Below, in pieces: positions 1-64,000 of a stretch of DNA of 64,000 nucleotides. The DNA comes from a virus (taxonomy: Duplodnaviria; Caudoviricetes). The notes under the pieces were generated by a model that worked only from the letters and a program-made list of their open reading frames with translations, was not told the DNA's origin and did no database searches. The stretch's first letter is position 1; every line of letters begins with the position of its first letter. The position numbers were made by a program, and so were the translations under genes. The stretch lies in the IMG/VR virus record IMGVR_UViG_3300025674_000014; one strand, 5' to 3'.

Positions 1-585
1 ATCAAATACATAACCTACGAGGCTTTTATTGTTTCGTAGGTTTTCTGGTATATATGGTAACAAATTTTCGATCGAAAGGTTATCTAACAAGTCTCTGAAG
101 TTGCTAGCACTAAATGCTCCAGATTCATCACCAACCACATCGGCGACATCTATATTAACTGTTACACCGGCGGGTAAACCTTTTAATATACCTGAATATC
201 TAGCTTTATCATTTCCTTTACCACCAACACCAACTATAATTTGATCCCCTGGTAAAGCATCTTCTCTTACAAAGTCATAAACTTCACCTACTGCATTTTT
301 AGCTGTGGTTACATTAACACCTCTTAACCCCATTTCAGCAACATAACGTCTTAAAATATCAGCTGCTACATCAGCTGGTACATATTTACCACCCGGGGTA
401 TATCTTCTTGATTTAGGTGAAGGGTCGGTTACGATAACATTTACAATGCCATCTTGACCAACTTTATTTTTAAAGCTTTCAATTAACTTAAAATGACCAA
501 GGTGAGGTGGTTTAAATGAACCAGGAAAAAGAACTATCTTTCTACCTGTTTGCTCTTTGATGAAAAACCACTTAAATGCTGTCAT
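1..585 (-). CDS. HIGH-motif nucleotidyltransferase (cytidylyltransferase/NadD/CoaD-like), partial, runs off the window start
   Basis: Absent from the ORF track. Manual translation from ATG 585 gives MTAFKWFFIKEQTGRKIVLFPGSFKPPHLGH..., a (F/P)GSFxPxHxGH motif, and the frame stays open to base 1. TAAATA lies 6 nt upstream. Confidence 0.75.
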   Translation of the reverse strand, partial: MTAFKWFFIKEQTGRKIVLFPGSFKPPHLGHFKLIESFKNKVGQDGIVNVIVTDPSPKSRRYTPGGKYVPADVAADILRRYVAEMGLRGVNVTTAKNAVGEVYDFVREDALPGDQIIVGVGGKGNDKARYSGILKGLPAGVTVNIDVADVVGDESGAFSASNFRDLLDNLSIENLLPYIPENLRNNKSLVGYVFD

Positions 586-1867
586 TTTTATTATTTAATG
601 TTTTATACCATTCTATATAACATAGTTTAAAGTACTCTCTAAATTTTGTCAATAGATTTTCCATATAAGGTAACAAACAAACGTCTCCTTTATTATATGT
701 TGATGGATCTACATTACAAGCTTTTTCAAATATACTATAGTCTACTTTTATATCTAAATTATCAACAAAGTCTTTTATTTTATCTCCAAATAAAATATCA
801 AAAACAAAAAATTCAATATTATTAAATTTTTGAAGTAAAATAATGAAGAAATGGTATCTTATATTTTTTATTGTCTTGTCATAATCATTATGATCTAATT
901 CAAAATATCTTTCATACCCTTCCTCAACTTGTTTCTTAATTAACTCGTCATCTGCATTAGTAAAAATGTTATCTTGAACTTGTATAATTTGTCTACAACC
1001 AAACATATCAACATTGTTATGTTCAATAAGATAATTATTAGCTCTTGTTACTTTTATACTCGGTAACCCAACAACACCAAACTCGGCATCTCTAATAGTG
1101 TTAAATACCAAACCATCCATTGATATACCAATACCTTTTTCACCTAATACTAAATCAGTTAAACTTTCATTACCATAAACTACATTTTTATAATGCACTT
1201 TTGTACTATCTTTTATAGCTCCAGTTACATTGTTTCTAATACTTGTATATAAGTTACCGTACCATATTAATTTACCGGGTTCAAAATTTGTTTTAAGTCT
1301 TTGTTCCCAAAGTTCGTCTGGTGAAGTATCTTTTATACTATAAAGTTTATGGAATGATTCACACATGAACCCTTGTTTACAAAATCTAAAATTTTTAAAT
1401 CGAGTTTCATCTTCTTCTTTAGGTGGTGTGTTATAACCAATAGAATGATAACATATGTTTTTATAATCTAATTCATCAACATAGAACCAATCTGGTTTAT
1501 CATGTATTTCACCGTAATAGAAGTTTTGCTCTTTTTGAAGATAAACAATTAAACGATCATCATAGTAACCTAACTCTTTTATGTCGTTTTCTATTTTAAA
1601 CTTACATTGTTTATGGTAGTTATTAACTAAACATTCTGGTATAATTAAAATACCGGGTTTTTGTTCTAAAAGATCTTTTTTAAGTAAGTCCCAATCTATC
1701 TCTACTATTTTACCTCCAAGATCAGGTGATATGTAACCACCCATACTATTTTCCCATAAGAAAGGACCGTCTTCATTAAGGAAGTAAATAAGATCGTAAT
1801 TGAATATAGTACAATCTGGTATAGGAATATAATCACCTAAACGTTGGTGATATTTTAAGAAGGACAT
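572..1867 (-). CDS. Putative glycosyltransferase-like protein
   Basis: Track ORF is 572..1921. ATG 1867 (MSFLKY) is preferred because it follows the upstream stop and has TAAGTA 5 nt upstream. The segment GISMDGLVFNTIRDAEFGVVGLPSI resembles a GT-B C-terminal donor-binding motif; the call is weak. Confidence 0.35.
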   Translation of the reverse strand: MSFLKYHQRLGDYIPIPDCTIFNYDLIYFLNEDGPFLWENSMGGYISPDLGGKIVEIDWDLLKKDLLEQKPGILIIPECLVNNYHKQCKFKIENDIKELGYYDDRLIVYLQKEQNFYYGEIHDKPDWFYVDELDYKNICYHSIGYNTPPKEEDETRFKNFRFCKQGFMCESFHKLYSIKDTSPDELWEQRLKTNFEPGKLIWYGNLYTSIRNNVTGAIKDSTKVHYKNVVYGNESLTDLVLGEKGIGISMDGLVFNTIRDAEFGVVGLPSIKVTRANNYLIEHNNVDMFGCRQIIQVQDNIFTNADDELIKKQVEEGYERYFELDHNDYDKTIKNIRYHFFIILLQKFNNIEFFVFDILFGDKIKDFVDNLDIKVDYSIFEKACNVDPSTYNKGDVCLLPYMENLLTKFREYFKLCYIEWYKTLNNKNDSI

Positions 1868-1871
1868 AAAG

Positions 1872-3188
1872 TTACTTAACTGATTTGGCTTTAAATCCAG
1901 AACCACCTGGGTCCTTTTCACTTCTAGGGTTGGTAAAATATGATGAAAAACTCATACCACCGTTACCGAAGTTAGCAGCAGGAGCAGATTGATCTTCTTC
2001 ATCAGAAACTTTAGGTCTATTAGAAGCTAATTTACCACCCATACCACTAAGAATAAAATCGCCGGTGATTTTAATAGAATTAGGATTACCTAACTCATCT
2101 TTACCGTATACGGTATCGGTTAAAACTATACCTTCATGTTTGTCGGCATCACCATAATTATCAGTTTTATAATTTCGTAAAATTTCTTGACCTAATTCCT
2201 TAGTAATATGATAAGTTAAAGCCCCTGCAACTGCAGTATTAATATCTTCTTTTTTAAATACACTATCTAAAGGTGTACCATTAAGTACGGTAAGATAAAC
2301 ATCTTTACTGACAGCACCTCTATCTTTACCGTCTAAAGTTTTAACTCTAATTTTTTTAGGTATACCTTCCCCAACTTCTTTAATCCAAGTTTTAAGAGGT
2401 TTGATTACTCTTTCATTATTATCAAACTGTACTGTAAATGGTTTGTTTAAAACACTATCAAAATTAGGTACACCTTTTTTAGTAACATATATACCGGTAA
2501 TAACTTCAAACCCATACTGATTAGCTATTTTATTAACCTTTTCTCTTAAACTATTTAAAGCTTCATTATCATAGTTAATAACTCTAGATGTTTCCTTTAC
2601 ATTAGGTTTAGGTTTTAAACCAGGTCTTGTTAATTCACCTTTTCTATTTCGTTTTTCAACAAACTGATTAACGCTATGAAAAGCTATTATCTTTTTATCG
2701 CCATAATCTATAACATTTTCTTGACCGTCAATGTATTCGGTGTTTAAAAATTTTGTTGGGTCATTCCACATACCTAATTTTTCTAAATCATTTTTAATAA
2801 GTGGAATTGATTTATCCATAATAGTAAGAATTGTTTTACCTTTATCGATTAATCCATGACCCTCAGGAAAACGAGATGTAAGTCCATCTAATGTAATACC
2901 ATGTACATCTTCTACTTTTTGAGAACCTCTATCTAAAGCAAATTGTCTTTTAAATGTTTCATTACGTTCATCATTAACAACCTTTAAACTTAAATTAACA
3001 CCATCCAGTTTAACCGTAGCTGTACCTTTGTTAAGAATATCAACGCTGTTATATAACACATCTACTAAATCATCGACAGTGTTTACTTCAGGTAAGTCAA
3101 AAGGGTGATACATATGACCAGCAGCACCGCCTTCATTAAGAACGGTGTTGTTGTATGCTTCAAAAATTAGTTCTTGTTCAAATTTCAT
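1872..3188 (-). CDS. ATP-dependent RNA/DNA ligase-fold nucleotidyltransferase-like protein
   Basis: Motif I-like TVKLDGVN, motif III-like NTEYI, motif IV-like HEGIVL and motif V-like SIKIT. N-terminal GGAAGHMxHPFD is a signature I recognise from T4-like phage hypothetical proteins. Confidence 0.55.
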   Translation of the reverse strand: MKFEQELIFEAYNNTVLNEGGAAGHMYHPFDLPEVNTVDDLVDVLYNSVDILNKGTATVKLDGVNLSLKVVNDERNETFKRQFALDRGSQKVEDVHGITLDGLTSRFPEGHGLIDKGKTILTIMDKSIPLIKNDLEKLGMWNDPTKFLNTEYIDGQENVIDYGDKKIIAFHSVNQFVEKRNRKGELTRPGLKPKPNVKETSRVINYDNEALNSLREKVNKIANQYGFEVITGIYVTKKGVPNFDSVLNKPFTVQFDNNERVIKPLKTWIKEVGEGIPKKIRVKTLDGKDRGAVSKDVYLTVLNGTPLDSVFKKEDINTAVAGALTYHITKELGQEILRNYKTDNYGDADKHEGIVLTDTVYGKDELGNPNSIKITGDFILSGMGGKLASNRPKVSDEEDQSAPAANFGNGGMSFSSYFTNPRSEKDPGGSGFKAKSVK

Positions 3189-4774
3189 GATTTTAATGTA
3201 ATACTAGTACCATGGTGTCTTTTTATATCCATACCCATGTCTACATTTAAAATTCCCTTATTAATATAATCTAAAATTTTGTTAAAAGAGTTAACAAATA
3301 TTTCTTTTTTACCTTCCCCGTCAAATGAAAATACCAAAGCATCTAATTTATTATTACAAAAAAGTAAATAATTGAATTTTTCATGAGCATGATATTGACA
3401 AATTTGTAAAGAAGCTATTATAGCTTCCAAAATATTTTTATTTTTATGTCTTTGCATTTCATCTAATAATTCAGGTGTTAATATTTCATTTAAACCTTCT
3501 TTATAAGATTTTCTCTCTAAAACTGTTTCACTTTCACTACTTAGTTGTAAAAATGCATCAACAATGTGTTTTTTATCTAAATTCCAATCATGAAGAAAAA
3601 ATGCAGGCACTACATGATTAGTAGTGTCATTTCTGTCAATTTTTAATTTATTTTTTTTGGCTCTAAGAAATGATTGTACGCTACTTATAAAATTATTTTT
3701 TTTATTATTAACTTGTTTAGTTGTTTCTTTATTTAATTTATCAATTAAAGCAGGGATTTGTTCGTGTTCTATCTCGTCTTGTTTACCAAAAAGTAAATTG
3801 TTAAAAGATATTTCAAAATCATCATAATTAAATTCTTTATCATTTACTACTAAATTATGTAAATTTTTTACAAGATCGTATAACTCGTTTAACTTGTTTG
3901 AATAAAAATTAAATTCATTCTGATTTTTAGATTTTTTTTCTATATTATTTTTAGGTTGAATGTAATTTAATAAATCATTTCTTGATTTTACTAACTCTTG
4001 ATATTTTTCTCTAACTTCATGTGCAGTATGTACATTATTATTAGTTTTAGATAAAAGTTTTTGAATATATTCAATTACTTCTGCAGGCTTACCGGTTGCT
4101 CCAGCTCTACCTTTTTCACCTTTTACCTCAATAGTACCAAATCCAGGTACAAAAACATCACCTTTTTGACCTTTGTTTTTCAATGATTGTACTGCATCAG
4201 AAAAAAATGTAAAACAAATTTCGCCTTTACCTACCCCTACACCACTTACCGCTCCTTCTACATCATAAACAGCTTTTATAGTTTCTTTAACATTGGAAAA
4301 TGTATCATTAACTAATTTAGTACTAAAAGAATCATAAAGACTAAAAATATCACCACTACTAGCAGAAGATTGTAAATCTGAAGAAAATTTTGTAAGTTTA
4401 TTTTTGTTATCTTTTATTAATTTAAGACTAAAATTATTAACATCTGACGTATCTTCAATAGCATTAACGACAGGAATTAATATTTTTGAATTATAAGATG
4501 TATTTTCACCCTTTTTATTATTTGAACTCTTCCAACCACCTTCTTGTAAAATTTCATCAATGTAACGAAATGATCCACCGGATCTATTAGCAACCTGTCT
4601 TTGTAATTTTTTAGCTTCTTCATCAGGTAAATACCCAACTATTTTTTGTTCACCGTCATCTGTTTTAAAAATAATTTGAGTATCTTCACCTATTACTCTT
4701 TGTCTTTGTAATTTGGGTATCTTTTTAAAAGCGTTATCGCCGTATATATCTGCTAATGATCTATATTTGCTCAT
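3185..4774 (-). CDS. Large protein with a putative PD-(D/E)xK nuclease-like domain
   Basis: GVGKGE...KGDVFVPGFGTIEVKGEKGR fits an E...D...ExK arrangement. Confidence 0.45.
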   Translation of the reverse strand: MSKYRSLADIYGDNAFKKIPKLQRQRVIGEDTQIIFKTDDGEQKIVGYLPDEEAKKLQRQVANRSGGSFRYIDEILQEGGWKSSNNKKGENTSYNSKILIPVVNAIEDTSDVNNFSLKLIKDNKNKLTKFSSDLQSSASSGDIFSLYDSFSTKLVNDTFSNVKETIKAVYDVEGAVSGVGVGKGEICFTFFSDAVQSLKNKGQKGDVFVPGFGTIEVKGEKGRAGATGKPAEVIEYIQKLLSKTNNNVHTAHEVREKYQELVKSRNDLLNYIQPKNNIEKKSKNQNEFNFYSNKLNELYDLVKNLHNLVVNDKEFNYDDFEISFNNLLFGKQDEIEHEQIPALIDKLNKETTKQVNNKKNNFISSVQSFLRAKKNKLKIDRNDTTNHVVPAFFLHDWNLDKKHIVDAFLQLSSESETVLERKSYKEGLNEILTPELLDEMQRHKNKNILEAIIASLQICQYHAHEKFNYLLFCNNKLDALVFSFDGEGKKEIFVNSFNKILDYINKGILNVDMGMDIKRHHGTSITLKS

Positions 4775-4775
4775 A

Positions 4776-5141
4776 TTAATAATCTATATCAGGGTCGTCT
4801 GAATAAGAATTTATAAACTGTTTAAGTTTAGACAATATTTCACGACCATTTTCTTCATTAATTTCTTCATCTAAGATGGAAGGAGGAATTGTACCTTCGG
4901 TTGGTTCTAAAACTAATGCTTTACGAATAAGTCTGATCAATTCAACTTCACCTTCAGGTGTTAACTGCTTTACTTCGGGTTCTGGTTCGGTAATTGTTTC
5001 AGACTGTTGAGCAACCATTTCCTGCCCTGGCTGAGCAGGAGGTACAGACATTTGAGCGGTTGGATCAACAGGCTGTTCTTCAAGCATTTTATACTTGTTA
5101 CCAATTAAACTAAAAAATTTGCTGTGCGTTTTTATTTTCAT
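4776..5141 (-). CDS. Hypothetical late protein, possibly head-internal
   Basis: 121 aa ORF coupled to the upstream gene by an ATGA overlap. N-terminus reads F..L...MLEE, followed by a P/Q/E-rich linker. Confidence 0.6.
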   Translation of the reverse strand: MKIKTHSKFFSLIGNKYKMLEEQPVDPTAQMSVPPAQPGQEMVAQQSETITEPEPEVKQLTPEGEVELIRLIRKALVLEPTEGTIPPSILDEEINEENGREILSKLKQFINSYSDDPDIDY

Positions 5142-5641
5142 TGTAATTGAGCTTTAATTTGTTTATTCATATCTGAATATTTTTTAGCAGCAAGCCCTAC
5201 TAACCTATCTCTTTCTTTAACTGCTGCAGCCGCGGCACCTCTACTACCAGCACCTACACCAAGAAAAGCACCTGCTTTTTGTAATTTATTAGCTTTTTCA
5301 GCAGCCCTTTCAACATGATCATCTAAATCATAGTTGGATGTGTTAGCTTTTATTTTTGGATCTATACTACCTTTACCGGTAGGGTCAGACATAGAAATTT
5401 CATCTTCAGGAAATTCTTCTTTCTTGGGAGCAAGTAAACTATCTACTTTAAAAATTAATTTGTTAATAGCTTTAAATAGTTCTGGGTTATCTCTATGCTT
5501 TTCTACAGCAATTTTAACTACGTCATCATCATTAATTAAATCTCTGATAGATTCTAAAACATCTCTACCAATAGAAATTTGATCTTCGTCTTCTGAGACA
5601 TAGTTTTCAAACCCTTCTTTAATGGCTTGGTCGAACTTCAT
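5138..5641 (-). CDS. Hypothetical late protein, possibly head-internal
   Basis: 167 aa ORF starting MKFDQAIKEGFE, with TAAATA 5 nt upstream. Confidence 0.65.
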   Translation of the reverse strand: MKFDQAIKEGFENYVSEDEDQISIGRDVLESIRDLINDDDVVKIAVEKHRDNPELFKAINKLIFKVDSLLAPKKEEFPEDEISMSDPTGKGSIDPKIKANTSNYDLDDHVERAAEKANKLQKAGAFLGVGAGSRGAAAAAVKERDRLVGLAAKKYSDMNKQIKAQLQ

Positions 5642-5649
5642 ATCTATAT

Positions 5650-6210
5650 TTATTTAAAAGCAATCTGTTTAGTTTTTATATTGTTAAAATATTCCCCAGA
5701 TAAAAAGTTAAGTTCATTTACCTTTGCAAACTTTTTTACCTTTTCAAAAGTAAAATTTTCTACTTTAAACTTATTAACTGTATCTACTATTCTAATTAAC
5801 GTGCCTCTAGCTCTACCATCATCTATAGTTAACAAATGACTGAAGAACTCTAAACTCTTACTCGAAATAACAACTTTAATAGGTAAAATAGTCCTTATCC
5901 TTAACAACATCTTAGTTACTAATTTCAAATATACGGATTCATCTATATATTTCAACACTTCACTATCGTAAAATTGTGTATTATTAAAGTAAAGTAGTAA
6001 TTTATTAGTGGTTTTATAAGAATTTAAATAGTCTACCGTTTCTTTAATTGTAAAATGAAGTATTAATTTTCTACAATCCTTAGATAAATCGTAAAGTGAG
6101 TCAAGTAACTGAAGATTATGGAGTTCATCTATTAACCGCTGCTCAAAAGACAAATGTATCTGTTGATAATCAATTAATGTAACATTATACTCTGGCAGAT
6201 CTAATCTCAC
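5650..6210 (-). CDS. Hypothetical protein
   Basis: 186 aa ORF with a GTG start; no motif recognised. Confidence 0.55.
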   Translation of the reverse strand: MRLDLPEYNVTLIDYQQIHLSFEQRLIDELHNLQLLDSLYDLSKDCRKLILHFTIKETVDYLNSYKTTNKLLLYFNNTQFYDSEVLKYIDESVYLKLVTKMLLRIRTILPIKVVISSKSLEFFSHLLTIDDGRARGTLIRIVDTVNKFKVENFTFEKVKKFAKVNELNFLSGEYFNNIKTKQIAFK

Positions 6211-6240
6211 AATGTGATTTTAACGTGTCTGCAGACTAGT

Positions 6241-6657
6241 TCAACTCTTTTTTATCTTACCTAGTCTTAAGTTAATTATTCCGTTGTAGAATTTATCCTC
6301 GTTTAACAGTACGTCGTTATCAAACTGTAACTTTGCTTCATAATATGCTAATTCAGATTTAGAATTACAGAATCTAACTATTTCGAACATAAACTTATCT
6401 TTACCGTACTCAATTAGATCGTGATTAACCTTATCAGATGAAGATGTGTATGTTTTCCAATCTGTTTCTTTAACTACATGTCTTCGGCGTGATTTACCTT
6501 TAAGAGGAGGAAGTTTTGCTATTTTTTGAGCCTGTTTTTTACCGATATATTTTTTACCAGTAACAGTATTGGTTATAATGTAGATAAAGCCGAAAAAGTT
6601 TTCAGGTATATCTTCTTTTTTACCATTATAAGTCCAATGCCCTAAATTATCAACCAT
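6241..6657 (-). CDS. denA: GIY-YIG endonuclease, T4 endonuclease II (DenA)-like
   Basis: GFIYIITN...KKYIGKK and DWKTYTSSS, plus a C-terminal FYNGII. Start ATG 6657 (MVDNLG) is preferred over track start 6708. Confidence 0.65.
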   Translation of the reverse strand: MVDNLGHWTYNGKKEDIPENFFGFIYIITNTVTGKKYIGKKQAQKIAKLPPLKGKSRRRHVVKETDWKTYTSSSDKVNHDLIEYGKDKFMFEIVRFCNSKSELAYYEAKLQFDNDVLLNEDKFYNGIINLRLGKIKKS

Positions 6658-6859
6658 TTTTCTTCTTTTTCTTTTTACGCTTCTTTTTAGTATTACGTCG
6701 TTGAACACTTCCTAATACTTTAGGCATTCTATAATCACCTGGAGCGTAATTATCACCAGAAAATTGGGACGATGTCCATGTACCTAAAGCCCCACCGGGT
6801 CCAGCTACATTACCATCTTCGTCAAGCAACTTTAAAAATATGTTTTTAAACGTTGACAT
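6650..6859 (-). CDS. Small late protein with a basic C-terminus
   Basis: Starts MSTFKNIFLKLLDED and ends in a poly-Lys tail. An exact TATAAATA lies 6 nt upstream. Confidence 0.65.
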   Translation of the reverse strand: MSTFKNIFLKLLDEDGNVAGPGGALGTWTSSQFSGDNYAPGDYRMPKVLGSVQRRNTKKKRKKKKKKNG

Positions 6860-6880
6860 TAATAGTATTTATAGCATAAT
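6853..6880 (+). promoter_or_regulatory. Sigma70-like early promoter overlapping a divergent late promoter
   Basis: TTGACA 6853-58, 16 nt spacer, CATAAT 6875-80, ATG at 6889. A minus-strand TATAAATA (6866-73) sits inside the spacer. Confidence 0.6.
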
Positions 6881-6888
6881 CTATTTAG

Positions 6889-7287
6889 ATGTCTGAATTA
6901 ATAGATCAATATAATAATGAACTCAAAGAACATTTAGTGTTAGATGAGTTTAACATTAAAGATGCTCAAATGAAGTTACCAGGACGTAAACATCTTTGGG
7001 TTGGTCGTTTGATGAGACATAAACAGGAACTTAATAATTTAAAAACTAAAAAGAGTAAACTTATACAAAAGATAACTAAATCTATTCAAGAAAGTAGTGC
7101 TGTTAGATTATCAGTACCAGCTGCTGAAAAGGTAGCATGGAATACAGAACCAATTAAAGAACTTTCCTCACAAATTGGTGAACAAGAACTTATAATTGAG
7201 TTTTTAGAAAAGATTGAAAAAATATTTAGCGGTATGAGTTATGATATAAAAAATATTATTGAGATTCAAAAACTCGAAACAATGTAA
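6889..7287 (+). CDS. uvsY: UvsY-like recombination mediator
   Basis: 132 aa helical protein ending ...IFSGMSYDIKNIIEIQKLE, a UvsY-like C-terminus, and located near uvsW. Confidence 0.65.
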   Translation: MSELIDQYNNELKEHLVLDEFNIKDAQMKLPGRKHLWVGRLMRHKQELNNLKTKKSKLIQKITKSIQESSAVRLSVPAAEKVAWNTEPIKELSSQIGEQELIIEFLEKIEKIFSGMSYDIKNIIEIQKLETM

Positions 7288-7817
7288 TGAATAAACCTAA
7301 ACTAATTTTGTTTGATGTAGATGGTGTGTTAACAGACGGTAAAGCTACTTATGATAGTGTGAGTTATGTTGGATATAAACAATATAACTATAAAGATATA
7401 ACTGCATTAAGACGGTTTAAAAAGGAACTAGATATTGATGTTGCTCTTTTTACAGGCAGTAAGGAAATAAATCAAGCTTATGCTAAAAGTAAAAAGGTGA
7501 AATGTTATTATGTTAACCCTAATATAACTAACAAAGTAGAAAAACTAATTCACATTTGTAATTTAGATAGCATTAAACCTTCTCAAGTTGGTTATGTTGG
7601 TGATGATTACCAAGATTATGAAATTATGAAAGCAGTTGGGTTTAAATACTGTCCGTGTGATGCAATTTACGACATTAGAAATATTAAAGATGTAAATGTA
7701 TTACCTATACGTGGCGGTGAAGGTGTAGCTGACTGCGTTTTTTCAACAATTAAATACAAATTAAAGGATGATGAATATTGTAATTCCAATGGCAGGAAAA
7801 AGTTCTTCTTTTTCTAA
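7287..7817 (+). CDS. HAD phosphatase, KdsC/YrbI-like
   Basis: LFDVDGVLTDG, YVGDDYQD, CPCDA and GGEGV motifs. Confidence 0.8.
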   Translation: MNKPKLILFDVDGVLTDGKATYDSVSYVGYKQYNYKDITALRRFKKELDIDVALFTGSKEINQAYAKSKKVKCYYVNPNITNKVEKLIHICNLDSIKPSQVGYVGDDYQDYEIMKAVGFKYCPCDAIYDIRNIKDVNVLPIRGGEGVADCVFSTIKYKLKDDEYCNSNGRKKFFFF

Positions 7818-8496
7818 TGAAGGTATAGAAACCCCAAAACCTTTTATTGATATAAAAGGCAAAACAATGGTTCAGCGTGCTTATGAATCATTAAACTTAG
7901 ATCATGTTGCAAATAATGTTTATTTCATAGCATTGGAAGAACATAAAGATGAATATGATGTAGATAACGTTATAAAAAGTTTTTGTGAAAAGGCTAAAGT
8001 AGTTTACTTACCTAAAGTTACTTCTGGGCCTGCTGAAACACTTTATCAATTAAAAGGTATTATTCCTGATGATGAACCAATGTTACAAACTAATGTTGAT
8101 CAGATACTTGATTGGGATAGTAACAGGTTTGTTGAGTTTGTTAAAAATGATGAGTATGATGCAGTGTTAGTCACCATTAATGTAGTTGATCCACATTACA
8201 GTTATGCAAGATATAACCATAAACGCGAAGCTATTGACGTTATGGAAAAAACTATCATATCAAATGAAGGGTTAATTGGTACTCATTACTGGAAAAAAGC
8301 TAGTGATTATTTTAGATCGTTTGAAAAAGCAAAAGAACAAGGTTTAACTTATAATGATGAAATATATGTATCATTAACTTTTAATCCTCTTATTGAAGAA
8401 GGTAAAATTGTAAAAGACTTTAAACTTAAACAATCTGAAAAACAAAACGTAGTAGGTGATGTACCTAGTTTAAGCCTTTATGAAGACAGACTCTGA
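7768..8496 (+). CDS. Sugar-phosphate nucleotidyltransferase (NTP_transferase/GT-A fold)
   Basis: NIVIPMAG, PKPFIDIKGKTMV, TSGPAET and NVDQ motifs. Confidence 0.7.
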   Translation: MMNIVIPMAGKSSSFSNEGIETPKPFIDIKGKTMVQRAYESLNLDHVANNVYFIALEEHKDEYDVDNVIKSFCEKAKVVYLPKVTSGPAETLYQLKGIIPDDEPMLQTNVDQILDWDSNRFVEFVKNDEYDAVLVTINVVDPHYSYARYNHKREAIDVMEKTIISNEGLIGTHYWKKASDYFRSFEKAKEQGLTYNDEIYVSLTFNPLIEEGKIVKDFKLKQSEKQNVVGDVPSLSLYEDRL

Positions 8497-9289
8497 TTTA
8501 ACCATTTTAGTTTTATCATCAGACCACTATCAACCTATTATCAAGGTGTGGGAAAAGTATTTTGTTAAACATTGGTCTGATTGCCCTTATAAAGTTGTTT
8601 CTGTTTGTAACTTTGATCACTATGATAGTGAGGTTATTAACTTTGAAACTACTAACATTAAACCACAACCTGATGCATCTCATTTTAAAGGTATGCTTCT
8701 TCATGCTTTAGACAAAATAGATACCAAATATATTTTGTACATGTGTGAAGATCAAATACTAGTTAGAGATGCAGTGACTGATAATTTTACACAAGCTATT
8801 AGTTATATGGACAAAAACGATATAACTAAAATTAGATGTTTATCAATGCCTGAACCTGATACTGATTTAGATATTGAAGAAGGTATCATTAATAATGAAA
8901 ATTTTGGTTTTATCTCACTTGATAATGAGTATAGAAATTCACTTCAAGCTGCTATCTGGAATAAAGAACGTTTTGTTGAGTTGCTTAAAACACGAGAAGA
9001 TGTATATTCTGGGTGGGTGCTTGAAACAGATGAAAACTTCAGAGAGTATTCTAAGAAATGGAAATATGTTGCATGTAAACACGGTAAAGGTGGTACATTT
9101 TTAGATAGGTATCCTGGTCAAGGTGATTCACCTTTGCTTAATTACGTGGAGTTAGTAAGGTGGGGTAAATTTGATAGGTTATATATTGAATATTTTCGCG
9201 ACATATTTAAAAAAGACAATTTCACCGTCGATGTTTCCGAATATGATAAATTCGGTGCAGGATTAACACCAGAAGAATTACCTCAGTAG
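8480..9289 (+). CDS. Putative GT-A glycosyltransferase
   Basis: TILVLSSDHY..., YILYMCEDQ (DxD-like) and SLQAAIWNK. Confidence 0.5.
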   Translation: MKTDSDLTILVLSSDHYQPIIKVWEKYFVKHWSDCPYKVVSVCNFDHYDSEVINFETTNIKPQPDASHFKGMLLHALDKIDTKYILYMCEDQILVRDAVTDNFTQAISYMDKNDITKIRCLSMPEPDTDLDIEEGIINNENFGFISLDNEYRNSLQAAIWNKERFVELLKTREDVYSGWVLETDENFREYSKKWKYVACKHGKGGTFLDRYPGQGDSPLLNYVELVRWGKFDRLYIEYFRDIFKKDNFTVDVSEYDKFGAGLTPEELPQ

Positions 9290-9290
9290 C

Positions 9291-9318
9291 TTGACTGTTT
9301 AAGTATATATATTATTAT
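9291..9318 (+). promoter_or_regulatory. Sigma70-like promoter, leaderless geometry
   Basis: TTGACT-N16-TATTAT, with ATG 7 nt downstream. Confidence 0.6.
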
Positions 9319-9325
9319 ATCTTAA

Positions 9326-10768
9326 ATGGCTAAGTTTATTTACGATAATAAAAAACGTAAAGCTACAATCTTTTCAGATCAGTTAGATCTAATTAGAGAA
9401 CATTTTTCTTACCCTAACGAAGGTGCAGTTTTTGCAAGAAGGCGTGGTGCATGGTTTATGCCCACGCGTTCCTATATTATAACCCCTGCTGGTAAGTATG
9501 ATGTGGGTATGACTTTAGATATAATCAAATATATTAAAAGAGAATTACCTAATGAACCTATTATAATAGACGAATCAATAAAAGATGTTATTAAACCTTC
9601 AATTAATGCAGAGAAGGTATCCCTAGCTTTAGAGTTACGTGATTATCAAGGTGAAATTGTTGATGAGTGCGTTAAGTTTGGTAGAGGGGTTGTAGTGTTG
9701 GCTACTGCTGGTGGCAAAACCTTAACTATGGCTAATTTGCTTGAACGTATCTATCAAACATCACAGAATAAAGAAACTTGGAAAGCTCTTATTATCGTAC
9801 CTGACTTAGGATTGGTAAATCAAACGTTTGCTGACTTTGAAAACTATAAAGTTAATTTTACCCACGGTAAATGGACCGGTAATAACCCGGTTAATATAGC
9901 TGACAATGTTATTATAGCTAATATGGGTATATTACAAAGTGATAAAAGTGATATTGACTTTATTAACTATGTAGATGTACTTGTTATTGATGAAGTACAT
10001 AAAATAAGAGCTAAAAATAAGATTAATAAAATAGTAACCAAAATTAACACTAGTAATAAATTTGGGTTTACAGGTACCTTACCCGATAATGATGCTGATA
10101 TGTGGAATATATTCGGTAAAATCGGGCCTGTTATATATGAAAAAGGTAGTTATGAGTTACGATTAGAAAATTATGTTAGTAATGCTTTGGTACAAGTAGT
10201 TAAACTTCATTACAAAACTAAACCTCGCTACTCTACTGAAATAAATGACCCCGGTGAACGGTATAGGCAAGAGTTTGAGTTTCTATTTACTAATAGTTTT
10301 AGGAACAATGTTATTAAAAAGTTATCTACAGGTGTAAAAAAGAACACTCTTATACTTGTAGACTTTATTAGACATGGGGAAGAGTTATATAATGTATTAA
10401 GTCAAGACGAAAGTAAAAAAGTATATTTTATTCAAGGAGACGTCGATGTTGAAGAACGTGATAAAATTAAAAAACTTATTGAAAGTAACGATAACATTAT
10501 TTGTATTGCTATTAGTAAAATATTCAGTACTGGGATTAGTATCAATAACCTTCATTACATTATTTTTGCTTCAGGAGGTAAAGCAAAAGTTAAAATATTA
10601 CAGTCAATTGGTCGTGGGTTACGTCTTCACAAAAACAAAAATAAATTAGTTATTATAGATATTGCCGATCAGTTAAGGTATAGTGAACAACATTCTGAAA
10701 AACGAATCGATTTATATCAGTCAGAAAATATTCAAACAAAAATCGTTGATTTTTACGAGAACAGTTGA
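9326..10768 (+). CDS. uvsW: UvsW SF2 DNA helicase
   Basis: LRDYQ, ATAGGKT, IDEVH, GFTGT and QSIGRGLR motifs. Confidence 0.92.
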   Translation: MAKFIYDNKKRKATIFSDQLDLIREHFSYPNEGAVFARRRGAWFMPTRSYIITPAGKYDVGMTLDIIKYIKRELPNEPIIIDESIKDVIKPSINAEKVSLALELRDYQGEIVDECVKFGRGVVVLATAGGKTLTMANLLERIYQTSQNKETWKALIIVPDLGLVNQTFADFENYKVNFTHGKWTGNNPVNIADNVIIANMGILQSDKSDIDFINYVDVLVIDEVHKIRAKNKINKIVTKINTSNKFGFTGTLPDNDADMWNIFGKIGPVIYEKGSYELRLENYVSNALVQVVKLHYKTKPRYSTEINDPGERYRQEFEFLFTNSFRNNVIKKLSTGVKKNTLILVDFIRHGEELYNVLSQDESKKVYFIQGDVDVEERDKIKKLIESNDNIICIAISKIFSTGISINNLHYIIFASGGKAKVKILQSIGRGLRLHKNKNKLVIIDIADQLRYSEQHSEKRIDLYQSENIQTKIVDFYENS

Positions 10769-10801
10769 TATAAGCGTTCCCTATTCTATTATTCATTTAG
10801 A

Positions 10802-11284
10802 ATGCAAGCTAAAAAACCTAAAAACGGTCAAAAGATTAAACCAAAGAGTAAAGAACATTACGTAAACTCTAAAGAATTTAAAGAAGCTATAGCTCGTTAT
10901 TATGAAACCGATGTTTGTAATGATGAATTAGGTGAAATGATTACTAAAATAGCTCATGGTTTAAGTTACGCACCTAATTTTATCAATTATTCATATAAAG
11001 ATGAAATGGTAGGTGATGCAGTAGTTAAAATGTTTACAGCATTGTTTAATAAAAAGTTTGATCTTGATGCTGTAGATAGTAAAGGTAACAAATATAACCC
11101 ATTTTCATATTTTACCACAATTGCATTCCATGCTTTTATTAATCGTATTAAGAAAGAAAAGAGACACTTCGATGCTATTAACGAATATAAGGAACGGGTG
11201 TATGAAGAGATGTTAAATAGCGAAGAGGTCGAACAACGTGTTTATGTCCGACCTCAATCTGAAGATGATTTAAATTACGATTAA
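10802..11284 (+). CDS. gp55: Late transcription sigma factor gp55
   Basis: HYVNSKEF, PNFINYSYKDEMVGDA and NPFSYFTTIAFHAFINRIKKEK motifs. Confidence 0.9.
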   Translation: MQAKKPKNGQKIKPKSKEHYVNSKEFKEAIARYYETDVCNDELGEMITKIAHGLSYAPNFINYSYKDEMVGDAVVKMFTALFNKKFDLDAVDSKGNKYNPFSYFTTIAFHAFINRIKKEKRHFDAINEYKERVYEEMLNSEEVEQRVYVRPQSEDDLNYD

Positions 11285-12324
11285 GCTGATCTATATTCCG
11301 GTGTGGGTTCAGGGGCATGTGTTTTTAATATGTCCCAAACTTTATAAAACTGAATCATACTTTTTCTAGCTTCATTTTCGGCCCCGTAATCAACGAATGC
11401 GGGGTCGTTTTCCCCATCATGTGGCCAATCTTGGAAGTGAATAGTAAACGGTTTTCGTATTAAATAGTATGCACTTAAAATAATTTCTTCAGTAAAGAAA
11501 TCAGATTCAGGTGGCCTGGTAGCTGCAAGGGTTTCTAACCCTTTTTCATAAAAAGAAAACAACTTATCAAATTCTTTTGGTTGTAGTCCAATAACACCAC
11601 CTACTAGCTGGTATCTCATTGAAGCATCTTCTTGAGAAAAACCATACTCTTTCATTAATAAGTTCTTAAGATGATTAACGTGATAACTATTATACCAAAT
11701 GTTACTATGTTTAAATTCAAACATACCATGTTTAGTAATTAAGTTATCTAAACCTTTACCAATTTCAGGAGTATAAATGTTATTCTTGTTCCAAGGCCAG
11801 TAATGCCTCTTATCAAAGAAATTATTAATCTCAACACCACCTTTACTAAACGGTGTCAAAGCCCAATGAGTTATACCCGAATCAATCCAACAGAAGTTTT
11901 CAGTATTAAATGGATTTTCCTCAGCAACACTTTTTACAAAGTAAAGTTTTCTGTGACACAAAATTTCACAACGTGCATGAAAGAAACCCGGTTCATCAGG
12001 ATTAGTTTTTTTACGTTCTTCTGCTTCCCATGTTTGATATTCAATGCAAGCTTCTCTATGCTTTCTAATAATATCTTTATATTTGAAATCACCAATCTCA
12101 CTCTTAATAATTTTCCATCTGTTTTCGCCTGTCACCATTGTTAGGTATTCCATATACCGTTTAACTTTGTGATAACCTCTATCATCACAATGGACAACAA
12201 TTGGTAAGCCGAAGTTGTAAATGTTTTGTAAGGAAGAGAAGTAATACTGTTCTTGCCAACTACGTCCTCCGAACTCTCCCTCTCTATCACTAAAATAAAT
12301 TCCTGTAACTAATGTAGTACTCAT
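11281..12324 (-). CDS. HtrL/YibB (WlaTC)-like glycosyltransferase
   Basis: TTLVTGIY, KLYFVKSVAEENPF..ENFCWIDSGI and FTEEIIL. Oriented opposite to its neighbours. Confidence 0.55.
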   Translation of the reverse strand: MSTTLVTGIYFSDREGEFGGRSWQEQYYFSSLQNIYNFGLPIVVHCDDRGYHKVKRYMEYLTMVTGENRWKIIKSEIGDFKYKDIIRKHREACIEYQTWEAEERKKTNPDEPGFFHARCEILCHRKLYFVKSVAEENPFNTENFCWIDSGITHWALTPFSKGGVEINNFFDKRHYWPWNKNNIYTPEIGKGLDNLITKHGMFEFKHSNIWYNSYHVNHLKNLLMKEYGFSQEDASMRYQLVGGVIGLQPKEFDKLFSFYEKGLETLAATRPPESDFFTEEIILSAYYLIRKPFTIHFQDWPHDGENDPAFVDYGAENEARKSMIQFYKVWDILKTHAPEPTPEYRSA

Positions 12325-12358
12325 GGATTATGCTTTGTTATAATATATTATTTAAAAA

Positions 12359-13420
12359 GTGAAGCATATCTACTTTAAACAACCTAAAATATGTTGTGTA
12401 TCCGATATTCATCTTGGTGTACATCAAAATAATAGCAATTGGCATAAAGTTTTGTTAGATTGGGCTAATTGGTTAGACAAAGAACTAAAGTCTAATAATA
12501 TTCAAGATATAATGATATGCGGTGATTTGTTTCATTATAGAGATGAAATTGCAGTTAATAGTCTTCATGTTGCAAATGAACTGTTTGATATATTACAATC
12601 ATATAATATTGTAATGATAACAGGTAATCATGATTGTTATTACAAAGATAACAGTTTGGTTAATTCATTGTCTATTCTTAAAGGTAGACCTAATATTAGA
12701 ATTATAGACAAACCCGAAACAGTTGAAATATTCGATAAAACCGTTAGCTTTTGTCCGTGGGGTACTAAAATTAATGAACTTAAACGTAATATTGATATAG
12801 TATTTGGTCATTTTGAGTTTGTTGATTTTAAGATGAATAATTTCAAGGTTTGTGATCATGGTGATACACCTGAAGATATTCTTAAGAAAGGTAAAAAGGT
12901 TATAACTGGTCATTTTCATCTTAGAGATCACCGAAAGTTTGGTACCGGTGAAATTTTATATCTTGGTAACCCGTTTCAGATGGATTTTGGTGATGCTGGT
13001 AGTACTAAAGGTTGGTATGAATTAGACTTTAACACCAGTGAAACAACATTTCATCAAAATAAACTATCTCCAGTTCATATAAAATTACCTTTGAGTGAAC
13101 TTATCAAGTATGATGGTATAACTGATGAACTTAAAAAACTTTTAAAAGGTAATATTGTAAGATTAGTTGTAGATAAAAATGTTGAACCAGATGATTTGGA
13201 TATTATAACAATGTCAATAAACAGTTTGAAACCGTTTATGTTCAATCTGGATTACGACATTAATTTTAATAAATTTTCAGTAGAAGGTGATGTTGGTTAC
13301 GAGTATTCGGGCGTTGATTATGAAACAGCTATAACTGAGTTTGTTAACATGTTAGATATCAATAATAAATCTGAAGTAATACAATACACCATTGAGTTAT
13401 ATAAATCATGCAAAATTTAG
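12359..13420 (+). CDS. gp47: Recombination nuclease subunit gp47 (Mre11/SbcD-like)
   Basis: SDIHLG, CGDLF, GNHD, GHFE and GHFH metallophosphoesterase motifs. Confidence 0.92.
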   Translation: MKHIYFKQPKICCVSDIHLGVHQNNSNWHKVLLDWANWLDKELKSNNIQDIMICGDLFHYRDEIAVNSLHVANELFDILQSYNIVMITGNHDCYYKDNSLVNSLSILKGRPNIRIIDKPETVEIFDKTVSFCPWGTKINELKRNIDIVFGHFEFVDFKMNNFKVCDHGDTPEDILKKGKKVITGHFHLRDHRKFGTGEILYLGNPFQMDFGDAGSTKGWYELDFNTSETTFHQNKLSPVHIKLPLSELIKYDGITDELKKLLKGNIVRLVVDKNVEPDDLDIITMSINSLKPFMFNLDYDINFNKFSVEGDVGYEYSGVDYETAITEFVNMLDINNKSEVIQYTIELYKSCKI

Positions 13421-14190
13421 GAATAGTTTTATACACCCAAGGCAATAACAAACGTAATCTAAAAAATTGTCTTAAGTCTTTAACCAATTTTAAAGATAAA
13501 GTAATCGTAGTATGTGATGGTACATTGCCTAGTATTGATGAACTTGAAGGGTTTGAAACCAAAGAATATAAAAGTACCATTTTTGCATCTGGTTGTTATA
13601 ATTACGGGTTAAGACATTTGCTTAACAAAGGTGTAGAACATTTCTTTATCGTAAATGACAATGTAATGGTCTTAGAGGATAAGTTGTTTGATGATTATAT
13701 CAATGTTAATAGTCAAACTAAGATAGGTTTCATGGCAAGTAGTACTGAAAGTGATGACCCGTACGGTAAAGGTAAAAATAATAAACTTACTTTAGAATTA
13801 AAAGAAGGTTATCAATTGTTACTCAACAAAGGATTTAATGGATACCTTTTATATCTTACTAGAGAAACTATTAAGAAGGTAGGTTTCTTTGATGAACGTT
13901 ATAAAGGTGCTTTCGAAGGTTCCGATTATTATAAACGTGCTTCTGATAAAGGTGTAACTTCATATTTTGGTTGGTTTGCTGATGTGAAAGGTTCATCAAA
14001 CAATATTCTATATCAAACTAATAGACCTGATAGTATTCACCCCGTGTTTAATTCTGATACTGTTGAAGATAGAATTATTAAAAGTATGAAAGTGTTTAAC
14101 CTCAAGTTTAAAACACAACCACAAAATCTTTTCGAGATTTATTCACAAAAAGACGTCGTACAAAAACTAAAAAATTTATCGAGTAGATAA
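13408..14190 (+). CDS. GT2-like glycosyltransferase
   Basis: VIVVCDG, YNYGLR, FFIVNDNV and KKVGFFDERY..AFEGSDY. Sits between gp47 and gp46. Confidence 0.55.
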   Translation: MQNLGIVLYTQGNNKRNLKNCLKSLTNFKDKVIVVCDGTLPSIDELEGFETKEYKSTIFASGCYNYGLRHLLNKGVEHFFIVNDNVMVLEDKLFDDYINVNSQTKIGFMASSTESDDPYGKGKNNKLTLELKEGYQLLLNKGFNGYLLYLTRETIKKVGFFDERYKGAFEGSDYYKRASDKGVTSYFGWFADVKGSSNNILYQTNRPDSIHPVFNSDTVEDRIIKSMKVFNLKFKTQPQNLFEIYSQKDVVQKLKNLSSR

Positions 14191-14218
14191 TCATAGAAGT
14201 TACATATAATCATATTAT

Positions 14219-16021
14219 ATGAAGCAAATTATCTTCAACGATATTGAGATAAAAAACTTTCTTTCTGCTGGTTCGGACCCTATTAAGGTTGATTTTAAAA
14301 AGGGCTTTCATGTTATTACCGGTCTTAATAAAGATAAACAAGATCGTCGTAACGGGGTGGGTAAAAGTACTATAGCAGATTCAATTAACTTTGCTATTTT
14401 TGGTTCAACTTTACGTGAACTTAAAAAGGAACTCATTCAAAATAACCTTACTAATGAAACGTGTTCGGTTAAGTTAGATTTTAACGTAAAGTCTCCTAGA
14501 GGTAATGATAATTTTCTTATACATAGGACTTTAGGACCTAATAAATGTTATATCTTTAAGAACGGTGACGACGTAACTCGTGATTCTATAATTAACACAA
14601 ACGAATACATTCAAGATGTAATTAATTGTACTGAAGAAGTGTTTCAGAACTGCGTTATTATGACTCTTAATAATACTATACCTTTCATGGCTAAAAAGAA
14701 GGTAGAAAAGAGAAAGTTTATTGAAGGTATATTCAATCTTGGAGTGTTTAGTGAAATGATATCTAATTTACGCTCTGATTATAATGAAACTAAAAAGGTA
14801 TTTGATATTGATTCTACTGTATTTACCGAAACTGATAATTCTCTTAAGAGTTATAGGGAACAACATACTAATATTATCAAAGAACGTAAAGAAAAGCTTG
14901 AACGCTATAAACAACGTGAAGAAAACAATAAAAGGGAGTTACTTGATATCAAAAGTAAATTAACTGATGTTAGTCAAGAGGTAATTGAAAAGAATAATAA
15001 GTTTATTGAAGCATTAAAAAATAAACTACCTGAACAATCTGATAAAAGAGATGATTTACTTAAAAAAATTACTATAGTTGATGTACAAAATGAACAAATA
15101 GAAAAAACTATTAGTAATATTGGTACAGATAAAGATACTTGCCCTGTTTGTTTACATTCTATTAATAATGATGATAGAGATCATATAGAAAAAGAAAAAC
15201 AAAAGTTAAAAGATAAAATAAAAAGTAATTTAGAAATAAAAGACAAGATTGAAGGTGTAATTTTTGTAACTGAAGGCAATATTAAAAAGATAAACGATGT
15301 AATCTATCAACTTAATGAAAAGAACAAAGTTATAGTTCAGCAAATTAACAGTCAAACCCTTCTTAAAGAGAAAGCTAAACAGTTAGTTGAGTGGCAAGGT
15401 CAGTTAAAGTTAGATATTAAGGAACTAAAAAGTACTGATACTGGTCTTGATAAGGTTATTCAAGAGTATGAAGCTAAACTTGATAAAGTTAAGGCTACAC
15501 TAGACACTACTAAGAATAAAATTAACATGCTTGACGTGGTTAAGTATGTAGTTTCAGAAGAAGGTGTAAAATCCTATATTGTTAAAAAGATGTTAACCTT
15601 ATTCAATAGTAGATTAGCTCATTATCTTAAGAAGATGGATAGTAATTGTGTTTGCATCTTTAATGAGTACTTTGAAGAACAAATTATTAATGAAAAAGGT
15701 AAAATATGTTCATACTTCAATTTTAGTGGAGCCGAACGTAAAAATATTGACTTAGCATGTTTGTTTGCTTTCATGGATATTCGTCGTTTACAAGGTGATG
15801 TTACGTACAACTTTAGTATGTATGATGAGTTGTTTGATAGTAGTCTTGATGAACGTGGCGTTGAGTTAGTTATTAATATTCTTAAGGAACGAGTTGAACA
15901 GTACAATGAATGTGTAATGGTTATTAGTCATCGTAAGGAAAGTGTTAAAGCAGCTCAAGGTGATGTTATTTATCTAGAAAAAGTTAATGGTATCACTAGA
16001 AGAGTTCAATATTCAGAGTAA
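14219..16021 (+). CDS. gp46: Recombination ATPase gp46 (Rad50/SbcC-like)
   Basis: NGVGKST Walker A, CPVC zinc hook, FSGAE signature, YDELFD and ISH motifs. Confidence 0.93.
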   Translation: MKQIIFNDIEIKNFLSAGSDPIKVDFKKGFHVITGLNKDKQDRRNGVGKSTIADSINFAIFGSTLRELKKELIQNNLTNETCSVKLDFNVKSPRGNDNFLIHRTLGPNKCYIFKNGDDVTRDSIINTNEYIQDVINCTEEVFQNCVIMTLNNTIPFMAKKKVEKRKFIEGIFNLGVFSEMISNLRSDYNETKKVFDIDSTVFTETDNSLKSYREQHTNIIKERKEKLERYKQREENNKRELLDIKSKLTDVSQEVIEKNNKFIEALKNKLPEQSDKRDDLLKKITIVDVQNEQIEKTISNIGTDKDTCPVCLHSINNDDRDHIEKEKQKLKDKIKSNLEIKDKIEGVIFVTEGNIKKINDVIYQLNEKNKVIVQQINSQTLLKEKAKQLVEWQGQLKLDIKELKSTDTGLDKVIQEYEAKLDKVKATLDTTKNKINMLDVVKYVVSEEGVKSYIVKKMLTLFNSRLAHYLKKMDSNCVCIFNEYFEEQIINEKGKICSYFNFSGAERKNIDLACLFAFMDIRRLQGDVTYNFSMYDELFDSSLDERGVELVINILKERVEQYNECVMVISHRKESVKAAQGDVIYLEKVNGITRRVQYSE

Positions 16022-16030
16022 ATAACTTTA

Positions 16031-17248
16031 ATGTTTATACCAATTAATCATGGTAATCCTTATGGGTCTAATCCTTTTGGTAACCCTTTTGGGAACGCAG
16101 GGTTTAAACAACCTAATCAAGAACAAAAACAACAACGGCCTCAAGATCAGGCTAGGATGCCTCGTTTTCTTAACTATGTAGCTGATTATGGTGGTTGTGG
16201 TTACTGGAGATGTATATGGCCTGAGTATCTTCTTAATGCCGACGGTAGGTGTATGGTACATACATCAACTGTTATGGTTACAGATCCTAATTATTATAAA
16301 GGACTTACAGCAGTTAAGTTTCAAAGACAAGCTGCACCTCATCAAAAACAATTTATTGAATTTATTAGTAAACTTTCTAAAGAATTTAACTTCAGGGTTA
16401 TCTATGAAATTGATGATATACCATTTAGAGAAGATATCCCTGATTACAATAAACATAAACACGCTTTTACTAGTGATGAAATAAGGAACAATATTCAATC
16501 TATTATGGAAACTTGTGGTAACATGTCTGTTACATGTAAGTTCATGAAAGATTATTTTGCATCTAAATTAGACCCATCAGTTGAAATAGATGTTATACCT
16601 AATTTTATTCCTAAGTTTTGGATTGGTAACTACTACTATAGGGAAAAGATTGAAGAGGATTATGAACGTAATAAGAAACGTCCTCGTATTTGCTGGGCTG
16701 GTTCTGGTGCTCATATTGACGTAGAAAGAAGAATAAAAGGTAAAGACGACTTCTATCATATTAATGAAGTTGTAAGAAAAACTGTTGATGATTTTAAATG
16801 GGTATTCTTTGGTGGTATTTCTCAAGAATTATCTGATTTAGCAAGATCTGGTAAAGTTGAATTCATACCTTGGGCTAAATTATATAATTACCCTGAAAAG
16901 CTATTCACATCTAACATTAATATGTTTATTGCTCCTTTGTCAGATAATAATTTTAACAAAGCTAAGAGCGATCTAAAGTATATTGAAGCTAGTGCTCTTG
17001 GTATCCCTATTGCATGTCAGGATATTTGTACATATGAGGATGCTCCAATTAAGTTCAAGACTGGAGATGAAATGATTGATCGGATAAAAGAGGTACTTGG
17101 GGATGAAAGACGGTATATTAAAGAGTCGGTCAATGGTCGTAATGTAGCAGAATCCAGATTCTTAGAAACTGAAGAGAATCTATATCAATATTATGACAAT
17201 TATATGTACGGTAGGAGTGATTCACGCCGTAAATATCTTACTACTTGA
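16031..17248 (+). CDS. GT-B glycosyltransferase
   Basis: ADYGGCGYWR, YEIDD, WAGSGAH and APLSDNNFNKAKSDLKYIEASALGIP motifs. Confidence 0.65.
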   Translation: MFIPINHGNPYGSNPFGNPFGNAGFKQPNQEQKQQRPQDQARMPRFLNYVADYGGCGYWRCIWPEYLLNADGRCMVHTSTVMVTDPNYYKGLTAVKFQRQAAPHQKQFIEFISKLSKEFNFRVIYEIDDIPFREDIPDYNKHKHAFTSDEIRNNIQSIMETCGNMSVTCKFMKDYFASKLDPSVEIDVIPNFIPKFWIGNYYYREKIEEDYERNKKRPRICWAGSGAHIDVERRIKGKDDFYHINEVVRKTVDDFKWVFFGGISQELSDLARSGKVEFIPWAKLYNYPEKLFTSNINMFIAPLSDNNFNKAKSDLKYIEASALGIPIACQDICTYEDAPIKFKTGDEMIDRIKEVLGDERRYIKESVNGRNVAESRFLETEENLYQYYDNYMYGRSDSRRKYLTT

Positions 17249-17272
17249 TGATATATAGATTGTTCATATACT
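17245..17272 (+). promoter_or_regulatory. Sigma70-like promoter, leaderless geometry
   Basis: TTGATG-N16-TATACT, with ATG 6 nt downstream. Confidence 0.55.
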
Positions 17273-17278
17273 ATTTGT

Positions 17279-19867
17279 ATGTATAGAAATGTAGTGTATG
17301 AATCTGTTAAGGAACAAATGCGGTTGTTTACCTGGGACGAGGATGGTAACCGTATTCAAGTTACTCAAAGCTACAATCCATATCTTTATATTGAACCTAA
17401 GGATAATAGACATAAGAATGCTGAGTCTATCTACAAAACCCCTTTACGTAAACTAATATTCAAACGTGGTTCTGATCGTCGACGTTTTATCAAACAGAAT
17501 AACGTTAAGAGGTTGTTTGAAAACCTACCTGAAAAGCAACAGTTCTTATTAGATAACTTCTGGCAAGTAAATGAAACTTCAGACTTTACTAAGAATGAGA
17601 TCAAGATGTTATTGCTTGATATCGAGACTTATTCACCAGATAGCTTTCCTAATATCGAAAATGCTAATCACCCGATTAACGTTATTACCGTTTATGATAA
17701 TCTTGAGAAACGGTTTTATACCTGGGGTACTAAACCATATAACGGTAAAGGTAGGCCTGATCTTGAGTACAAATACTGTGTAAGTGAACGTCAACTGTTT
17801 ACTGAGTTTCTTAACTACCTTGAGAAAGACTATCCTGATATTCTAAGTGGTTGGAACTCTGAGTTCTTCGATATTCCATATATTATCAAACGTTGTGAAC
17901 GTATTATGGGTGAGGAAGAGATGAAAAGACTATCACCGGTGGGTAACGTTCATTATAGAAGTATTCAAGGTCAGTTCGGTAGACAACAAATCAAATGGTA
18001 CATTGATGGTATTGCATTGCTTGATTACTTGGACGTGTATCGTAAGTTTGCTCCATTGCGTGAGTCATATAAACTTGATGCAATTGGTGAACTTGAGTTA
18101 AATGAACGTAAGGTTGGGTTTGAAGGCATGGACCTTGCAACGTTATCTGATGTTGATTGGGACAAGTTTATTGATTACAACATTCAGGACGTAAACATTC
18201 TTGTTAAACTTGAAGAAAAGTTACAATACATTGGTTTGGTACGTATGTTAGCTTACGTTGGTTGTACTACCTTTGATGCTGCAATGGGTGCACTATCAGT
18301 AATCAATGGTGCGTTTTGTATTCGTGCTAGACATCGTAAGCAAGTCATTCCTACTTTTATTCGTGGTGAAGATACCGGTAAGAACCCAGGTGCATATGTT
18401 GGTGAACCTCAACAAGGGTTTCAAAACTATGTACTATCCTTTGACGCTAATAGTCTATACCCGAATGTGATGATTACCCTTAACTTATCACCAGAAACTA
18501 AGATTGGTAAGATCTTAGAAAAAACTGATGACATGATAGTTATGGAACTAGTTAACGGTAAAGTTAAAGAATACTCAATACCGGTGTTTAGTAAAATGAT
18601 TAAGGAACATAATCTTACAATCAGTAAAGCTAACATTGTATTCCATCAGAAAGAAATGGGTCTTATTCCTGAAATTGTTGATTACTATTATCATAAACGT
18701 AAAGGATTTAAAGATGAGTATGTTGACTTGAAGAAGCAGCATGCTGCTATGAAAAAGTCAGACCCAGACTATGATAAAGTCGGGGTTGAACTACAACGTG
18801 CTGGTACTAAACAATTAACAGTAAAGATTCTAATCAATTCGATTTATGGATACTTTGGTAACAAGAACGCTCCTATTGGTGATGACGATATTGCATCATC
18901 AGTTACATTGAGTGGTCAAGCAGTGATTAAACAAAGTAACGTAATCATTAGAGACTTTATCAAACTAAAGACAGGACTAACTGATGAAGATCTTAAGAAG
19001 AAAGACCCTATTATTTACAACGACACGGATTCATCATATGCCTCGATTGAGTTACTTATCAAACATCTGGGACTTACCTTCAAAAATGAAAAAGGAGAAG
19101 TACATGAGGACATTTATAAACTTGAAGATGAGTTGGTTGGATACCTGAATAAGGAAATCATGATATGGGGTAAGAAGACGTTCAATAGTAAAGACTGTAG
19201 ATTCGTTTTCAAGCGTGAGTGTATTGGTGAAGTTGGTATCTTCTTACAGAAAAAACGTTACGTTCTAAACATCCTTGATGATGAAGGTGCAAAGGTTAAC
19301 AAGACGAAATACACTGGGGTAGAAGTTGTTAGAACTACCTTGCCTAACTCGTTGAAACCGTATATGAAAAACGTTATTGAGATCATGCTTAGTACCCAGG
19401 ATTATCAAAAGACTAATGAAGCAATGAAAATCGTGTATGATAAGTTTAAGGAACTAAGTATATCAGAAATTGCATCTGTCATGGGCATTAAGGGATATGA
19501 AAAGTATGCTGCTCAATGTAACGGTATGAGTGTTGTAAAAGGTATGCCTATACATTGTAAGGCTGCCTATTACTATAATAACTTACTTAAAGCTAATAAA
19601 CTTGGTAAGAAGTATGAATCAATCGGTTCTGGCGACAAGGTTAGGTTCTTTTATGTAAAGAAACCAAATAAGTACAACATCGATAGTATCGCGTTTAAGT
19701 ATGAGTGGCCTGAAGAGTTTGATAAGTTCTTTAAACCTGATTATGATAAGATTTTTGAGAAGTTAATCTTTCAACCTATCGAACGTTTTTATCAAGCAGT
19801 TAGTTGGAAGTGTTATTTACCTAATCAAGCAGTGCAGTGTGATTTGTTTAGTCTATTAGGAGAATAA
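17279..19867 (+). CDS. gp43: Family B DNA polymerase gp43
   Basis: Exo motifs DIET, GWNSEFFDIPY and YNIQD; polymerase motifs SFDANSLYP, KILINSIYG and YNDTDS. Confidence 0.96.
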   Translation: MYRNVVYESVKEQMRLFTWDEDGNRIQVTQSYNPYLYIEPKDNRHKNAESIYKTPLRKLIFKRGSDRRRFIKQNNVKRLFENLPEKQQFLLDNFWQVNETSDFTKNEIKMLLLDIETYSPDSFPNIENANHPINVITVYDNLEKRFYTWGTKPYNGKGRPDLEYKYCVSERQLFTEFLNYLEKDYPDILSGWNSEFFDIPYIIKRCERIMGEEEMKRLSPVGNVHYRSIQGQFGRQQIKWYIDGIALLDYLDVYRKFAPLRESYKLDAIGELELNERKVGFEGMDLATLSDVDWDKFIDYNIQDVNILVKLEEKLQYIGLVRMLAYVGCTTFDAAMGALSVINGAFCIRARHRKQVIPTFIRGEDTGKNPGAYVGEPQQGFQNYVLSFDANSLYPNVMITLNLSPETKIGKILEKTDDMIVMELVNGKVKEYSIPVFSKMIKEHNLTISKANIVFHQKEMGLIPEIVDYYYHKRKGFKDEYVDLKKQHAAMKKSDPDYDKVGVELQRAGTKQLTVKILINSIYGYFGNKNAPIGDDDIASSVTLSGQAVIKQSNVIIRDFIKLKTGLTDEDLKKKDPIIYNDTDSSYASIELLIKHLGLTFKNEKGEVHEDIYKLEDELVGYLNKEIMIWGKKTFNSKDCRFVFKRECIGEVGIFLQKKRYVLNILDDEGAKVNKTKYTGVEVVRTTLPNSLKPYMKNVIEIMLSTQDYQKTNEAMKIVYDKFKELSISEIASVMGIKGYEKYAAQCNGMSVVKGMPIHCKAAYYYNNLLKANKLGKKYESIGSGDKVRFFYVKKPNKYNIDSIAFKYEWPEEFDKFFKPDYDKIFEKLIFQPIERFYQAVSWKCYLPNQAVQCDLFSLLGE

Positions 19868-19868
19868 A

Positions 19869-20618
19869 ATGAATAGAAAAGGTATAATTTTAGCAGGTGG
19901 TAAAGGTACAAGACTTTACCCATTAACATACGGAACTACAAAAGCGTTATTACCGGTTTATGATAAACCGTTGATATATTACCCTATATCCACGTTGTTA
20001 AGCTTTGGTATTAATGAAATTTTAATTATAGGACCCACCTCTACACATCTAGAGCATATGGTAGAAGCTACTTACCCAATTAAAGATGTAACATTTAAGT
20101 ATGAGTTACAACCAGAACCTAAAGGATTAAGTGATGCATTTATTGTTGGTGAAAAGTTTATAGGTGATTCTAATGTAACATTAATACTTGGGGATAATAT
20201 ATTTGATGGTGTTTTTCCAACATTAAATCATAATAATACTATATATGGTGTTAAAGTTAAAGACCCTAAAGCATATGGTGTGTTAGATATCGACAATAAT
20301 TTAGGAATGGTTAAACGTATAGTCGAAAAACCCGAACACCCACCTTCAGATAAAGCAGTACCCGGTTTATATCATTTTGACAATACGTGTGTTGAAAAAG
20401 CTAAACAAGTTAAACCTTCTGCAAGAGGTGAAATAGAAATAACTGATCTAATAAACATGTATATTAATGAAGGTAAATTAACCGTTTCAATATTACCTGA
20501 TGATATGGCTTGGTTTGATTGTGGTACCCATGATCATCTTTTAGAAGCCGGTAATTACGTAAAAGCTATTCAAAATAGAACAGCTAGAGTGGTTGGAAAT
20601 ACTCAGATAATTTGTTAA
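19869..20618 (+). CDS. rmlA: Glucose-1-phosphate thymidylyltransferase
   Basis: GIILAGGKGTRLYPLT, LGDNIF, VEKP, SARGEIEITD and WFDCGT motifs. Confidence 0.9.
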   Translation: MNRKGIILAGGKGTRLYPLTYGTTKALLPVYDKPLIYYPISTLLSFGINEILIIGPTSTHLEHMVEATYPIKDVTFKYELQPEPKGLSDAFIVGEKFIGDSNVTLILGDNIFDGVFPTLNHNNTIYGVKVKDPKAYGVLDIDNNLGMVKRIVEKPEHPPSDKAVPGLYHFDNTCVEKAKQVKPSARGEIEITDLINMYINEGKLTVSILPDDMAWFDCGTHDHLLEAGNYVKAIQNRTARVVGNTQIIC

Positions 20619-20627
20619 TATAGTTAT

Positions 20628-20996
20628 ATGGCAGACAGTAAACTTAAAATTATTATCGATCAGGTAGGTCGCACTATTATTGGTGAAATCGTTGAAGATA
20701 ACGACACCGCTTATGTTCTTAAGAATGCAGCAACTATTTACGTGCAACCTAATGAATCGGGTCAGCTTCAAGTTCAAACAATTCCTCTATTCTTTAAAGA
20801 ATTTATTACTGAGGAAGGTCGTGAAAATGGAGTTCAATTCACGTTCAATAAAGCTACCGTTACCGATACTACTGCAGCTGACATCCTTGACGATAAGTTA
20901 GTTAATCAGTATCAAAAGATTGTTGATAATCTTGCATCACCAAGTGAGCCTGCTGCAGCACCAGAAGGTGATGTAGTTAAGCTATTTGATGAATAA
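20628..20996 (+). CDS. Hypothetical protein, possibly Sm-like beta barrel
   Basis: 122 aa; GRTIIGE...VLKNAA pattern. Confidence 0.5.
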   Translation: MADSKLKIIIDQVGRTIIGEIVEDNDTAYVLKNAATIYVQPNESGQLQVQTIPLFFKEFITEEGRENGVQFTFNKATVTDTTAADILDDKLVNQYQKIVDNLASPSEPAAAPEGDVVKLFDE

Positions 20997-21010
20997 AAAA
21001 ATATTTTTTT

Positions 21011-21033
21011 AAGCCCCGAAAGGGGCTTTTTTT
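21011..21033 (+). terminator. Rho-independent terminator
   Basis: AAGCCCC-GAAA-GGGGCTT followed by a T run. Confidence 0.9.
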
Positions 21034-21038
21034 GTGTC

Positions 21039-21066
21039 TTGATATAATTAGGTTATATCTTATTAT
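21039..21066 (+). promoter_or_regulatory. Sigma70-like promoter, leaderless geometry
   Basis: TTGATA-N16-TATTAT, with ATG 6 nt downstream. Confidence 0.6.
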
Positions 21067-21072
21067 AGGTTT

Positions 21073-22161
21073 ATGGCTAAAAAAGATGAATTAAATGATG
21101 TATTTGCAAGTTTAGATAAACTTAACCCTGAAGCTACTTACCTTAAAGATAATGCACTTTCAAATGTTGATACTTGGTATGATACCGGTTGTTATGCACT
21201 AAATGCTATCCTAGGTGGTAGTTGTCGTGAGGGTGGGGTTCCTAAAGGTAGGTTAGTTGGGTTTTCTGGACCATCACAATCTGGTAAGACATTTATTATT
21301 AATAAGATTTTAGGTAATGCACAGAAACAAGGTATTCACCCTGTTATTTTTGATACCGAGTTTGCTGTAGATGCTGCTAGTACTGAAGGGGTTGGGCTAG
21401 ATGCTAGTAGAACTAAGTATGTACCTGTATATACTGTTGAACAATGTCGTAATCAGGTAGTTGCCCTTTTGGATTCTATTAAGGAAAAAGGTTTACAAGG
21501 TAAGTTTATTATTTCTATTGATTCATTAGGTAACCTTGCATCCCAAAAAGAAGTAGATGATGCTGCTAAAGATAAGTCTGCAATGGATATGGGTCTTAGA
21601 GCTAAACAGCTTAAGTCCATGATGCGTATTCTTACTTATAAGGCAGGTGCAGCTGGTTGTACCATTCTATTCAGTAATCATACCTATGACGATCCATCTG
21701 CTTTGATGCCTTCATTGATTAAGCAAGCAGCTGGTGGTAGTGGGCCACAGTATATGGCTTCCATTCTATGTCAGCTTGCTAAGAAAAATGAACGTCAAGA
21801 TGCAAGTAACGATGAAGACGAAATTCTACCTGAAGCTCGTAACTATTCTGGTACCACTCTAAGGTTTCTAACTACTAAGAATCGTTTTGTACCGCCTCTA
21901 CTACAGGCTGAGATTTATCTTAACTATAAATCAGGTCTTGATAGGTATAGTGGTGTTAAAGATATGGCTGTTAATCATGGTGTACTAACTCAAACAGGAT
22001 CAACCTTTCAGATTAACATTGATAGTGAAGATGGTAAACGTAAAGTAGGTGATAAAATCGGTTATTACAAGAATTGGCGTAAAGATGAAGATCTTTGGGA
22101 AAACTATATTATACCAGAATTGGATAAAAAGTTGAAATCCGCCTATAAGTACGGTAAATAG
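21073..22161 (+). CDS. uvsX: UvsX/RecA-like recombinase
   Basis: GPSQSGKT Walker A, FDTE, IDSLGN and NHTY motifs. Confidence 0.92.
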   Translation: MAKKDELNDVFASLDKLNPEATYLKDNALSNVDTWYDTGCYALNAILGGSCREGGVPKGRLVGFSGPSQSGKTFIINKILGNAQKQGIHPVIFDTEFAVDAASTEGVGLDASRTKYVPVYTVEQCRNQVVALLDSIKEKGLQGKFIISIDSLGNLASQKEVDDAAKDKSAMDMGLRAKQLKSMMRILTYKAGAAGCTILFSNHTYDDPSALMPSLIKQAAGGSGPQYMASILCQLAKKNERQDASNDEDEILPEARNYSGTTLRFLTTKNRFVPPLLQAEIYLNYKSGLDRYSGVKDMAVNHGVLTQTGSTFQINIDSEDGKRKVGDKIGYYKNWRKDEDLWENYIIPELDKKLKSAYKYGK

Positions 22162-22167
22162 CCTTAT

Positions 22168-23769
22168 ATGGCTAACATCGCAATCTACGGCTCGCATAAT
22201 GGCGCTATTGCCTTGGAAAATAACGGTGAATATCACGTTATTGAATTTGAACGTTTTTTTAATGTAAAAAATATTGGTCTAGCACAATACAAGCCTCTTC
22301 GTTATAGAGAAGAAGCTGTTTATGCAATGTTAGACTACATTGATAAGGAACTAGGATTTAAAGCTCCTTTCGATAACATGATTCACATTAATACTGAATG
22401 TGTTCATGACGATATTACTTACAGTTACAAGGATTATATTCCTGCTAAGAACGTTTATGAAGGTTGGCACCATCATGCACATGCAAGTGGATCCTTCTAT
22501 CAATCTGATTTTAAACAGGCCTTAATTTTTAGTTTCGACGGCGGTGGTAATGATGGTTTTTTCAACATCTTTTTAGCCGATAGAAAAAATGGTGTTACAT
22601 ATCTTGATAAAACCAACCCCGCCGATCGAACTAAATACGACTTCGACTTTGGGTTCCCATATATGTGTTTTGCACACTTTTGCAAAGACATTAAACAGGA
22701 ATGGATTTCAGATGGTAACCTAGTATACAGTGGTAAGATCATGGGACTCTGTAACTTTGGTAAGAGCAGAGATGAATGGTTACCTCACTTTAAGAAATTT
22801 TATTATGCTAAACCAGATGGTGAAAATTATATTAGATTCTTAAAAGAGTATATTGGAGATCCTTGTGGTTTGGTGTTTGATGAAAACAATAGACTTGAAG
22901 GTCAGTTAAGTTGGGACGTTGCAGCTACATCTCAAAAGGCTTTTGAAGAGTGCTTTTATGAAGTAGCTAAGCCTTATTTAGACAAATATGAGTTACCTAT
23001 TATTATTACTGGTGGGTGTGGTCTTAACATATTACTTAGCACTGATCTACGGCAGCGTTATCCTGAACGGGGTGTCTTCGTGGCTCCTAACACTAATGAT
23101 TGTGGAATTGCTGTTGGGTTATTGGCCGGTTTTAATAAACCCGATACTCCTATTGATATTACATACGGTGGTACGGAACTAATCGATAAAAATACATACC
23201 CTGCTTGGATTGAAAGTAACGTTGCCAAGCCAGTTACATTTAATGCTATTGTTAGTGAACTATGTAGTGGTAAAATCTTTGGAGTTGCAAGAGGTAGGTG
23301 TGAACACGGCCCTAGAGCTCTTGGTAACAGGTCAATTATCTGTAACCCAGCCTTCCCTGAGATGAAAGATATTCTTAACCATAAAGTTAAGCATAGGGAA
23401 TGGTACAGACCATTTGCCCCGGTATGTAGACTAGAAGATGCGTCTAAGTACTTTGAATGGGAAGGAGAATCAAGGCACATGTTATATTGTCCAAGGGTAA
23501 GACCTGAATGGCAAGATAAGCTTTCATCTATTACCCATATTGATGGTACTGCAAGACTTCAAACAGTAACAAGAGAACAAAATGAATGGTTATATGACCT
23601 TCTTACTGAGTTTGAAAAGAAAGCAGGTCATGGGGTTCTTCTCAATACTTCATTTAATATTGCAGGTAAACCAATTCTCAATACTATTGCCGATGCTATG
23701 TGGGTGTTAGAACACTCACAAATGGATTATCTCATTATTGAAGATTTTTACTATGGTAAACATTGGTAA
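22168..23769 (+). CDS. Carbamoyltransferase, CmcH/NodU/TobZ family
   Basis: HHHAHA, FDGGG, GKIMGL, GGCGLN, GPRALGNRSI, KHREWYRPFAP, HIDGTARLQTV and LNTSFN motifs. Confidence 0.92.
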   Translation: MANIAIYGSHNGAIALENNGEYHVIEFERFFNVKNIGLAQYKPLRYREEAVYAMLDYIDKELGFKAPFDNMIHINTECVHDDITYSYKDYIPAKNVYEGWHHHAHASGSFYQSDFKQALIFSFDGGGNDGFFNIFLADRKNGVTYLDKTNPADRTKYDFDFGFPYMCFAHFCKDIKQEWISDGNLVYSGKIMGLCNFGKSRDEWLPHFKKFYYAKPDGENYIRFLKEYIGDPCGLVFDENNRLEGQLSWDVAATSQKAFEECFYEVAKPYLDKYELPIIITGGCGLNILLSTDLRQRYPERGVFVAPNTNDCGIAVGLLAGFNKPDTPIDITYGGTELIDKNTYPAWIESNVAKPVTFNAIVSELCSGKIFGVARGRCEHGPRALGNRSIICNPAFPEMKDILNHKVKHREWYRPFAPVCRLEDASKYFEWEGESRHMLYCPRVRPEWQDKLSSITHIDGTARLQTVTREQNEWLYDLLTEFEKKAGHGVLLNTSFNIAGKPILNTIADAMWVLEHSQMDYLIIEDFYYGKHW

Positions 23770-23788
23770 TAGTTCTATAATATAGCAT

Positions 23789-24586
23789 ATGAGTGAAAGA
23801 AAACTACGTAGAGCTGTAATGCCATTTAGTGGTGGTATGGATAGTGCTGTTATGCTTAACATGGCTCAAACAGCACATGATGAATTATATTGTATTACTT
23901 TTGATTACGGTCAACGTCATAAGCGTGAGATCGAATGTGCTAAAACTCAAATTGAACATAATGAAGTAAGGTCATTTAGTCACTCGTTTGAGTTTCATCG
24001 TATCTATCATAAGATTATCGATGTGTCATTTATTAAGGAACTTGCAACTACTAGTTCACTTACTAATACTGATATTGATAACCCTGATGTTAAAGATATG
24101 GTTGGTGAAGCTCAACCAGCTAGTTATGTACCTTTTAGGAACCAGTTGTTTCTAAGTATTGCATGTGCTTATGCTGAGTCTATTGGTGCTGATACCGTAT
24201 ATCATGGTGCAACCCAAGTTGATAGTCTTGCTGGTTACTGGGATGGTAGTCCTGAATTCCAAGATAGTTTTAATAAACTGATTAGTCTTAATAGACAAAA
24301 TCAAATTGTAGTTAAATGTCCATTGATTAACCTTAGCAAGAAAGACATTATTCTATCTGGTATTAGTAACAGGGTAGATTTTGGTGAAACATATACGTGT
24401 TATAGTGGTGATGAAATTGCTGATGCAACTACACCAAGTAGTGCACTACGTATTAAGGGTTTTTGTGATGCTGGTTATATTGACCCTCAACCATATAAGC
24501 AAGATCTTACATCATTATGGGAAGAGCATGACTGTAAGCCATGCCCTACTGGGTTCTTTTTACAAAAAGGAGGTACTAGAGGTTAA
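23789..24586 (+). CDS. queC: QueC-family PP-loop ATPase with a degenerate zinc site
   Basis: SGGMDS, FDYGQRH, YVPFRN and TYTCY present; the expected CxxCxxC is replaced by ADATTPSSALR. Confidence 0.85.
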   Translation: MSERKLRRAVMPFSGGMDSAVMLNMAQTAHDELYCITFDYGQRHKREIECAKTQIEHNEVRSFSHSFEFHRIYHKIIDVSFIKELATTSSLTNTDIDNPDVKDMVGEAQPASYVPFRNQLFLSIACAYAESIGADTVYHGATQVDSLAGYWDGSPEFQDSFNKLISLNRQNQIVVKCPLINLSKKDIILSGISNRVDFGETYTCYSGDEIADATTPSSALRIKGFCDAGYIDPQPYKQDLTSLWEEHDCKPCPTGFFLQKGGTRG

Positions 24587-25167
24587 TAGTCCTCTAAATC
24601 GTCGTCCTGATATTCGGACATATCATCATCAGGGCGATCATCAATTTCATCATACTCCGTGTCCATAGAAGCGGTGGGATCAACATAATCAGCAGTAGTT
24701 GGTTCCACCGCTTCGCCACCTTTAATGTTAATTTCGTCTAAGTAACCATCAGCTATCATTCCACCTAAAAGTACTTCTGCTTCCTTTTTATCCATTCCTG
24801 TTTTAGTAAGGAACTCCATTATGTCTTTAGCTTTTGCTGAATCGTCTGCTTCAACATATCTTACAACATCACGTTGAGCTGTGTTTAATCTTTCTTCGTA
24901 CGATTTATCAGCAACTTTAAATTCTCTATTACCAAGTTTAACCTTATTACTGGTTTTTTCTTTTCGTTGTCTTGTTGCTCTTGATCTTACACCAGAACCT
25001 TTACCTTTTAACCTCATCATCATTTCATAATAAGACTCTTTTCTTTCTTCACCGGTGTCAGGATCTACGACAGTTTTACGTTCTCTATCTTTGTATTGTT
25101 TTTTACGCCCTTCTTCAATGGACTGCATATACGATTCAAATAGAAATTGATTTTCTCTGTCTTTCAT
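24583..25167 (-). CDS. Hypothetical late protein, possibly head-internal
   Basis: Starts MKDRENQFLFESY, has an acidic C-terminus and TAAATA 6 nt upstream. Confidence 0.65.
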   Translation of the reverse strand: MKDRENQFLFESYMQSIEEGRKKQYKDRERKTVVDPDTGEERKESYYEMMMRLKGKGSGVRSRATRQRKEKTSNKVKLGNREFKVADKSYEERLNTAQRDVVRYVEADDSAKAKDIMEFLTKTGMDKKEAEVLLGGMIADGYLDEINIKGGEAVEPTTADYVDPTASMDTEYDEIDDRPDDDMSEYQDDDLEDY

Positions 25168-25183
25168 TATTATTATTTAATAT

Positions 25184-25795
25184 ATGTGTGCAATATTTGG
25201 TACAAAAAATAAAGAACAATTTGATTCATTATATGAACTAAATCATAAACGTGGTGGGTTTGCATTCAGTGCAGTTTTTAGGAACAAAGAAGGTAAGTTT
25301 ATGACTACTAAAGGTCGTAAATATATCAAACCACTAAGTAATGCAAAGTATATTCTAGCCCATGACCAAGCCCCTACTTCTTCAGTTCGGTTGTATGATT
25401 ACCGTACTTCTCACCCGTTTGTTTGTGGTGAGTGGGTGGTGGCACATAATGGTGTATTAACTAATCATAAGGAACTGTTAAAAGAACACAATTGTGATGT
25501 TGATAGTAGTTATATACCCGCTCTTCTCGATAAGGAGACTAAAGGAGAAGTAACTTCTATTGAAAATGTGTGTAGTTTATTAGAAGGTACATTTGCTTGT
25601 TGGATAGTTAATAGAACAAGTGGTAACATTTACTTGGTTAAACAAGGTAGTACGCTATTTTATGATGGTGCTACATTTTCATCGGTAAAATTTACTGGTA
25701 GTTATGCATTGAGAGACGGGGTTGTTTATCTTGTTGAAGATACAATTGCTCCAATTGGTAAGTTTAAAAGTAACAGTCCTTTTGCATTGATATAG
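25184..25795 (+). CDS. Class II (Ntn) glutamine amidotransferase domain, stand-alone
   Basis: N-terminal M-C nucleophile, HPF, AHNGV, DVDS and LEGTFA motifs. Confidence 0.8.
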   Translation: MCAIFGTKNKEQFDSLYELNHKRGGFAFSAVFRNKEGKFMTTKGRKYIKPLSNAKYILAHDQAPTSSVRLYDYRTSHPFVCGEWVVAHNGVLTNHKELLKEHNCDVDSSYIPALLDKETKGEVTSIENVCSLLEGTFACWIVNRTSGNIYLVKQGSTLFYDGATFSSVKFTGSYALRDGVVYLVEDTIAPIGKFKSNSPFALI

Positions 25796-25820
25796 ACAGC
25801 TACTTTATAAAATATTTTAT

Positions 25821-26900
25821 ATGAAAAGAGCACTCGTATGCGGCGGAGGTGGTTTCATTGGAAGTCACCTCGTTTCCCGTCTTAAAGAAGAAGGATACTG
25901 GGTTAGAGCAGTAGACCTTAAGGAACCGGAATTTTCAACAACCAAAGCTGATGAATTTGTTGGTGGTGATTTAACTGACTATAACTTTGTTCGTGAAGTA
26001 ATTGTAACTGGTGATTATTTCCATAAACCACCTATTCAATATAGAGAGCAGTTCGATGAAATCTATCAACTTGCTGCTGATATGGGTGGCGCTGGTTATA
26101 TTTTTACTGGTGAAAACGATGCTAATGTTATGCAGAACTCAGCATCTATTAACTTAAATATATTAAAGGCTGTAGATGAGTCGAACCTGTTTTTTCGATC
26201 TGATTGGTATCATGAGGCACGTTTAGAACACACTTCTTATAAACCTATTGATACTAAGATATTCTACAGTAGCTCAGCGTGTATGTACCCTGAACATAAC
26301 CAATTAGACCCGGAGAACCCTAACTGTGAAGAAAGTTCCGCATACCCGGCCAACCCAGATAGTGAATATGGATGGGAAAAGCTATTTAGCGAAAGGTTAT
26401 ACCTTGCTTATAATCGGAATAGGGGTATACCCGTTCGTATTGCACGTTTTCACAATATTTTCGGACCTGAAGGAACATGGAAAGGTGGAAGAGAAAAGGC
26501 CCCAGCAGCATTATGTAGAAAGTTTGCCGAAGCCGAATCAGGAGACACCATAGAAGTATGGGGTGACGGTGAACAAACACGGTCTTTCTTATATGTTCAT
26601 GAGTGTGTTGAGGGTATCCGTCGTTTAATGGAATCAGACTTTACCGGTCCAGTTAATATTGGTTCAGATGAGATGGTAACTATTAATAAAATGGTAGAAT
26701 ACCTTAAATCCATTAGCGGTAAATCACTAAAACCAGTACATAAGTTAGATGCACCAACAGGAGTGCGTGGAAGAAACAGTGATAATAAGCTTATCCAAGA
26801 AAAGCTTGGTTGGTCACCTAATTTTTCCTTAAAAGATGGGTTACAACTTACCTATAGATGGATTCTTGAACAAGTAAAACTTGATAAACAAAAGGCATAA
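25821..26900 (+). CDS. NAD-dependent epimerase, GDP-mannose 3,5-epimerase (GME)-like
   Basis: GGGGFIG, QLAADMGG, SSSACMYP, YGWEK and GGREKAPAALCRK motifs. Confidence 0.85.
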   Translation: MKRALVCGGGGFIGSHLVSRLKEEGYWVRAVDLKEPEFSTTKADEFVGGDLTDYNFVREVIVTGDYFHKPPIQYREQFDEIYQLAADMGGAGYIFTGENDANVMQNSASINLNILKAVDESNLFFRSDWYHEARLEHTSYKPIDTKIFYSSSACMYPEHNQLDPENPNCEESSAYPANPDSEYGWEKLFSERLYLAYNRNRGIPVRIARFHNIFGPEGTWKGGREKAPAALCRKFAEAESGDTIEVWGDGEQTRSFLYVHECVEGIRRLMESDFTGPVNIGSDEMVTINKMVEYLKSISGKSLKPVHKLDAPTGVRGRNSDNKLIQEKLGWSPNFSLKDGLQLTYRWILEQVKLDKQKA

Positions 26901-26920
26901 GTATATAATCGTCTACGTAT

Positions 26921-28249
26921 ATGAGTAGACAAACGTTAGACTTAGATTATTTCGAAAAAGTCGTGGTGTACAAGAGTCTTACTGATGATCGTTACTTAGC
27001 ATCAGTTATAGACCATGTACAGCCACGATTTTTTACTGATGAAAGCTTTAAACGTGTATTTACGTTAATTACGTCTTTCTTTCAAAAGAGATTTACCGTA
27101 CCTACTAAGACAGAGATATTATCTTTCTGTAATACACCTGAACTTAAGGAAGATTTCAAGAACACCGTTAAGAAGATAAAAGATATTGATAAAAACTTAA
27201 ATGTTGACGAGTTATATCAAAATACGGAACGGTTTCTTAAAGAAAAGTCAGTTTACCATACAATGACTGATGTGGCTGATGATTGTTCTAAAGGTGATAT
27301 TAACCCAGCTTCTATTTTTGATAAGTTTGAGAAGTGTTGTAGTATTAATCTATCAGTAGATACAGGGTTTGACTTCTTACGTTCATATTCACGGTTGATT
27401 GAAGACCTTAAGACCGAAGAACCGACTATATCATCAGGTTGGCAATGGTTAGATAATAAGCTTGATGGTGGGTTCCTTGAGAACGGTAGGTCTATTTACA
27501 TATTTGCTGGTGAAACTAATGTTGGTAAGTCAATTGTGTTAGGTAACATAGCATGTAACATAGCTAAACAAGGTAAGACAGTATTATTGGTTAGTCTTGA
27601 GATGTCTGAAATGGTTTATGCTAAGAGATTAGCTGGTAACTTAACAGGTATTGAAGTTAATAATCTTAGATATGAATTACCTCAGTTAGAAGATAAGTTA
27701 CAATCATTTATTACTAATAACCCAACTAGTAGATTGTTAATTAAGGAGTTTCCACCTAGTACTATTACGCCTTCCCAATTAGGTGCCTTTATTAAGAAGA
27801 TACAACAGAATGGAGTTGAGTTAGATGCTATTGTACTTGATTATGTTAACCTAATGCATTCACCAATGGGTAATAACAGCTATGAAAGAGTTAAGATAGC
27901 TACAGAACAGGTACGAGCCTTGTCATATCAGTATAACTGCCCTGTTATTACTGCAACACAGTTGAATAGGTCAGGTTATGATAAGGAAGATCCTAGTCTT
28001 GATACTATTGGTGAAAGTATGGGGTTGGCAATGGGTGCTGATGCTATCTTTTCCGTATTTCAGAAAGAAGAAGACAGGGACTTAGACATCATTCGTATGG
28101 GTGTTATGAAGAACCGTTTCGGACCTAATCATGGTACTAGTGAGTTTAGTATTCATTACCCAACTCTTACTATTAGTGATGGTGATATACATGACATTGG
28201 TAGTACTTCGGCTGATGTTATATCAGTCATGGATGGTTTAGGTAAATAG
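26921..28249 (+). CDS. gp41: Replicative helicase gp41 (DnaB-like)
   Basis: GETNVGKS, SLEMSE, LDYVN, TATQLNRSG and KNRFG motifs. Confidence 0.92.
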   Translation: MSRQTLDLDYFEKVVVYKSLTDDRYLASVIDHVQPRFFTDESFKRVFTLITSFFQKRFTVPTKTEILSFCNTPELKEDFKNTVKKIKDIDKNLNVDELYQNTERFLKEKSVYHTMTDVADDCSKGDINPASIFDKFEKCCSINLSVDTGFDFLRSYSRLIEDLKTEEPTISSGWQWLDNKLDGGFLENGRSIYIFAGETNVGKSIVLGNIACNIAKQGKTVLLVSLEMSEMVYAKRLAGNLTGIEVNNLRYELPQLEDKLQSFITNNPTSRLLIKEFPPSTITPSQLGAFIKKIQQNGVELDAIVLDYVNLMHSPMGNNSYERVKIATEQVRALSYQYNCPVITATQLNRSGYDKEDPSLDTIGESMGLAMGADAIFSVFQKEEDRDLDIIRMGVMKNRFGPNHGTSEFSIHYPTLTISDGDIHDIGSTSADVISVMDGLGK

Positions 28250-28283
28250 TTGAAGAAATGATGTTTATTACTAATTATTCTTA

Positions 28284-29180
28284 ATGTCCGGTAGGTGTTA
28301 TGTATTTACTGATGCTGATTTAGATGGTGTTGGTAGTTTTATGGTTAGTAGGTGGTTAAAGGGTATAACATCCTTTACCACAACTACTCATAAACACTTT
28401 AGAGAAGATTTTGTTAGGTGGTTGTCGTCTAATAAGCTTTCCGACTATGAAAAAGTCTATATATTCGACATCAACGTTGCTGAACATTTTGATTTACTTG
28501 ATCATCCTAACGTTAACGTTATTGATCACCATAATGGTAAAGATGGTTACGTAAATTTTAATAAAGCTACGTTGGTGCTCGACCAAGACTTTAGTTCTAC
28601 TACTAAGTTAGTACTTAAAACATTTCTTCGTGAAGATCCTTCCTTAAGTTCCAAGTTAACTCATCAAATAGCCAAGTTTGTTAACCTTGTGGATGATTAT
28701 GATAGCTATAAATTAGCTTTACCTGACAGTATCGGTCTTAATAACGTGTTATGGTCGTATACCGGTAACCGTGTTACTAAGTTCTTAGAAGAGTTTAGTT
28801 TAGGCTTTAATGGTTTCAGTACGTTCCATAAAAACATGATAGCTATAGCCGAAAAGAAGGTACAAGATACAGTTAATACTGTTGATACGTTCATGGTTAA
28901 CTTTCCTATAGATGGAAAGGAACGTAAAGTGGTGTGTATTCAATGTGACCATAACATAAATGAAGTAGCTTATGAAGTTTTAAAGAAACATAACGCAGAT
29001 ATTTGTTTAGTTGTTAATTTAAAATCAAAAAGTGTAAGTTTTAGAAAATCAAAGTCGTGTAACGTTAACCTTTCTAAGTTAGCTAACAAGTTATGTGACG
29101 GTGGAGGTCATTCTGACTCTGCAGGCGGAGCAGTTAATGAAAAATTTCTTAAATTAAGTAAGATGTTTACTAAAATATGA
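28284..29180 (+). CDS. DHH/DHHA1 phosphoesterase
   Basis: DADLDG, FD, IDHH, DDYD and GGGH..SAGG motifs. Confidence 0.85.
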   Translation: MSGRCYVFTDADLDGVGSFMVSRWLKGITSFTTTTHKHFREDFVRWLSSNKLSDYEKVYIFDINVAEHFDLLDHPNVNVIDHHNGKDGYVNFNKATLVLDQDFSSTTKLVLKTFLREDPSLSSKLTHQIAKFVNLVDDYDSYKLALPDSIGLNNVLWSYTGNRVTKFLEEFSLGFNGFSTFHKNMIAIAEKKVQDTVNTVDTFMVNFPIDGKERKVVCIQCDHNINEVAYEVLKKHNADICLVVNLKSKSVSFRKSKSCNVNLSKLANKLCDGGGHSDSAGGAVNEKFLKLSKMFTKI

Positions 29181-29470
29181 AAATCTCAAGTAACAACCCT
29201 TTAGAAAATACGTATGTTAAAGAGACAACTCATACGTTTATGGGGTTTTGTTCCTTTATTTCTATTTTACATAACAAAAAAATTAATTTACCTAACATCT
29301 TTATAATGCTTCTTAAAGATAGGAAGCTTAGAACATTTTTTAAAGAACTTTTAGACATTGATACTGATTATGAATTTGTTCAAATGTTTTTATTCTTTGA
29401 TCCCTCTCTTCATAAAAGCAAATACATAATGAAGTATGTCAATAGTAGGAGAAAAAACTTGATATTGTAG
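29177..29470 (+). CDS. Hypothetical protein
   Basis: 97 aa ORF joined by an ATGA overlap. Confidence 0.55.
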   Translation: MKISSNNPLENTYVKETTHTFMGFCSFISILHNKKINLPNIFIMLLKDRKLRTFFKELLDIDTDYEFVQMFLFFDPSLHKSKYIMKYVNSRRKNLIL

Positions 29471-29493
29471 AGTTTATCTTTATTATTGACTTA

Positions 29494-30138
29494 ATGACTG
29501 ACTTTGAAAAGTTAATTTATAATCGACATCTTGCTGAAACTAGATCTAGTCAAGGCAAACCTTTTAAACTAAGACAAAACTTCGATAAAATTGACGAGTC
29601 AACAAAAGTATACCTTACCCGCTTATCAAACTTCTTTAATAAACATAAAAATATTAACATAAATAAATTTTTTAGAGCTCCATTTAAGATATACAAAGAT
29701 AAACCTCATCTTGGGCTTGATTTTTATCTAAGTATGAAAGCAGTCAAGCTTTATCGAGAGTATATCAATTCAATTAACAGGCAATCTCCAGATTCAGATG
29801 ATGCTAAATTAGGTTTTAAACAATCTATGGAGTTTGTTATCAAGTTTTGCAAAGATAAACAAATTAAATTTTCTGATTATGTTAATCACAAGGAGGAAAA
29901 TGCAATGAATTCGTTTTTTGAGCATTTAAAACACGGAAAAGTTACATTACTTTTTCTTTTTATGTATCCATCTTTTGAACTGCAACTTAAAACCGTAGAC
30001 GTTGAAATGAGACAACATATTTTAGGTGATACATTTAATGATATTACCAATATGAGAGTTAAATTTTACAATTGTTCAGAACAAACCAAAGGTATATTCA
30101 AAAAACATTTTGATAATGCCGTAAAAGTAATGGGTTGA
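29494..30138 (+). CDS. Possible gp59 helicase loader
   Basis: 214 aa, directly upstream of gp32 as in T4. AVKLYREYI resembles gp59 ALVFYREYI. Promoter TTGATA-N16-TATTAT at 29459-86. Confidence 0.4.
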   Translation: MTDFEKLIYNRHLAETRSSQGKPFKLRQNFDKIDESTKVYLTRLSNFFNKHKNININKFFRAPFKIYKDKPHLGLDFYLSMKAVKLYREYINSINRQSPDSDDAKLGFKQSMEFVIKFCKDKQIKFSDYVNHKEENAMNSFFEHLKHGKVTLLFLFMYPSFELQLKTVDVEMRQHILGDTFNDITNMRVKFYNCSEQTKGIFKKHFDNAVKVMG

Positions 30139-30230
30139 TTTAAAATCGGTTTCTTCTATAATTAATTTTGTAAGGTGGCGAGTGTTACCTATACGAAAAA
30201 TAACGAAATAAAAACTAAAACTAAACTAAA
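30135..30230 (+). promoter_or_regulatory. gp32 promoter and structured leader (candidate translational operator)
   Basis: TTGATT-N16-TATAAT (30135-62), hairpin 30166-30199, then an unstructured A-rich tract (AAACT x3) up to the ATG. Confidence 0.55.
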
Positions 30231-31097
30231 ATGACAAATATTAATACATTATTCGAAAGCATCAAAGGTTCTATGGAAAAAGCAACTGGACAATCAACCA
30301 GAGGTCAGTTTCTTAGGACAGAAGTAGGTAATACATATACGGTTAGGTTGATTCCTAACGTTAAAGACCCAGCTAAGACATTCTTCCATTACTATACACA
30401 TGGATGGACATCGTTTGCAACTGGTCAGTACGTTAATCATATCAGTCCTAATACGTGGGGTGAACGTGATCCTATTGCAGAGACAAGGTATAGGTTGTCT
30501 AAGACTGGTTCTGAAGAAGAAAAGTCAAAAGCATCATCTATTCTTCGTCGTGAAAACTGGATGGTCAATGTACTTGTTATAAATGACCCGGTTAATCCTG
30601 ATAATAATGGTACGATTAAGTTGCTTCGCTTTGGTAGACAGTTGCATAAGATCATTATGGAAGCTATGCAAGGTGAAGAAGCTGAAGATTTCGGTCCTCG
30701 CATCTTTGACGTTGCTAATGGCTGTGATTTTCGTATCAAAGTTGAGAAGCAAGGTGATTATCCTACCTATGTTTCATCAAAATTCGGTATGCCTAAGTCA
30801 CTCACCACTGATTATGAAGGTGGTGCTGATGCAATTCATAACGATGCATTTGATCTTGAGTCAGTCTTTACAGTAAAATCGTATGACGAACTAAAAGAAG
30901 TGTTGAACGAGCATTTTTACTGTGTAAGTAATGATGAAGAAGCTAGTACCGCTACAAGTCCGGTAGCTGCAGCAGCAGTAGTAACTGAAAGTGTTGCAGC
31001 AGTCACAAAAACAGTGACTGATTCACCTGTAGAAACTAAATCTACTGATGAAGACATTGATGACTTGTTGGCGAGTCTAGGTGACCTATCATCATAA
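30231..31097 (+). CDS. gp32: Single-stranded DNA-binding protein gp32
   Basis: TVRLIP, FFHYYTHG, LLRFGRQLHKII, FDVANGCDFRIKV and YVSSKF motifs, plus an acidic tail DIDDLLASL. Confidence 0.9.
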   Translation: MTNINTLFESIKGSMEKATGQSTRGQFLRTEVGNTYTVRLIPNVKDPAKTFFHYYTHGWTSFATGQYVNHISPNTWGERDPIAETRYRLSKTGSEEEKSKASSILRRENWMVNVLVINDPVNPDNNGTIKLLRFGRQLHKIIMEAMQGEEAEDFGPRIFDVANGCDFRIKVEKQGDYPTYVSSKFGMPKSLTTDYEGGADAIHNDAFDLESVFTVKSYDELKEVLNEHFYCVSNDEEASTATSPVAAAAVVTESVAAVTKTVTDSPVETKSTDEDIDDLLASLGDLSS

Positions 31098-31602
31098 CAT
31101 GTCTGAAGAACGTACAAATGTAAATTACGACGCGGTTAGTCCGGCTCCAACAGGGCCGGACAACCCTTACGATGATGCCTTAGCTTTTCGTTCACTATTA
31201 GGGGCTGTTCACGGTGAATTTGATAGAATGGTGAATAGTAACATGGTGTCAGAATCAAAAACCCTACAAAAAGTAAATGGTAAAGCCATTTTAGAAAAGG
31301 GGGTAAAAGAATTAATGGGTAAACAACAACCTGTTAATCAAATACCACATCATGTTGAACAACAAATAGCCCAACAACAACCTATCCCTCAACCAGCTCC
31401 TCAAATTCAAGCTGCTCCACAACCAGTTCCTGTAGTACAACCTGCTGTAGATCCAAATCAACTTGAATTAAACTTTGATAAGTCTGCAACAGTTAATGAA
31501 ATTTTTGAAAAACTAGAAGATATTGAAATAAAACTTTCCAATATCACAAAAGTTTTAGAAAATATAACTCCTACCAAAAAAAAGACTCTTGTAAAAAAGT
31601 AG
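31081..31602 (+). CDS. Hypothetical protein with a Q/P-rich linker
   Basis: 173 aa ORF; the real start may be 31099 (MSEER). Confidence 0.55.
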   Translation: MTYHHNMSEERTNVNYDAVSPAPTGPDNPYDDALAFRSLLGAVHGEFDRMVNSNMVSESKTLQKVNGKAILEKGVKELMGKQQPVNQIPHHVEQQIAQQQPIPQPAPQIQAAPQPVPVVQPAVDPNQLELNFDKSATVNEIFEKLEDIEIKLSNITKVLENITPTKKKTLVKK

Positions 31603-31616
31603 ATAGCTTCTATAAT
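31589..31616 (+). promoter_or_regulatory. Sigma70-like promoter, leaderless geometry
   Basis: TTGTAA-N16-TATAAT, with ATG 5 nt downstream. Confidence 0.6.
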
Positions 31617-31621
31617 AGGGT

Positions 31622-32341
31622 ATGGTCATTAATATCCTAGATAAGAGTCAGTTTATTAATAGTTTTCTCAAGCCTATTAGTGCATTGACTGATGCGGTCG
31701 TCATAAAGAACGTAAATAACAAACTATTGTGCATTGCAAACAATGAGCAAGGTTTAATTTTATGTGCAACTTATGGTATCGAACTTGAAGATAGCGTTCA
31801 GCTTAATATTCCTAATGTTAAACGTTTAGAAAAAGTACTTTCATTTATTGAAGGTGAAAATCTTAAGTTAGAATATAGGTCAAATGCACTATCTTATAAA
31901 GATAAAAAGATTAGATTTAAGTATCACTTTCTAGATGATAATATTATTCAATCACCAAAGCTTAGTCTAAAGAAAATTAGTAGTCTTGAGAGTGATATTG
32001 AGTTTGATATTCAGTTTTCTAAAATTGCTGAACTTGCAAAGGGTGCAGCATTTGTATCTGAGTCGGATAAGTTGTATTTCAATATAAATGAAGAGGGTAT
32101 TTACGGTGAAATTACAGATAAAACTAATTCATCAGTTGATAGTTATTCAATACTACTAAGTGAAGAAGGTCAGAACGTAGATATGTCATTTCCAGTTCAT
32201 TTTGATATTGTAAGACTACTTACTAGTTCAAGTTCAGATAAAATTAACGTGCAGATTAATACCAATCAAGGATATTGTATCTTTAACATTGATACTGGTA
32301 CAAGTAATCTTAAGTATATCGTATCTGGGCTTCAATCATGA
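31622..32341 (+). CDS. gp45: Sliding clamp gp45/PCNA-like
   Basis: 239 aa; LNIPNVKRLEKVLS, KIRFKYHF and YIVSG C-terminus fit the clamp family. Confidence 0.7.
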   Translation: MVINILDKSQFINSFLKPISALTDAVVIKNVNNKLLCIANNEQGLILCATYGIELEDSVQLNIPNVKRLEKVLSFIEGENLKLEYRSNALSYKDKKIRFKYHFLDDNIIQSPKLSLKKISSLESDIEFDIQFSKIAELAKGAAFVSESDKLYFNINEEGIYGEITDKTNSSVDSYSILLSEEGQNVDMSFPVHFDIVRLLTSSSSDKINVQINTNQGYCIFNIDTGTSNLKYIVSGLQS

Positions 32342-32667
32342 GTAATAAAATTTCAACATTAGGTTATTTTAAGAAAAGACTCAAAGATAATGGGTTTATA
32401 GTACTTGATTTATTTAAAAATTACAGTGAAAAAGATAATAGACGTTGGACTGTAATGGTAAATCCTAACCATGAAAGTTTAATTATAACTTGTAAAAAGG
32501 ACCCAGACTTTGAATCACCTATTTTTGAGTTTACTGATTCGGTTTTGAAGATGCCTTTAAAGGTAGCTACTTCATCAATGGAGGTTATTATTGAAAAATT
32601 GTTAACTACATTAAAAATTAGCAATGATAATAAAAATTCACCTTATTTTAAACCTAAACAATCTTGA
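32338..32667 (+). CDS. Hypothetical protein
   Basis: 109 aa ORF. Confidence 0.55.
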   Translation: MSNKISTLGYFKKRLKDNGFIVLDLFKNYSEKDNRRWTVMVNPNHESLIITCKKDPDFESPIFEFTDSVLKMPLKVATSSMEVIIEKLLTTLKISNDNKNSPYFKPKQS

Positions 32668-32696
32668 AATATAAAATAAACAAATAAAATATTGAT

Positions 32697-33791
32697 ATGT
32701 CAGAAGATAATATTATAGATGCAGAATTCGAAGAAACCCCTAATGAGGAAACCACTCCGGAAGTAGTAGAAGAACAGACACAGCCTACTGACGAATACCA
32801 ACCTAACGAAAGAATTAAAGTTCTAATTGTAGGTAAGGGTTATATTGGTGAAACATTAAGTAACTTTTTAGCAATTGACGAAGAAAATGTAGAAGTACAT
32901 AGTATTAATAGAGAGCAAGTTAACTATCTAGATAGACAAGATCTTCTTACGTTTTTTATTAACTATGAAAATGAAGGAGTTAAATTTGACCATGTTGTAA
33001 ACTGTGTAGGTTATGCTGGTGAACAGAATATTGATGATGCTAAAGACAATAAAGAGCTAGCATACTATCTAAATGCTATCTTTCCTATCACTCTTGCATC
33101 TGTCGTGCAGGAAATGGAAATACCTTCATTGATTCATATCGGTTCGGGTTGTATTTACACTGGTATATCAGAAAATGAAAACGGTTGGAAGGAAGAAGAC
33201 ATTCCAAACTTCGGTCTTAACAATGAAGAGTCTTCTTGGTACTCTAAGACCAAGCATGCATCTGAAATGGCATTGACTTCATCGTTTAAGAATGTGTATA
33301 GTTTGCGTATTCGTATGCCATTTAGTGAAGTACCTTCACCTAAAGGTAATAGAAACCTTTTTGAAAAGCTTATTAAGTATACCACCATTCTTAATGAAGA
33401 GAATAGTGCTACTTATTTGTTTGATCTTCATAATACTATTTATAACATTGTTGTATCTAATGAAATCCCATATGGTATCTATAATGTTGTAAGTGATGGT
33501 AAGTTTAGTCCTGCTCTATTCGTAGAAATCTTGAGAGAAAAAGGAGATAAGCTTAAAGAGGCTGGTATTATTGAAGAGGTTTCTGATCTTGATAGGTATG
33601 AGTTAGTTAACCTTGAACAATTCAAGGAAAAGAACCTTACCAAAGAAAATAGAAGTGTTACAATTGTTGATAACGGTCTTGTTAAAGAAATGATTAATAT
33701 TGAATATGCTAATATTAGTGACAAAGAGTTCTTATCAGGAATTATTGATCAATATATTGAAAATATAAAGATCGTGAAAACTAATGATTAA
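32697..33791 (+). CDS. NDP-4-keto-6-deoxyglucose 3,5-epimerase/4-reductase-like SDR (RmlD/NRS-ER family)
   Basis: GKGYIG, HIGSGCIY, EEDIPNF, YSKTK, LRIRMP, RNLFEKLIKY and NSATYL motifs. Confidence 0.75.
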   Translation: MSEDNIIDAEFEETPNEETTPEVVEEQTQPTDEYQPNERIKVLIVGKGYIGETLSNFLAIDEENVEVHSINREQVNYLDRQDLLTFFINYENEGVKFDHVVNCVGYAGEQNIDDAKDNKELAYYLNAIFPITLASVVQEMEIPSLIHIGSGCIYTGISENENGWKEEDIPNFGLNNEESSWYSKTKHASEMALTSSFKNVYSLRIRMPFSEVPSPKGNRNLFEKLIKYTTILNEENSATYLFDLHNTIYNIVVSNEIPYGIYNVVSDGKFSPALFVEILREKGDKLKEAGIIEEVSDLDRYELVNLEQFKEKNLTKENRSVTIVDNGLVKEMINIEYANISDKEFLSGIIDQYIENIKIVKTND

Positions 33792-34851
33792 TATTTTAAT
33801 AATTGGTAAAGGTTATATTGGAAGAAATTTAGCTACCTTTTTAACGCAACCTGATATATCAATTTATAACATTGAAAAATCTGATCTAGATTATTGGTCT
33901 TATGATAATCTAGATCAATATATACAATCTCAAAAAAATAAAGGTATTACATTTAGCTTTATTATTAATTGTACTGGATTCTACGGTGATCAAATAAATG
34001 AATGTAATCATTACCCTAGATTATTTTTACACTTAACTGCAACTCTTCCAATTATACTATCTAACCTATGTACTAAGCATAATTGTAAATACATTCACTT
34101 AAGTTCTGCAGATATATACAATGGAGATAATGCTTTTACTAAAGATGAAATAGGTAGTATGGTGAGTTTTGCTCTTACCGTAAATGAGGGTTGGTCAGAA
34201 AATAATTTACCTAATCATGGAATATTTGCAAATAAATCCTCAACTTTTTCTAAAACACACCATGTTATAGAAAATTGTTTAAGGGGTTTAAACAACGTTT
34301 ATATTTTAAGAATAAAAAATTGTATTAGCGGTATTTTCCATAAAAAAAATTATCTATTAAAAGTAATAACAAAAGAAAGAATTATTAATAAAGAAAATTC
34401 AGTTACATTTTTACCTGATCTCTTTAATTTTATTAATGAAATATTAAAAGCTTCAAATATACCCACTGGTATATACAATATAGTTAATGGTGAATGTTTT
34501 TTTAATAAGATAATTTTTGATGAACTAAAAAATTACACAGACGAGTTTGAAAATTTGAAAATATTTTTTAATAGAAAAGCATTAATTGATAATAATTTAA
34601 AATTATCCCCAGAACGACCTTTTGCAATTCTAAAAAATACTAAGGCAAGTAAGTATATTAATTTTACTAAAGTAGATAATCAGTTAATTAATAAATGTTT
34701 AAAAGAAATTATAGAAGATAAAAAAATAAACGATTATTATTTTAGCGTTCATAATGAAAAAAATGTTAGTTTGAGGGATGAAAGTAGATATTCAAATAAA
34801 CCAGATTTAGTTAACGAATCTTTAGTTGAAAAAATGTGGAATAATGCATAA
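33784..34851 (+). CDS. Degenerate tandem paralogue of the preceding SDR
   Basis: GKGYIG is retained, but YSKTK has become FSKTH and SGCIY has become SADIY. Confidence 0.65.
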   Translation: MINILIIGKGYIGRNLATFLTQPDISIYNIEKSDLDYWSYDNLDQYIQSQKNKGITFSFIINCTGFYGDQINECNHYPRLFLHLTATLPIILSNLCTKHNCKYIHLSSADIYNGDNAFTKDEIGSMVSFALTVNEGWSENNLPNHGIFANKSSTFSKTHHVIENCLRGLNNVYILRIKNCISGIFHKKNYLLKVITKERIINKENSVTFLPDLFNFINEILKASNIPTGIYNIVNGECFFNKIIFDELKNYTDEFENLKIFFNRKALIDNNLKLSPERPFAILKNTKASKYINFTKVDNQLINKCLKEIIEDKKINDYYFSVHNEKNVSLRDESRYSNKPDLVNESLVEKMWNNA

Positions 34852-34862
34852 TTATTAAATGC

Positions 34863-35801
34863 ATGAATATTTTAGTCACAGGTGGTTTTGGTTTTATTGG
34901 CAGTCATCTTTGCAACTATTTAACCGATAAAGGTTGCAGCGTCTATAATATTGATAATAAAACCTACGCCTGTGACTATGTTAATATTAATAACGTTAAA
35001 ATTAAAAAGCATTTTAACTTAGATATTAACGAACCTTTTAATTTTAACGATTTTACAAACTTAGATCGATTTGATGCATGTATACATTTAGCTGCTGAAA
35101 GTCATGTCGATAATAGCATTAAAAACCCTAACATTTTTGCTTTAACTAATGTAGTTGGTACTATAAATGTACTTAATTTAGCTAAACAACTTCGTATACC
35201 TCGTTTTATCCAAGTATCAACAGATGAAGTATACGGTTCATTAGGTGAAAACGAACCTTCTTGGACAGAAAATACCCCTATTAGTCCAAACTCACCATAT
35301 TCAGCATCAAAAGCAAGTGGAGATATGATTGCATTATCATATCACCGTACATATGGTATGGATATACGCATTACCCGTTGTTGTAATAACTTTGGTATAG
35401 GTCAACATATTGAAAAACTTATCCCTAAATCAATTAACTGTGCAAACAAGTACGGTTTTATCGATATATACGGTGACGGTACAAATGTAAGAGAATGGAT
35501 ACATGCCCATGATCATGCAAGAGGTATTTTTAAAGTGTTACAGTTTGGTAATGCTGGTGAAATATACAATATAGGCTCAGGAGAAGAATTAACTAATAAC
35601 GAAATAGCTTCTATGATTAGTACATTTACTGGAACTAATGCGAAGTTAAGCTATATTGAAGATAGGAAAGGTCACGATAAAAGATACTCTTTAAACTTTG
35701 ATAAGATTGCAAATCTAGGGTTTAAATGTAGGAGATCAATTCGTGATAGTAAAGAATGGGATGAGATGGTTCAGTATTACAAAGAATACCAAAAAGCCTA
35801 A
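34863..35801 (+). CDS. rmlB: dTDP-glucose 4,6-dehydratase
   Basis: TGGFGFIG, HLAAESHVDNSI, STDEVYG, YSASK, RCCNNFG and DRKGHDKRY motifs. Confidence 0.92.
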   Translation: MNILVTGGFGFIGSHLCNYLTDKGCSVYNIDNKTYACDYVNINNVKIKKHFNLDINEPFNFNDFTNLDRFDACIHLAAESHVDNSIKNPNIFALTNVVGTINVLNLAKQLRIPRFIQVSTDEVYGSLGENEPSWTENTPISPNSPYSASKASGDMIALSYHRTYGMDIRITRCCNNFGIGQHIEKLIPKSINCANKYGFIDIYGDGTNVREWIHAHDHARGIFKVLQFGNAGEIYNIGSGEELTNNEIASMISTFTGTNAKLSYIEDRKGHDKRYSLNFDKIANLGFKCRRSIRDSKEWDEMVQYYKEYQKA

Positions 35802-36027
35802 AAAGAGATTTTTATATGCAGTAAAAAACGGAGATCACGCTGGTAAATTTATTGCATACATCGATACTCTACAAGATCACTACTGTTTTCTCGCAGTACC
35901 AGGTAATGAAAAACTAAAAGTACCTATTAAAGACTTCGAAAACGGGATAGATAATGGGATAGTTGAATTTGTTGAAAAATTACCCAGAGATGTTTTCAAA
36001 GTTTTAGAAGCACAACACCTCACTTGA
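35743..36027 (+). CDS. Hypothetical protein
   Basis: 94 aa ORF; the true start may be further downstream. Confidence 0.5.
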   Translation: MIVKNGMRWFSITKNTKKPKKRFLYAVKNGDHAGKFIAYIDTLQDHYCFLAVPGNEKLKVPIKDFENGIDNGIVEFVEKLPRDVFKVLEAQHLT

Positions 36028-36051
36028 CTATCATCAGATTTTTCATATAAT
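36024..36051 (+). promoter_or_regulatory. Sigma70-like promoter, leaderless geometry
   Basis: TTGACT-N16-TATAAT, with ATG 6 nt downstream. Confidence 0.7.
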
Positions 36052-36057
36052 ATTAAT

Positions 36058-36261
36058 ATGAAATCGTTAAAAGATCGCATTCTTAGTGCTAAAACGAAAA
36101 CTGAACTCGATTCTTTGTGTGAAGAATTTGCAAAATTTACTTCTGTTTCAACAAACACAAAAACTAAAGTAAGAAAAGCTTTAAAGCGACGCATCGATGA
36201 ACTAGACGGAGCAGTTCAAACTAAAAAAGCCAAAAAGACTAAAAAGACTAAAGGTGAATAA
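36058..36261 (+). CDS. Small basic hypothetical protein
   Basis: 67 aa, Lys-rich, with its own promoter. Confidence 0.6.
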   Translation: MKSLKDRILSAKTKTELDSLCEEFAKFTSVSTNTKTKVRKALKRRIDELDGAVQTKKAKKTKKTKGE

Positions 36262-37154
36262 TGACAACTCTTATTCTTGATGCAAATAATCTTTTGTATC
36301 GCACTTTTTGGTTTTCTAAAAATAATTTAGAGGGTGAAGACTTATCTACCCTTATGTTTTTACGAGCTGTAAAGTCGTATGTTGATAAATTTAAGCCAGA
36401 TCAAGTTTATGCTGCCTGGGATAAAAAGTTAACCTATCCTTCTACTAACTTTCGTAAGAATACTTCAAATGGTGCATATAAAAGCAATCGTGATAGTGAA
36501 GTAGCTAAAGAAGCTCACCGTAATGATGAACTAATCAAAGATCTACTTAACTGTTTGGGTATTAAAAGTATGTACCCTAACGTTATGGAAGCAGATGACG
36601 TTATTGCTTATCTTTGTCACAAGTTACCTGGTAAAAAGTTCGTTGTTACTGTTGACAAGGACTTGTATCAACTTATTAATGATACAACTTTTGTGTTTAA
36701 CCCTATTCAGAAAGTAACGGTTACGCCAGATAACTTTATGACTTATACAAAAGGGGTTAGTTTAGATCACTTCCTTGACTATAAAGCATTAGTTGGTGAT
36801 AATAGTGATAACATCAAAGGTTTATACAAAGTAGGTCATAAACGAGCACTTAATTTGATTGAGAAGTTCAAAGATCAATCAATTGACCAAGTGTTGAATG
36901 AACAACAGTATGATATCTATAAGAAAAATATACAAATTATGGATCTTAAAATTGGTTATAAACATTACCCAGATGAAGAACCGATTTATTCGTCTCAAAT
37001 GGGTGAAGGTATGCCTGAAAAAGACTTAGATACATTTTTTGATCATTGTGCAGAAAATAAGTATGGTTCAATTATGAAAAATAAAGATAAATGGATTAAT
37101 ACTTTCAAATTAAAAGATTCACTACAAGAAGCTATAGCTAAATTAAATATTTGA
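36261..37154 (+). CDS. rnh: 5'-3' exonuclease / T4 RNase H
   Basis: LDANNLLYR, AAWD, YKSNR, EADDVIA, VDKDLYQL and GDNSDNIKG motifs. Confidence 0.9.
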   Translation: MTTLILDANNLLYRTFWFSKNNLEGEDLSTLMFLRAVKSYVDKFKPDQVYAAWDKKLTYPSTNFRKNTSNGAYKSNRDSEVAKEAHRNDELIKDLLNCLGIKSMYPNVMEADDVIAYLCHKLPGKKFVVTVDKDLYQLINDTTFVFNPIQKVTVTPDNFMTYTKGVSLDHFLDYKALVGDNSDNIKGLYKVGHKRALNLIEKFKDQSIDQVLNEQQYDIYKKNIQIMDLKIGYKHYPDEEPIYSSQMGEGMPEKDLDTFFDHCAENKYGSIMKNKDKWINTFKLKDSLQEAIAKLNI

Positions 37155-37155
37155 T

Positions 37156-37353
37156 ATGAATAATAACATTAATAACATGCAGATGGTACGACCAGTACCT
37201 ATTACCAGTCCTATTTCTGGTAATCCAGTGCATCCTAGGTTACATACATTTGAAAGAAATGGTGAAAGAATAACCGAGGCTCATTGGATTGATCCTAACA
37301 GCGGTACTTTTATTAGAAAAGGCGTTGTTTCTATTGAACCATTAGAGAAATAA
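37156..37353 (+). CDS. Small hypothetical late protein
   Basis: 65 aa, with TAAATA 6 nt upstream. Confidence 0.55.
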   Translation: MNNNINNMQMVRPVPITSPISGNPVHPRLHTFERNGERITEAHWIDPNSGTFIRKGVVSIEPLEK

Positions 37354-37371
37354 TATATAATCCTCCTTGGT

Positions 37372-38412
37372 ATGATATTACCTGAGGCATACATCGTACA
37401 AAAATTTTATCAATACGCTGGACGGCCGAAGTATAATAGACTTGCAAAGACTTACCAAGGAGGATGTCCTGTGTGTAGAGAGGGTAAGTCTTGGGGTAAA
37501 AAACGTCGGTTGTTCTATGTTGTAAAAGATAATTTCGTTCATTGTCACAATTGTGGTTGGCATTCTAATCCTATGAACTGGATTGTTGAAGTGTCGAGCA
37601 TGACTGTAGGTGAAATATACAAGGAAGCAGAAGAGTATGATCTGTTACCTAAAGATCTTTCTGCAGATGTTGATATAAGTGCGGTTGTAAAAAAAGCTTT
37701 ACATAGATCATTACCAGAAGATAGTATTAATCTATTTGATGAGGGTCAAATAAAGTATTATAACTCAAATGCATTAGTACAAACTGCTCTTAACTACATA
37801 AAAAAACGTAAATTAGATAAGGCTATTAATAGACCTAAAGCCCTTTACTTCTCACTTAAAGATAAAGTACATAAGAATAGACTTATCATACCTTTCTACG
37901 ATGTCTCCGGTAAGATCATCTTTTATCAAAGTAGAACTATCATTGAGAACTACAAAGTTAAGCTACCTAAGTATCTAGGCAAGATCGACAGTGATAGAAG
38001 TTTGTTTAATATTAATAAAATTAAAGAAGACATTGATCAGATTTATATTATTGAAGGTCCAATTGATGCTTTCTTTGTTCAAAATGGTGTAGCTGTTGCA
38101 GGTATCAATGAAAGTAGTGATAATCTTTATACTAAACTACAAAATACTCAGTTAATGAAGTTTCCGTTTCATGAAAGAGTTATTGCACTAGACTCTCAAT
38201 GGCAAGATAAAGCTTCACTTAAGAAAACGAAAACGTTATTAGAAAAAGGCCATAAAGTATTCATTTGGCCTAAGAAGTTTGGTATTAAGTTTAAAGATTT
38301 TAATGAAATGTGCACAACTTTAGACATAGAAAAAGTCCCTAATAACTTTTTAATGCAAAATACATTCAAAGGATTACCGGGACTTGTAAAATTATCTCAA
38401 ATTATATATTAA
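37372..38412 (+). CDS. gp61: DNA primase gp61
   Basis: CPVC...HCHNCG zinc finger, RLIIPF, IEGPIDA and DSQWQD TOPRIM motifs. Confidence 0.9.
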   Translation: MILPEAYIVQKFYQYAGRPKYNRLAKTYQGGCPVCREGKSWGKKRRLFYVVKDNFVHCHNCGWHSNPMNWIVEVSSMTVGEIYKEAEEYDLLPKDLSADVDISAVVKKALHRSLPEDSINLFDEGQIKYYNSNALVQTALNYIKKRKLDKAINRPKALYFSLKDKVHKNRLIIPFYDVSGKIIFYQSRTIIENYKVKLPKYLGKIDSDRSLFNINKIKEDIDQIYIIEGPIDAFFVQNGVAVAGINESSDNLYTKLQNTQLMKFPFHERVIALDSQWQDKASLKKTKTLLEKGHKVFIWPKKFGIKFKDFNEMCTTLDIEKVPNNFLMQNTFKGLPGLVKLSQIIY

Positions 38413-38804
38413 ACATCTGCACTATGCATATAACCTTTAAGATTCTCAATAAGAGAACTTAAATCCATTGCAACTCTAGCAATCTTTTTGGTTTCAGCAC
38501 TAGCAATCTTATTAAAAAGGGTATCGCAGCTAGCTTGATGTAATTTAGACTGTACAGAATCACCTTCACTATTAAGATAGTTAGTAAATTCTTCCATTTT
38601 AGATATCCAACTAGCCAACTCCTGGGCTTGAGCAGCATTGTTAGCCTTTACCATGTCTTCAGGTGACTGTTGAGGGGCATCGACATTGAAATCAGCTGCA
38701 TCAGTTTCAGGATCAAGCTGTGTTTCCATAGCCTCTGTATCTGTAATCTCTACTGTTTCGTCTTGCTCAAGTAATGTAATAAAACGTTTACTAAAAAAGC
38801 TCAT
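38409..38804 (-). CDS. Hypothetical late protein, possibly head-internal
   Basis: Starts MSFFSKRFITLLEQ, with TAAATA 5 nt upstream. Confidence 0.65.
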   Translation of the reverse strand: MSFFSKRFITLLEQDETVEITDTEAMETQLDPETDAADFNVDAPQQSPEDMVKANNAAQAQELASWISKMEEFTNYLNSEGDSVQSKLHQASCDTLFNKIASAETKKIARVAMDLSSLIENLKGYMHSADV

Positions 38805-38836
38805 ACATTTATTTAATCTCTCCTATAAATAATAAT

Positions 38837-39241
38837 ATGGCAAGTAATAAATTACTTTTAGAAGATCAAATACAAATGTACAATAAGTGGGTTCGTGGTA
38901 TTGCTACCAGAGAGCAAAAGCCTTCTCACGTTACGGTAGGTGATTTATTACAAGCTAGTGGTACTAACGATAGAAATAAAGCTCCCTTAGAGCTACCTTA
39001 CCCTATGACGCATATCATTGAAGATATGGGTGCTTTATTCTTAGCAGCAGATAATATTGAAGCTAAAGCAAGACAAACTAAAGAAAACCCGTTAGTTACA
39101 GAGAGTGAAGACGCTACTGAACATTTAAATAACTTTATTAAACGTTGTGGTAAGATTAAGCATATTTTAAACAATATGACTAAAGATTTAGATGTAATTG
39201 TTCAGCGTAAACCATTCGAGAGTGGTAATGCAGAGTCCTAA
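38837..39241 (+). CDS. Hypothetical late protein
   Basis: Starts MASNKLLLEDQ, with TATAAATA 5 nt upstream. Confidence 0.65.
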   Translation: MASNKLLLEDQIQMYNKWVRGIATREQKPSHVTVGDLLQASGTNDRNKAPLELPYPMTHIIEDMGALFLAADNIEAKARQTKENPLVTESEDATEHLNNFIKRCGKIKHILNNMTKDLDVIVQRKPFESGNAES

Positions 39242-39256
39242 TATTAAATTATATTA

Positions 39257-39682
39257 GTGGAATTAGTTAAATCTTTATTAATTTTATTTTCAGTTAGTGC
39301 TTCTGTGGCTGGGTGTTTCTATTTGCTTAGTTTACCATTTTTCCCGGTATTTGGTCTTGCTACTATCTTTCAAATATTTGTTTATAATTTGTTTTCTAAC
39401 TGGAGAAAACAAAGAGCTGAAATTGAGTTTGAAACAATCCAAAATGAGCGTATAAAAGAATTTTCTAAACAAGGAATAGAATGTATTTGTCCAGATGAAA
39501 ATTGTGCTGCTAAAACATATGTGCCAATACGGTTAGATTTAGAAAATAAGTACGAATGCCCTAAATGTAAAAAAAGTATAAAGGTATATATTGGGTCAAA
39601 AACATTTTTAGAAACCACACCTGTTAGTGATGACCCGTTTAAGAATTTTAATTTCGTAGAAGGAAAAGATTATGACAATTAA
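39257..39682 (+). CDS. Membrane protein with two N-terminal hydrophobic helices and a zinc ribbon
   Basis: Hydrophobic residues ~3-45; CICPDENC...CPKC. Confidence 0.6.
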   Translation: MELVKSLLILFSVSASVAGCFYLLSLPFFPVFGLATIFQIFVYNLFSNWRKQRAEIEFETIQNERIKEFSKQGIECICPDENCAAKTYVPIRLDLENKYECPKCKKSIKVYIGSKTFLETTPVSDDPFKNFNFVEGKDYDN

Positions 39683-40040
39683 TTTTAATGAATTAGAAAA
39701 TAAAGCTATACCACCTGTAGGTGACCTCCCGTCTACGGAAAGATATCATGGTACTGCTTACTATGATTCTTATAACAAAGGTATATTGGCTGCAAAAGCT
39801 ACGTTAGATGAAAAAAATAAAGAAAAGATTTTAGATAACCTAATTAGAGTTGTTATGGACGATATACTCGAACAAAACTCTAAGAATATTTCTGCTAACA
39901 GTAACATTCTCAAACTTAATATGCAGGTAATTGAAAATGCATTAAAAAATACCAAGCTAAGTAATTTTAACTTTGACCCTAAACGGGTAGCCTCTATAAT
40001 TGAAGGGTATGGAAAATTCATTGAACAAAAAAACAATTGA
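39672..40040 (+). CDS. Hypothetical protein
   Basis: 122 aa ORF. Confidence 0.55.
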   Translation: MTINFNELENKAIPPVGDLPSTERYHGTAYYDSYNKGILAAKATLDEKNKEKILDNLIRVVMDDILEQNSKNISANSNILKLNMQVIENALKNTKLSNFNFDPKRVASIIEGYGKFIEQKNN

Positions 40041-40290
40041 AGACATGTCACCTGAAGAAATTTCAAGGTGGATTTGTCTTTTTGAAGCAGTTAATTATGT
40101 AGCAACTAAAGCAGAAAAGATTGGGATGGACATTGACAAAAATGACTCATGGATCAAACCATTAGCATTTAAAAATTACATATCAGAGATGTATCAAAGT
40201 ACCCTTATTAATTATAAGATGGGTGATGTTGAGGTAGAACCAAGATCAGTTAAGGAATATATTTATAGAGAAAATGCATTACATACTTAA
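40000..40290 (+). CDS. Hypothetical protein
   Basis: 96 aa ORF; the start is uncertain. Confidence 0.5.
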   Translation: MKGMENSLNKKTIEDMSPEEISRWICLFEAVNYVATKAEKIGMDIDKNDSWIKPLAFKNYISEMYQSTLINYKMGDVEVEPRSVKEYIYRENALHT

Positions 40291-40594
40291 TACAAGTTTT
40301 CAAGCCCCGGGTGGAGTTAGTTTAAGACCTCGAATAGGCGGTCCAACTAGATTTGGTATGCAAACTGAATCTGCTCCATTAACTAACTCTAAATTCGAAC
40401 CCGGTGAGATATATACTATAGTTTATATCAAAAAAGTTGAGGACGGTGTTGAGTATACGTTTAAGTCCGGTAAGGGTAAAGTAGTTACTGAAGTTTTTGC
40501 AAGTTGTAATGATGCTGATAAACTTATAGCTAATATGAGAGGGGAAACTTTACCGGACTACGATTCGTTTTATAATAATAGTTCACGAGGTTAA
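40274..40594 (+). CDS. Hypothetical protein
   Basis: 106 aa ORF. Confidence 0.55.
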   Translation: MHYILNTSFQAPGGVSLRPRIGGPTRFGMQTESAPLTNSKFEPGEIYTIVYIKKVEDGVEYTFKSGKGKVVTEVFASCNDADKLIANMRGETLPDYDSFYNNSSRG

Positions 40595-41439
40595 GGTCCA
40601 AACGGCCCATCTTCTGGAGCTTCAGTGTTACCGTAACCTCCATATACATTATCATAGTCAAACCCTGAATAATCAAATATTGCTTTAGATAACTCTTCAA
40701 GATCCCCATCATAACTCTTAGGTGAAGATCTATCTTGCATTCCCCCATCAAGTACACCTGAGAACTTATCATCATAAACCTGATCACTTCCACCTTCAGC
40801 ACTAAGACCAGGTTCAAAGCTATAATCGTAACGTTTAGCTTTTACCATCCAAACATAATGACCTGCTAATGGGTTTATTCTTGCAACATCTTCGTCTAAT
40901 CGTTCTGTGATTTCAAATTTTTTACCTGTACGAGGATAAGGTCTATCATCTCCAAATTCTGTTAACTCAATTATATCACCAGCTTTGGGTTCTTGTAAAT
41001 ATCCAAATGTTTGATAGAATGCACTAATGTGTATATAACCTGTAAACTCGTCGTCGGAATCAAAACCATACTTTTGAAGTATTACTGCATTTTCTTGTAA
41101 CTCAAGTAGTACAATTATTTGTTTTGGATCTTTAAACACCTTAGTAGGCTCTTCACCGTAAATGTTACCGGGTCCAGCTTCAGGTATACCATCTGCAGAT
41201 AAAGTATTGTAGGGGTTTTGCCAATATGTAACTCTTTGACCATATAAACATATCTGTTCAAACCACCAATTACTAATAACAAGCCTTTCACATAAGGTAT
41301 TATCTTTATCAGTAAATCTAAAACAGGGGTTGCATGTTTTCGGTTTAGGGTAAATTGAACCACTGCTATTTGGGGTAGGAACACCAGGTAAAAACCCTGG
41401 CATAATTTGATTAGTACCTGTATACCATGCAATAGACAT
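40591..41439 (-). CDS. gp14: Neck protein gp14-like (head-tail adaptor)
   Basis: EQICLYGQRVTY, IYGEEPTKVF, KYGFDSDDEFT and EPKAGDIIEL motifs. Confidence 0.75.
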   Translation of the reverse strand: MSIAWYTGTNQIMPGFLPGVPTPNSSGSIYPKPKTCNPCFRFTDKDNTLCERLVISNWWFEQICLYGQRVTYWQNPYNTLSADGIPEAGPGNIYGEEPTKVFKDPKQIIVLLELQENAVILQKYGFDSDDEFTGYIHISAFYQTFGYLQEPKAGDIIELTEFGDDRPYPRTGKKFEITERLDEDVARINPLAGHYVWMVKAKRYDYSFEPGLSAEGGSDQVYDDKFSGVLDGGMQDRSSPKSYDGDLEELSKAIFDYSGFDYDNVYGGYGNTEAPEDGPFGP

Positions 41440-42473
41440 TATCTTAGATAACTCCTTTTATTCTTGTTAGTTCTCATTAGGTAATACCTACCGTTAGGTT
41501 TTACCCCTAAAGCTACACCAGACTTTTTTAAACCTTTTGGACGCCTTATATCCCTAACACCGAAATGTTTTGATAATTTGTATGCATCTTGAGGACTAAT
41601 ATAAACAAATTTTGGTCCTCCGGGTTTTTGCATTACTTTAAAACTATTTGGTAAGTCTAAATTCGTTTTTAGGTATTCTGGTACAGTAGTAGCATGCTTT
41701 CTCATACCAGGGTCTCTTACAACAGCATGTTGTTGTCTATGATTTACTTTATTAGAATTAAAAAATGACTCTGAGTACATTTCATCATAATTATGATTAA
41801 TTAAGTTGTATAACTTATCAATATACTCTGTATTGCGTAAAAATTTAAAAGTTAAATTACCGACTGAAAATTCCCCCATACCTTTGAGACCTTCTTGTCT
41901 CATTTTCTTTATTTTCTGAAATAATTTTCTACCATAATTGTATAATGTTTCAGATTTACCTGAGTCATCTTTATACTTGTTAGTTAACTCTTCTAACTTG
42001 TCAATTTGAACCTTTATATCTTCAAATTTCTTTTTAACGTCTTCGTCTTTTATACTTGGTGGGTTATATTCTGGTTTTTTGACCCATTTACCCTCTTGTA
42101 AAGAATACAAGCCAGACGATACATGAGGTTCTTTTGTGTCTTGAAAATACATTTCGACTTCATGACCCTTTAACTTAATATCATGTTTGGTATTCCATAT
42201 AAAACGGATACCATCTAAAGCTGCTTTAACTAAATCTGTATCTTCGTCAATTTTGTTAAAGTCTAATAAGATGTGAACGTCTAAATCACTTTTTGGGGTG
42301 TAGTTGTAGTTAGCTAAGCTACCAGTTAATTGTATATCGTCAATTTTAGGAAGTTTTATAGGTACATTAGCTAAGAAATCCTTAGTAATATCAATAAGCT
42401 TTTTACGTAAAGCAGGAATCATTTTATCCTTTACGTAAAATTTAGGGTTTAAAGTTTCGTTGTAAAACTTCAC
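41439..42473 (-). CDS. DNA polymerase beta-superfamily nucleotidyltransferase
   Basis: LTGSLANYNYTPKSDLDVH (GS..DxD) and HEVEMY. GTG start with TAAATA 5 nt upstream. Confidence 0.75.
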   Translation of the reverse strand: MKFYNETLNPKFYVKDKMIPALRKKLIDITKDFLANVPIKLPKIDDIQLTGSLANYNYTPKSDLDVHILLDFNKIDEDTDLVKAALDGIRFIWNTKHDIKLKGHEVEMYFQDTKEPHVSSGLYSLQEGKWVKKPEYNPPSIKDEDVKKKFEDIKVQIDKLEELTNKYKDDSGKSETLYNYGRKLFQKIKKMRQEGLKGMGEFSVGNLTFKFLRNTEYIDKLYNLINHNYDEMYSESFFNSNKVNHRQQHAVVRDPGMRKHATTVPEYLKTNLDLPNSFKVMQKPGGPKFVYISPQDAYKLSKHFGVRDIRRPKGLKKSGVALGVKPNGRYYLMRTNKNKRSYLR

Positions 42474-42487
42474 ATTAATATTTAAGC

Positions 42488-42524
42488 AAAAAAAATGCCT
42501 ACCAAGCGCTTGGCAGGCATTTTT
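42488..42524 (-). terminator. Rho-independent terminator
   Basis: On the minus strand: ATGCCT-G-CCAA-GCGC-TTGG-T-AGGCAT followed by T7. The G.U pair forms only on the minus strand. Confidence 0.85.
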
Positions 42525-42545
42525 GAACTACTCTATTTTGTTCGT

Positions 42546-43205
42546 TTAACCATTACGTTGGAAAAACTCCTGATTACCGCCCTTAATCTTGCTCTTAACA
42601 ACATTAGCGGAACCCTTAGGTGAAGTTGGGTGTCCCTTTCTCATACCTGTGATAGGGGTACCTTCATCACCGTCATTACCAACCTTGTCAGTAACTTTAC
42701 CGTCGCCGCCTTTGCTACCTACATTAGAGGTATGTGCGGACTTAACGACATTGTTCTTACCAGAAGGTTTTTCGGGGTTACCTTTCTTCTGGTTAACAAG
42801 TGGATGACCTAAATCTTCTGCTTCAATTTCTTCACCGAAATAGTTAAAGGTCTCTTCGTCCTCATCTTCCATTTCGTCCTCGTCAGCTTCTTCATCTTCG
42901 TCAGCGTCGTCTTCTTCCATTTCTTCGAAGCCACCAGCTGCCTGTTCGTCCTCATCACCAAGATCTCCTTCGGGTTCCATGTCGGCTTCGTCATCGCCGC
43001 CTTCTCCACCGTCAAGAACATCCATAAGAACGTCATGAAGTTTCTGTGCTAAATCTTTATCAATGGTAATCGTGACTTCATCTCCTCCCATTTCAACGTC
43101 ATCGCCGCCCTCGTCATCACCGATGCCAAGCTCAACTGCGTCAAACTGTTCGTCATCCATCACTTCCTCGTATAAACGATCAAAAATAGACTTATTCTTT
43201 GCCAT
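42546..43205 (-). CDS. Predicted nested in-frame isoform (219 aa) starting at Met123 of the preceding ORF
   Basis: An exact TATAAATA (43211-18) lies 5 nt before an in-frame ATG. The new N-terminus MAKNKSIFDRLYEE resembles those of other late proteins. Confidence 0.55.
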   Translation of the reverse strand: MAKNKSIFDRLYEEVMDDEQFDAVELGIGDDEGGDDVEMGGDEVTITIDKDLAQKLHDVLMDVLDGGEGGDDEADMEPEGDLGDEDEQAAGGFEEMEEDDADEDEEADEDEMEDEDEETFNYFGEEIEAEDLGHPLVNQKKGNPEKPSGKNNVVKSAHTSNVGSKGGDGKVTDKVGNDGDEGTPITGMRKGHPTSPKGSANVVKSKIKGGNQEFFQRNG

Positions 43206-43571
43206 ACTATTATTTATATTCTCTTTTGCAATTTTCTTGTTTTCAGCTTTGAAATATGTATCTGCTCCTTCATCGGAGCTTTGTTTAATATCAAAAGCAT
43301 TGTCATCTCCAATAGCTGGGTTGTCTGGGTCTAATTCAGTACTTTTAAAATTATCAGCCCCCTTAGGTCCAGAATTGTCATGTACAAAGCCTTGAGTACT
43401 AGCATCATTACCAACTGGAATGTTTTTAATACCTTTAGAAGCTGCAGCATAAGTTTTATCTATTGCTTTGCCTGGCTTTAATTGTTGTTTAGCAGCTGCT
43501 TTACCAGGTGGGTTACCTGCTACTGCAGCATACGCTTCTTCAATTTGAATAAGATCTCTTTTTCTATTCAT
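42546..43571 (-). CDS. Highly acidic late protein, possibly prohead core/internal
   Basis: Starts MNRKRDLIQIEEAY and has long D/E tracts. Located near gp14 and gp17. Confidence 0.7.
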   Translation of the reverse strand: MNRKRDLIQIEEAYAAVAGNPPGKAAAKQQLKPGKAIDKTYAAASKGIKNIPVGNDASTQGFVHDNSGPKGADNFKSTELDPDNPAIGDDNAFDIKQSSDEGADTYFKAENKKIAKENINNSMAKNKSIFDRLYEEVMDDEQFDAVELGIGDDEGGDDVEMGGDEVTITIDKDLAQKLHDVLMDVLDGGEGGDDEADMEPEGDLGDEDEQAAGGFEEMEEDDADEDEEADEDEMEDEDEETFNYFGEEIEAEDLGHPLVNQKKGNPEKPSGKNNVVKSAHTSNVGSKGGDGKVTDKVGNDGDEGTPITGMRKGHPTSPKGSANVVKSKIKGGNQEFFQRNG

Positions 43572-44535
43572 GATTTTTAATATTTAAGTATTTTTCTGCT
43601 AATAAAGACATATCTCTATCACCATGTGAGTTAAATGACTCTTTTTTAACTTCATTACCGGTAATTTTCTTATAAGCCATAGCTTGACCTAATTCATCTT
43701 CATCTTTTTTACCAGCTTTCATTTTTTTATGAAAATTCTTAACCCAGACTTTCATCGCTTTTTCTCTATCACCAAAATTAAGTGTTTCGTCTTCAATATC
43801 GTAATCATCACCATACTTAGCCTTGGCCTCTATATGTTTTCTAATTACTTTAATAGCATCTTCTAAAGACATTTCTTCATCTTCGTTATCGTAGTATGAT
43901 TTATCTTCTGGAAAAGCATTATCATCTTCTTCATCATCATCATACCTTTTTTCATCTGCATCTGGATCTTCTGCGTCGGGATCAATACCCCTACTTCTTA
44001 AATCTTCTTCTCTATCATAATAAGGGTCCATATTAAATTCATCTTCTTCATCAGGATCATCAATGTTAGGACTACCACCAGAAGCAGGGTCATCAGGTGT
44101 ATCTTGAGAAAATCTCATAGATGTTTCGCCTGGTTGTTCATCACCCATGGCTTCATCACCCCAACTTTCAGGTTGTTGGTTAGGGCCTAAATCTTCGGCT
44201 TCTTCATCATGTTCTATGGAATTAATATCGACTTCCATTGTACCATGGTCGGTATCGATCTGTACATTATCATCATCAATATAGGCAATAGTACCATACA
44301 TATATAAATCTTGAGTACCGTATCTACCAGAGCGTAAATCATTTAAACTTCTACCAGCGTTAACTTTTACCTTATCACCTACTTGAAATTTTACTTCTTC
44401 GTCTTCGTAATTCTGAACTGGATTTTGATCTTCAGCTTCATCAGCCATTTCTTGACCAAATGCACTTGATTGTTCATCTTCACTAAAGCTTTCGTATAAT
44501 TTTGACAAATTTTCTAAGTCTCTTTTACGATTCAT
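43564..44535 (-). CDS. Highly acidic late protein with a KOW/SH3-like domain
   Basis: Starts MNRKRDLENLSKLYES; contains KFQVGDKVKV...GTIAYIDDDNVQIDTDHG. TAAATA 5 nt upstream. Confidence 0.7.
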   Translation of the reverse strand: MNRKRDLENLSKLYESFSEDEQSSAFGQEMADEAEDQNPVQNYEDEEVKFQVGDKVKVNAGRSLNDLRSGRYGTQDLYMYGTIAYIDDDNVQIDTDHGTMEVDINSIEHDEEAEDLGPNQQPESWGDEAMGDEQPGETSMRFSQDTPDDPASGGSPNIDDPDEEDEFNMDPYYDREEDLRSRGIDPDAEDPDADEKRYDDDEEDDNAFPEDKSYYDNEDEEMSLEDAIKVIRKHIEAKAKYGDDYDIEDETLNFGDREKAMKVWVKNFHKKMKAGKKDEDELGQAMAYKKITGNEVKKESFNSHGDRDMSLLAEKYLNIKNHE

Positions 44536-44572
44536 GTCTATATTTATTCATTTTTTAGTTAAATAACAGTAT

Positions 44573-46318
44573 ATGAAACCTACCCGTGATTTTTATTTGG
44601 GTAATCCTAACTTGCCTACAGAGAATACTCAGTTTGAGTGGACACCGGCAATGATTAAAGATTTGAAGAAGGCAAAACAAAACCTTCTTTACTTCGCAGA
44701 AAATTTCTTCTTTATCGTTAACCTAGATCGTGGTCGTGAAAAGATTGGTCTACACTCTTGCCAGAAAAGAGCGTTAAGGGGTATGAGAGATAATCGTTTC
44801 TTTATATTACTTGCCTCAAGACAGATAGGAAAAACGACCATGATGACAATTTACACATTATGGCATGCTTGTTTTAATAATGATCAACGTATTCTTATAG
44901 TTGCTAACAAAGAAGGTACTGCAAAAGAAATATTTTCACGTATTCGAATGGCATATGAAGAGTTACCTAACTGGTTAAAGCCCGGTGTAACTGAATATGG
45001 TAAAGAATCGTTGAAATTAACTAACGGTACATCAATAGGTATTAGTACTACAACGGGAACAGCTGCTCGTGGTCAATCTATTAACGTGCTAGTACTGGAC
45101 GAGTTAGCATTTATTGAACCTCACTTGGTAGATCAGTTTTGGAAATCTGTTTTCCCTGTAATTTCATCATCGAAAAAGTCTAAAATCTTTATAGCATCTA
45201 CCGCAAACGGTACAGATAACCTGTTTTACAAGATATGGAACGGTGCTATTGAACATAAAAACGGTTGGGGTTACGATAAAATCTTATGGCATGAGGTTCC
45301 TGGTAGAGATGAACAGTGGAAGTACGAAACCATGCGTACTATTGGTAGTGAAGAAGCATTTAACCAAGAGTTCGGGTGTGAATTCATATCTTCTGGTGAA
45401 TTAGCTATAAATGAAGAATTATTTGAGGCTTTAAAGGTAAATTGTCAAAAACCAAAGATTGTAATGGAAGAAAACAATTACAAAATTTGGAGACAACCGG
45501 ATGACAACGGGGTTTATGTAGCAGGTGTTGATATTGCTGAAGGTGTACACCAAAATGCTAGTGTAATTCAAATATTAGACTTAAAAGACCTTAATAATAT
45601 AGAGCAAGTAGCCACATATTGGAGTAATACCATAAATCCCTTTAACTTTACCAGTAAATTACATGAAATTCTGTTACAATGGGGTAGTCCCCCAGCATTA
45701 ATTGAAAGAAATAGCTGTGGAGCCCAGGTAGTTGATCATTTATATCATACTTTACGTTATGGTAACATAGTTTCATTTGAAGCAGGACAAGGAAAAGCTA
45801 AAAATAACAGGTTAGGCGTTATATCTCACACAAATACCAAGTATAGATGTGTGATGAACATGAGATATTTCGTAAATGAACTACAAGCAGTTAATATTCG
45901 TGAGTTAGAAACATTAGTAGAGATTAAAAACTTCATAAAATATCCTAATGGTAAGTGGGCTGCTAAGCCTGGTATAGATATGATGGATGACCGTGTTATG
46001 TCCCTTGGTTGGGCTCTATTAATATTAGATAACGACCTTATTAGACGATATTTTGATGTGTTGCGGTTTGATACTAACGGTAGACCAGCTGAAATCAGAC
46101 GTTATGACTATGATTACGGTACAAATCTTAACAAAAAGTTGTTTAGCTGGGGTGAAGAAGACGAAACTGACCAGGTTGATACAATAGTCTTTACAGAAAA
46201 GACCGGGTCAGATCATAATTCTGAGTTAGATTGGATGAAACAGAATGGTTGGACACCGGTAGGTGACTTTCAAACTCATAGATCGTTTACTCCTGCTGCT
46301 AACTCATGGTTAGTTTAA
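44573..46318 (+). CDS. gp17: Terminase large subunit gp17
   Basis: ASRQIGKTT, VLDELAF, ASTANG, FNQEFGCEF and GVDIAEG motifs. Confidence 0.95.
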   Translation: MKPTRDFYLGNPNLPTENTQFEWTPAMIKDLKKAKQNLLYFAENFFFIVNLDRGREKIGLHSCQKRALRGMRDNRFFILLASRQIGKTTMMTIYTLWHACFNNDQRILIVANKEGTAKEIFSRIRMAYEELPNWLKPGVTEYGKESLKLTNGTSIGISTTTGTAARGQSINVLVLDELAFIEPHLVDQFWKSVFPVISSSKKSKIFIASTANGTDNLFYKIWNGAIEHKNGWGYDKILWHEVPGRDEQWKYETMRTIGSEEAFNQEFGCEFISSGELAINEELFEALKVNCQKPKIVMEENNYKIWRQPDDNGVYVAGVDIAEGVHQNASVIQILDLKDLNNIEQVATYWSNTINPFNFTSKLHEILLQWGSPPALIERNSCGAQVVDHLYHTLRYGNIVSFEAGQGKAKNNRLGVISHTNTKYRCVMNMRYFVNELQAVNIRELETLVEIKNFIKYPNGKWAAKPGIDMMDDRVMSLGWALLILDNDLIRRYFDVLRFDTNGRPAEIRRYDYDYGTNLNKKLFSWGEEDETDQVDTIVFTEKTGSDHNSELDWMKQNGWTPVGDFQTHRSFTPAANSWLV

Positions 46319-46327
46319 ATATATTCA

Positions 46328-46906
46328 ATGACTACATACTCACAATCACCGTTTAACAAGGAAAGAAAGGATAAATTTGTCCTTGTTATACCTACTCCTA
46401 AGGTATTACGGGATGATATATCAAAAACGGTGAGAGATAACAAGTTTGTTAACCCAGACTCGGTACAATTTTCAATTTACGGTAGTGTTATACCAGAAGT
46501 TAGTGTACCTGAAGTGGAAACACGCTATAGTGGTCAGAATTTACACATTACTAGTCATAATCGCCCAACTTACCCGCCAATTGACGTAAATTTTACAATT
46601 GATAACAGATTTAGCAACTATTGGTTCATTTATTCGTGGTTGAATAAATTGCAAGATGATTATGCAGGTTATTTTGACGCGAGTAAAGATTATAAACCAG
46701 GAATGGTTGTTGAAGATTTGTATATGGCCAATTTTACCATTTATGGTTTAGATGAATACAACAAAAAAGTAGTTCAGTTTGATTTTTCAAAGGGATTTCC
46801 TACCAGGATCGGAGGAATCAGTTATTCATACAGAGACCCCGACGAAATTGAGTCGTCATTTACCTTGGCTTACAGTCAGTTTACGGTTAAGCTTCTTCAA
46901 GTTTGA
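46328..46906 (+). CDS. gp3: Tail completion/terminator protein gp3-like (tube-protein fold)
   Basis: VQFSIYGSVIPEVS, VNFTIDNRFSNYWFIYSW and FPTRIGGISY motifs. Confidence 0.65.
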   Translation: MTTYSQSPFNKERKDKFVLVIPTPKVLRDDISKTVRDNKFVNPDSVQFSIYGSVIPEVSVPEVETRYSGQNLHITSHNRPTYPPIDVNFTIDNRFSNYWFIYSWLNKLQDDYAGYFDASKDYKPGMVVEDLYMANFTIYGLDEYNKKVVQFDFSKGFPTRIGGISYSYRDPDEIESSFTLAYSQFTVKLLQV

Positions 46907-46965
46907 CATATTTATTAAAAAGGTGCATTTTAGACTTTTATATCTAAAAATGCATAAATATCGAT

Positions 46966-49461
46966 ATGGCACGAAGAACTATACAAAGTCCTGGTGTAGA
47001 AATTAATGAAGTAGATTTGTCCTTGCGTCCAGCAGACAAAATAGGTACAAATATTTTCATTACAGGTTTCTCTCCTGACGGACCAAATGATGAAATTGTA
47101 CAGGTATCCAGTTTATCAGAATTCACTCAGATTTATGGGGCCCCAACTAACCCAGCAGAAAGATATTTCTACCATACAGTGGCGGAATCTTTTAAAAGCA
47201 GAGCCAATATTTTGGTTAACAGATTACCATATGGTGAAAATTTAGGTTCTGGATTCTCGAACAACTATTTTGCGACTGTTTACCCGGTTGTACCTATTAA
47301 CCAAACAGCGTTCGATGCTTTAAGTGGCACCGAAAACAGTTATTTGTCAGCTAATATTGATCAAGAAGGTGGTCAAACTGAAACTCAATTCAGCCCAGCT
47401 TCAGCAGGGGATGATATCATATATTGTATCGGCAAACCAACGTTCCTTTCATTGACACAAGAGCAATATACAGCAATTATAGACGACTCTGCTTTTCAAT
47501 GGAGTGATACCCCAGGTATACCAGGTAGTTTTGAAGTAGATAATACCCAATCAACAACAGCAACTCAATTAGCTACATTGGCTAAGGCTGGTATTATAGT
47601 TTTAAATACAGCAAAAACTACAGTTAATCAAAAGTTTGAAGGTTATTACTTAAACATTGCTGATAATACAAATCTTTATGCCTCGACTGATTATGATGAT
47701 ATTGTAAAAGTAAAAGTTTCAAAAGATGAAACAAATAAAACTCAACAATATAGCGTTCTTCAAACCATACCCGAGTCTAGATTAAACTTCTTATTATCTG
47801 CTGATTATAACAGTGATGCAACCCCGGCGAACTTATCGTTAACTCAAGAAAGTATACCAACATTCAAAATTAATACACCATATTTTGATGATACGTTAAT
47901 ATTTGGTTTATACAAATTAAGACAGTCGGTATTTTCACCTGAAGTTACAAAACTTGATTATGTTTTAGAAGAAGGTTATTTTGGAAGTATAGATTATTAT
48001 AGACAAATTAATAACCCTAACGGTGGTGCTCCTATGAGTTTCTACTTACCGCAAATATTAACAAATAATAGTGTTAATTTAGCAGTTAAGATTAATAAAA
48101 ACATAATGGGTAGAGGTTCGTCTGGTAATCTTAATGATGACGGTACACCGAACAGAAAAGTGAGAGTAATCACAACCCAGCTTGTTAATAACTATTATGA
48201 AAGCGGCACATCAGGTGATGCAAATACATCTTACAGAGAAATTGTAGGTTTACCTCAAGCAAACATTTCTAATATTGCCGATGGTAATTATATTTACGAT
48301 GTTAATGGAAATAAAAGAACAGCAGAGTTTTCAATAGGAGATGCTTCACTGTTACCTGCAGGTTCTTACAGCACTACTAAAGAAACTAATAACGAAATCG
48401 GTGACTTACCCGGTAAGTTAGATAGAGTATTTGATAGATTAGCAAATATTGATTTATTTGATATCGATATTATGACTGATGGTGGTTTGAGTACAATCCA
48501 AACTACAGTAAAGAATACTGCTAACACATCAAATGCAAACAAATACTTTGATGATAGAGATGCATTAACTGGTATTGCTGGTTTAGGTACAACTGGTATT
48601 ACATTAGATGCTGATGCAAGTGCAATTAGATCATCTTGGGCAACTATTACTAATAAGTTTATTAACTTTGCAAGTAATGTTAGAAAAGATTTTATCTTTA
48701 TATCTGACCCAATTCGTCAAATTTTGATATCTGGCGACAATACAAAAGGTATTAATATACCAGGTCAGACATTCCCGTTAAACATTTTAACACCATTAAA
48801 ACAAATCTACAGTATTATTAATACAAATTATGCTGCAGCTTATGCATCATATGCCCAGGTTTATGATAATGGTGTTGGAGGTCAGGTTTGGATTCCATTC
48901 TCTGGTATAGCAGCTGCGAATTACGCTCGCACCGATGCAAGTTTTGCACCATGGTATGCACCAGCTGGTTTCACTAGAGGGTTGGTTGCAGTAAATGATA
49001 TTGCATTATATCCAAATCAGAAACAAAGAGATCAGTTATACGATCAAGTTAATATAAACCCTGTTGCGTTCTTCCCGAGCGAAGGGTTTGTAATATTTGG
49101 TCAGAAGACACTTCAAAGTCAACCAAGTGCGTTTGACAGAGTAAATGTTCGTCGTTTGTTCCTTTACTTAGAAAAACGTACAAGGGAAACAGTGAAGTAT
49201 TTCGTCTTCGAGCCAAACACTCTGTTTACCAGGACAAACGTCATAAATGTTCTAACCCCAATCTTTGAAGATGCAAAGAACAATGAAGGCCTTTATGATT
49301 ATCTCATTGTTTGCGACGAACGTAATAATACGCCAGACGTCATCGATGCCAATGAATTGGTAGTAGATATATACTTGAAACCAGTTAGAGCTGCTGAGTT
49401 TATCTTAGTAAACTTCTATGCTACGCGCACCGGTACTGATTTTAGCGAAATTGTCGGTTAA
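46966..49461 (+). CDS. gp18: Contractile tail sheath gp18
   Basis: SPGVEINEVD, PWYAPAGFTRG, INPV, FGQKT, RVNVRRLFL and FEPN motifs. Confidence 0.95.
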   Translation: MARRTIQSPGVEINEVDLSLRPADKIGTNIFITGFSPDGPNDEIVQVSSLSEFTQIYGAPTNPAERYFYHTVAESFKSRANILVNRLPYGENLGSGFSNNYFATVYPVVPINQTAFDALSGTENSYLSANIDQEGGQTETQFSPASAGDDIIYCIGKPTFLSLTQEQYTAIIDDSAFQWSDTPGIPGSFEVDNTQSTTATQLATLAKAGIIVLNTAKTTVNQKFEGYYLNIADNTNLYASTDYDDIVKVKVSKDETNKTQQYSVLQTIPESRLNFLLSADYNSDATPANLSLTQESIPTFKINTPYFDDTLIFGLYKLRQSVFSPEVTKLDYVLEEGYFGSIDYYRQINNPNGGAPMSFYLPQILTNNSVNLAVKINKNIMGRGSSGNLNDDGTPNRKVRVITTQLVNNYYESGTSGDANTSYREIVGLPQANISNIADGNYIYDVNGNKRTAEFSIGDASLLPAGSYSTTKETNNEIGDLPGKLDRVFDRLANIDLFDIDIMTDGGLSTIQTTVKNTANTSNANKYFDDRDALTGIAGLGTTGITLDADASAIRSSWATITNKFINFASNVRKDFIFISDPIRQILISGDNTKGINIPGQTFPLNILTPLKQIYSIINTNYAAAYASYAQVYDNGVGGQVWIPFSGIAAANYARTDASFAPWYAPAGFTRGLVAVNDIALYPNQKQRDQLYDQVNINPVAFFPSEGFVIFGQKTLQSQPSAFDRVNVRRLFLYLEKRTRETVKYFVFEPNTLFTRTNVINVLTPIFEDAKNNEGLYDYLIVCDERNNTPDVIDANELVVDIYLKPVRAAEFILVNFYATRTGTDFSEIVG

Positions 49462-49489
49462 CCAATAGCTTAAATTAGTACATCTTCCT

Positions 49490-49517
49490 AAACCGGGTCG
49501 TAAGGCCCGGTTTTTTT
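49490..49517 (+). terminator. Rho-independent terminator
   Basis: AACCGGGTC-GTAA-GGCCCGGTT followed by a T run. Confidence 0.9.
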
Positions 49518-49550
49518 ATCAAAAGATAACTAGTAAGCATAAATAATGAT

Positions 49551-50096
49551 ATGCCAGACGTACGTCAAACAATATCTGATTTTTACAGAGTAGCAGTAGA
49601 ACGTGACTTCGCAAGAGATTTTCAATTCAGAGTCTTGAGCATTGACTCAGGCGGTGCCAGTTCCGTCACATTTGATGAAGATGACCTTGTGTATTGCACA
49701 GCTGCTAATTTACCAGCAAGAGCAATTACTAATGTAGCGGTACCATACATGGGGTTAAATTTTAATGTACCTGGAAATGCTACTTACCCTGGAAGTGATG
49801 GTTATACCCTTAACTTTTACAGTGATCAAAACTCAGTACTTAGACAGAAATTTGAAGACATGTCTAGAGATATTTTTGATGACGCTACTAGTACTGGTAA
49901 TTATTTTGCACCTAGACAATCTGCTGTTATCGACTTAGTTCAGTTAGATACACAGTTAGATGCAGTTGCACAATATCAGTTAGTTGGTGCATCGGTTAGA
50001 AATGTTGGTGAATTAACGTACAACATTTCTGGCGGCAGTGGTACTATAGTTAACTTTACAGCTACTATGGCATACCACTACTTTAGACGTCGTTAA
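49551..50096 (+). CDS. gp19: Tail tube protein gp19
   Basis: FARDFQFRV, AANLPAR, VPYMG..PG, QLDTQL and FTATMAYHYF motifs; follows the sheath gene. Confidence 0.85.
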   Translation: MPDVRQTISDFYRVAVERDFARDFQFRVLSIDSGGASSVTFDEDDLVYCTAANLPARAITNVAVPYMGLNFNVPGNATYPGSDGYTLNFYSDQNSVLRQKFEDMSRDIFDDATSTGNYFAPRQSAVIDLVQLDTQLDAVAQYQLVGASVRNVGELTYNISGGSGTIVNFTATMAYHYFRRR

Positions 50097-50102
50097 TACT
50101 TT

Positions 50103-50453
50103 ATGATAGAGGTTCTATTTGAGGTTGACGAGGGGCCAGCCTTTACAGAGTATGTAATGTACATAAAAAAGAACGTTAAACGTTCTAGAGCCGGTTGTTT
50201 ATCAGTTTACACCGACAAAAAGCAAGATGATTACCTTTTTGTCGGTTCTTCTTTTGTAGAACAACGGTTTAGAGGTAAAGGTTATGGCAAATGTATGTAT
50301 GAATATGCAATTAACGACAAAGGGGCATTAAAAACTAATTATCATGAAGCATCAGATCAAGCCCAAAACGTTTGGAGGTCATTAATTAAAAAATATAAGT
50401 ATAGAAAAGATTTTTTTAGTGGTACTTTGACCTTATATAATAAACCTAAATAA
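50103..50453 (+). CDS. GNAT-like acetyltransferase
   Basis: VEQRFRGKGYGKCMY acetyl-CoA motif A and ASDQAQNVW. Confidence 0.65.
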   Translation: MIEVLFEVDEGPAFTEYVMYIKKNVKRSRAGCLSVYTDKKQDDYLFVGSSFVEQRFRGKGYGKCMYEYAINDKGALKTNYHEASDQAQNVWRSLIKKYKYRKDFFSGTLTLYNKPK

Positions 50454-50458
50454 TAATA

Positions 50459-51337
50459 GTGAATAATCCTTTCTCAAGTGCAATAAGAGGTTTGGGTAAA
50501 AATGTAAGTGGTTTACTTACAGGTCAAAACCCTTTAGCTCAACCTCAAATTACTTCTGTTTTTGGATTTGCTGTACCTGGTGTGCCGTTAATAAGCACCA
50601 GAGACTTCTTTTTATCACAAATGGAGTCTTGGTTCTCAGCTATACCGTTAAGAACACAATGGATGGTTCTAATTCAAGGTTACCCTGCATTACTTCAAAC
50701 ACAAGTAATACATTCCCTAGAAAGGTATGAAGGTAACTATAATAATTTTGATATAAGTCAGGCTGTAAGTATTTTAAAATCATTTCCTCTTAATAGGGTA
50801 ACGGGGTGTGTGTTTGCTCAAGGTGTTAATATACCATCTGGTCAAACTTTAGACACTCAAAAGGATAAAATCTTTGGAGATAAGCAAAGAGGGTTCTTAC
50901 CTGGTCAGATTAGTTCAGGTAAAAACGCATTTGACAATCTTACAATACAATTTAGAGAAACAAATACATCTTTTGTTGATTTTGTAGTAAGACCTTGGTC
51001 AATGTTATCTAGTCATTTTGGTTTTGTAGCAAGAGAAGCAGGTGACTTAAGAGATATGAAAACTAATATTACGATTTTACAATATACTAGATCGTATCAA
51101 AAAATATCTCAAATACCTAGAAAGATTTGGACTTTTTATAACTGTTATCCAGTGTCAGTAGATAATAAAAATCTAACTTATGATGCCGAAGCAATGGATA
51201 TACATTCTACACAATGGGCATTTAGCAATTATGCTATTCAGAACAATTTGTACTTACCATTACCTGACATTATTAATAAGATAGCATCTGGAAATATCAA
51301 CCGCTTGTCGCCTTTCCAGCGTGGAGGATTTGCTTAA
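50459..51337 (+). CDS. Baseplate-tube junction protein (gp54/gp48-like)
   Basis: Tube-like fold motifs FAQGVNIP, LTIQFRETN and WTFYNCYPVSV; position in the tail operon. Confidence 0.6.
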   Translation: MNNPFSSAIRGLGKNVSGLLTGQNPLAQPQITSVFGFAVPGVPLISTRDFFLSQMESWFSAIPLRTQWMVLIQGYPALLQTQVIHSLERYEGNYNNFDISQAVSILKSFPLNRVTGCVFAQGVNIPSGQTLDTQKDKIFGDKQRGFLPGQISSGKNAFDNLTIQFRETNTSFVDFVVRPWSMLSSHFGFVAREAGDLRDMKTNITILQYTRSYQKISQIPRKIWTFYNCYPVSVDNKNLTYDAEAMDIHSTQWAFSNYAIQNNLYLPLPDIINKIASGNINRLSPFQRGGFA

Positions 51338-51353
51338 TTAGATAAGTTATTAA

Positions 51354-52199
51354 GTGAGTTTAGACTTTTTGTATCCCGTATCTATTACAAGAGATAGAAA
51401 AGTTCTATGTAAAGAAATAACCAATCAACATCTAATTACAATACAAAAGTATATTGAAACAGATGATAATGAACTTCTAAGTAACCATTTCGAAAATTTA
51501 ATTCATAACGTTACAGTTAAATATGAAAATCTAAATTTATTAGATAAATTTCTCATATTAATTAACATAAGAAAAAATTGCTTAGGTAACACTATTGATG
51601 TATTATCAAGTGATGGTACAAAAAATTCAATTGGGTTAACTTATGTTACAGAAAATATTTTAAACAATTACAAACATAAAAAAATAGTTGAAACATATAA
51701 TGACGTTAAGATAGTTTGTACCTTTCCTGTTAAGATATCTCATTTCGATAATTTCTATGACAACATTAGCATGATAGAAATAGAAGGTAATAAAATTTAC
51801 CTAGGAGATTTATCAATTACCGAATCTGAAGAGATATTAGAAAATATACCCTTTCAATTATTAAAGAGAGTAAAAGAGAAATCTTATCAGCTAAAACAAA
51901 AAACAATAAATCTGTTTGAAATAATAAATGAAAAGAAACCCGTTAGTTATCCATTTAATTTTAAGTCATCTGAAATATTTGAAATGTTAAAATTAAGCTT
52001 TACTAACAATCTAAAAAACTTATATTATAATCAGTATATAATGAGTAGTAAACTTAATGTACCACCCTCTGATTATAATAGAATGACTCCAGGCGAATCA
52101 AAGATAATGATTAAACATTTAGTAGATGAGTTAGAAAAACAAAATAAAAGATCCGAACAAGGAGCACCACCACCTGGAATAGGACAAATGCCTCAATAA
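51354..52199 (+). CDS. Baseplate hub assembly protein (gp26/gp51-like)
   Basis: KFLILINIRKNCLG resembles gp26; the C-terminus YNRMTPGESKIMIKHL resembles gp51. Confidence 0.5.
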   Translation: MSLDFLYPVSITRDRKVLCKEITNQHLITIQKYIETDDNELLSNHFENLIHNVTVKYENLNLLDKFLILINIRKNCLGNTIDVLSSDGTKNSIGLTYVTENILNNYKHKKIVETYNDVKIVCTFPVKISHFDNFYDNISMIEIEGNKIYLGDLSITESEEILENIPFQLLKRVKEKSYQLKQKTINLFEIINEKKPVSYPFNFKSSEIFEMLKLSFTNNLKNLYYNQYIMSSKLNVPPSDYNRMTPGESKIMIKHLVDELEKQNKRSEQGAPPPGIGQMPQ

Positions 52200-52208
52200 A
52201 TCATATAT

Positions 52209-52397
52209 ATGTCACTTAACAACGAAGAAATTGGAAAAATTAACACCCTTTTTAAGCAATTAGACGAAAAGGATTCACAAATCAATAGTTTACGTAACGA
52301 GCTTGAAAGCTACCGTAGTATTGTAACTGAGATGAATACTAAACTAGATACTCTTATTGGAGTACTTGGTGAAAAGAAAACAGCTAAAGCTAAATAA
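52209..52397 (+). CDS. Small coiled-coil protein
   Basis: 62 aa with a heptad pattern. Confidence 0.55.
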   Translation: MSLNNEEIGKINTLFKQLDEKDSQINSLRNELESYRSIVTEMNTKLDTLIGVLGEKKTAKAK

Positions 52398-52405
52398 ATA
52401 TTTGC

Positions 52406-52639
52406 ATGCCAGATGCACTGTTAACTGTTTCTATCCACGATGATTACACTATTAAAACTGTAGATGTTAACACCGGTGCAATAAAAAACATAAGACACGT
52501 AGGTGGCAAAATTATTCAAGGCCCTGTCATTACCGATGACAGGGTTACTGTTACAGTTCAAGAACCTTCCGGTAAGATTGGAAAAATATATACCATATCT
52601 AACCTTTTTCTTAAGAAAACATTTGTAGTTACAGCTTGA
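52406..52639 (+). CDS. Small beta-rich late protein
   Basis: 77 aa, with TAAATA 5 nt upstream. Confidence 0.55.
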   Translation: MPDALLTVSIHDDYTIKTVDVNTGAIKNIRHVGGKIIQGPVITDDRVTVTVQEPSGKIGKIYTISNLFLKKTFVVTA

Positions 52640-52669
52640 AATCTTTAGGATAATACATATTATAACTAT

Positions 52670-53140
52670 ATGTTGCCTTTAGATTTAACAAATGAGTTAT
52701 CTCTTGATCTAAACTATATAGATCATAAGAATTTAAGTGTAGATGGAACCAGTCTCTTTTATGGATTTCAAGTAAAAAATCAATATGATGAAAAACGACT
52801 ACTTATTGATGAATCTTTAAGTCCAATCAGAATACAGCATAAAGACACCGATAAACATTTTTACGGTATTCAATTAGAAGGCAACAAAACATATGATAAT
52901 TTAAAACAGCATTTGTTTTATCATATGTCTGATAAAGAATACCGTTTACTTTTTTCTGAGTTTAATATAGAAACTCAAAACTCGTACGAGTTGTACAATT
53001 TTGGTATTTTTCCATTTGATAAATTATCAGATTTATGTAATTTATCTTTCGAAAGTGGTAGATTTTTTGCTAATACCGAAGTACCTTTTTACCAGAGAAT
53101 TTCAGGGTTAACCCCTTATATATTTGTAGATAAGAATTGA
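52670..53140 (+). CDS. Hypothetical protein
   Basis: 156 aa; promoter TTGAAA-N16-TATTAT at 52636-63. Confidence 0.55.
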   Translation: MLPLDLTNELSLDLNYIDHKNLSVDGTSLFYGFQVKNQYDEKRLLIDESLSPIRIQHKDTDKHFYGIQLEGNKTYDNLKQHLFYHMSDKEYRLLFSEFNIETQNSYELYNFGIFPFDKLSDLCNLSFESGRFFANTEVPFYQRISGLTPYIFVDKN

Positions 53141-53141
53141 T

Positions 53142-55592
53142 ATGAATGTAATTAAGAGAAATGGACGGAAAGCAGCTTTTGATGAAAGTAAAATCAAAGC
53201 GTGTATTGAACGAGCTTGCGAAGGACTAGATAATGTCGATCATGATCAAATACTTTACAATGCCCGAATCAAACTATTTGACGGGGTAAAGACATCAGAC
53301 ATTGACAAATCATTAATTAAGTCAGCTAGAGCATTGATTGAACAAGAACCTCTGTATAAAAAGGTAGCAGCGCGACTACTTCACAAGACAATTGTTAAGG
53401 AAGTGTTTCAAGAAAGTGCCGATCAAGATGCATACGAGTTACAATATCGTAAAACGTTTATTGTTAACATGAAAGCTCTAATCAAGTACGGGCTTGTATC
53501 AAAAGAGCTACGTAAATTTGATCTTACCGAACTATCTAACTATCTTAAACTCGAAAGAGATGATAAGTTTGAGTATCTTGGCTTACAAACAATTTATGAC
53601 CGGTATCTTTTGCATATCGATCAAAAGAGGTATGAAACACCTCAAGCATTTTGGATGAGAGTTGCAATGGGGCTTGCAATCAAAGAGGAGAATAAAACAG
53701 AATGGGCGAAAAAGTTCTACGATGTCTTATCTACATTTACATTCATGTCATCGACGCCTACATTGTTTAATTCGGGTTGTGTGCATAACCAACTCTCATC
53801 CTGTTTCCTTTCAACCTTTGAAGATAGCATAGATGGTATCTTTGATGGTTTACATCAAGAGGCTTTGAAGAGTAAATACGCTGGTGGGCTTGGTATGGAC
53901 CTAACTCCATTCAGACCAGCTGGTAATCATATCAGAGGTACTAACGGTCTATCGCAAGGGGCTGTTTATTTCTGGAAGATTTATAATGACATGCTAGTAG
54001 CAGTTAACCAAGGTGGTAAACGTAAGGGTGCTGGATGTGGTTATCTTGAGTCTTGGCATGGTGAGATTAACGAATTTCTTGAACTAAAGAAAAACACAGG
54101 TGATGAACGTAAACGTACACATGATATGAATACGGCCAATTGGATTCCTGACTTGTTTATGAAGCAAGTTAAGAAGAATAGTGATTGGTATTTGTTCAGC
54201 CCATATGAATGTCCGAAACTTCACGAAAGCTGGGGTGAAGAGTTCGAAAATGAGTATGCAGAATGTGTTAAAAAGGGCAAAGCTGGTGAGCTCAAGACGT
54301 TCAAGAAGGTAGATGCGAAGGAACTTTGGAAGAAGATGCTCCGAATGATCTTCGAAACGGGTCACCCGTGGATTACATTCAAAGATCCTTCGAATCTACG
54401 TTACAGTAATCAACATGAAGGTGTTGTTCATAGTTCTAACCTTTGTACCGAAATTTTACTTCATACAAAACCAAGTACATACAAGGAAGATGGTAGCCGT
54501 AAGGTGAAAGAGTATGGTGAAACGGCTGTATGTAACTTAGGTAGTATTAATTTACGTGAACACATAGTACAAAAAGATATAAACTACCACAAGTTACAGA
54601 GTACAATTGAAATTGCTATTCGAATGTTGGATAATGTTATCGATATTAACTTTTACCCAACAGAAGAGGCTAGAAACTCTAATACAAAACACAGACCTAT
54701 TGGTTTAGGTTCAATGGGCTGGCATGATATGTTTTACTATCTTGATCTCAACATGGATTCCGATGAAGCTATCGAGTTATCTGGTAAGCTTTACGAGTTT
54801 ATTTCATATCATGCTATCTTGACCAGTTCTAAACTATCAAAAGAACGTGGAAGTTATTCAACATACAGTGGGTCACTATGGGATAAAGGTTTGCTACCTG
54901 TAGATACCTATAAAAAACTGTGTGAATACCGTGGCAGAGAGTTTGATGCGGTAGAAACCCTTGATTGGTCAGTGGTTAGAAACCATATTAAACGTCATGG
55001 TATGCGTAATTCTAATACAATGGCTATTGCTCCTACCGCAACTATTAGTAGTATTGTTGGGTGTGCCCAAAGTATTGAACCGTATTACAATAATATCTTT
55101 GTTTACAGTACGTTATCAGGTGATTTTACTATGATCAACGATGCGTTTATCAGAGATATGAAAGCTATCGGTTCTTGGAATATAGAAGCGTTAGAAAATC
55201 TTAAAGCATGTAACGGAGATTTGACGCTCTATGAGTTTCCTAAGGGGGTAAGTAGAGAAGATAAGTTACGGTTAAAAGATAAGTATAAAACAGCTTTCCA
55301 ACAGGATCAACTTAAATTGATCTCTGCTGCAGCAGCAAGACAAGTATGGATTGACCAAGGTCAAAGCTTGAATTTATACAACGATCAAACGTCACTTAAA
55401 ATACTAAACGATATGTATATGCATGCTTGGGAAGTAGGGTTAAAAACAACATACTACTTACGTAATAAAGGTGCAAGTCAGATTGAAAAAAGTACGGTTA
55501 AAACAGTAAAGAAAGAAGAAGTTACTGCAGCTCAAGAAAGTACAGTAGTTGCATGTAGTATTGATAATCCAGATTGTGAATCATGTCAGTAA
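53142..55592 (+). CDS. nrdA: Ribonucleotide reductase class I alpha subunit with ATP cone
   Basis: VIKRNG ATP cone, STPTLFNSG, LSSCF, SNLCTEI, VCNLGS, APTAT, TTYY and a C-terminal CESC. Confidence 0.96.
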   Translation: MNVIKRNGRKAAFDESKIKACIERACEGLDNVDHDQILYNARIKLFDGVKTSDIDKSLIKSARALIEQEPLYKKVAARLLHKTIVKEVFQESADQDAYELQYRKTFIVNMKALIKYGLVSKELRKFDLTELSNYLKLERDDKFEYLGLQTIYDRYLLHIDQKRYETPQAFWMRVAMGLAIKEENKTEWAKKFYDVLSTFTFMSSTPTLFNSGCVHNQLSSCFLSTFEDSIDGIFDGLHQEALKSKYAGGLGMDLTPFRPAGNHIRGTNGLSQGAVYFWKIYNDMLVAVNQGGKRKGAGCGYLESWHGEINEFLELKKNTGDERKRTHDMNTANWIPDLFMKQVKKNSDWYLFSPYECPKLHESWGEEFENEYAECVKKGKAGELKTFKKVDAKELWKKMLRMIFETGHPWITFKDPSNLRYSNQHEGVVHSSNLCTEILLHTKPSTYKEDGSRKVKEYGETAVCNLGSINLREHIVQKDINYHKLQSTIEIAIRMLDNVIDINFYPTEEARNSNTKHRPIGLGSMGWHDMFYYLDLNMDSDEAIELSGKLYEFISYHAILTSSKLSKERGSYSTYSGSLWDKGLLPVDTYKKLCEYRGREFDAVETLDWSVVRNHIKRHGMRNSNTMAIAPTATISSIVGCAQSIEPYYNNIFVYSTLSGDFTMINDAFIRDMKAIGSWNIEALENLKACNGDLTLYEFPKGVSREDKLRLKDKYKTAFQQDQLKLISAAAARQVWIDQGQSLNLYNDQTSLKILNDMYMHAWEVGLKTTYYLRNKGASQIEKSTVKTVKKEEVTAAQESTVVACSIDNPDCESCQ

Positions 55593-55801
55593 GATTATCC
55601 ACAGATCAGTTAAATTTATTAACTGAAGATGAATTAAATCTAGTCCTTTATGTTGTTAATCAGCATATGGGACTAGATCCCGTATTTATCAAATCTATTA
55701 AGAAGAAAAAAATTCATGAAACTTTTCTTAACATAGAAAACACGCTATCTCCAACCGGAAGAGATGTGTTTGAAAATTTATCAAAAAAAATCTTCTTGTG
55801 A
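55583..55801 (+). CDS. Hypothetical protein between nrdA and nrdB
   Basis: 72 aa ORF. Confidence 0.5.
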   Translation: MSVRLSTDQLNLLTEDELNLVLYVVNQHMGLDPVFIKSIKKKKIHETFLNIENTLSPTGRDVFENLSKKIFL

Positions 55802-55832
55802 TATTACGCTGAGTATATATAATTATTTTTAT

Positions 55833-56831
55833 ATGGCAAAGACGGGTCAAATTCTTTCAAACGATTCAGCAGGTGTAAATCAAATTCTACCACATGTAAA
55901 TAAATGGGCATGGGATCTTTACAAGACAGGTAAACGTAATAATTGGGATCCAGAAGAGATTCCAATGACAAGAGATATACAAAATTGGAATAGTGATTTA
56001 CTTACTGATGAAGAAAAACATGTAGCTAAACGTACTCTTGGTTTCTTTGCTGGTAGTGAAAGTCTTGTTGGTAATAATTTAGTAACATTATACAAATACA
56101 TTACAGACCCAGAATGTAGGCAGTATATGTCTCGTCAAATTTGGGAAGAATGTTTACATAACGATACAATTGTTCATATTTGTGATTCCCTTTCTTTAGA
56201 TATTGCAGAAGTGTATGAAGCATATAGCAATATTCCGTCAATTAAAGCTAAAGACGAATTCTTGATGAATGTTACCAGGGGTATTTCAAAAGATATTGAT
56301 GTTGATACATTTGAAGGTAAACAAGAATTATTAAAAGCAGCTTTCTTGTACTGGATTGTTTGTGAAGGTACATTTTTCTTCTCTGGTTTTGCTATGTTAC
56401 TTTCAATGAAGGATAAGTTACCTGGTATTGGTGAACAAATTGAATATACTCTTCGTGATGAAAGTAACCATATTAAGTTTGGTTCGACTCTTATTAACAA
56501 AATTAAGGAACAACACCCAGAAGTTTGGACAGAAGAGTTTGTAGAAGAGTTAACTGAAATTTTAATGGATGCGGTTGAGCTGGAAATTGCATATGCAAGA
56601 GATGTTTTACCTAATGGTATTTTAGGTCTTAATGCTGATATGTTTGTAGAGTACATGCAATATATTGGTAACCGAAGACTTGAAGGTGTTGGTATTGAAC
56701 ATCGATTTGAATCTGATCGTAATCCTTTTGACTTTTTATCTGAAGTACAAGACTTGTTAAAAGCTAAAAACTTTTTTGAAACTCGTGTTATTGAGTATCA
56801 ATCCAGTGGTGCTTTGGTGGATGATTTCTAA
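55833..56831 (+). CDS. nrdB: Ribonucleotide reductase beta subunit, class Ic (R2c)-type signature
   Basis: Ligands GSE76SLV, E106CLH109, EGTFF and DESNH; Ile113 occupies the radical-Tyr position. Start 55833 follows promoter TTGTGA-N16-TATAAT. Confidence 0.93.
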   Translation: MAKTGQILSNDSAGVNQILPHVNKWAWDLYKTGKRNNWDPEEIPMTRDIQNWNSDLLTDEEKHVAKRTLGFFAGSESLVGNNLVTLYKYITDPECRQYMSRQIWEECLHNDTIVHICDSLSLDIAEVYEAYSNIPSIKAKDEFLMNVTRGISKDIDVDTFEGKQELLKAAFLYWIVCEGTFFFSGFAMLLSMKDKLPGIGEQIEYTLRDESNHIKFGSTLINKIKEQHPEVWTEEFVEELTEILMDAVELEIAYARDVLPNGILGLNADMFVEYMQYIGNRRLEGVGIEHRFESDRNPFDFLSEVQDLLKAKNFFETRVIEYQSSGALVDDF

Positions 56832-56851
56832 TATCATCATATAATTTATAA

Positions 56852-57424
56852 ATGAACTTTATTACATATTCAGCCGGTAGAAAATTCTTTCTTGAAAGAT
56901 GTCATTTTTTGCAATATTATGACGAGTGGGCTTATGATTATACACATAATGATATTGTACCTTACTGGGATGAAAATAATTACTGGGATAAATTTCCTAT
57001 TAAGTTAGGTTTTGAATTTAAAAACACTATTTCATTACCTGGTAAAAATATTGTTGGTGGTATTGCTTATACTTTTGAAAATTACGAGTTACATATTAAG
57101 AGATTGTTTACTTGTAAACGATATAGACGCCAAGGTGTAGCTAAACAGCTATTAAAAGAAGCGTGGTCTACTGGTTACAATAATGATTGTAGTCGTATTA
57201 GAATGTGGTGTGATAAAGATGCAGTATCATTTTATACTAAGTTAGGGTTTTCATATCTCGGTACTAATAATAAAGGATATGCTTATGTTTATATGCCAAT
57301 GTTAAACGAAAGTATGACAGAATCATTAAATACAACAAAGGGTATTAATCCATGGAGACTTTTAATAGAACGTTCTATAAAAATACCGGATGAGGCAAAA
57401 GTATTTTCTCTGTTGCATGTATAA
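56852..57424 (+). CDS. GNAT acetyltransferase
   Basis: IKRLFTCKRYRRQGVAKQLL and AVSFYTKLGF motifs. Confidence 0.85.
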   Translation: MNFITYSAGRKFFLERCHFLQYYDEWAYDYTHNDIVPYWDENNYWDKFPIKLGFEFKNTISLPGKNIVGGIAYTFENYELHIKRLFTCKRYRRQGVAKQLLKEAWSTGYNNDCSRIRMWCDKDAVSFYTKLGFSYLGTNNKGYAYVYMPMLNESMTESLNTTKGINPWRLLIERSIKIPDEAKVFSLLHV

Positions 57425-57455
57425 TTTTGAAGGAGTATAAACATGTAAATAAAAG

Positions 57456-57480
57456 AGGGGTGGGTAGGTGGGATTTTTTT
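57456..57480 (+). other. G-rich tract followed by T7 (possible G-quadruplex element)
   Basis: GAGGGGTGGGTAGGTGGGATTTTTTT, intergenic, in a very AT-rich context. Confidence 0.4.
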
Positions 57481-57512
57481 GATTTTTATGGGATAGTAGC
57501 TTAAATAATTTT

Positions 57513-57929
57513 ATGAGTAAATTATTAAGTGTTTTAGGAAGTCCGAGAGCGGGACGGTACAGCTCTGATCTATTAGATACCTTTTTCAACGATCCATTTT
57601 TTTCGTTAGGAAAATCCTCCTTTACGGACGATAAGGTAAGATTTAATCAACAAAATACCCAATTTACATGTGAAATTGATCTTCCTGGTGTAACTAAAGA
57701 GAACCTTAAAATGACAGTAGAAGGGGATCAAGTATATATCAACGCTTCTAGAAATATTACAACTAGTGGTGGTACAAAAGAAGAAAGTTATAACAGGTCG
57801 TTCGGTTTCGATACTAGAGTTTATGACGTAAATCAGTTAGATGCAACGTTAGAACATGGCGTACTTCGTATTGTAGTACCTTCAATTAAGAAGTCTAAGA
57901 AAGAAGTAAAAGAAATCGTAGTTAAGTAA
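57513..57929 (+). CDS. Small heat shock protein Hsp20
   Basis: EIDLPGVTKENL, YNRSF and ATLEHGVLRIVVP motifs. TAAATA 5 nt upstream. Confidence 0.9.
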   Translation: MSKLLSVLGSPRAGRYSSDLLDTFFNDPFFSLGKSSFTDDKVRFNQQNTQFTCEIDLPGVTKENLKMTVEGDQVYINASRNITTSGGTKEESYNRSFGFDTRVYDVNQLDATLEHGVLRIVVPSIKKSKKEVKEIVVK

Positions 57930-57942
57930 AATTATTCGTATG

Positions 57943-57970
57943 AGCGGTCACTTCGGTGGCCGCTTTTTTT
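57943..57970 (+). terminator. Rho-independent terminator
   Basis: AGCGGTCAC-TTCG-GTGGCCGCT followed by a T run. Confidence 0.9.
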
Positions 57971-58003
57971 ATGGATATAGTTGGATATTTTTTAAATTAA
58001 TAT

Positions 58004-58987
58004 ATGGATTGTGTCGTAACTGCTCTATACGAAGTCGAACCGTATTTTTTAGACGGTGACCCGTATAGACCTACGTTATGTAGACAAATGGCATTTGATT
58101 ATTATGTAGGTGGGTTGTATAGTCTCAAGGGTCTTAATAAAGATATAATTTTATTTTGTAATGATAGACCTATAAACTTCAGAGGTAAAGATATTACACC
58201 TAAAGAAGTGATTGATCAAATAATTCCCGATAAAGATTTTACAAAACAAATAAAATTTGTACCAATAAGTTTACCTAAATTTTATACTAAATACGATAAA
58301 CATTGGGAACAGTGTACTAAAATAGCTCAAAATAATCCTGATAGGTTACTTTGTTGGAACCCACCAATGGCTTGTTGTAGGGGTGATATATTTGATTACG
58401 TTTTTAAAAATTATAATTACGATACTGCTATTTGGTTTGATGCAGCGTTATCTAATGAATCGTACGTTAGTACAAAGTATGGCGGTACGTGGCATGATTG
58501 GGAATTAAATGATTGGAAAAATTATTACCCAGATAATAAAGAAGCTATTTTTTGTCCAGATTTTTATAATAATATAGGTAAGATTGTTAAAGAGTATGGT
58601 AATATTATTTGTGGTTTGAATTGGATGAATTTAGAACCTAAAGATTTCATCAAACAACAATTAATAAAAAATAACAACCCTACATTTTACAATTTTTCAT
58701 CAACAGGAGCATTTTTAGGATTTACTAAAGATTATTTTTATAATAATTTTTATAATGATTATAATAAAGCATTAGATACGTTTATAGATAATTATGATGA
58801 TATATTTACAGAAATAGAAGTGTTTTCATATATGAATATGTTTAAAGACTTTGCTAAAGTTATGTGGACTAGTTTTCACTCTAATATATTCGATGGTAGT
58901 ATGCAAAAAGCATTTTTAGATATTGTTGATGGTAACTTTAAAGTGAGATTTAATGATAGTTTAGGCAAGGAGAATTTAAATGAATAA
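58004..58987 (+). CDS. Putative HtrL-like glycosyltransferase
   Basis: CVVTALYE, AIWFDAAL, GAFLG and FTEIEVF parallel the motifs of 11281..12324. Confidence 0.45.
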   Translation: MDCVVTALYEVEPYFLDGDPYRPTLCRQMAFDYYVGGLYSLKGLNKDIILFCNDRPINFRGKDITPKEVIDQIIPDKDFTKQIKFVPISLPKFYTKYDKHWEQCTKIAQNNPDRLLCWNPPMACCRGDIFDYVFKNYNYDTAIWFDAALSNESYVSTKYGGTWHDWELNDWKNYYPDNKEAIFCPDFYNNIGKIVKEYGNIICGLNWMNLEPKDFIKQQLIKNNNPTFYNFSSTGAFLGFTKDYFYNNFYNDYNKALDTFIDNYDDIFTEIEVFSYMNMFKDFAKVMWTSFHSNIFDGSMQKAFLDIVDGNFKVRFNDSLGKENLNE

Positions 58988-59687
58988 AACAACAAAATAT
59001 GCATTAGTTATACCTACATTTGAAAATAATATAGGTTATAAATTAGCAGCTATAGACACCTACTTAAAAGAATTACCAAAAAATGTAGACATATTCTTTG
59101 TATATGGTGGTAAAGTAGATGAGGTTAATAAAGTTTTTAGGAACGGTGTAGAATTTTACGATGTTTATTGTAATACACCCGATAGAATAGAAGTGCTTCA
59201 TAAAAAACTTTTTTACTTCTTTAAAAAATTTAAAAAACAACTTTTAGAATATGATTATATTGTAAAAGTAGATGATGATGCATTTATCATGAATGTTGAT
59301 GCATTTACCACAAGTAAATTTTCAGGAGATTATATTGGTAATAAAGTAGATATAAATGATAAAAATGAAGAACAATTAAGAAGTAAATTGAATCATCTAA
59401 AAAATTATAAAGTAAGGGACAAATATACTGGTGATTTACCAAGTAACTTTTGTTCTGGAGAATTCGTTATTTTTTCCAATAAATCATTACAAGTACTTTT
59501 ATCTTATAATGGTGGGTTAAAAAGAAAAAATTATGGTTTAGAAGATATTTTTATAGGTGATATTTTAACTCAAAATGATATAAAAATTACTATAAATAAA
59601 GTTTTTAATATAGAACACCCAGTAACTGAGCCTAACTTTTACAAACTTTATACCACACATTATGAAAAAGTAGTTGAAAAGGTTTGA
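58980..59687 (+). CDS. GT31-like galactosyltransferase
   Basis: YDYIVKVDDDAF, FCSGEFVIFS and LEDIFIG motifs. Confidence 0.65.
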   Translation: MNKTTKYALVIPTFENNIGYKLAAIDTYLKELPKNVDIFFVYGGKVDEVNKVFRNGVEFYDVYCNTPDRIEVLHKKLFYFFKKFKKQLLEYDYIVKVDDDAFIMNVDAFTTSKFSGDYIGNKVDINDKNEEQLRSKLNHLKNYKVRDKYTGDLPSNFCSGEFVIFSNKSLQVLLSYNGGLKRKNYGLEDIFIGDILTQNDIKITINKVFNIEHPVTEPNFYKLYTTHYEKVVEKV

Positions 59688-59692
59688 CTATG

Positions 59693-59710
59693 TATAAATA
59701 GATATAAATA
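59693..59710 (+). promoter_or_regulatory. Tandem T4-type late promoters
   Basis: TATAAATA at 59693-700 and again at 59703-10. Confidence 0.6.
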
Positions 59711-59715
59711 AATTT

Positions 59716-59796
59716 GACCATGCAAGTTAGTTTGTGGGTTATAATGCCTGTGGTGGGGCTTATAACTAAGTAGGTGGGACTTGCATGGTTTTTTTT
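59716..59796 (+). ncRNA. Candidate structured small RNA
   Basis: 11-bp outer stem (59717-27 with 59779-89), inner stem GTTATAA.GCC with GGC.TTATAAC, T8 tail, late promoters upstream, and no ORF. Confidence 0.5.
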
Positions 59797-59818
59797 GTCT
59801 TTTTTTTTAATTATCTAT

Positions 59819-60610
59819 ATGAAAGTTCTCGTTATTGGAGAAAAATGTATAGATAAATTTACTTACGGTAAAGCTTTTCGATTATGCCCTGATTATCCTG
59901 CACCTGTATTCACCCCCGGTAGAGAAGTTATTGATGACGGTATGGCAGGTAACGTTGTTAACAACTTAAAAAGTTTAGGTATTGAACCTGACTTTTACCA
60001 CAATAGAGAAGAATTAACTAAACAACGTTATGTGGATGAACTTACAAACCACACTTTTCTTAGAGTAGATAATACTGACAGAGTTGCAAACTTAGATGCT
60101 TCTAAATTAATGGTTGGGCGAACATTAAACGATTATGATTGTGTTGTTATATCTGATTACTGTAAGGGATTCCTTTCGGAAAATAGTATAGAATATATTT
60201 GTAGGTTACACGGTAATGTTATTATTGAAACTAAAAAGGTACTTGGAGATTATTGTAAGAAAGCAAAATTTGTAAAAATGAACGAGAAAGAATATGAGGA
60301 TATTAAACCTTATATTAATCTTGAAGAATGGAAGGATAAATTAATTGTTACTTTAGGTGATAAAGGATGTTTATATAACGGTAAAATTTACCCAGTAGAT
60401 AAAGTTGAAGTTTTTGATTTATGTGGAGCCGGAGATACTTGGTTAGCTACTTTTGTTTATGGTATGTTAAAACATAAAGATACAGAACTAGCTATACCTT
60501 TAGCTAACAAAGCAGCAACTCAAGTAGTACAAAGAAGAGGTGTCGTAGCAGTTTATAGTAGACAAAACGAAAAAGGAGAACACGAGATTGTTAAAAAATT
60601 GAAATGCTAA
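59819..60610 (+). CDS. PfkB-family sugar kinase, RfaE/HldE kinase-domain-like
   Basis: VIGEKCID, GMAGNV, VISDYCKG, VTLGDKG and DLCGAGDT motifs. Start ATG 59819. Confidence 0.8.
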   Translation: MKVLVIGEKCIDKFTYGKAFRLCPDYPAPVFTPGREVIDDGMAGNVVNNLKSLGIEPDFYHNREELTKQRYVDELTNHTFLRVDNTDRVANLDASKLMVGRTLNDYDCVVISDYCKGFLSENSIEYICRLHGNVIIETKKVLGDYCKKAKFVKMNEKEYEDIKPYINLEEWKDKLIVTLGDKGCLYNGKIYPVDKVEVFDLCGAGDTWLATFVYGMLKHKDTELAIPLANKAATQVVQRRGVVAVYSRQNEKGEHEIVKKLKC

Positions 60611-60631
60611 GATTGTATATATAATACATTT

Positions 60632-60850
60632 ATGGCTAAAAAGTATAATCTTAAACCTTGTCCTTTTTGTAACAGTAAAAAATTGATTGAATGGCAAATG
60701 TTAGGTAGCCAGCGTTTTTGGAATATTATGTGTACAAAATGCGGTGCAATGGGACCGCAAATAGAAAATGACCACAAACCTACTGCTATCAGATGTATAA
60801 GTGAATCGTGGAATAGAAGAATAAATAGTAACGATGTTATTCAAGATTAA
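60632..60850 (+). CDS. Lar-like zinc-finger protein (restriction alleviation family)
   Basis: LKPCPFC...CTKCGAMGP...WNRR. Confidence 0.65.
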   Translation: MAKKYNLKPCPFCNSKKLIEWQMLGSQRFWNIMCTKCGAMGPQIENDHKPTAIRCISESWNRRINSNDVIQD

Positions 60851-61349
60851 CAGAGAAAAAGAATTTAACGACATATTTAAACTATCGTCGGATATAAAAA
60901 ATAGTGTTTGGTGTGATAAAGCACCAACTATAGTAATTTGTTCCCCTGAATTTTCTGGTATTGTAGGTCAAATTTTAATTCACGATTTAAGTTTATTAAA
61001 TGATAATAAACCTTTAAACTATTTTAGTTTAGATATGCCGTATCCAAACGGTGAAGAATTTAATTATGAACAATATAGAAATGAAATAGATAAATTAATA
61101 CCTAAATTAGATAATTTAGATAAAATAATTTTTGTCGATTCAGGTGTATTGAGAGGTTTTAATTTTTCAGTTTTAAAATTTGCAGTAGAGAAAGAAATAA
61201 ATCCAAATAAAATAAAATATGCTTGTTTATACTTGCAAGATGATTCAATTTTTGAACCAGATTATTATGTTGAAAAATTTAATTTTGAAAAACAAGGAGG
61301 CTTAACCTTCTGGTGGGAGAATGAAGATAGCCCGTATTGGGGGTGGTAA
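60834..61349 (+). CDS. Type I phosphoribosyltransferase-like protein
   Basis: IIFVDSGVLRG resembles a PRPP loop; YACLY, EPDYY and a TFWWE C-terminus. Confidence 0.5.
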   Translation: MLFKINREKEFNDIFKLSSDIKNSVWCDKAPTIVICSPEFSGIVGQILIHDLSLLNDNKPLNYFSLDMPYPNGEEFNYEQYRNEIDKLIPKLDNLDKIIFVDSGVLRGFNFSVLKFAVEKEINPNKIKYACLYLQDDSIFEPDYYVEKFNFEKQGGLTFWWENEDSPYWGW

Positions 61350-61722
61350 TATGATATCTACTTTAATGACTTATTGGTATTGTCCAGATCAAAAATATGT
61401 AGTTACTTTAGAAGAAGTAAATGAATTTTTACTTCACCATAAGGTAAAAATACGTAATGTAAAACTATGGGAATTAAAAAAGTTTAGAAACTTTAATCTT
61501 GATCCCCAGCTTGTTAAGGAAGCGCGTAAAAATTTACAACCTATTTTAGTTGTAAAAGATCTGGCAGGTAACTATACTGATGTTATCATAGGAAAGCATA
61601 AATTAGAAAGTGCTTTTCAATTAGGAGAAAAGACTATTAAAGTCAAAGAGATTAGTATGAAAAAAGCTCCTAAGAATATGAGAGTTTTATTTTTACAGAA
61701 AAAGTATGAAAGAAGCAATTGA
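61321..61722 (+). CDS. ParB/Srx-like domain protein (degenerate)
   Basis: QPILVV...IIGKHKLESAFQLGEKTIKV resembles P.lv..DGxHRl.A...G...I.V. Start is probably 61351. Confidence 0.45.
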   Translation: MKIARIGGGNMISTLMTYWYCPDQKYVVTLEEVNEFLLHHKVKIRNVKLWELKKFRNFNLDPQLVKEARKNLQPILVVKDLAGNYTDVIIGKHKLESAFQLGEKTIKVKEISMKKAPKNMRVLFLQKKYERSN

Positions 61723-61888
61723 AAAAATTTTAACAGAGTTTGCATGTAATTACAAACAAATTAATTTTGATTCCCCAGCAGCAAGGGAGTTATTAGCTGA
61801 ATTTATTTCTGATAAATTAAGTGGAACATTAGAGGAAGATTCTTATAATAATGACGATTGCTGCAATAACGATTGTGGTTGTCATTAA
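61706..61888 (+). CDS. Small hypothetical protein with a Cys-rich C-terminus
   Basis: 60 aa, ending DDCCNNDCGCH. Confidence 0.5.
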   Translation: MKEAIEKILTEFACNYKQINFDSPAARELLAEFISDKLSGTLEEDSYNNDDCCNNDCGCH

Positions 61889-61889
61889 T

Positions 61890-61974
61890 GCCAGTGTGAT
61901 GAAATTGGAAAACATAACAGACTTAAAATCTGTCGCCTTCGGGCTTGTCGGTTCAAGTCCGACCACTGGTACCA
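61890..61974 (+). tRNA. tRNA-Leu(UAA)
   Basis: Acceptor GCCAGTG/CACTGGT, anticodon arm ACAGA-CTTAAAA-TCTGT, long variable arm, GTTCAA and encoded CCA. Confidence 0.95.
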
Positions 61975-61979
61975 TTTTA

Positions 61980-62056
61980 GCCAAAGTAGCTTTAATTGGC
62001 AGAGCAGTTGATTTGTAATCATCAGGTTGTCGGTTCGAGTCCGACCTTTGGCTCCA
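61980..62056 (+). tRNA. tRNA-Thr(UGU)
   Basis: Acceptor GCCAAAG/CTTTGGC, anticodon loop TTTGTAA, GTTCGAG and encoded CCA. Confidence 0.95.
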
Positions 62057-62080
62057 TTTTAAAATAAATATAAACGATAT

Positions 62081-62290
62081 ATGAAAAACAGTACAGTATT
62101 ATTATGGTGGTTCCTATACATGTTGGTAGGAGCTGTAGCAGGATTCGGTGGATCATTCGTAGCAGGCATTGTGCTTGGTATGATTGGTGTATCAGAACTA
62201 CTAGCGATGGTAATCCTCCTTCCGTTATTGATCTATATTAATTTCGTTGTTTTTAGGTGGTCAGTTGGTAAGATCATTGCTGATTCATAA
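62081..62290 (+). CDS. Small membrane protein with two hydrophobic helices
   Basis: 69 aa, almost entirely hydrophobic. Confidence 0.6.
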   Translation: MKNSTVLLWWFLYMLVGAVAGFGGSFVAGIVLGMIGVSELLAMVILLPLLIYINFVVFRWSVGKIIADS

Positions 62291-62484
62291 TGAACGAGGA
62301 ATGCATAGAATTATTCAACAAGATATACGAAGAGATTGATGTCTTAGTTGAAGGTACTGATCCAAAAGTTCAACGCATTCCTAATATTACAGTTAATACG
62401 AGACTTAAACGTATTAAAAAAGATCTTAGAGTTCTAGACACAAAGCTGTTTATGAACTCTAAATTTTTGGAAGGTCTACTTTAG
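62290..62484 (+). CDS. Hypothetical protein
   Basis: 64 aa ORF. Confidence 0.5.
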   Translation: MNEECIELFNKIYEEIDVLVEGTDPKVQRIPNITVNTRLKRIKKDLRVLDTKLFMNSKFLEGLL

Positions 62485-62599
62485 ATGGCTAGCCAGTTTG
62501 CTCACCATAATTTATCTATACTAGTTGTGATAAAGAGAGATATAATAGGTAAGACTATTTACGCTTGATTTAATTAGTGGCGCAATTAACATCTTTTTA

Positions 62600-62619
62600 T
62601 AAGGGCCTTAGCTCAGCTG
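62600..62619 (+). repeat. Duplicated 5' fragment of tRNA-Ile(CAU)
   Basis: TAAGGGCCTTAGCTCAGCTG versus TAAGGGCCCTTAGCTCAGCTG at 63479-99 (1-nt indel). Confidence 0.85.
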
Positions 62620-62649
62620 ATTTTAAAAAAATTAAATTCAGTATTATAA

Positions 62650-62679
62650 TTAAAATCAGCATCACTTCAAGTGATGCTG
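62650..62679 (-). terminator. Probable terminator for the methyltransferase gene
   Basis: Perfect 9-bp stem CAGCATCAC/GTGATGCTG, followed on the minus strand by ATTTT. Confidence 0.55.
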
Positions 62680-62708
62680 TAAACACCGTAAATAAGTATT
62701 ATTGAAAT

Positions 62709-63413
62709 TTATATATTATTTTTAACTAAAAATAATTTATCATCACTTATTTGCTTCATTTTTCTATAAGTTATTGGTTCACAATACAACTTGCTAGGTA
62801 CCCTACCTTCAATGTTAGGCATTATTAAAGCAGTACCTCTACCGATTGGTATATTAACACAGATGTGATTATTTTCTTCAGACCATTTTTTAACACCGTT
62901 ATATACATCTGAATCATGATCTGTCATTCCTGGCCAACGAACAGTATCATGACATGTAATAATCCAATCATCACTACTCATTCTACTCCCATAATTACAT
63001 AAATCTTTATAAACTTGTTCTTCAGAATGATCTGCATCAACATGTAGGTAATCGATATTTTCGAACTGATTATAAACATCATCTGTTTTACAATTTATTA
63101 ATTTTATAAACGGATAACCTAATAACCCCTCTTTTGAGTAATACCTTTCTCCCCACGGTTCAGGTATATCTGCATCAATTAAAGTAATATCTATTTGTTG
63201 TAACAAACCAGCTTTTATTAATTCACTTTGGGCATAATGTAAAATTTTAGGAACAAAACCCGAACCTGAACCTAACACAACACATTTTTTACTAATAAAA
63301 GTATACACAAATGTGTAATAAAATAAACTCATTCCAGGATGATATTTATCTGCTCCATGGCTTTCGGGATACTTGTTAGTATCAATTAGTTCATATATTT
63401 TTTTAAGATCCAT
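62709..63413 (-). CDS. Class I SAM-dependent methyltransferase (Methyltransf_24-like)
   Basis: VVLGSGSG, LIDAD, YLHVDADHS and CHDT motifs. Confidence 0.8.
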   Translation of the reverse strand: MDLKKIYELIDTNKYPESHGADKYHPGMSLFYYTFVYTFISKKCVVLGSGSGFVPKILHYAQSELIKAGLLQQIDITLIDADIPEPWGERYYSKEGLLGYPFIKLINCKTDDVYNQFENIDYLHVDADHSEEQVYKDLCNYGSRMSSDDWIITCHDTVRWPGMTDHDSDVYNGVKKWSEENNHICVNIPIGRGTALIMPNIEGRVPSKLYCEPITYRKMKQISDDKLFLVKNNI

Positions 63414-63481
63414 AACATAATTACTTAAACTATAAAGTTGAAATTTATAGGGTATAAGTATAATAAGTTATATAAACTTAA

Positions 63482-63558
63482 GGGCCCTTAGCTCAGCTGG
63501 TTAGAGCATTCGACTCATAATCGACAGGTCGTAGGTTCAAGTCCTACAGGGCCCACCA
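63482..63558 (+). tRNA. tRNA-Ile2(CAU), lysidine type (tRNA-Met is the alternative)
   Basis: Acceptor GGGCCCT/AGGGCCC, loop CTCATAA and encoded CCA; overall sequence resembles bacterial ileX-type tRNAs. Confidence 0.88.
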
Positions 63559-63563
63559 ATCTT

Positions 63564-63881
63564 ATGAAAGAATTAACAACAATCGAAGAACTAGATAACA
63601 TTAGAAAAGAACACGCTAACGTACTTTTAGATTTTTGGGCTCCATGGTGTGGTCCTTGTAAAATGGTTACCCCTGTACTTGAAGGGTTAAGTGAAGAAAT
63701 GCCTGAAATTCTTTTTTGTAAAGTTAATATAGATGAAGCTCAAGATCTTGCTACTAAATTTGGTATTAGATCAATTCCAACATTAATGCATTTTACTAAC
63801 AAAGAAGAAGTTAGTGGTAAAATAAAAATTGGGTTTTCACCAAAACCAAAACTAATTGAATGGCTAAACAGCAAGAACTAG
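63564..63881 (+). CDS. trxA: Thioredoxin
   Basis: FWAPWCGPC and GIRSIPT motifs. Confidence 0.95.
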   Translation: MKELTTIEELDNIRKEHANVLLDFWAPWCGPCKMVTPVLEGLSEEMPEILFCKVNIDEAQDLATKFGIRSIPTLMHFTNKEEVSGKIKIGFSPKPKLIEWLNSKN

Positions 63882-64000
63882 ATCATACCTTTTTAGAAAT
63901 GGCGTATGTTTTTGCTAATCTAAGCAAAGCTAAACGTCGAAAGGTAGGGTGTATCATTGTTAAAGATGGTCAGGTGATCTCTAATGGTTTCAATGGTACA
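63860..64000 (+). CDS. dCMP deaminase, partial, runs off the window end
   Basis: Absent from the ORF track. Manual translation gives MAKQQELDHTFLEMAYVFANLSKAKRRKVGCIIVKDGQVISNGFNGT. Confidence 0.8.
   Translation, partial: MAKQQELDHTFLEMAYVFANLSKAKRRKVGCIIVKDGQVISNGFNGT

Follow-up and report, generated by a model that had tools for sequence, protein, structure and literature searches.

Capsid-targeting-like leaders on a late-type operon of enzyme-like proteins in an uncultured T4-like phage

Can a phage carry ready-made enzymes in its head and deliver them to the host together with its genome? The question is raised by the first 5,641 nucleotides of a 64,000-nucleotide viral sequence (IMGVR_UViG_3300025674_000014; 'the window' denotes this whole stretch). 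The source is an uncultured aquatic T4-like myovirus, with genes of gp46-, gp43-, UvsX-, gp41-, gp17-, gp18- and NrdA-type in the window. The initial annotation, made from the sequence alone, saw here a late operon of enzyme-like proteins that might be packaged and co-injected. By analogy with T4, we consider it fairly likely that this operon encodes mostly leader-bearing precursors that are packaged in the head and ejected with the DNA at infection.

Layout of the operon and its start signal

The six-gene minus-strand array described initially is real: tightly packed, abutting genes run from position 5641 to 1 (167, 121, 529, 438 and 431 aa, and a nucleotidyltransferase (NTase)) behind ATAAATA-N5-ATG. 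The operon and the genes upstream of it comprise the following features.

6866..6873, minus strand: TATAAATA, late start signal, 6 nt ahead of the ATG of the 69-aa gene
6650..6859, minus strand: 69-aa protein, leader MSTFKNIFLKLLDE with predicted cut before D, conserved Gly-rich core, poly-Lys tail
6241..6657, minus strand: SegE-type GIY-YIG endonuclease (PF19835, E 4e-34), without leader
5650..6210, minus strand: 186-aa protein with no assigned function, GTG start, without leader
5647..5653, minus strand: ATAAATA late start signal, 5 nt ahead of the ATG at 5641, head of the six-gene operon
5138..5641, minus strand: 167-aa protein, leader MKFDQAIKE with predicted cut before G, fast-diverging body
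4776..5141, minus strand: 121-aa acidic, Pro-rich protein, conserved leader ending L-x-E before Q
3185..4774, minus strand: 529-aa hypervariable protein, 30-residue leader ending VIGE before D, PD-(D/E)xK-like core, helical insert
1872..3188, minus strand: 438-aa ligase-fold nucleotidyltransferase, from motifs and an AF2 model
572..1867, minus strand: 431-aa protein of no known family, without leader, between the ligase-fold and NTase genes
1..585, minus strand: HIGH-motif NTase, leader MTAFKWFFIKE before Q, HxGH (H28-H31), SASNFR (R164)

The late-type signal proposed for the operon is also present. The ATAAATA-N5-ATG geometry is that found ahead of the sheath and tube genes, and a single signal at the head serves all six genes, with no ATAAATA start signal within the operon. 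The heptamer is 2.6-fold rarer than expected (20 copies in the window, for 52.6 expected), and 9 of the 20 are followed, 5-6 nt downstream, by the ATG of an ORF no shorter than 69 aa, sheath (46966) and tube (49551) included. Judged by this pattern, the start signal is late-type and the operon is predicted to be late-transcribed. In T4 late genes, box and ATG are separated by a spacer that holds a Shine-Dalgarno sequence, whereas here the late box abuts the ATG. Short metatranscriptome contigs map onto the operon genes and are informative on neither strand nor timing.

Two of the genes without leaders help to delimit the set. The SegE-type endonuclease is a context gene whose synteny is kept across all related loci. 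The 431-aa gene truly starts at M19 (1867, not 1921), as judged from the relative P0129, and its earlier description as 'GT-like' found no support: searches of Pfam, PHROGs, NCBIfam and PADLOC placed the protein in no family. It has only six relatives among 1.8 billion representatives, its Atlas features are uninformative, and the gene is missing from the related locus L006; by this distribution it is a lineage-restricted insertion. Since it is untagged and the proposed activity is unsupported, its membership of a packaged kit is not evident.

Leaders and their predicted cleavage junctions

Leaders are found on six of the nine minus-strand genes between positions 1 and 6859, five in the operon and one on the 69-aa protein upstream. 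The Glu-ending leaders first reported are thus real and conserved in orthologues, on six proteins rather than the three initially listed. The leader of the 438-aa protein (residues 1-19, MKFEQELIFE...LNE) contains two sites, IFE before A and LNE before G, the latter giving a predicted mature start GGAAGHM; this leader, MTAFKWFFIKE, MKFDQAIKE and that of the 69-aa protein are kept in orthologues of 25-60% identity. The leaders are conserved in four related loci (L002, L004, L006 and L007). Of five leaders compared with the rest of their proteins, three were better conserved than the body. The 529-aa protein and its L002 counterpart share 26/30 leader residues and 36% of the body, the ligase-fold protein and that of L004 share 16/19 and 47%, and the 167-aa protein shares 7-8 of 9 leader residues and 21-22% of the body with those of L004 and L007. 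The leader of the NTase shows no such excess of conservation over the body. The 69-aa protein keeps both its leader and a site of the form L-x-E or I-x-E in L006 and L007. Between two phages with flanking genes of 95-100% identity, the 529-aa gene shows only 39%, and the leader is kept; such divergence behind a constant leader resembles an arms-race signature.

The junction itself is near-invariant. Among 45 relatives of the ligase-fold protein that have an N-terminal extension, 43 carry E at P1 and all 45 carry L, V or I at P3; the extensions are 5 to 35 residues long and end in [LVI]-x-E directly ahead of a conserved GG. The AF2 model has low confidence at the LNE/GG junction of the 438-aa protein, and this stretch is probably disordered. 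In the cultured Microcystis phage Mel-JY01, where the ligase fold and the NTase are fused in reverse order, an IIAE site before GG sits internally, between the two domains and far from the start codon.

The best surviving alternative, which we regard as unlikely, is that these are ordinary late enzymes that stay in the cytoplasm, the likeness of their N-termini reflecting a constraint on first codons (AT-rich Lys, Phe and Asn codons, short or absent mRNA leaders, translational coupling) or a shared helix with another role, and the Glu-Gly-Gly junction being the mere edge of a folded domain. With the ATG 5 nt from the ATAAATA box, the first codons could indeed face nucleotide-level constraint; yet the box precedes only the first operon gene, and internal, coupled genes have leaders as well. 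The simple leader pattern is not enriched among the 78 ORFs of the window (7 hits, 4.6 +/- 2.2 expected), and [LIV]-x-E is a short, common motif. About 76 of 122 ligase family members start exactly at M-GG without a leader; as the majority of ligase-NTase family members are leaderless, the enzyme pair is evidently useful without packaging. T4 RNA ligases, moreover, are not known to be head proteins. A cytoplasmic role leaves unexplained why extensions of such varied length always end in the same way right before GG, why the same site recurs between the Mel-JY01 domains, remote from any start codon, and why the 529-aa leader has been kept although the body was replaced. It is also at odds with gp154 of Synechococcus phage S-CREM2, a tagged HIGH NTase detected in purified virions by mass spectrometry (PMC10665884). 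This protein is annotated 'cytidylyltransferase (virion protein)' and has a 10-residue T4-like leader, MKNFSSFLTE before A; only its HIGH region aligns with the operon NTase, and in its record it is neither fused nor adjacent to a ligase-fold gene.

The same features compare well with T4. In the T4 record, IPI starts MKTFKEF, IPII and IPIII start MKTYQEFIAE before A, and Alt starts MELITELFDE before D; the CTS and the L/I-x-E cleavage rule have been published (PMC8442874, PMC9026906). A short M-K-x-aromatic...(I/L)-x-E leader and late genes characterize IPI, IPII, IPIII and Alt, which in T4 are processed by gp21 and ejected along with the DNA; the leader type recurs here, on genes predicted to be late. 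The likeness to the leaders of T4 internal proteins, the conservation of leader versus body, the [LVI]-x-E/GG junction and the tagged S-CREM2 virion NTase together make the earlier suggestion of T4-type capsid-targeting propeptides on the operon enzymes well supported by comparison.

Predicted folds of the candidate enzymes

The ligase fold ascribed to the 438-aa protein is confirmed by structure prediction. The AF2 model (pLDDT 83.6, pTM 0.79) ranked ligases and capping enzymes in all of places 1-30 among 48,161 PDB representatives, with T4 Rnl1 as the best PDB match (Z 7.6, rmsd 5.5, 214 residues aligned), and all 50 of 50 re-examined Foldseek matches were ligases; the model thus has the ligase/capping-enzyme nucleotidyltransferase fold. 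The residues assigned to motifs I (K60-x-D62-G63), IV (E352-G-I-V355) and V (K373) lie ahead of a disordered tail (387-438). In 67 relatives K60, D62, G63, G353, V355 and K373 do not vary, and conservation of E352, as of E151 in motif III, is at least 90%. The protein shares its fold with the ATP-dependent RNA ligases (T4 Rnl1, T4 Rnl2, Naegleria Rnl, fungal Trl1 ligase domain; Z 6.2-7.9), as well as KxDG of motif I, EGxV of motif IV and the motif V lysine. Unlike them, it has a conserved N-terminal GGAAGHMxHPFD element and large inserts, and lacks an OB or any other recognised C-terminal domain. Where ligases carry two lysines in motif V, the second position here is always Thr (K-I-T-G), and the enzyme may therefore not be a true ligase. 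Membership of the Rnl1/Rnl2-type RNA ligase family by sequence was rejected: the window's protein has no Pfam match, PF09414 included; PF09414 reaches E 0.047 at best in 2 of 26 family members; hhalign against T4 Rnl2, Rnl1 and DNA ligase gives probabilities of at most 1%; and a PDB profile search found no ligase. The sole local profile match to T4 Rnl2, which is not significant, pairs K60 with the Rnl2 motif I lysine. The 438-aa protein is best described as a candidate divergent lysine-nucleotidylating enzyme of the RNA/DNA-ligase fold.

The nearest ESM Atlas cluster to this fold (TM 0.77/0.81, rmsd 2.8 over 368 residues) is a viral one in which 26% of the members contain the uncharacterised phage domain DUF6267 (PF19782); other near clusters pair DUF6267 or this fold with PF01467. 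The modelled likeness to DUF6267 is strong at the level of fold, whereas the DUF6267 sequence model, searched at E up to 1, hit none of 26 proteins, the one from the window and 25 relatives.

The HIGH NTase noted initially is borne out by PF01467 (28.7 bits, cut-off 21) and TIGR00125 (34.8 bits, cut-off 27.7). The window edge cuts the gene, leaving the first 195 of 203 residues inside (203 aa in L002). G30, H31 and R164 are invariant in the family and H28 nearly so. Among solved structures, the RibF FMNAT domain and PPAT come closest (E about 1e-3). With NadD/NMNAT, CoaD/PPAT and the RibF FMNAT domain the operon NTase has both profiles, HxGH and SxxxxR in common; unlike them, it carries a capsid-targeting-like leader, belongs to a family usually fused to the ligase fold, and scores far below every equivalog cut-off (best 14-20 bits for NadD/NMNAT, CoaD and RibF; cut-offs 103-315). 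Ligase fold and NTase form a single polypeptide of ~650 aa in most of 193 relatives, and in L006 the two genes adjoin. The NTase is thus a candidate obligate partner of the ligase-fold protein.

These two enzymes could alternatively serve virion building, the ligase-fold protein acting like T4 gp63 (Rnl1) in tail-fibre attachment and the NTase making a CDP- or NDP-linked donor to decorate virion proteins. T4 Rnl1, the closest structural match, is annotated 'RNA ligase and tail fiber protein attachment catalyst' in the T4 record, a Sulfotransfer_2 gene follows the NTase on the same strand in L006 and L007, and late expression is compatible with such a role. Against it, the catalytic residues are strictly kept in both enzymes, throughout the family the fusion partner of the NTase is the ligase fold and not a sugar enzyme, the NTase matches no sugar- or glycerol-phosphate cytidylyltransferase equivalog, and head-type leaders with protease sites would not be expected on tail-assembly or cytoplasmic sugar enzymes; we hold this role to be improbable. 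That the proteins are head-internal but catalytically dead relics, serving only DNA condensation or scaffold-like filling, would fit the missing second lysine, the lack of a sequence match to any characterised ligase family and the non-enzymatic appearance of the 69-, 121- and 167-aa products, but is highly improbable given that KxDG, EGIV, HxGH and SxxxxR are conserved (E352 and H28 only nearly invariant) in relatives down to 25-40% identity and that two nucleotidyltransferases fused in either order are hard to explain without catalysis.

For the third enzyme-like protein, the motif part of the initial 'nuclease-like' assignment stands, while the fold is suggested and not proven. The 529-aa protein has an E185, D206, E216, K218 core, invariant in nine relatives, and a helical insert at about 247-465. 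In its model, D206 sits just ahead of strand 207-209 and strand 213-218 contains both E216 and K218, so that the E...D...ExK motif is placed on a hairpin of the core sheet. Fold searches of PDB and AFDB with the protein were swamped by the helical insert and did not show a nuclease fold. With residues 95-250, the nearest named Atlas clusters were all type II restriction enzymes (Eco47II 0.85, SmaI 0.83, EcoO109I 0.82), which is below proof level, as are weak shape matches to DpnI and PDDEXK_16. The model suggests a PD-(D/E)xK nuclease fold.

A proposed route from operon to host

Our preferred reading, packaging in the head, suggests the following model. The leader would carry each precursor into the prohead core, where a gp21-type prohead protease would cut it off after [L/I/V]-x-E; the mature proteins would remain in the filled head and exit with the DNA at infection. 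The phage would thus probably inject ready-made enzymes along with its DNA. The candidate cargo comprises the ligase-fold enzyme, the HIGH NTase, the fast-evolving restriction-endonuclease-like protein and the three small, apparently non-enzymatic proteins. Its most likely job may be nucleic-acid end or nucleotide-cofactor chemistry at the start of infection, directed against host defences; the specific uses put forward in the initial annotation (repair, adenylylation, cofactor rescue) are guesses.

The cargo proposed here departs from that of T4 in kind: T4 internal proteins are small basic inhibitors, whereas the enzyme-like proteins here, of ligase-fold, HIGH NTase and nuclease-like type, are 200-530 aa long. 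Some leaders are also longer than those of T4 and have two candidate sites, and packaging here is a prediction. T4 Alt is, however, a precedent for enzyme cargo. In T-even internal proteins the leader is kept while the cargo diverges or is swapped (PMC3012670), and the same pattern is seen here. The 69-aa protein upstream is a candidate small basic internal protein. PF03420, the gp21-type protease, is present in all three near-complete genomes with such genes that were tested, the L005 contig, Mel-JY01 and S-CREM2.

Organization and origin of the operon

The minus strand of the window is densely coding from position 6859 down to 1, and two ATAAATA boxes accompany the genes of this region:

Upstream of the operon, minus strand: a 186-aa gene, a SegE-type GIY-YIG endonuclease gene and a 69-aa gene
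5641 to 1, minus strand: six-gene operon of abutting or overlapping genes encoding proteins of 167, 121, 529 (nuclease-like), 438 (ligase-fold) and 431 aa and a HIGH-motif nucleotidyltransferase (NTase)
5647-5653, minus strand: ATAAATA box, 5-6 nt before the ATG of the 167-aa gene
6866-6872, minus strand: ATAAATA box, 5-6 nt before the ATG of the 69-aa gene

For the 431-aa gene, relatives do not support the listed GTG start (1921); its start is at 1867. The NTase gene runs past the window edge; its copy in L002, a related locus sharing 95-100% identity for most genes of the region, encodes 203 aa, and since the following gene in L002 lies on the opposite strand, the operon ends at the NTase in that locus.

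ATAAATA is 2.6-fold rarer than expected in the window (20 copies vs 52.6), and 9 of the 20 lie precisely 5-6 nt upstream of an ATG that opens an ORF of 69 aa or more, the tail sheath and tube genes included. As the spacing is shared with sheath and tube, the operon has the start signal of bona fide late genes. The nine box-to-ATG spans are:

38825-38837, 43211-43205, 44547-44535, 46954-46966, 49539-49551
52394-52406, 60821-60834, 5653-5641 (167-aa gene), 6872-6859 (69-aa gene)

These starts leave no space for a Shine-Dalgarno sequence, and this phage's late mRNAs may have little or no leader. The abutting box differs from that of T4, in whose own record 20-30 nt separate the late box from a downstream AGGA- or GAGG-type site. 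Contigs from RNA libraries overlie the operon genes; they are short and unstranded and do not resolve transcript ends.

The window (G+C ~30%) encodes a gp46-like SMC ATPase, family B polymerase, UvsX, gp41 helicase, large terminase, tail sheath and NrdA, all T4-type genes. The large terminase is at best only ~37% identical to those of cultured phages, and the source is therefore a distant, uncultured T4-like myovirus. Searching cultured-phage DNA with positions 1-6000 found nothing, and at least 12 metagenome runs from aquatic and seawater samples each contained at least half of the words sampled from 1-7000. The nearest genome record, G001, lacks the ligase gene. Gene order in window 1-10768 resembles that of T4 108636-114440. 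There, rnlB, 24.2, 24.3, hoc and inh lie on one strand, followed by segE and uvsW; in the window, a UvsW-like helicase (9326-10768) comes after the ligase-fold operon and SegE. Given this T4-like order around SegE and UvsW, the ligase-fold gene may occupy the ancestral rnlB position.

Predicted enzymes of the operon

The 438-aa protein had no match in Pfam, PHROG, NCBIfam or PDB sequences; a profile of its family gave chance matches only against PDB sequences, and none of the hhalign comparisons of the family with T4 Rnl2, Rnl1 and DNA ligase was significant. A structure model built on an alignment of 67 relatives (pLDDT 83.6, pTM 0.79; residues 1-22 and 387-438 disordered) placed T4 Rnl2 at the top of a Foldseek search (E 1e-3). 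Exhaustive alignment to 48,161 PDB representatives returned only RNA ligases, DNA ligases and capping enzymes at ranks 1-30, with T4 Rnl1 best (Z 7.6). Among the 67 relatives, motif I keeps K60, D62 and G63, motif IV keeps G353 and V355, and motif V keeps K373 without exception; E352 of motif IV is nearly invariant. Motif V has an invariant Thr in place of the second lysine, and the N-terminal element GGAAGHMxHPFD is peculiar to the family. The fold matches of the model and the conserved motifs thus bear out the ligase fold proposed in the initial annotation, and the 438-aa protein is, as modelled, a ligase-fold nucleotidyltransferase of an uncharacterised family. It does not belong to Rnl1 or Rnl2. 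The nearest ESM Atlas fold cluster is viral (TM 0.77) and partly annotated DUF6267; the DUF6267 model itself did not match the protein. Stand-alone ligase-fold forms carry a conserved yet disordered tail (residues 387-438; 1872-2030, minus strand; DEEDQSAP...NPRS.KDPGG) that fused ligase-NTase forms lack.

The second enzyme was correctly recognized as a HIGH NTase: it scores above the PF01467 and TIGR00125 cut-offs, retains the HxGH and SxxxxR motifs and falls below every equivalog cut-off. Among solved structures, the RibF FMNAT domain and PPAT come closest to it. A tblastn search of cultured phages with the NTase found none, and a fused ligase-NTase query found only an NMNAT-annotated gene of Flavobacterium phages. 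Most of the 193 relatives of the 438-aa protein are ~650 aa long with a C-terminal PF01467 domain, and Atlas clusters of 781-971 aa likewise join the 438-aa-type fold with PF01467. The order is reversed, NTase first, in the cultured Microcystis phage Mel-JY01 (hhalign probability 97%):

Mel-JY01 (PP395634), 5317-7236 of locus L009: NTase-ligase fusion, annotated only 'cytidylyltransferase like protein'

A few genes separate this fusion gene from the large terminase gene downstream. In the related locus L006 the NTase directly follows the ligase-fold gene, and in the window one inserted gene parts them. Fusion in both orders, adjacency in L006 and the single intervening gene in the window argue that the two form one functional unit.

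The inserted gene, for the 431-aa protein, is absent from L006. It had been called 'GT-like', a label that gained no support, as no family was detected in any library searched (Pfam, PHROG, NCBIfam, Atlas). PADLOC gave no match for any gene.

The 529-aa protein has relatives in only seven clusters, to which a second profile search added none. GKGE (182-185), GD (205-206) and ExKG (216-219) are invariant, and in the model (pLDDT 74) D206 and ExK lie on a beta hairpin, arranged as in PD-(D/E)xK enzymes. Full-length fold searches (Foldseek and VIA wide in the PDB; AFDB clusters) returned helical bundles or unnamed proteins, because a helical insert swamps them. With residues 95-250 as the query, every one of the nearest named Atlas clusters consists of type II restriction enzymes, and a viral 875-aa cluster with an RNA_ligase domain in 75% of members also matches the region (TM 0.59). 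The PD-(D/E)xK-like assignment stands for the invariant motif on its hairpin, and the fold is suggested; a nuclease-type core is a good candidate, and we consider it likely.

N-terminal leaders, proposed packaging and possible use

The T4 internal head proteins IPII and IPIII begin MKTYQEFIAE/A in the T4 record, Alt MELITELFDE/D, gp22 MLKEQLIAE/A and IPI MKTFKEF (slashes mark candidate cuts). The 10-residue capsid-targeting sequence (CTS) and the L/I-x-E rule of the prohead protease gp21 have been described (PMC8442874, PMC9026906), and T-even internal proteins are viewed as diverse anti-restriction proteins with only the CTS in common (PMC3012670). Similar leaders are found in the window:

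Ligase-fold protein, N-terminus: MKFEQELIFE/A...VLNE/GG
NTase, N-terminus: MTAFKWFFIKE/Q
167-aa protein, N-terminus: MKFDQAIKE/G
69-aa protein, N-terminus: MSTFKNIFLKLLDE/D
121-aa and 529-aa proteins: longer, conserved leaders ending L-x-E or I-x-E

The SegE, 186-aa and 431-aa proteins have none. The generic leader pattern was not above shuffled controls among window ORFs, and the case for the leaders thus rests on comparison, not counting. Three comparisons lift them above chance. First, leaders are retained in orthologues of the related loci L004, L006 and L007 (25-60% identity), and in three families are far better kept than the body: 16/19 vs 47% for the ligase fold (L004), 7-8/9 vs 21-22% for the 167-aa protein and 26/30 vs 36% for the 529-aa protein (L002). 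Second, ~76 of 122 ligase-family members start exactly at M-GGAAGHM, and in the 45 members with a 5-35-residue extension the residue just before GG is Glu in 43 and P3 is L, V or I in all 45; Mel-JY01 has an IIAE/GG site between its NTase and ligase domains. Start methionines are generally removed before Gly; such removal and cleavage after Glu would yield an identical mature N-terminus. Third, the ligase-fold junction lies in a low-confidence, probably disordered part of the model. The proposal of tagged enzymes is well supported by the conserved leaders and their near-invariant junction; the 431-aa protein is untagged and not evidently part of a packaged set. Over half of the ligase-NTase family carries no tag, and packaging is therefore optional for the pair, not required.

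Three near-complete genomes with such genes were tested, and each encodes a gp21-type protease. The HIGH NTase gp154 of S-CREM2, labelled a 'virion protein' after mass spectrometry (PMC10665884), begins MKNFSSFLTE/A; it is an analogue, not an orthologue, of the window NTase. On balance, it is somewhat probable that most of the operon products are packaged through the T4-type CTS/gp21 pathway. The first reading of the operon, as a packaged and co-injected nucleotide-chemistry kit, is supported in part. The route proposed is the known one of T4; new are the clean junction rule and the cargo, namely the nuclease-like protein and the uncharacterised ligase-fold/HIGH-NTase pair. Neither capsid-targeting tags in marine phages nor a ligase/HIGH-NTase fusion was the subject of any paper found in literature searches.

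Phage proteins that act before any phage gene is read have their textbook example in the packaged proteins of T4, and to our knowledge T4-type packaged cargo is small (IPI-III and Alt). It is conceivable, if unlikely, that many uncultured aquatic phages ship the pair pre-made with their DNA as a two-step machine countering host defences. The NTase would regenerate a nucleotide cofactor, for example NAD+ from NMN and ATP, which the ligase-fold enzyme would spend sealing or tagging broken RNA or DNA ends; the pair would so reverse tRNA- or DNA-cleaving or NAD-depleting defences before phage gene expression, with the fast-evolving nuclease-like protein next door injected as a matching effector. 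If abundant aquatic phages do carry large nucleotide-handling enzymes in their heads, infection is chemically much richer in its first seconds than assumed, and this widespread, uncharacterised pair gains a testable setting. The leader-plus-junction rule ([LVI]-x-E before GG) offers a simple sequence-based predictor of head cargo.

Part of the operon is hypervariable:

Window 3185-5641 vs L002 7544-9998: hypervariable cassette within a 95-100% identical region

The SegE, 186-aa, ligase-fold, 431-aa and NTase genes are 95-100% identical between window and L002, against 39% for the 529-aa, 76% for the 167-aa and 87% for the 121-aa gene, and the 529-aa leader is kept. T-even internal protein loci are described as exchanging cargo behind a fixed leader (PMC3012670), and by analogy the apparent replacement here fits an arms race. 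In two RNA libraries of separate studies, contigs switch at 5142 to the same foreign sequence, suggesting that some strains have a different gene instead of the 167-aa gene. The SegE-type gene (6241-6657, minus strand) occupies one fixed place across all the related loci; at 70-77% identity in the diverged L004, L006 and L007 it is better kept than most neighbours, an unusual trait in a homing endonuclease. Its top PHROG match, phrog_447, is annotated 'NAD synthetase'.

Leader-like N-termini also occur elsewhere in the window:

24583-25167, minus strand: lone 194-aa gene amid plus-strand replication genes, starting MKDRENQFLFESYMQSIEE/G, much like the ligase leader, then a very basic stretch
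38409-38804, minus strand: 131-aa protein starting MSFFSKRFITLLE/Q, a leader of the same type
40591-44535, minus strand: second late-signal operon

In the last, adjacent 323- and 341-aa proteins both begin MNRKRDL...; next come proteins of 344 aa, with a Pol-beta-type nucleotidyltransferase domain (PF01909, E 3e-4), and of 282 aa. This operon may be another tagged set.

Follow-up and report, generated by a model that had tools for sequence, protein, structure and literature searches.

A QueC-amidotransferase pair of a scattered 7-deazaguanine pathway, flanked by lineage-specific carbamoyltransferase and epimerase genes, in the uvsX-gene 41 interval of an uncultured T4-like phage

The closest described counterparts of this locus are the deazaguanine gene clusters of the schizotequatroviruses (KVP40, phi-Grn1, VH7D, nt-1) and of Pseudomonas phage pf16, likewise T4-like phages, in which QueC is followed by a glutamine amidotransferase (Gat) of about 200 amino acids of the same family as the one considered here, and which also encode FolE, QueD, QueE and a bimodular QueF near replication genes. 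Their genes are clustered, the zinc cysteines of QueC are kept, and DpdA2 lies beside QueF. DNA of phi-Grn1 contains dPreQ1 and mdPreQ1 and no dG+ (PMC10516641, Table 1). In the deazaguanine pathway of Enterobacteria phage 9g, and in Crenarchaeota, a class II Gat whose nucleophile is an N-terminal Cys also stands alongside the QueC module; the 9g Gat-QueC is a single polypeptide of 471 aa with its zinc cysteines kept, occurs with DpdA1 and without QueF, and yields G+. In the fdPreQ1 pathway, a formyltransferase and QueF adjoin DpdA3.

Two further systems bear on the remaining genes. A phage-encoded carbamoyltransferase of the Carbam_trans_N/C family acts on 5hmC and is found together with a ThyA-like dCMP hydroxymethylase and MazG, and carbamoyltransferases on unmodified contigs have glycosyltransferases as neighbours (PMC8670742). 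Cyanophage S-SCSM1, like other cyanomyovirus sugar-gene islands, carries a carbamoyltransferase and an epimerase among glycosyltransferases, GDP-mannose dehydratase and methyltransferases; its cluster, which is without QueC or Gat, holds the closest cultured-phage homologues of both enzymes described below (40% and 57%, respectively).

The stretch analysed here (the window) comprises 64,000 nucleotides of IMG/VR record IMGVR_UViG_3300025674_000014, from a phage with a genome of about 32% G+C. ORF and profile searches confirmed the four plus-strand modifying-enzyme genes that a preliminary description, made from the sequence alone, had placed between UvsX and gp41, and revealed a fifth conserved gene that it had overlooked, on the opposite strand and filling the gap between QueC and Gat exactly:

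21073..22161, + strand: UvsX recombinase, left anchor of the interval (Pfam RecA, 6e-19)
22168..23769, + strand: NodU/CmcH/TobZ-family carbamoyltransferase, 533 aa (Carbam_trans_C, 1e-61; phrog_1601, 5e-119)
23789..24586, + strand: QueC, 265 aa (Pfam QueC, 1.6e-51, 175 bits)
24583..25167, - strand: conserved 194-aa protein (52-98% identity in 20 loci)
25184..25795, + strand: standalone class II (Ntn) glutamine amidotransferase (Gat), 203 aa (GATase_6/7, about 5e-7; phrog_12378, 1.5e-12)
25821..26900, + strand: GDP-mannose 3,5-epimerase-like SDR, 359 aa (PDB 2C59, Arabidopsis GME, 1.4e-91)
26921..28249, + strand: gp41 replicative helicase, right anchor of the interval (DnaB_C, 1e-27)

QueC begins 19 nt after the end of the carbamoyltransferase gene and has its own TATAAT 7 nt 5' of its ATG; promoter and terminator matching also gave a sigma70-like promoter match before UvsX, ending 6 nt 5' of the ATG. 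QueC and Gat are two unfused genes 597 bp apart, with the minus-strand gene between them.

The QueC assignment is based on an SGGMDS PP-loop and on FDYGQRH, YVPFRN and AGYWDG motifs that are invariant across 14 members of its subfamily. The protein scores far above the Pfam QueC cut-off (175 bits, cut-off 22) and slightly below that of the TIGR00364 equivalog (147.9, cut-off 150.3), and its AF2 model (pTM 0.81) has 2PG3 and 3BL5 as best PDB folds (E about 1e-11, target-normalised TM-score 0.70-0.77), and other PP-loop enzymes match five orders of magnitude less well. The preliminary description was correct that this QueC is altered: three of the four zinc-ligand cysteines of the C-terminal C...CxxCxxC site are replaced, only the first being kept, and ADATTPSSA stands where B. 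subtilis has GCGECPAC. The 13 other subfamily members inspected all show the same loss, whereas the zinc cysteines are kept in QueC of KVP40, pf16, 9g, BSTP12 and CP220. This Cys-less subfamily is large and known from viral or metagenomic sequence only. Because the loss is family-wide, with or without a carbamoyltransferase, it is no sign of a substrate related to the neighbouring genes. The protein is presumed, from its fold and motifs, to convert 7-carboxy-7-deazaguanine (CDG) to 7-cyano-7-deazaguanine (preQ0), although the zinc site of every characterised QueC is missing here.

Gat has the conserved motifs MC (the protein starts MCAIFG), RG, HxQAPT, HNG and D(S/T), and its MCAIFG, HNG and DSS align with the N-terminal Cys, Asn-Gly oxyanion hole and Asp of the 9g Gat domain. 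A homologue lies directly 3' of QueC in pf16, KVP40, phi-Grn1 and Vibrio phage 2.275.O, with FolE, QueF and DpdA2 nearby, and Gat is presumed to serve QueC as its glutaminase, providing the ammonia. The remaining pathway genes are in the same phage. That folE, queD, queE and dpdA are missing from the window, as first reported, holds for the 53 ORFs scanned against Pfam or PHROGs (a set without 23 of the called ORFs, of 45-171 aa), but is misleading, as folE, queD, queE and queF lie just outside it. A contig identical (100%) to window positions 1-1967 (L038) carries FolE (PF01227), QueD (PTPS) and QueE (phrog_2076, 2e-41), 4.9-10.4 kb upstream of the window. Two contigs match the window end at 99.9% (L220 and L221), and a third, L224, which overlaps L221 at 99.4%, encodes a metallophosphoesterase (Metallophos), an AAA_28 kinase and a bimodular QueF (PF14819 and PF14489), the last about 8 kb downstream of the window and in an operon with the P-loop kinase. 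QueC and the small amidotransferase thus belong to a complete modified-guanine pathway whose genes are dispersed over about 83 kb.

Together, QueC and the standalone Gat most likely constitute a glutamine-dependent preQ0 synthase. FolE, QueD and QueE of the phage would supply CDG, the N-terminal cysteine of Gat would hydrolyse glutamine and pass the ammonia to QueC, QueC would use ATP to take CDG through the amide to the nitrile, preQ0, and the bimodular QueF would reduce preQ0 to preQ1. The KVP40, phi-Grn1, pf16 and 2.275.O clusters, with the same pair, and the presence of FolE, QueD, QueE and QueF here support the earlier suggestion of a split Gat and QueC for 7-deazaguanine chemistry. QueF of the KVP40-type and pf16 clusters is 38-47% identical to homologues in relatives of this phage. 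Unlike those clusters, this phage has scattered genes, a Cys-less QueC and an opposite-strand gene between QueC and Gat, and DpdA2 was not found in two fragments of its lineage (G002, G003) or in three sister-clade genomes.

Linkage was evaluated in 58 related loci of uncultured T4-like phages spanning UvsX to gp41. QueC and Gat are each present in all 58 intervals, as against five with the carbamoyltransferase and four with the epimerase-like SDR, and the slot that the epimerase holds here is occupied by a GT2_5 glycosyltransferase in 53. FolE, QueD and QueE are found across the clade; among 12 long related contigs FolE is present in 8, QueE in 11 and Carbam_trans_C in none, and both near-complete genomes have FolE and QueE. 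The Cys-less QueC is always accompanied by FolE, QueD, QueE and QueF, and not by the carbamoyltransferase. The four genes proposed as a co-occurring unit are thus not linked in relatives: the carbamoyltransferase and the sugar epimerase are add-ons present only in this phage's own lineage. A carbamoyltransferase lies directly 5' of QueC in this lineage and also in the more distant L147. Sister lineages have FkbM methyltransferases or a homing endonuclease in the same interval.

The carbamoyltransferase has Carbam_trans_N and Carbam_trans_C domains and the architecture of the NodU/CmcH/TobZ family, a Kae1-like N-domain with an HxxxH...D metal site and a YrdC-like C-domain. Its PDB matches include 7xb6 (2e-50) and TobZ (5e-42); the HxxxH and D-G-G metal motif lines up (HHHAH and DGGG against HHLAH and DGQG of TobZ). 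It most likely O-carbamoylates a sugar or glycan, and PF00303 (ThyA-like dCMP hydroxymethylase), which accompanies the 5hmC enzyme, was not found among the window ORFs scanned. The SDR matches Arabidopsis GME far better than the next SDR family (1.4e-91 against 6e-27) and, judged on this similarity, is most likely a GDP-mannose 3,5-epimerase-like member of the phage's nucleotide-sugar toolkit. Scattered through the same window are RmlA, RmlB, two RmlD-like genes, several glycosyltransferases, a PfkB kinase and a GNAT. The two enzymes are lineage-specific insertions that most likely form part of this large, scattered glycan and nucleotide-sugar toolkit, the epimerase possibly giving GDP-L-galactose and the carbamoyltransferase O-carbamoylating a sugar. 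Compared with the S-SCSM1 cluster, the two genes are here split apart and flank the QueC-Gat core.

The 194-aa minus-strand protein is highly charged with an acidic tail, had no match in Pfam, PHROG or NCBIfam, and has an N-terminus resembling the capsid-targeting leader of T4 internal proteins (M..F..E..IEE|G). A TATTAAATA-like late motif stands immediately 5' of its gene, and distant relatives have unrelated, similarly built minus-strand genes in the same slot. The product is probably a late, virion-packaged, internal-protein-like protein and not a pathway enzyme. The interval between uvsX and gene 41 would be a cargo hotspot of this uncultured aquatic T4-like phage and the block a composite of three unrelated things, the preQ0 pair, sugar cargo and a late virion gene; this explanation, judged jointly as a whole, appears probable.

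The destination of the base was approached through the QueF locus. In sister lineages it reads DpdA3-formyltransferase-kinase-QueF (49 loci), as in the fdPreQ1 pathway, and the sister-clade DpdA3 is 46% identical to a CP220 protein and 41.5% to the "DNA guanine transglycosylase" of immuto_2-6A. In the lineage of the window, by contrast, both DpdA3 and the formyltransferase are absent from this locus and a metallophosphoesterase takes their slot (Metallophos-kinase-QueF in all 9 loci whose upstream sequence is long enough). Searches of about 100 kb of this phage, roughly half of its genome, and of 11 lineage fragments yielded neither DpdA3 nor the formyltransferase, and a search for DUF6610 returned nothing real; the Pfam TGT profile is insensitive, as it also misses KVP40, CP220 and pf16, carriers of DpdA2 or DpdA3 homologues. 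By analogy with the sister phages, which carry DpdA3, the base is most likely destined for the phage's own DNA, a reading that we favour only slightly, since searches of this lineage turned up no transglycosylase.

Several other readings of the block were weighed. The preliminary description had raised a single new pathway of the four enzymes on a non-deazaguanine substrate, such as a uronate or carbamoyl group that would be amidated or dehydrated, in favour of which the shared strand, tight spacing and altered QueC C-terminus could be cited; it had also named beforehand what would count against this, a complete canonical pathway elsewhere or a want of linkage in relatives, and that is largely what was found. 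With FolE, QueD, QueE and QueF elsewhere in the genome, the four genes unlinked across the 58 intervals, the Cys loss family-wide and tracking the deazaguanine genes and not the carbamoyltransferase, and the fold and motifs those of QueC, this proposal is unsupported and close to refuted. It is also conceivable that the split pair behaves like the 9g and crenarchaeal fusion and makes the archaeosine base G+, an amidine, in place of preQ0: Gat shares the MC nucleophile and the RG, HNG and DS motifs with the 9g Gat domain, and the fused 9g enzyme with DpdA yields dG+, not preQ0 (PMC6884629). This phage has two genes where 9g has one and a Gat motif HxQAPT where 9g has NARAEPT. It keeps, however, a bimodular QueF, which needs preQ0. 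DNA of phi-Grn1 and phi-ST2, of the KVP40 group, contains dPreQ1 and no dG+ (PMC10516641), which, since phi-Grn1 has the same split pair, makes such a pair compatible with preQ0 flux; dG+ in nt-1 depends on ArcS. We give the G+ product a slim chance.

The altered QueF locus admits two more readings. The pathway may no longer serve DNA here, with preQ1, or its nucleoside or nucleotide, passing to host Tgt and raising queuosine in tRNA, or filling another small-molecule role. The loss of DpdA3 and the formyltransferase from the syntenic slot, and the failure to find either in the phage sequence and lineage fragments searched, are in keeping with this, as are the frequent NAU codons that a G+C content of about 32% should bring and the kinase and phosphoesterase, cited for nucleoside or nucleotide forms of preQ1. 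It seems unlikely, however: the DpdA searches reached about half of the genome and members of the DpdA families easily escape detection, all phages examined to date that have deazaguanine synthesis genes also have a DpdA (PMC10516641), and in the sister clade the pathway clearly goes together with DpdA3. Alternatively, the carbamoyltransferase could replace the sisters' DpdN-like formyltransferase and carbamoylate the aminomethyl group of preQ1, as base, as nucleotide or in DNA, to give 7-(ureidomethyl)-7-deazaguanine. A same-family enzyme carbamoylates the DNA base 5hmC (PMC8670742), and dPreQ1 is known to occur in formylated and methylated forms (PMC10516641); the 19-nt spacing to QueC, with the carbamoyltransferase directly upstream as also in L147, and the exact match with the formyltransferase-less lineage leave some room for a functional link. 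Yet the correlation reflects a single evolutionary split, with the two regions linked in this phage alone and in no other contig; the relatives with solved structures all O-carbamoylate sugars or polyketides, the closest phage homologue sits in a glycan cluster, QueC has its own -10 box, the lineage yielded no transglycosylase in the sequence searched, and the dispersal of sugar genes throughout the genome gives adjacency little weight. We regard this reading as improbable.

In summary, assignment by homology and gene context favours a preQ0-forming QueC-Gat pair within a scattered pathway, with unrelated sugar and late-gene cargo beside it. Unusual here are the Cys-less QueC subfamily, the metallophosphoesterase in the DpdA3-formyltransferase slot and the finding of no transglycosylase in about 100 kb of the phage. 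Should the carbamoyltransferase after all act on preQ1, for which the odds appear poor, phage DNA would contain an undescribed N-carbamoyl-preQ1 (7-ureidomethyl-7-deazaguanine), installed by a not yet recognised transglycosylase or by way of the nucleotide pool through the conserved kinase and phosphoesterase beside QueF.

The window phage is an uncultured, AT-rich T4-like myovirus (G+C about 32%), whose nearest cultured phages by DNA polymerase are cyanophages at an identity of only about 32%. Its population is abundant in JGI sample 3300010300 and ENA assemblies ERZ27275004 to ERZ27275017. Five genes sit between UvsX and the gp41 helicase, arranged as follows (window coordinates):

21073-22161, UvsX, left of the five-gene interval
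22168-23769, NodU/TobZ-type carbamoyltransferase
23789-24586, QueC
24583-25167, minus strand, 194-aa gene
25184-25795, class II glutamine amidotransferase (Gat), 203 aa, with a Met-Cys start
25821-26900, SDR protein, GDP-mannose 3,5-epimerase-like
26921-28249, gp41 helicase, right of the five-gene interval

The four enzymes of the preliminary description were thus confirmed, but the minus-strand gene had been overlooked; its conservation across 20 related loci (52-98% identity) shows it to be real. The epimerase label given to the SDR protein was sound, with Arabidopsis GDP-mannose 3,5-epimerase as the top solved relative at 1.4e-91, compared with about 6e-27 for the next-best SDR family.

Co-occurrence of the four enzymes, proposed earlier as a check, was examined in 58 IMG/VR loci spanning the entire UvsX-gp41 interval. 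Only QueC and Gat proved constant, each being present in 58/58, whereas the carbamoyltransferase was found in five and the epimerase in four, and the idea of a new four-enzyme pathway was therefore not borne out. Carbam_trans_C was likewise found in none of 12 long contigs from relatives (two with a completeness of 90% or more), while FolE was present in eight of the 12, QueE in 11, and both in the two near-complete genomes. A small GT2_5 glycosyltransferase comes after Gat in 53 of the 58 intervals; that of the window phage is relocated to about +2.4 to +3.0 kb past the window end (13562-14242 of L224, a contig of the same phage), where it adjoins a Pyr_excise (endonuclease V-like) gene and a baseplate gene. 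The interval is a hotspot for cargo around a fixed QueC-Gat core: what it contains in other lineages includes FkbM methyltransferases, a thioredoxin or a homing endonuclease of the GIY-YIG type. In one sister lineage (contigs L010 and L011, 1456-5217) the DNA polymerase match is broken up by additional stretches of about 0.9 kb and 0.2 kb, which suggests an intein or homing-endonuclease insertion in gp43.

The preliminary description had also called for a search beyond the window for folE, queD, queE and dpdA, and the first three were found. An ENA contig, L038, is identical to window positions 1-1967 (100%) and extends upstream; at the other end, contigs L220 and L221 match the window end at 99.9% and are overlapped by L224 at 99.4%. 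The added genes are:

about -4.9 to -5.5 kb (window coordinates, L038), FolE (PF01227)
about -8.0 to -8.7 kb (window coordinates, L038), QueD (PTPS)
about -9.7 to -10.4 kb (window coordinates, L038), QueE (phrog_2076, 2e-41)
L224:7709-9932, minus strand in the locus, operon of a metallophosphoesterase (Metallophos), an AAA_28 P-loop (dNK-like) kinase and a bimodular QueF (PF14819 + PF14489)

The operon lies about +6.7 to +8.9 kb past the window end and adjoins the major capsid gene (gp23). With FolE, QueD and QueE upstream and QueF downstream, the route from GTP to preQ1 is entire in this phage: FolE, QueD, QueE, QueC (with Gat) and QueF. The stretch adjoining QueE upstream of the window (L038:12407-16825) also encodes a DUF1796 papain-like protein, which is kept in the related genome G002, a 639-aa GT1 glycosyltransferase and a 557-aa radical SAM protein.

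The earlier reading of the amidotransferase and QueC as a split Gat-QueC pair for deazaguanine chemistry gains support both from this pathway and from the recurrence of the pair in known deazaguanine clusters. In Pseudomonas phage pf16, Vibrio phage 2.275.O, KVP40 and phi-Grn1, the gene immediately after QueC encodes a homologue of the 203-aa Gat, always within a FolE/QueD/QueF cluster, and the clusters of the T4-like members among these phages also contain a DpdA2 homologue. In an alignment of 15 Gat sequences, the N-terminal Cys and the motifs RG, HxQAPT, HNG (oxyanion) and D(S/T) are all retained, and the Gat domain of the fused Gat-QueC from phage 9g can be aligned with them. Simplest would be a role for Gat as a glutaminase supplying QueC with ammonia. 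The predicted QueC-Gat complex scored 0.02, which speaks neither for nor against pairing. DNA of phi-Grn1 has dPreQ1 and mdPreQ1 but no dG+, and dG+ in phage nt-1 requires ArcS (PMC10516641); in these phages the standalone Gat thus does not divert the pathway to archaeosine. In the deazaguanine papers searched, only the fused Gat-QueC is described, and not the standalone Gat, which beside QueC is a recurrent part of T4-like deazaguanine pathways, cultured KVP40 and pf16 included.

QueC itself is altered. The PP-loop and other conserved QueC motifs are retained, and the predicted model has a QueC fold (pTM 0.81; top matches 2PG3 and 3BL5), but only one of the four zinc cysteines remains (ADATTPSSA in place of GCGECPAC), and the protein also has an insertion of 12 residues and an extended C-terminus. 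This extension (residues 236-265; window 24494-24583) is common to the Cys-less subfamily, and in the window lineage it closes with a conserved GTRG(P) motif. A homologue search gave at least 120 matches, every one listed being at least 51% identical; the cysteine loss is common to all 13 relatives inspected, QueC of the same kind occupies 58/58 intervals, and the loss is a trait of the whole family. When 185,579 genomes of prokaryotic species were scanned, no QueC above 40% identity was among the matches listed. Unlike the window protein, the QueCs of KVP40, pf16, 9g, BSTP12 and CP220 retain their cysteines; for CP220, this led to rejection of the idea that the Cys-less protein is the CP220-type "QueC*" ADG synthase. 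The preliminary description was thus correct that QueC is altered, but the new substrate it proposed is not indicated, as the Cys-less form is found whether the carbamoyltransferase is present or not, and always together with FolE, QueD, QueE and QueF.

The genes that bear on the destination of preQ1 differ between lineages. Phages of the sister clade have, in a slot flanked by a baseplate gene and the capsid gene, genes for a 268-aa protein, a formyltransferase (PF00551), a kinase and QueF. The first of these shares 46% identity with a protein of CP220, 41.5% with a protein of Flavobacterium phage immuto_2-6A annotated as "DNA guanine transglycosylase", and 26% with a phiST protein, and is thus a DpdA3. 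The slot agrees with the arrangement described for fdPreQ1 (PMC10516641), and the full set is present in 49 of 80 QueF loci. In the window lineage, all nine loci with enough upstream sequence have Metallophos-kinase-QueF instead, and neither DpdA3 nor the formyltransferase was found across about 100 kb of the phage and 11 fragments of its lineage. The kinase is common to both arrangements, and its retention beside QueF hints at nucleoside- or nucleotide-level chemistry. Pfam TGT matched none of 17 related contigs, but it also missed KVP40, CP220, pf16 and 2.275.O and was set aside as evidence of absence. A DpdA2 protein search of two lineage fragments (G002, G003) and three sister-clade genomes found nothing, nor did a search for ArcS DUF5591, and DUF6610/DpdA4 gave one weak match, inside the DpdA3 gene of related genome G008. 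With neither DpdA3 nor a formyltransferase found and TGT searches uninformative, preQ1 in this lineage could end up in the nucleotide pool, in tRNA, or in DNA by way of an enzyme not yet recognised. Sister phage G012 (L218:8557-11480) encodes two more proteins between its DpdA3 and formyltransferase-kinase-QueF, a flavoenzyme of the tryptophan halogenase family (5e-79) and a Gat/PP-loop protein resembling asparagine synthase, which could be extra deazaguanine tailoring enzymes.

Several genes were considered as DpdA by position and rejected: a 355-aa gene between FolE and QueD (no phage homologue, not conserved), a 149-aa gene and its relatives (internal-protein-like), a 431-aa gene at the window start (no Atlas match), and p430 and the Metallophos protein beside QueF (no similarity to any DpdA). 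A 405-aa gene between gp46 and DNA polymerase gp43 (16031-17248, plus strand) was also rejected, as the Atlas clusters it resembles are GT-B (glycosyltransferase group 1/4); it has no Pfam match, is conserved clade-wide (399-410 aa in related contigs L125-L127), and, being glycosyltransferase-like and encoded amid the replication genes, could have DNA as its target. Several charged, fast-evolving proteins encoded among the deazaguanine genes have a short N-terminal leader closing in L/I/F-x-E, which resembles the capsid-targeting sequences of T4 internal proteins; they may be packaged in the virion:

window 24583-25167 and 1872-3188, both minus strand
L038:9227-9676
L125:7746-8912
L126:7720-8760

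For the carbamoyltransferase and epimerase, glycan or nucleotide-sugar tailoring is the best reading. Their nearest cultured-phage homologues (40% and 57%, respectively) reside in a large sugar-gene island of cyanophage S-SCSM1, and nucleotide-sugar genes are dotted over the window: RmlA, RmlB, two RmlD-like genes, several glycosyltransferases, a PfkB kinase and a GNAT protein. The dTDP-sugar set is scattered among replication genes (19869-20618 and 32697-35801), with RmlA (TIGR01207, 2e-76) immediately after gp43, and RmlB (TIGR01181, 1e-93) and the two divergent RmlD-like genes after the sliding clamp. Carbamoylation of preQ1 in the window lineage was weighed against this, as the lineage lacking the formyltransferase is the same one that gained the carbamoyltransferase beside QueC; that correlation, however, goes back to just one event in evolution, and relatives of the enzyme are sugar O-carbamoyltransferases, making preQ1 a quite improbable substrate. 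The 5hmC-specificity residues (W408, G421, R423) carry a numbering at odds with TobZ. No contig joining the carbamoyltransferase region to the QueF region was found in sister lineages.

In summary, a very large group of uncultured aquatic T4-like phages has lost the zinc site from QueC, which is relevant to the role of zinc in this enzyme. Within the group, one lineage swapped DpdA3 and the formyltransferase for a phosphoesterase and acquired a carbamoyltransferase beside QueC, providing a natural comparison for diversification of the 7-deazaguanine side chain and for the route by which the base enters DNA.

Follow-up and report, generated by a model that had tools for sequence, protein, structure and literature searches.

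Background

The type of ribonucleotide reductase (RNR) is used as an indicator of viral ecology and of the demand for metals. The closest described relative of the beta subunit treated here is the class Ic NrdB (R2c) of Chlamydia trachomatis (PDB entries 1SYY, 4D8F, 4D8G, 4M1H and 4M1I), a Mn/Fe enzyme with Glu89 as first metal ligand and Phe127 at the site of the radical tyrosine. The RNRdb-based rule (Lundin 2009), as applied by Harrison et al. 2019 (PMC6370689), assigns an NrdBz protein to subclass Ic when this site is Phe, Leu or Val, and Munro et al. 2013 (PMC3824934) point to Hogbom 2010 for R2c variants with Leu, Ile or Val. The di-manganese class Id shares the six ligands, Glu being first there too (PMC8463856).

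A viral clade of 269 GOV 2.0 sequences was named "subclass Ic-like" in a preprint of February 2026 (PMC12918982); its alpha subunit is nearest to NrdAz, its beta subunit is without the tyrosine and has Ile or Val there, and these residues were regarded as out of line with the Ic references, where the site is Phe or Leu. According to the same source no member of the clade is characterised, the cofactor could be mixed, of another metal or none, and the distribution of the clade followed no single trace metal.

The NrdB reported here is encoded in a stretch of 64,000 nucleotides from a tailed phage (IMG/VR record IMGVR_UViG_3300025674_000014; the whole stretch is called the window below) and is an expected, ordinary member of this already described viral clade; window and clade are both viral, both have a Tyr-less beta subunit with Ile or Val, and the two are equated on the published description.

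The nrdA and nrdB genes and their residues

Features (positions of the window, strand in brackets):

53142–55592 (+): nrdA, alpha subunit, 816 aa, directly upstream of nrdB
55833–56831 (+): nrdB, class I RNR beta subunit, 332 aa, Tyr-less (Glu76/Ile113)
55944–55946 (+): Trp38 codon; equivalent to E. coli Trp48 and C. trachomatis Trp51
56058–56060 (+): Glu76 codon GAA, first metal ligand; equivalent to E. coli Asp84 and C. trachomatis Glu89
56148–56171 (+): E106-C-L-H109-N110-D-T-I113, second ligand pair, clade-specific Asn110, and Ile113 at the radical-Tyr position
56364–56366 (+): Glu178 codon, bridging ligand; equivalent to E. coli Glu204
56445–56450 (+): Tyr205 and Thr206, placed by alignment to C. 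trachomatis and E. coli NrdB
56460–56471 (+): Glu210 to His213, last two metal ligands; equivalent to E. coli Glu238 and His241, invariant alignment columns
56796–56798 (+): Tyr322 codon, C-terminal radical-transfer Tyr; equivalent to E. coli Tyr356 and C. trachomatis Tyr338, invariant

Reading frame of nrdB: the frame 55833–56831 (+) is free of stops and was translated into 332 aa. An alternative start (ATG at 55764) would give 355 aa; 55833 is the likelier start, since the relatives have 330–335 aa and the preceding ORF ends at 55801. The protein matched Pfam PF00268 (E 5e-74) and NCBIfam NF005550 (409.7 bits; cut-off 309).

Residues of NrdB: E. coli NrdB was added to a profile alignment of 85 sequences, and the following pairs were obtained (phage/E. 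coli): E76/D84, E106/E115, H109/H118, I113/Y122, E178/E204, E210/E238, H213/H241, W38/W48 and Y322/Y356. The E. coli numbering recovered in the alignment was D84, E115, H118, Y122, E204, F208, F212, I234, D237, E238, H241, W48 and Y356; the register is taken to be right, because the textbook numbering was reproduced. All six metal ligands (E76, E106, H109, E178, E210, H213) are kept and the relay residues W38, Y205 and Y322 are retained, as is D209. By alignment, Tyr205 corresponds to C. trachomatis Tyr222, a residue of the activation electron path; Thr206, next to the radical site in the pocket, to E. coli Ile234 and C. trachomatis Ile223; and Phe182 and Phe186 to Phe208 and Phe212 of the E. 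coli pocket. The DNA of the stretch E106–I113 reads GAA-TGT-TTA-CAT-AAC-GAT-ACA-ATT, i.e., Glu106 (GAA, 56148–56150), His109 (CAT, 56157–56159), Asn110 (AAC), Asp111 (GAT), Thr112 (ACA) and Ile113 (ATT, 56169–56171). The first-pass annotation, made from the letters of the window, had placed Ile at four residues after the ligand His in E106-C-L-H109-N-D-T-I113, with ATT at 56169–56171, and had named Glu76 as first metal ligand; residues and coordinates proved exact on reading of the DNA, and Glu76 stands opposite Glu89 of C. trachomatis and Asp84 of E. coli. The motifs ESLVGNN, LPxGILGL and KNFFETRV, from which it had drawn a likeness to the Chlamydia-type family, were all matched in C. trachomatis R2c in the phmmer alignment. 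Position 115 (56175–56177) is His in the phage and its nearest relatives; it is Tyr in 98 of the 121 aligned sequences and in Chlamydia (Tyr129).

NrdA: the alpha subunit contains a single ATP cone; its catalytic Cys motif (SNLCTE) is at residue 432 and its Tyr-Tyr dyad at 769 within TTYYLR, and the C-terminus bears CESC. Its best matches are the P. aeruginosa NrdA among PDB entries (5IM3, E 5e-249), which we take to be a member of the NrdAz group, and NCBIfam NF005544 (1074 bits; cut-off 965). As far as the published description goes (PMC12918982), the features of the Ic-like clade are all found in the window: a viral contig, an alpha subunit nearest to NrdAz, and Ile or Val in the beta subunit.

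Relation to C. trachomatis R2c and place within class I

Sequence and fold: in a phmmer search against PDB sequences, C. trachomatis R2c was on top (1SYY, 4D8F, 2ANI; E about 1e-103), followed by the R2 entry 6Y2N (E 8e-99); the remaining class I beta subunits in the PDB gave E 1e-35 or weaker, and R2lox chains scored far lower (7QBK, E 3e-13). The alignment with R2c is gap-free across residues 86–150 and pairs Ile113/Phe127, Glu76/Glu89, Trp38/Trp51, Tyr205/Tyr222 and Tyr322/Tyr338. The AlphaFold2 model of NrdB (mean pLDDT 89) had chains of C. trachomatis NrdB as its top Foldseek matches and was superimposed on the Chlamydia Mn/Fe NrdB (4M1I/4D8F) with an rmsd of 1.2 Å over ~300 residues at 47–48% identity. 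Common to the two proteins, which have the same fold and are about 48% identical, are Glu as first ligand, the five other ligands, a redox-inert residue at the Tyr site, and equivalents of the relay residues Trp51, Tyr222 and Tyr338. They differ (phage/C. trachomatis) in Ile113/Phe127, Asn110/Thr124, Thr206/Ile223 and His115/Tyr129; unlike R2c, the protein is phage-encoded, its partner NrdA has one ATP cone, and on the tree it belongs to a separate clade.

Class assignment: the sequence and fold traits of class Ic are present, viz. the R2 ferritin-like fold (PF00268), Glu replacing Asp as first ligand, a redox-inert residue (Ile113) in place of the radical Tyr, and the five other ligands together with the relay residues. 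Class Ia needs Asp as first ligand and the radical Tyr, and was rejected on Glu76 and Ile113; class Id needs the Glu ligand with Tyr retained, and was rejected on the missing Tyr, the identity to the class Id structures 5OLK, 6SF5 and 8DQ3 being about 22%. Class Ie, which needs the loss of three ligands and a Tyr-derived DOPA radical, was set aside on the six ligands kept and the absence of a Tyr at the site, and R2lox, which lacks the C-terminal Tyr and the pairing with NrdA, on the invariant Tyr322 and the adjacent nrdA. The Glu ligand and the aliphatic site residue fit the RNRdb rule for NrdBz of subclass Ic in spirit; Ile is not named in the rule. The class Ic signature proposed at first reading is borne out by Glu as first ligand, the redox-inert Ile113 and the closest kinship to Chlamydia R2c in sequence and fold, and the radical Tyr is absent as claimed; as far as sequence and fold can tell, no other Tyr comes to lie at the site. 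On these alignments the class Ic-type reading appears sound, with Glu76 and the inert site residue both in its support.

Proposed cofactor and radical transfer

The protein is probably a functional NrdB whose metal cluster, most probably Mn(IV)/Fe(III), carries the oxidant, and which is paired with the upstream NrdA. Together with this NrdA it would make up an aerobic class I reductase of the phage's own. Since the residue at the site is the aliphatic Ile113, an oxidising equivalent cannot be stored on a Tyr there; by homology with C. trachomatis R2c, it would most likely be held on the metal cluster itself. Such a cluster, most probably Mn(IV)/Fe(III), would form from Mn(II), Fe(II) and O2, and the extra electron would be supplied via Tyr205 and Trp38. 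At each turnover the oxidant would pass to Tyr322, from there to the Tyr-Tyr dyad of NrdA, and then to the catalytic cysteine. The metals used, the location of the oxidant and the electron path are those that we infer for this enzyme; the Mn/Fe identity in particular is suggested by about 48% identity and the shared relay residues, and the ligands alone do not identify the metals, because class Id has the same set (PMC8463856).

A beta subunit with one iron rather than two, and with no standing tyrosyl radical, could aid the dNTP supply of large lytic phages in iron-poor water or under radical-quenching stress. The resistance to radical scavengers that the first-pass annotation had suggested is doubtful, since two routes of inactivation by hydroxyurea are reported for the Chlamydia class Ic enzyme, interception of a pathway tyrosyl radical and direct reduction of the Mn(IV)/Fe(III) cofactor (PMC8463856). 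Avoidance of NO by Tyr-less phage beta subunits is a published hypothesis, not a result (PMC6370689).

Conservation and phylogeny

Close relatives: among 120 metagenomic proteins of 68–92% identity, 92 carry Ile and 28 carry Val at site 113. Conservation extends to the six ligands and Tyr322, and the first ligand is Glu in 121 of 121 sequences when the query is counted in. Of 80 IMG/VR viral loci (57–99% identity), 57 have Val at the site and 23 have Ile, and Glu is first ligand in 80/80. About 200 relatives were thus checked, with always Ile or Val and never Tyr or Phe at the site; as Ile/Val is kept across both sets, Ile113 is not due to chance or to a sequencing error.

Distant relatives: a filter-free HMMER search was run over 1.8 billion cluster representatives and the best 150 were scored for first ligand and site residue (D/Y 55, E/F 32, E/V 11, E/L 7, E/Y 5, E/I 4, E/A 2). 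Across the representative clusters Glu as first ligand tracks a non-Tyr residue at the site (E/F, E/V, E/L, E/I and E/A vs D/Y). The Ile/Val/Ala sequences form one clade with nothing else inside (FastTree support 0.96; IQ-TREE SH-aLRT 99, the latter obtained with four trait columns removed); this monophyly is an addition of the present analysis. The Glu/Phe clade of Chlamydia, Phycisphaera and Chloroflexota stands apart from it, with a support of 0.05–0.65 at the deeper nodes. Alignment and a tree with R2c had been proposed at first reading as the check on the Chlamydia-type kinship: the alignment is indeed close to R2c, but on the tree, with its weakly supported deeper nodes, the protein falls outside the Chlamydia-type Glu/Phe clade.

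Wherever its gene context is readable, the Ile/Val/Ala clade is viral. Three deeper members (P0153, P0124 and P0294) have a phage-like context with many small ORFs and an intein-bearing NrdA; beside P0294 there are a terminase-like gene, an RNA ligase, thymidylate synthase and DHFR. Many deeper NrdB relatives (P0124, P0128, P0129, P0153 and others) are ~580–660 aa long, about double the length, and match in two stretches, the breaks adjoining metal-ligand motifs. The NrdA neighbours of the long NrdBs (L093 and L094) carry intein and LAGLIDADG domains, as does a terminase-like gene of L094. In the RNR genes of these phages inteins seem to be frequent; there is no intein in nrdA or nrdB of the window.

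Second-sphere positions 110 and 206

Clade signature: the clade was compared with the Glu/Phe and Asp/Tyr types position by position, and two positions besides the site itself were found to be conserved in the clade and rare elsewhere. Asn110, directly after the ligand His109, is present in 16 of 17 Ile/Val/Ala representatives (Thr or Ser in the other types); Thr206 lies four residues before the ligand Glu210 and is Ile elsewhere. This signature is likewise an addition of the present analysis, and the two residues, being next to the metal site, could guide mutagenesis.

Ile234 of E. coli is one of three hydrophobic pocket residues around the tyrosyl radical (PMC3824934), and position 206 is assigned a pocket role from its equivalence to this Ile and from the published description of the pocket; the other two pocket residues are kept as Phe182 and Phe186. 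To judge from the residues, the pocket beside metal site 1 would have more room and greater polarity than its counterpart in the Chlamydia enzyme. Among representatives with intact ligands, an aromatic site residue (Tyr/Phe) goes with Ile, Val or Leu at position 206 in 78 of 78, and an aliphatic one with Thr, Ser or Asn in 21 of 21. The aliphatic-site set includes the Glu/Leu group, one member of which lies on a cellular contig of 800 kb.

Origin of the pairing: a single clade for the Leu and the Ile/Val/Ala groups was not rejected in the AU test (p 0.52), and the site/206 pairing offers 1–2 independent contrasts only. Independent origins of the aliphatic/Thr206 pairing were considered and not adopted, the same p value and the 1–2 independent pairs speaking against proof. 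On these two grounds the pairing is read as a clade signature, not as proven co-evolution, and the covariation may go back to a single historical event.

The 800-kb cellular-looking metagenomic contig (L096) carries a Glu/Leu/Thr206-type NrdB (P0183); nrdA follows it and is called in several pieces, one of them a Hint-domain piece, which would be either an intein-bearing gene or the product of an error-rich long-read assembly.

Another cluster or activation chemistry: a cofactor like that of Chlamydia is opposed by the lineage of its own and by the second-sphere changes Asn110 and Thr206, which are absent from the Chlamydia enzyme. The separate and well-supported position of the Ile/Val/Ala clade on the trees, and the occurrence of Asn110 and Thr206 throughout the clade and in neither the Glu/Phe nor the Asp/Tyr type, would agree with a distinct subclass that has a metal-centred oxidant on another cluster (di-manganese or di-iron) or another activation chemistry. 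Part of the same reading is a tuning by this more spacious and polar pocket of Ile/Val113, Thr206 and Asn110. Further points on this side are the identical ligand set of class Id and the treatment of the Ic-like clade in PMC12918982, where it is kept apart and no single trace metal is tracked. Against it stand the identity of about 48% to the Chlamydia Mn/Fe enzyme vs about 22% to class Id, the retention of Tyr205 of the Chlamydia activation path, and the occurrence of the Thr206 change in the Glu/Leu group as well, Leu being filed under class Ic by the published rules. Taken together this alternative is unlikely. That the viral aliphatic-site/Thr206/Asn110 clade should be raised to a separate class I subclass with a cofactor or activation unlike that of Chlamydia is quite improbable; if true, it could mean, e.g., another metal pair, or a solvent-filled pocket altering proton-coupled electron transfer at site 1.

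Other radical carriers

A Mn(IV)/Fe(III) oxidant, the preferred reading, was also weighed against a radical on another or modified residue (Tyr, Trp, or DOPA-like as in class Ie) instead of on the metal cluster. Precedent is given by the class Ie beta subunits, which can use unexpected radical carriers (PMC6176560). A clade-specific Tyr or Trp was sought at the positions with at least 80% Tyr/Trp in the close relatives, and none was found; at every one of them the Parachlamydiales protein, or a good part of the Glu/Phe or Asp/Tyr types, has an aromatic residue as well. The clade thus has no conserved Tyr or Trp that is specific to it, the ligands lost in class Ie are all present here, and Tyr115 (C. 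trachomatis Tyr129) is replaced by His in the phage's own subgroup. We consider a radical of this kind very improbable.

Gene pairing, genome context and host

Pairing and sole beta subunit: nrdA is directly upstream of nrdB in 77 of the 80 viral loci. Myovirus genes of the window code for a tail sheath, large terminase, family B DNA polymerase, helicases and an SbcC-like nuclease. Four related T4-like IMG/VR genomes (184–225 kb; CheckV completeness 96–100%; terminal repeats in two, a gp23-type capsid gene in all) were searched in place of the source genome, whose nearest record (G001) is a 27-kb fragment without NrdB. Exactly one NrdB match was obtained in each of the four, so that the Tyr-less NrdB is the only beta subunit of these phages; NrdD (class III) was sought in the same complete or near-complete genomes and gave no match. 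The T4-like context and the evidence for a sole beta subunit are additions of the present analysis. A non-catalytic or decoy beta subunit that binds NrdA without making an oxidant is hardly credible, as all ligands and relay residues are intact and conserved, and as no other beta subunit accompanies the complete NrdA in related complete or near-complete genomes, in which class III is lacking as well.

Source of the reads: runs with 86% or more of the sampled words from the 3.7-kb nrdA–nrdB stretch (53142–56831) are labelled as aquatic or freshwater metagenomes, whereas the survey of PMC12918982 is marine; RNA runs held only 0.07–0.11 of the sampled words of this stretch.

Host: the nearest cellular NrdBs found in a scan of GTDB genomes belong to Phycisphaeraceae, Chloroflexota and Parachlamydiales (five loci, a non-exhaustive number since the scan matches exact peptide patterns; 45–50% identity, all Glu/Phe). 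Inference of a host from NrdB was given up on these matches: the nearest cellular relatives are distant and of the Phe type, and NrdB therefore gives no host signal. The first-pass annotation had taken the protein for a host clue; this is not supported, with cellular proteins just 45–50% identical and Glu/Phe at best, and an Ile/Val/Ala clade that is viral.

Cultured phages: the best INPHARED matches (40–44% identity) were the Pseudomonas phages vB_PpuM and a record labelled Acinetobacter phage MD-2021a, all Asp/Tyr class Ia; the sole Glu/Phe match was Aquificae Joseph's Coat Spring virus (31.5% identity), in a search that may leave out the genome of the window itself and any very close to it. 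The Pseudomonas/Acinetobacter-type class Ia NrdB, that of the phages vB_PpuM included, is of the same NCBIfam family at 40–44% identity and has the same nrdA–nrdB order; unlike Glu76/Ile113, it has Asp and Tyr at the diagnostic positions. The record labelled Acinetobacter phage MD-2021a (CAKLQH020000007.1; L086), whose NrdB is Asp/Tyr class Ia, has rstA, a LysR regulator, a PhzF family gene and a beta-lactamase-like gene as neighbours and looks like a bacterial chromosome filed as phage.

Neighbouring ORFs: nrdA and nrdB are separated by an ORF of 72 aa at 55583–55801 (+), which shares 10 bases with the end of nrdA; no Pfam family matched it, and tblastn matches were obtained in 9 of the 80 related viral loci, always ~250 bases before nrdB. 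Directly after nrdB, at 56852–57424 (+), there is a gene for a GNAT-family acetyltransferase (PF13673, PF13508, PF00583), found in 15/80 related loci; in the more distant locus L094 a GNAT gene is also near nrdB. Further downstream, an ORF of 138 aa at 57513–57929 (+) resembles by eye a small heat-shock protein of the alpha-crystallin type and gave tblastn matches in 10 of the 80 related loci.

Follow-up and report, generated by a model that had tools for sequence, protein, structure and literature searches.

To our knowledge, very few small RNAs of lytic phages have been described, and the large uncultured T4-like phages, which dominate the viromes of aquatic habitats, have contributed almost none. 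The RNAs catalogued in such phages (manA, wcaG, PhotoRC and glnA) are cis-regulatory candidates. T4 itself produces two stable RNAs, C and D, which are encoded near its tRNA cluster, are processed from the tRNA precursor and have neither a promoter nor a terminator of their own. Late transcription in T4 depends on a TATAAATA box read by gp55/gp33/gp45. Outside phages, the small RNA GcvB uses a G/U-rich single-stranded seed to pair with C/A-rich sites in mRNAs.

Phage-encoded small RNAs have been reviewed (PMC12197685). Among structured RNAs, manA (RF01745) and wcaG (RF01761) occur in T4-like cyanophages and marine metagenomes, where they adjoin sugar or exopolysaccharide genes; manA also lies beside ibpA/hsp20 and nucleotide-synthesis genes, and has been reported upstream of ibpA/hsp20 in cyanophages (PMC2864571). 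In the HMP-PP (thiS motif) riboswitch, the aptamer is embedded in a terminator (PMC6478431).

Here we describe a structured element in a 64,000-nt stretch of viral DNA (the window). Among the products of its genes are replication and virion proteins of the T4 type. The DNA polymerase shares only ~32% identity with cultured-phage homologues, with best matches to gp43 of T4-like cyanophages, and the phage therefore has no cultured relative. Judged by these genes, the source is an uncultured, deeply branching T4-like aquatic phage.

Layout and fold of the element

The element lies on the + strand between a glycosyltransferase gene (58980–59687, +; Pfam Galactosyl_T, E = 1e-7) and a pfkB-family sugar kinase gene (59819–60610, +; Pfam PfkB, E = 4e-16). 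A −35-like hexamer, TTGACT (59684–59689), overlaps the TGA stop codon of the glycosyltransferase gene and is followed by two TATAAATA boxes (59693–59700 and 59703–59710) whose starts are 10 bp apart. The outer stem joins 59717–59727 to 59779–59789 in a perfect 11-bp helix, which a U-G pair (59728/59778) extends to 12 bp, so that its strands run from 59717 to 59728 and from 59778 to 59789. Above this helix, a G/U-rich 5′ internal loop (59729–59736) faces a 3′ internal loop with the core UAGGU (59768–59777). The strands of the inner stem (59737–59748 and 59757–59767) pair first between 59737–59744 and 59760–59767 and then, past a bulged U at 59745, between GCC (59746–59748) and GGC (59757–59759), below an 8-nt apical loop (59749–59756). 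The sequence of this loop, UGUGGUGG, occurs only once in the window. Downstream of the helix are a T8 tract (59789–59796), which forms the tail of a predicted intrinsic terminator, and a T9 run (59800–59808). In total, the hairpin spans 73 nt, of which 51 nt are enclosed by the outer stem.

The original prediction had named each of these features (paired promoter-like boxes, perfect outer stem, inner hairpin, G-rich loops and both T-runs), and all of them were confirmed in detail. RNAfold returns exactly the fold that had been drawn, with a free energy of −34.8 kcal/mol and a z score of −5.2; all 200 shuffled sequences were less stable. When all runs of six or more T in the 64-kb window were scanned, the element proved to be the most stable hairpin abutting such a run. 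A GC-containing hairpin followed directly by T8 is what is expected of an intrinsic terminator, as predicted from sequence. The ordinary terminators of this phage are 14–24-nt GC hairpins with tetraloops (for example 57942–57965); the element is three to five times longer, which upholds the earlier argument that the enclosed region exceeds what a terminator needs.

We then compared the element with known RNAs. With all 4227 models of Rfam 15 at gathering thresholds, only three tRNAs were detected in the whole window, and searches of 1.5 kb and of 141 nt at E values up to 10 gave only chance matches of 7–15 bits, far below gathering scores. The absence of an Rfam match sets aside the known families considered (manA RF01745, wcaG RF01761, Y RNA, 6S RNA and riboswitches). 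ARAGORN places tRNAs only at 61890–63558, about 2 kb from the element, which rules out a tRNA or tmRNA. The sole open reading frame that starts inside the element, from an AUG at +5, is 17 codons long in the window, 4 codons long in clade C and absent from clade B, where the start codon is replaced by AAG. The element is thus not a small protein gene, and the earlier statements that it is non-coding and unlike a tRNA have both held.

The loops do not fit several familiar signals. GGA, as in CsrA-type loops, is present in the window's own copy only. Shine–Dalgarno mimicry is weak, as the loops read GGUGG and UAGGU rather than GGAGG, and the U is invariant. A G-quadruplex spanning the loops was rejected as well: one copy (L012) lacks GG in its 5′ loop, and the loops are set apart by 11 bp of helix. 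In the full-text literature, the apical-loop octamer was found only in primers and unrelated sequences.

Predicted promoter and transcript boundaries

Sequence shared between clades extends from the ATAAATA box through the T-run, and the flanks on either side are unrelated. The box, at 59703–59710 in the window, belongs to the late type, (N)ATAAATA, and reads ATAAATA in 16 of 17 copies and TTAAATA in one. The upstream box (59693–59700) is confined to clade A, the duplication being limited to the closest relatives of the window. A spacer of 5 nt, or of 6 nt in one clade, separates the box either from a purine one base before the helix or from the first helix base. At the 3′ border, every copy has at least seven T, and the second T-run is restricted to the clade of the window.

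The spacing of the box can be read against the protein genes of the phage. On the coding strand, intergenic NATAAATA always lies 5–6 nt before an ATG, as seen for 10 genes including the tail sheath gene (sites include 38824, 46953, 49538, 52393 and 60820 on the + strand and 44541, 43211, 6866 and 5647 on the − strand). Other ATGs are preceded, 5–8 nt upstream, by sigma-70-like TTGnnn-N16-18-TAnnnT boxes. Since the boxes lie so close to the ATGs, mRNAs look leaderless throughout the window, and the clade of this phage appears, from these spacings, to express all its genes from leaderless mRNAs. TATAAATA is under-represented in the window (8 occurrences versus 16.5 expected). The distance from box to start in the element equals the box-N5/6-ATG geometry of the 10 leaderless late genes, a spacing that makes G59716, one base before the helix, the predicted transcription start.

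In a T4-type late promoter, the start is preceded at ~6 nt by TATAAATA, or by NATAAATA in distant T4-like phages, and there is no −35 element. In box and spacing the element matches the 10 late genes, but all of its copies also carry a −35-like TTG: in 17 of 17 copies compared it precedes the ATAAATA box, by 15 nt in two and by 14 nt in the others. None of the 10 late protein-gene promoters in the window has such a TTG at the matching place. A conserved −35-like TTG beside a late-type box therefore makes the promoter a hybrid, and expression is perhaps not restricted to late infection. The RNA was called late in the original prediction; the conserved TTG leaves this timing, and above all 'late only' expression, uncertain.

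A similar arrangement, TTGAT-N16/17-TAAATA, precedes the hsp20 gene. The −35-like TTG and TAAATA box are common to the promoters of the small RNA (59684–59689) and hsp20 (57481–57486) and to the homologous loci, and these promoters may form a separate, hybrid class.

The hsp20 promoter belongs to a second conserved non-coding element (57425–57512), situated between the GNAT and hsp20 genes. It comprises AAGGAG, 7 nt and a start-stop ATG-TAA (57430–57448), followed by a C-free run of G-tracts, GGGG-T-GGG-TA-GG-T-GGG-A (57455–57473), and T7; its 3′ part holds TTGAT and, 5 nt ahead of the hsp20 ATG, the box TTAAATA. Conservation of the G-tract block extends to all clades, and the element recurs in L020, L024, L145, L127, L014, L141, L007, L120, L132 and L094. 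The G-tract run is a possible G-quadruplex, and the whole could serve as an hsp20 leader or sensor; cmscan with permissive filters found no Rfam match for it, manA and wcaG included. A further octamer, GTAGGTGG, occurs six times in the window versus 0.7 expected (none of 100 shuffles reaches six), at 11597 on the − strand and at 28348, 52499, 57464, 58106 and 59770 on the + strand. Three of these sites are in coding sequence (two encode Val-Gly-Gly), and two are in the two conserved non-coding elements.

Homologues, covariation and invariant loops

Homologues were sought by way of the flanking glycosyltransferase and kinase proteins, by DNA patterns in IMG/VR, and by one metagenome scan that was screened for the stem. 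The element was found on at least about 35 metagenomic or viral contigs, from estuarine and marine samples such as IMG 3300025646, 3300025687, 3300012920 and 3300027868, which represent at least 13–14 distinct sequences and at least five clades; this is a shallow sample, in which all copies are orthologous and occupy one syntenic site in one phage lineage. In these uncultured T4-like aquatic phages the site never varies and belongs to a cluster of sugar/glycosylation genes. A glycosyltransferase homologue is encoded on 12 IMG/VR contigs, every one of which also carries the element, and the flanking proteins are 53–59% identical between clades. Contigs whose kinase is 39–48% identical have no match to the covariance model, and the 3.5 kb upstream contain no hairpin of similar kind next to a T-run. 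In bacterial genome contigs, searched with exact loop motifs required, none of the 120 pattern matches listed had the stem, and blastn against 50,697 phage records found no cultured-phage homologue of the locus. The covariance model detected one copy per contig and no second copy or paralogue in the window or related contigs. As far as sampled, the new RNA family is restricted to one lineage of uncultured T4-like phages. Several contigs break at the borders of the element: L018 and L053 end 4 nt after the T-run, L131 ends inside the T-run, and L095 ends at the first base of the element. These breaks are probably an assembly effect of the hairpin and homopolymer.

The gene order around the element is conserved, with all genes on the + strand. 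Upstream are RNR beta, GNAT, Hsp20, a 300–337-aa protein, the glycosyltransferase and an optional 230–246-aa protein; downstream are the pfkB kinase and a Lar-like zinc ribbon. In other clades, the element is separated from the kinase by a small ORF and a sugar-phosphate nucleotidyltransferase. The sugar module, which spans 58004–60850 in the window, 580–5127 in L029 and 2103–6441 in L007, comprises the 300–337-aa protein, the Galactosyl_T-like glycosyltransferase, the optional 230–246-aa protein, this optional nucleotidyltransferase (PF00483), the pfkB kinase and the Lar-like zinc-ribbon protein, and it probably makes an activated sugar for glycosylation.

Covariation is seen in an alignment of 13 distinct sequences, with two main reservations: the sample is shallow, and the alignment was fitted to the covariance model. 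Standard pairs fill 98.3% of cells, and double compensatory changes are present at 10 of 23 pairs. None of 500 column shuffles does as well, and sliding the partners by 1–3 columns reduces pairing to 27–41%. The outer stem (99.4% of cells paired) has double compensatory changes at three pairs, with exchanges of U-A for A-U and of A-U for G-C, and the inner stem has them at 7 of 11 pairs; the three top pairs, GCC/GGC in the window, are GUA/UAC in relatives. G-U pairs account for 38 of 299 cells and would be A-C mismatches on the opposite strand, so the + strand is the folded strand. Consistent with this polarity, the covariance model scores the element at 75–102 bits on the + strand and 15–18 bits on the reverse strand. 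An additional helix proposed by RNAalifold across the internal loop was not supported, because its variable 5′ column faces an invariant A.

The loops behave differently from the stems. Not one of the 8 apical-loop columns varies, compared with 27 of 46 stem columns (Fisher p = 0.004). The 3′ internal loop keeps its UAGGU core in all copies, and reads GUAGGU in all but the L287–290 type, where it is AUAGGU. The 5′ internal loop is moderately variable in sequence. No C is present in any of the loops, in any copy. At the level of sequence, this pattern marks the element as a structured RNA whose fold is under selection, in which compensatory mutations show the helices to be a maintained scaffold. 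The original prediction would have been abandoned for a plain terminator of the upstream operon had covariation been missing; that reduction fails because the fold persists, through compensatory changes, in homologues that span at least five sequence clades. Together with the invariant loops, the promoter box at a fixed distance and the conserved T-run, the covariation supports the self-terminating structured small RNA that had been proposed.

Proposed function and relation to known RNAs

With no Rfam match, the element is taken to represent an undescribed family within a familiar type of molecule, the small structured RNAs encoded by phages. The explanation we favour, with about even confidence, is that the element forms a gene in its own right and encodes a structured non-coding RNA of about 75–81 nt, which most likely acts in trans through its loops. 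Transcription would start at or next to G59716, from the conserved promoter with its T4-type ATAAATA box and −35-like TTG. The 12-bp helix would lock the 5′ and 3′ ends together and be followed directly by U7–8, so that the RNA would terminate itself and should resist end-dependent decay unusually well. The same hairpin and U-tract would also stop transcripts arriving from the upstream glycosyltransferase operon. The functional surfaces are predicted to be the C-free, G/U-rich loops, namely the apical UGUGGUGG, the UAGGU core and the G-rich 5′ internal loop. By analogy with GcvB, we favour a mechanism in which these loops would base-pair with C/A-rich single-stranded sites in host RNA; alternatively, they may titrate an RNA-binding factor. 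When both strands of the window were searched with each of the three loops, by exact 8-mer complements and by RNAduplex, the best matches were all antisense to genes. There was accordingly no sense-strand complementarity above background in the 64-kb window; target complementarity, together with chaperone binding, would mark an Hfq-type base-pairing small RNA. If the RNA has an RNA target, the host is thus its more likely source.

Regulation in cis, with the element as a leader or attenuator of the downstream sugar-activation genes, is possible but doubtful. Here the loops would form a binding pocket in the terminator hairpin, and its ligand, either a protein or a metabolite such as a sugar phosphate or NDP-sugar, would determine whether transcription ends or continues, as in the HMP-PP (thiS) case. 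Every copy does consist of a promoter, a structured hairpin with conserved internal loops and a U-tract, with an ORF ~20 nt further on, and the downstream genes always come from the same sugar module. Precedents include an aptamer inside a terminator (PMC6478431) and the location of the candidate riboswitches manA and wcaG upstream of sugar genes in T4-like cyanophages (PMC2864571). However, all copies sit at one locus, and the sugar-gene association is therefore indistinguishable from plain orthology. The first downstream gene also varies between clades, no conserved anti-terminator pairing was found (pairing of the loops with the 5′ strand lacks covariation), and no Rfam riboswitch, manA and wcaG included, was matched even at permissive E values. 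The promoters downstream divide the clades. Clades B and C have a TATAAT box 3′ of the T-run and 6 nt before the ATG of the next gene, the usual leaderless layout of this phage; read-through is not required, and the element is therefore not needed as a leader there. In the clade of the window and in L007 there is no convincing box before the kinase ATG, which in L007 is 9 nt past the T-run; this agrees with attenuation, and the element could act as a leader in these phages. Should the element prove to be such a terminator-embedded sensor, it would represent a new class of regulatory RNA for phage glycan genes.

The position of the element, always 5–33 nt after the stop codon of a co-directional gene, and its possession of all features of a strong intrinsic terminator would also suit an elaborate terminator or 3′-end protector of the glycosyltransferase operon, or an operon boundary element, whose promoter boxes serve the downstream genes by read-through and whose loops are conserved for a processing or termination factor. 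We regard this as unlikely, given that the ordinary terminators of this phage are short tetraloop hairpins, and that termination needs neither an invariant 8-nt loop and a 51-nt insert kept by covariation nor a promoter box in single-base register with the foot of the helix. A role at the DNA level (an R-loop replication-origin promoter, a recombination hotspot or a protein-binding cruciform) appears extremely improbable. T4 origins use promoter-derived R-loops, the transcript is G-rich, C-poor and adjoins a promoter, and we take the apical loop to resemble the E. coli Chi octamer in six of eight positions. Such a role is contradicted by the strand asymmetry of the element, as its 38 stem G-U pairs are valid on one strand only and its reverse strand scores poorly with the covariance model, and double-stranded protein sites need no compensatory changes in stems. 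A decoy for host RNA-sensing defences had been offered as an alternative in the original prediction, and the computed results speak neither for nor against it. Very unlikely, too, is a highly stable decoy RNA whose C-free loops (UGUGGUGG, UAGGU(G) and GGUGGG) would soak up a host component; candidate partners could be the pyrimidine-rich 3′ tail of 16S rRNA, tRNA ACCA ends, or an RNA-binding regulator or defence sensor. Such a decoy would shut down leader-dependent expression or immunity in the host and spare the apparently leaderless mRNAs of the phage.

On the favoured explanation, the element would be a complete RNA gene, supported by covariation, with sharp ends, loops that never change and a start site that can be predicted. 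In a phage clade whose mRNAs all appear leaderless, a G/U-rich RNA that is abundant and stable could bear on how host expression is taken over.

In sequence logic, GcvB and other trans-acting small RNAs are closest to the element: a promoter-to-terminator unit with a 3′ hairpin and U-tract, in which G/U-rich, C-free single-stranded segments are offered for recognition. The element has no sequence or Rfam relationship to these RNAs, and its recognition segments are loops within a helix that closes the 5′ end, whereas those of GcvB form a linear 5′ seed. The HMP-PP riboswitch likewise has conserved internal- and terminal-loop nucleotides in a terminator hairpin upstream of metabolic genes, the arrangement that the element shares; its length is under 50 nt rather than 73 nt. 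The element differs further in matching no Rfam family, in yielding no conserved alternative pairing, in a gene association that at its one orthologous locus is inseparable from synteny, and in that most of its relatives have a separate promoter for the downstream gene. Like manA and wcaG, it is a structured RNA of a T4-like aquatic phage in a very similar neighbourhood; in contrast to them, it consists of one long hairpin closed off by a terminator, and cmscan with permissive filters does not relate it to either.

In its TATAAATA-type box, correctly spaced from the predicted start, the element resembles T4 late units; like RNAs C and D, it is a non-coding stable-RNA candidate near (~2 kb from) phage tRNA genes. 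It departs from both in combining its own promoter and terminator with a conserved −35-like TTG. Finally, it resembles Rho-independent terminators in its GC-containing stem, the U7–8 that follow directly and its position at the end of a co-directional operon. Set against the 14–24-nt terminators of the same phage, it is distinguished by a 73-nt span, a 51-nt structured insert, invariant loops and a promoter of its own.
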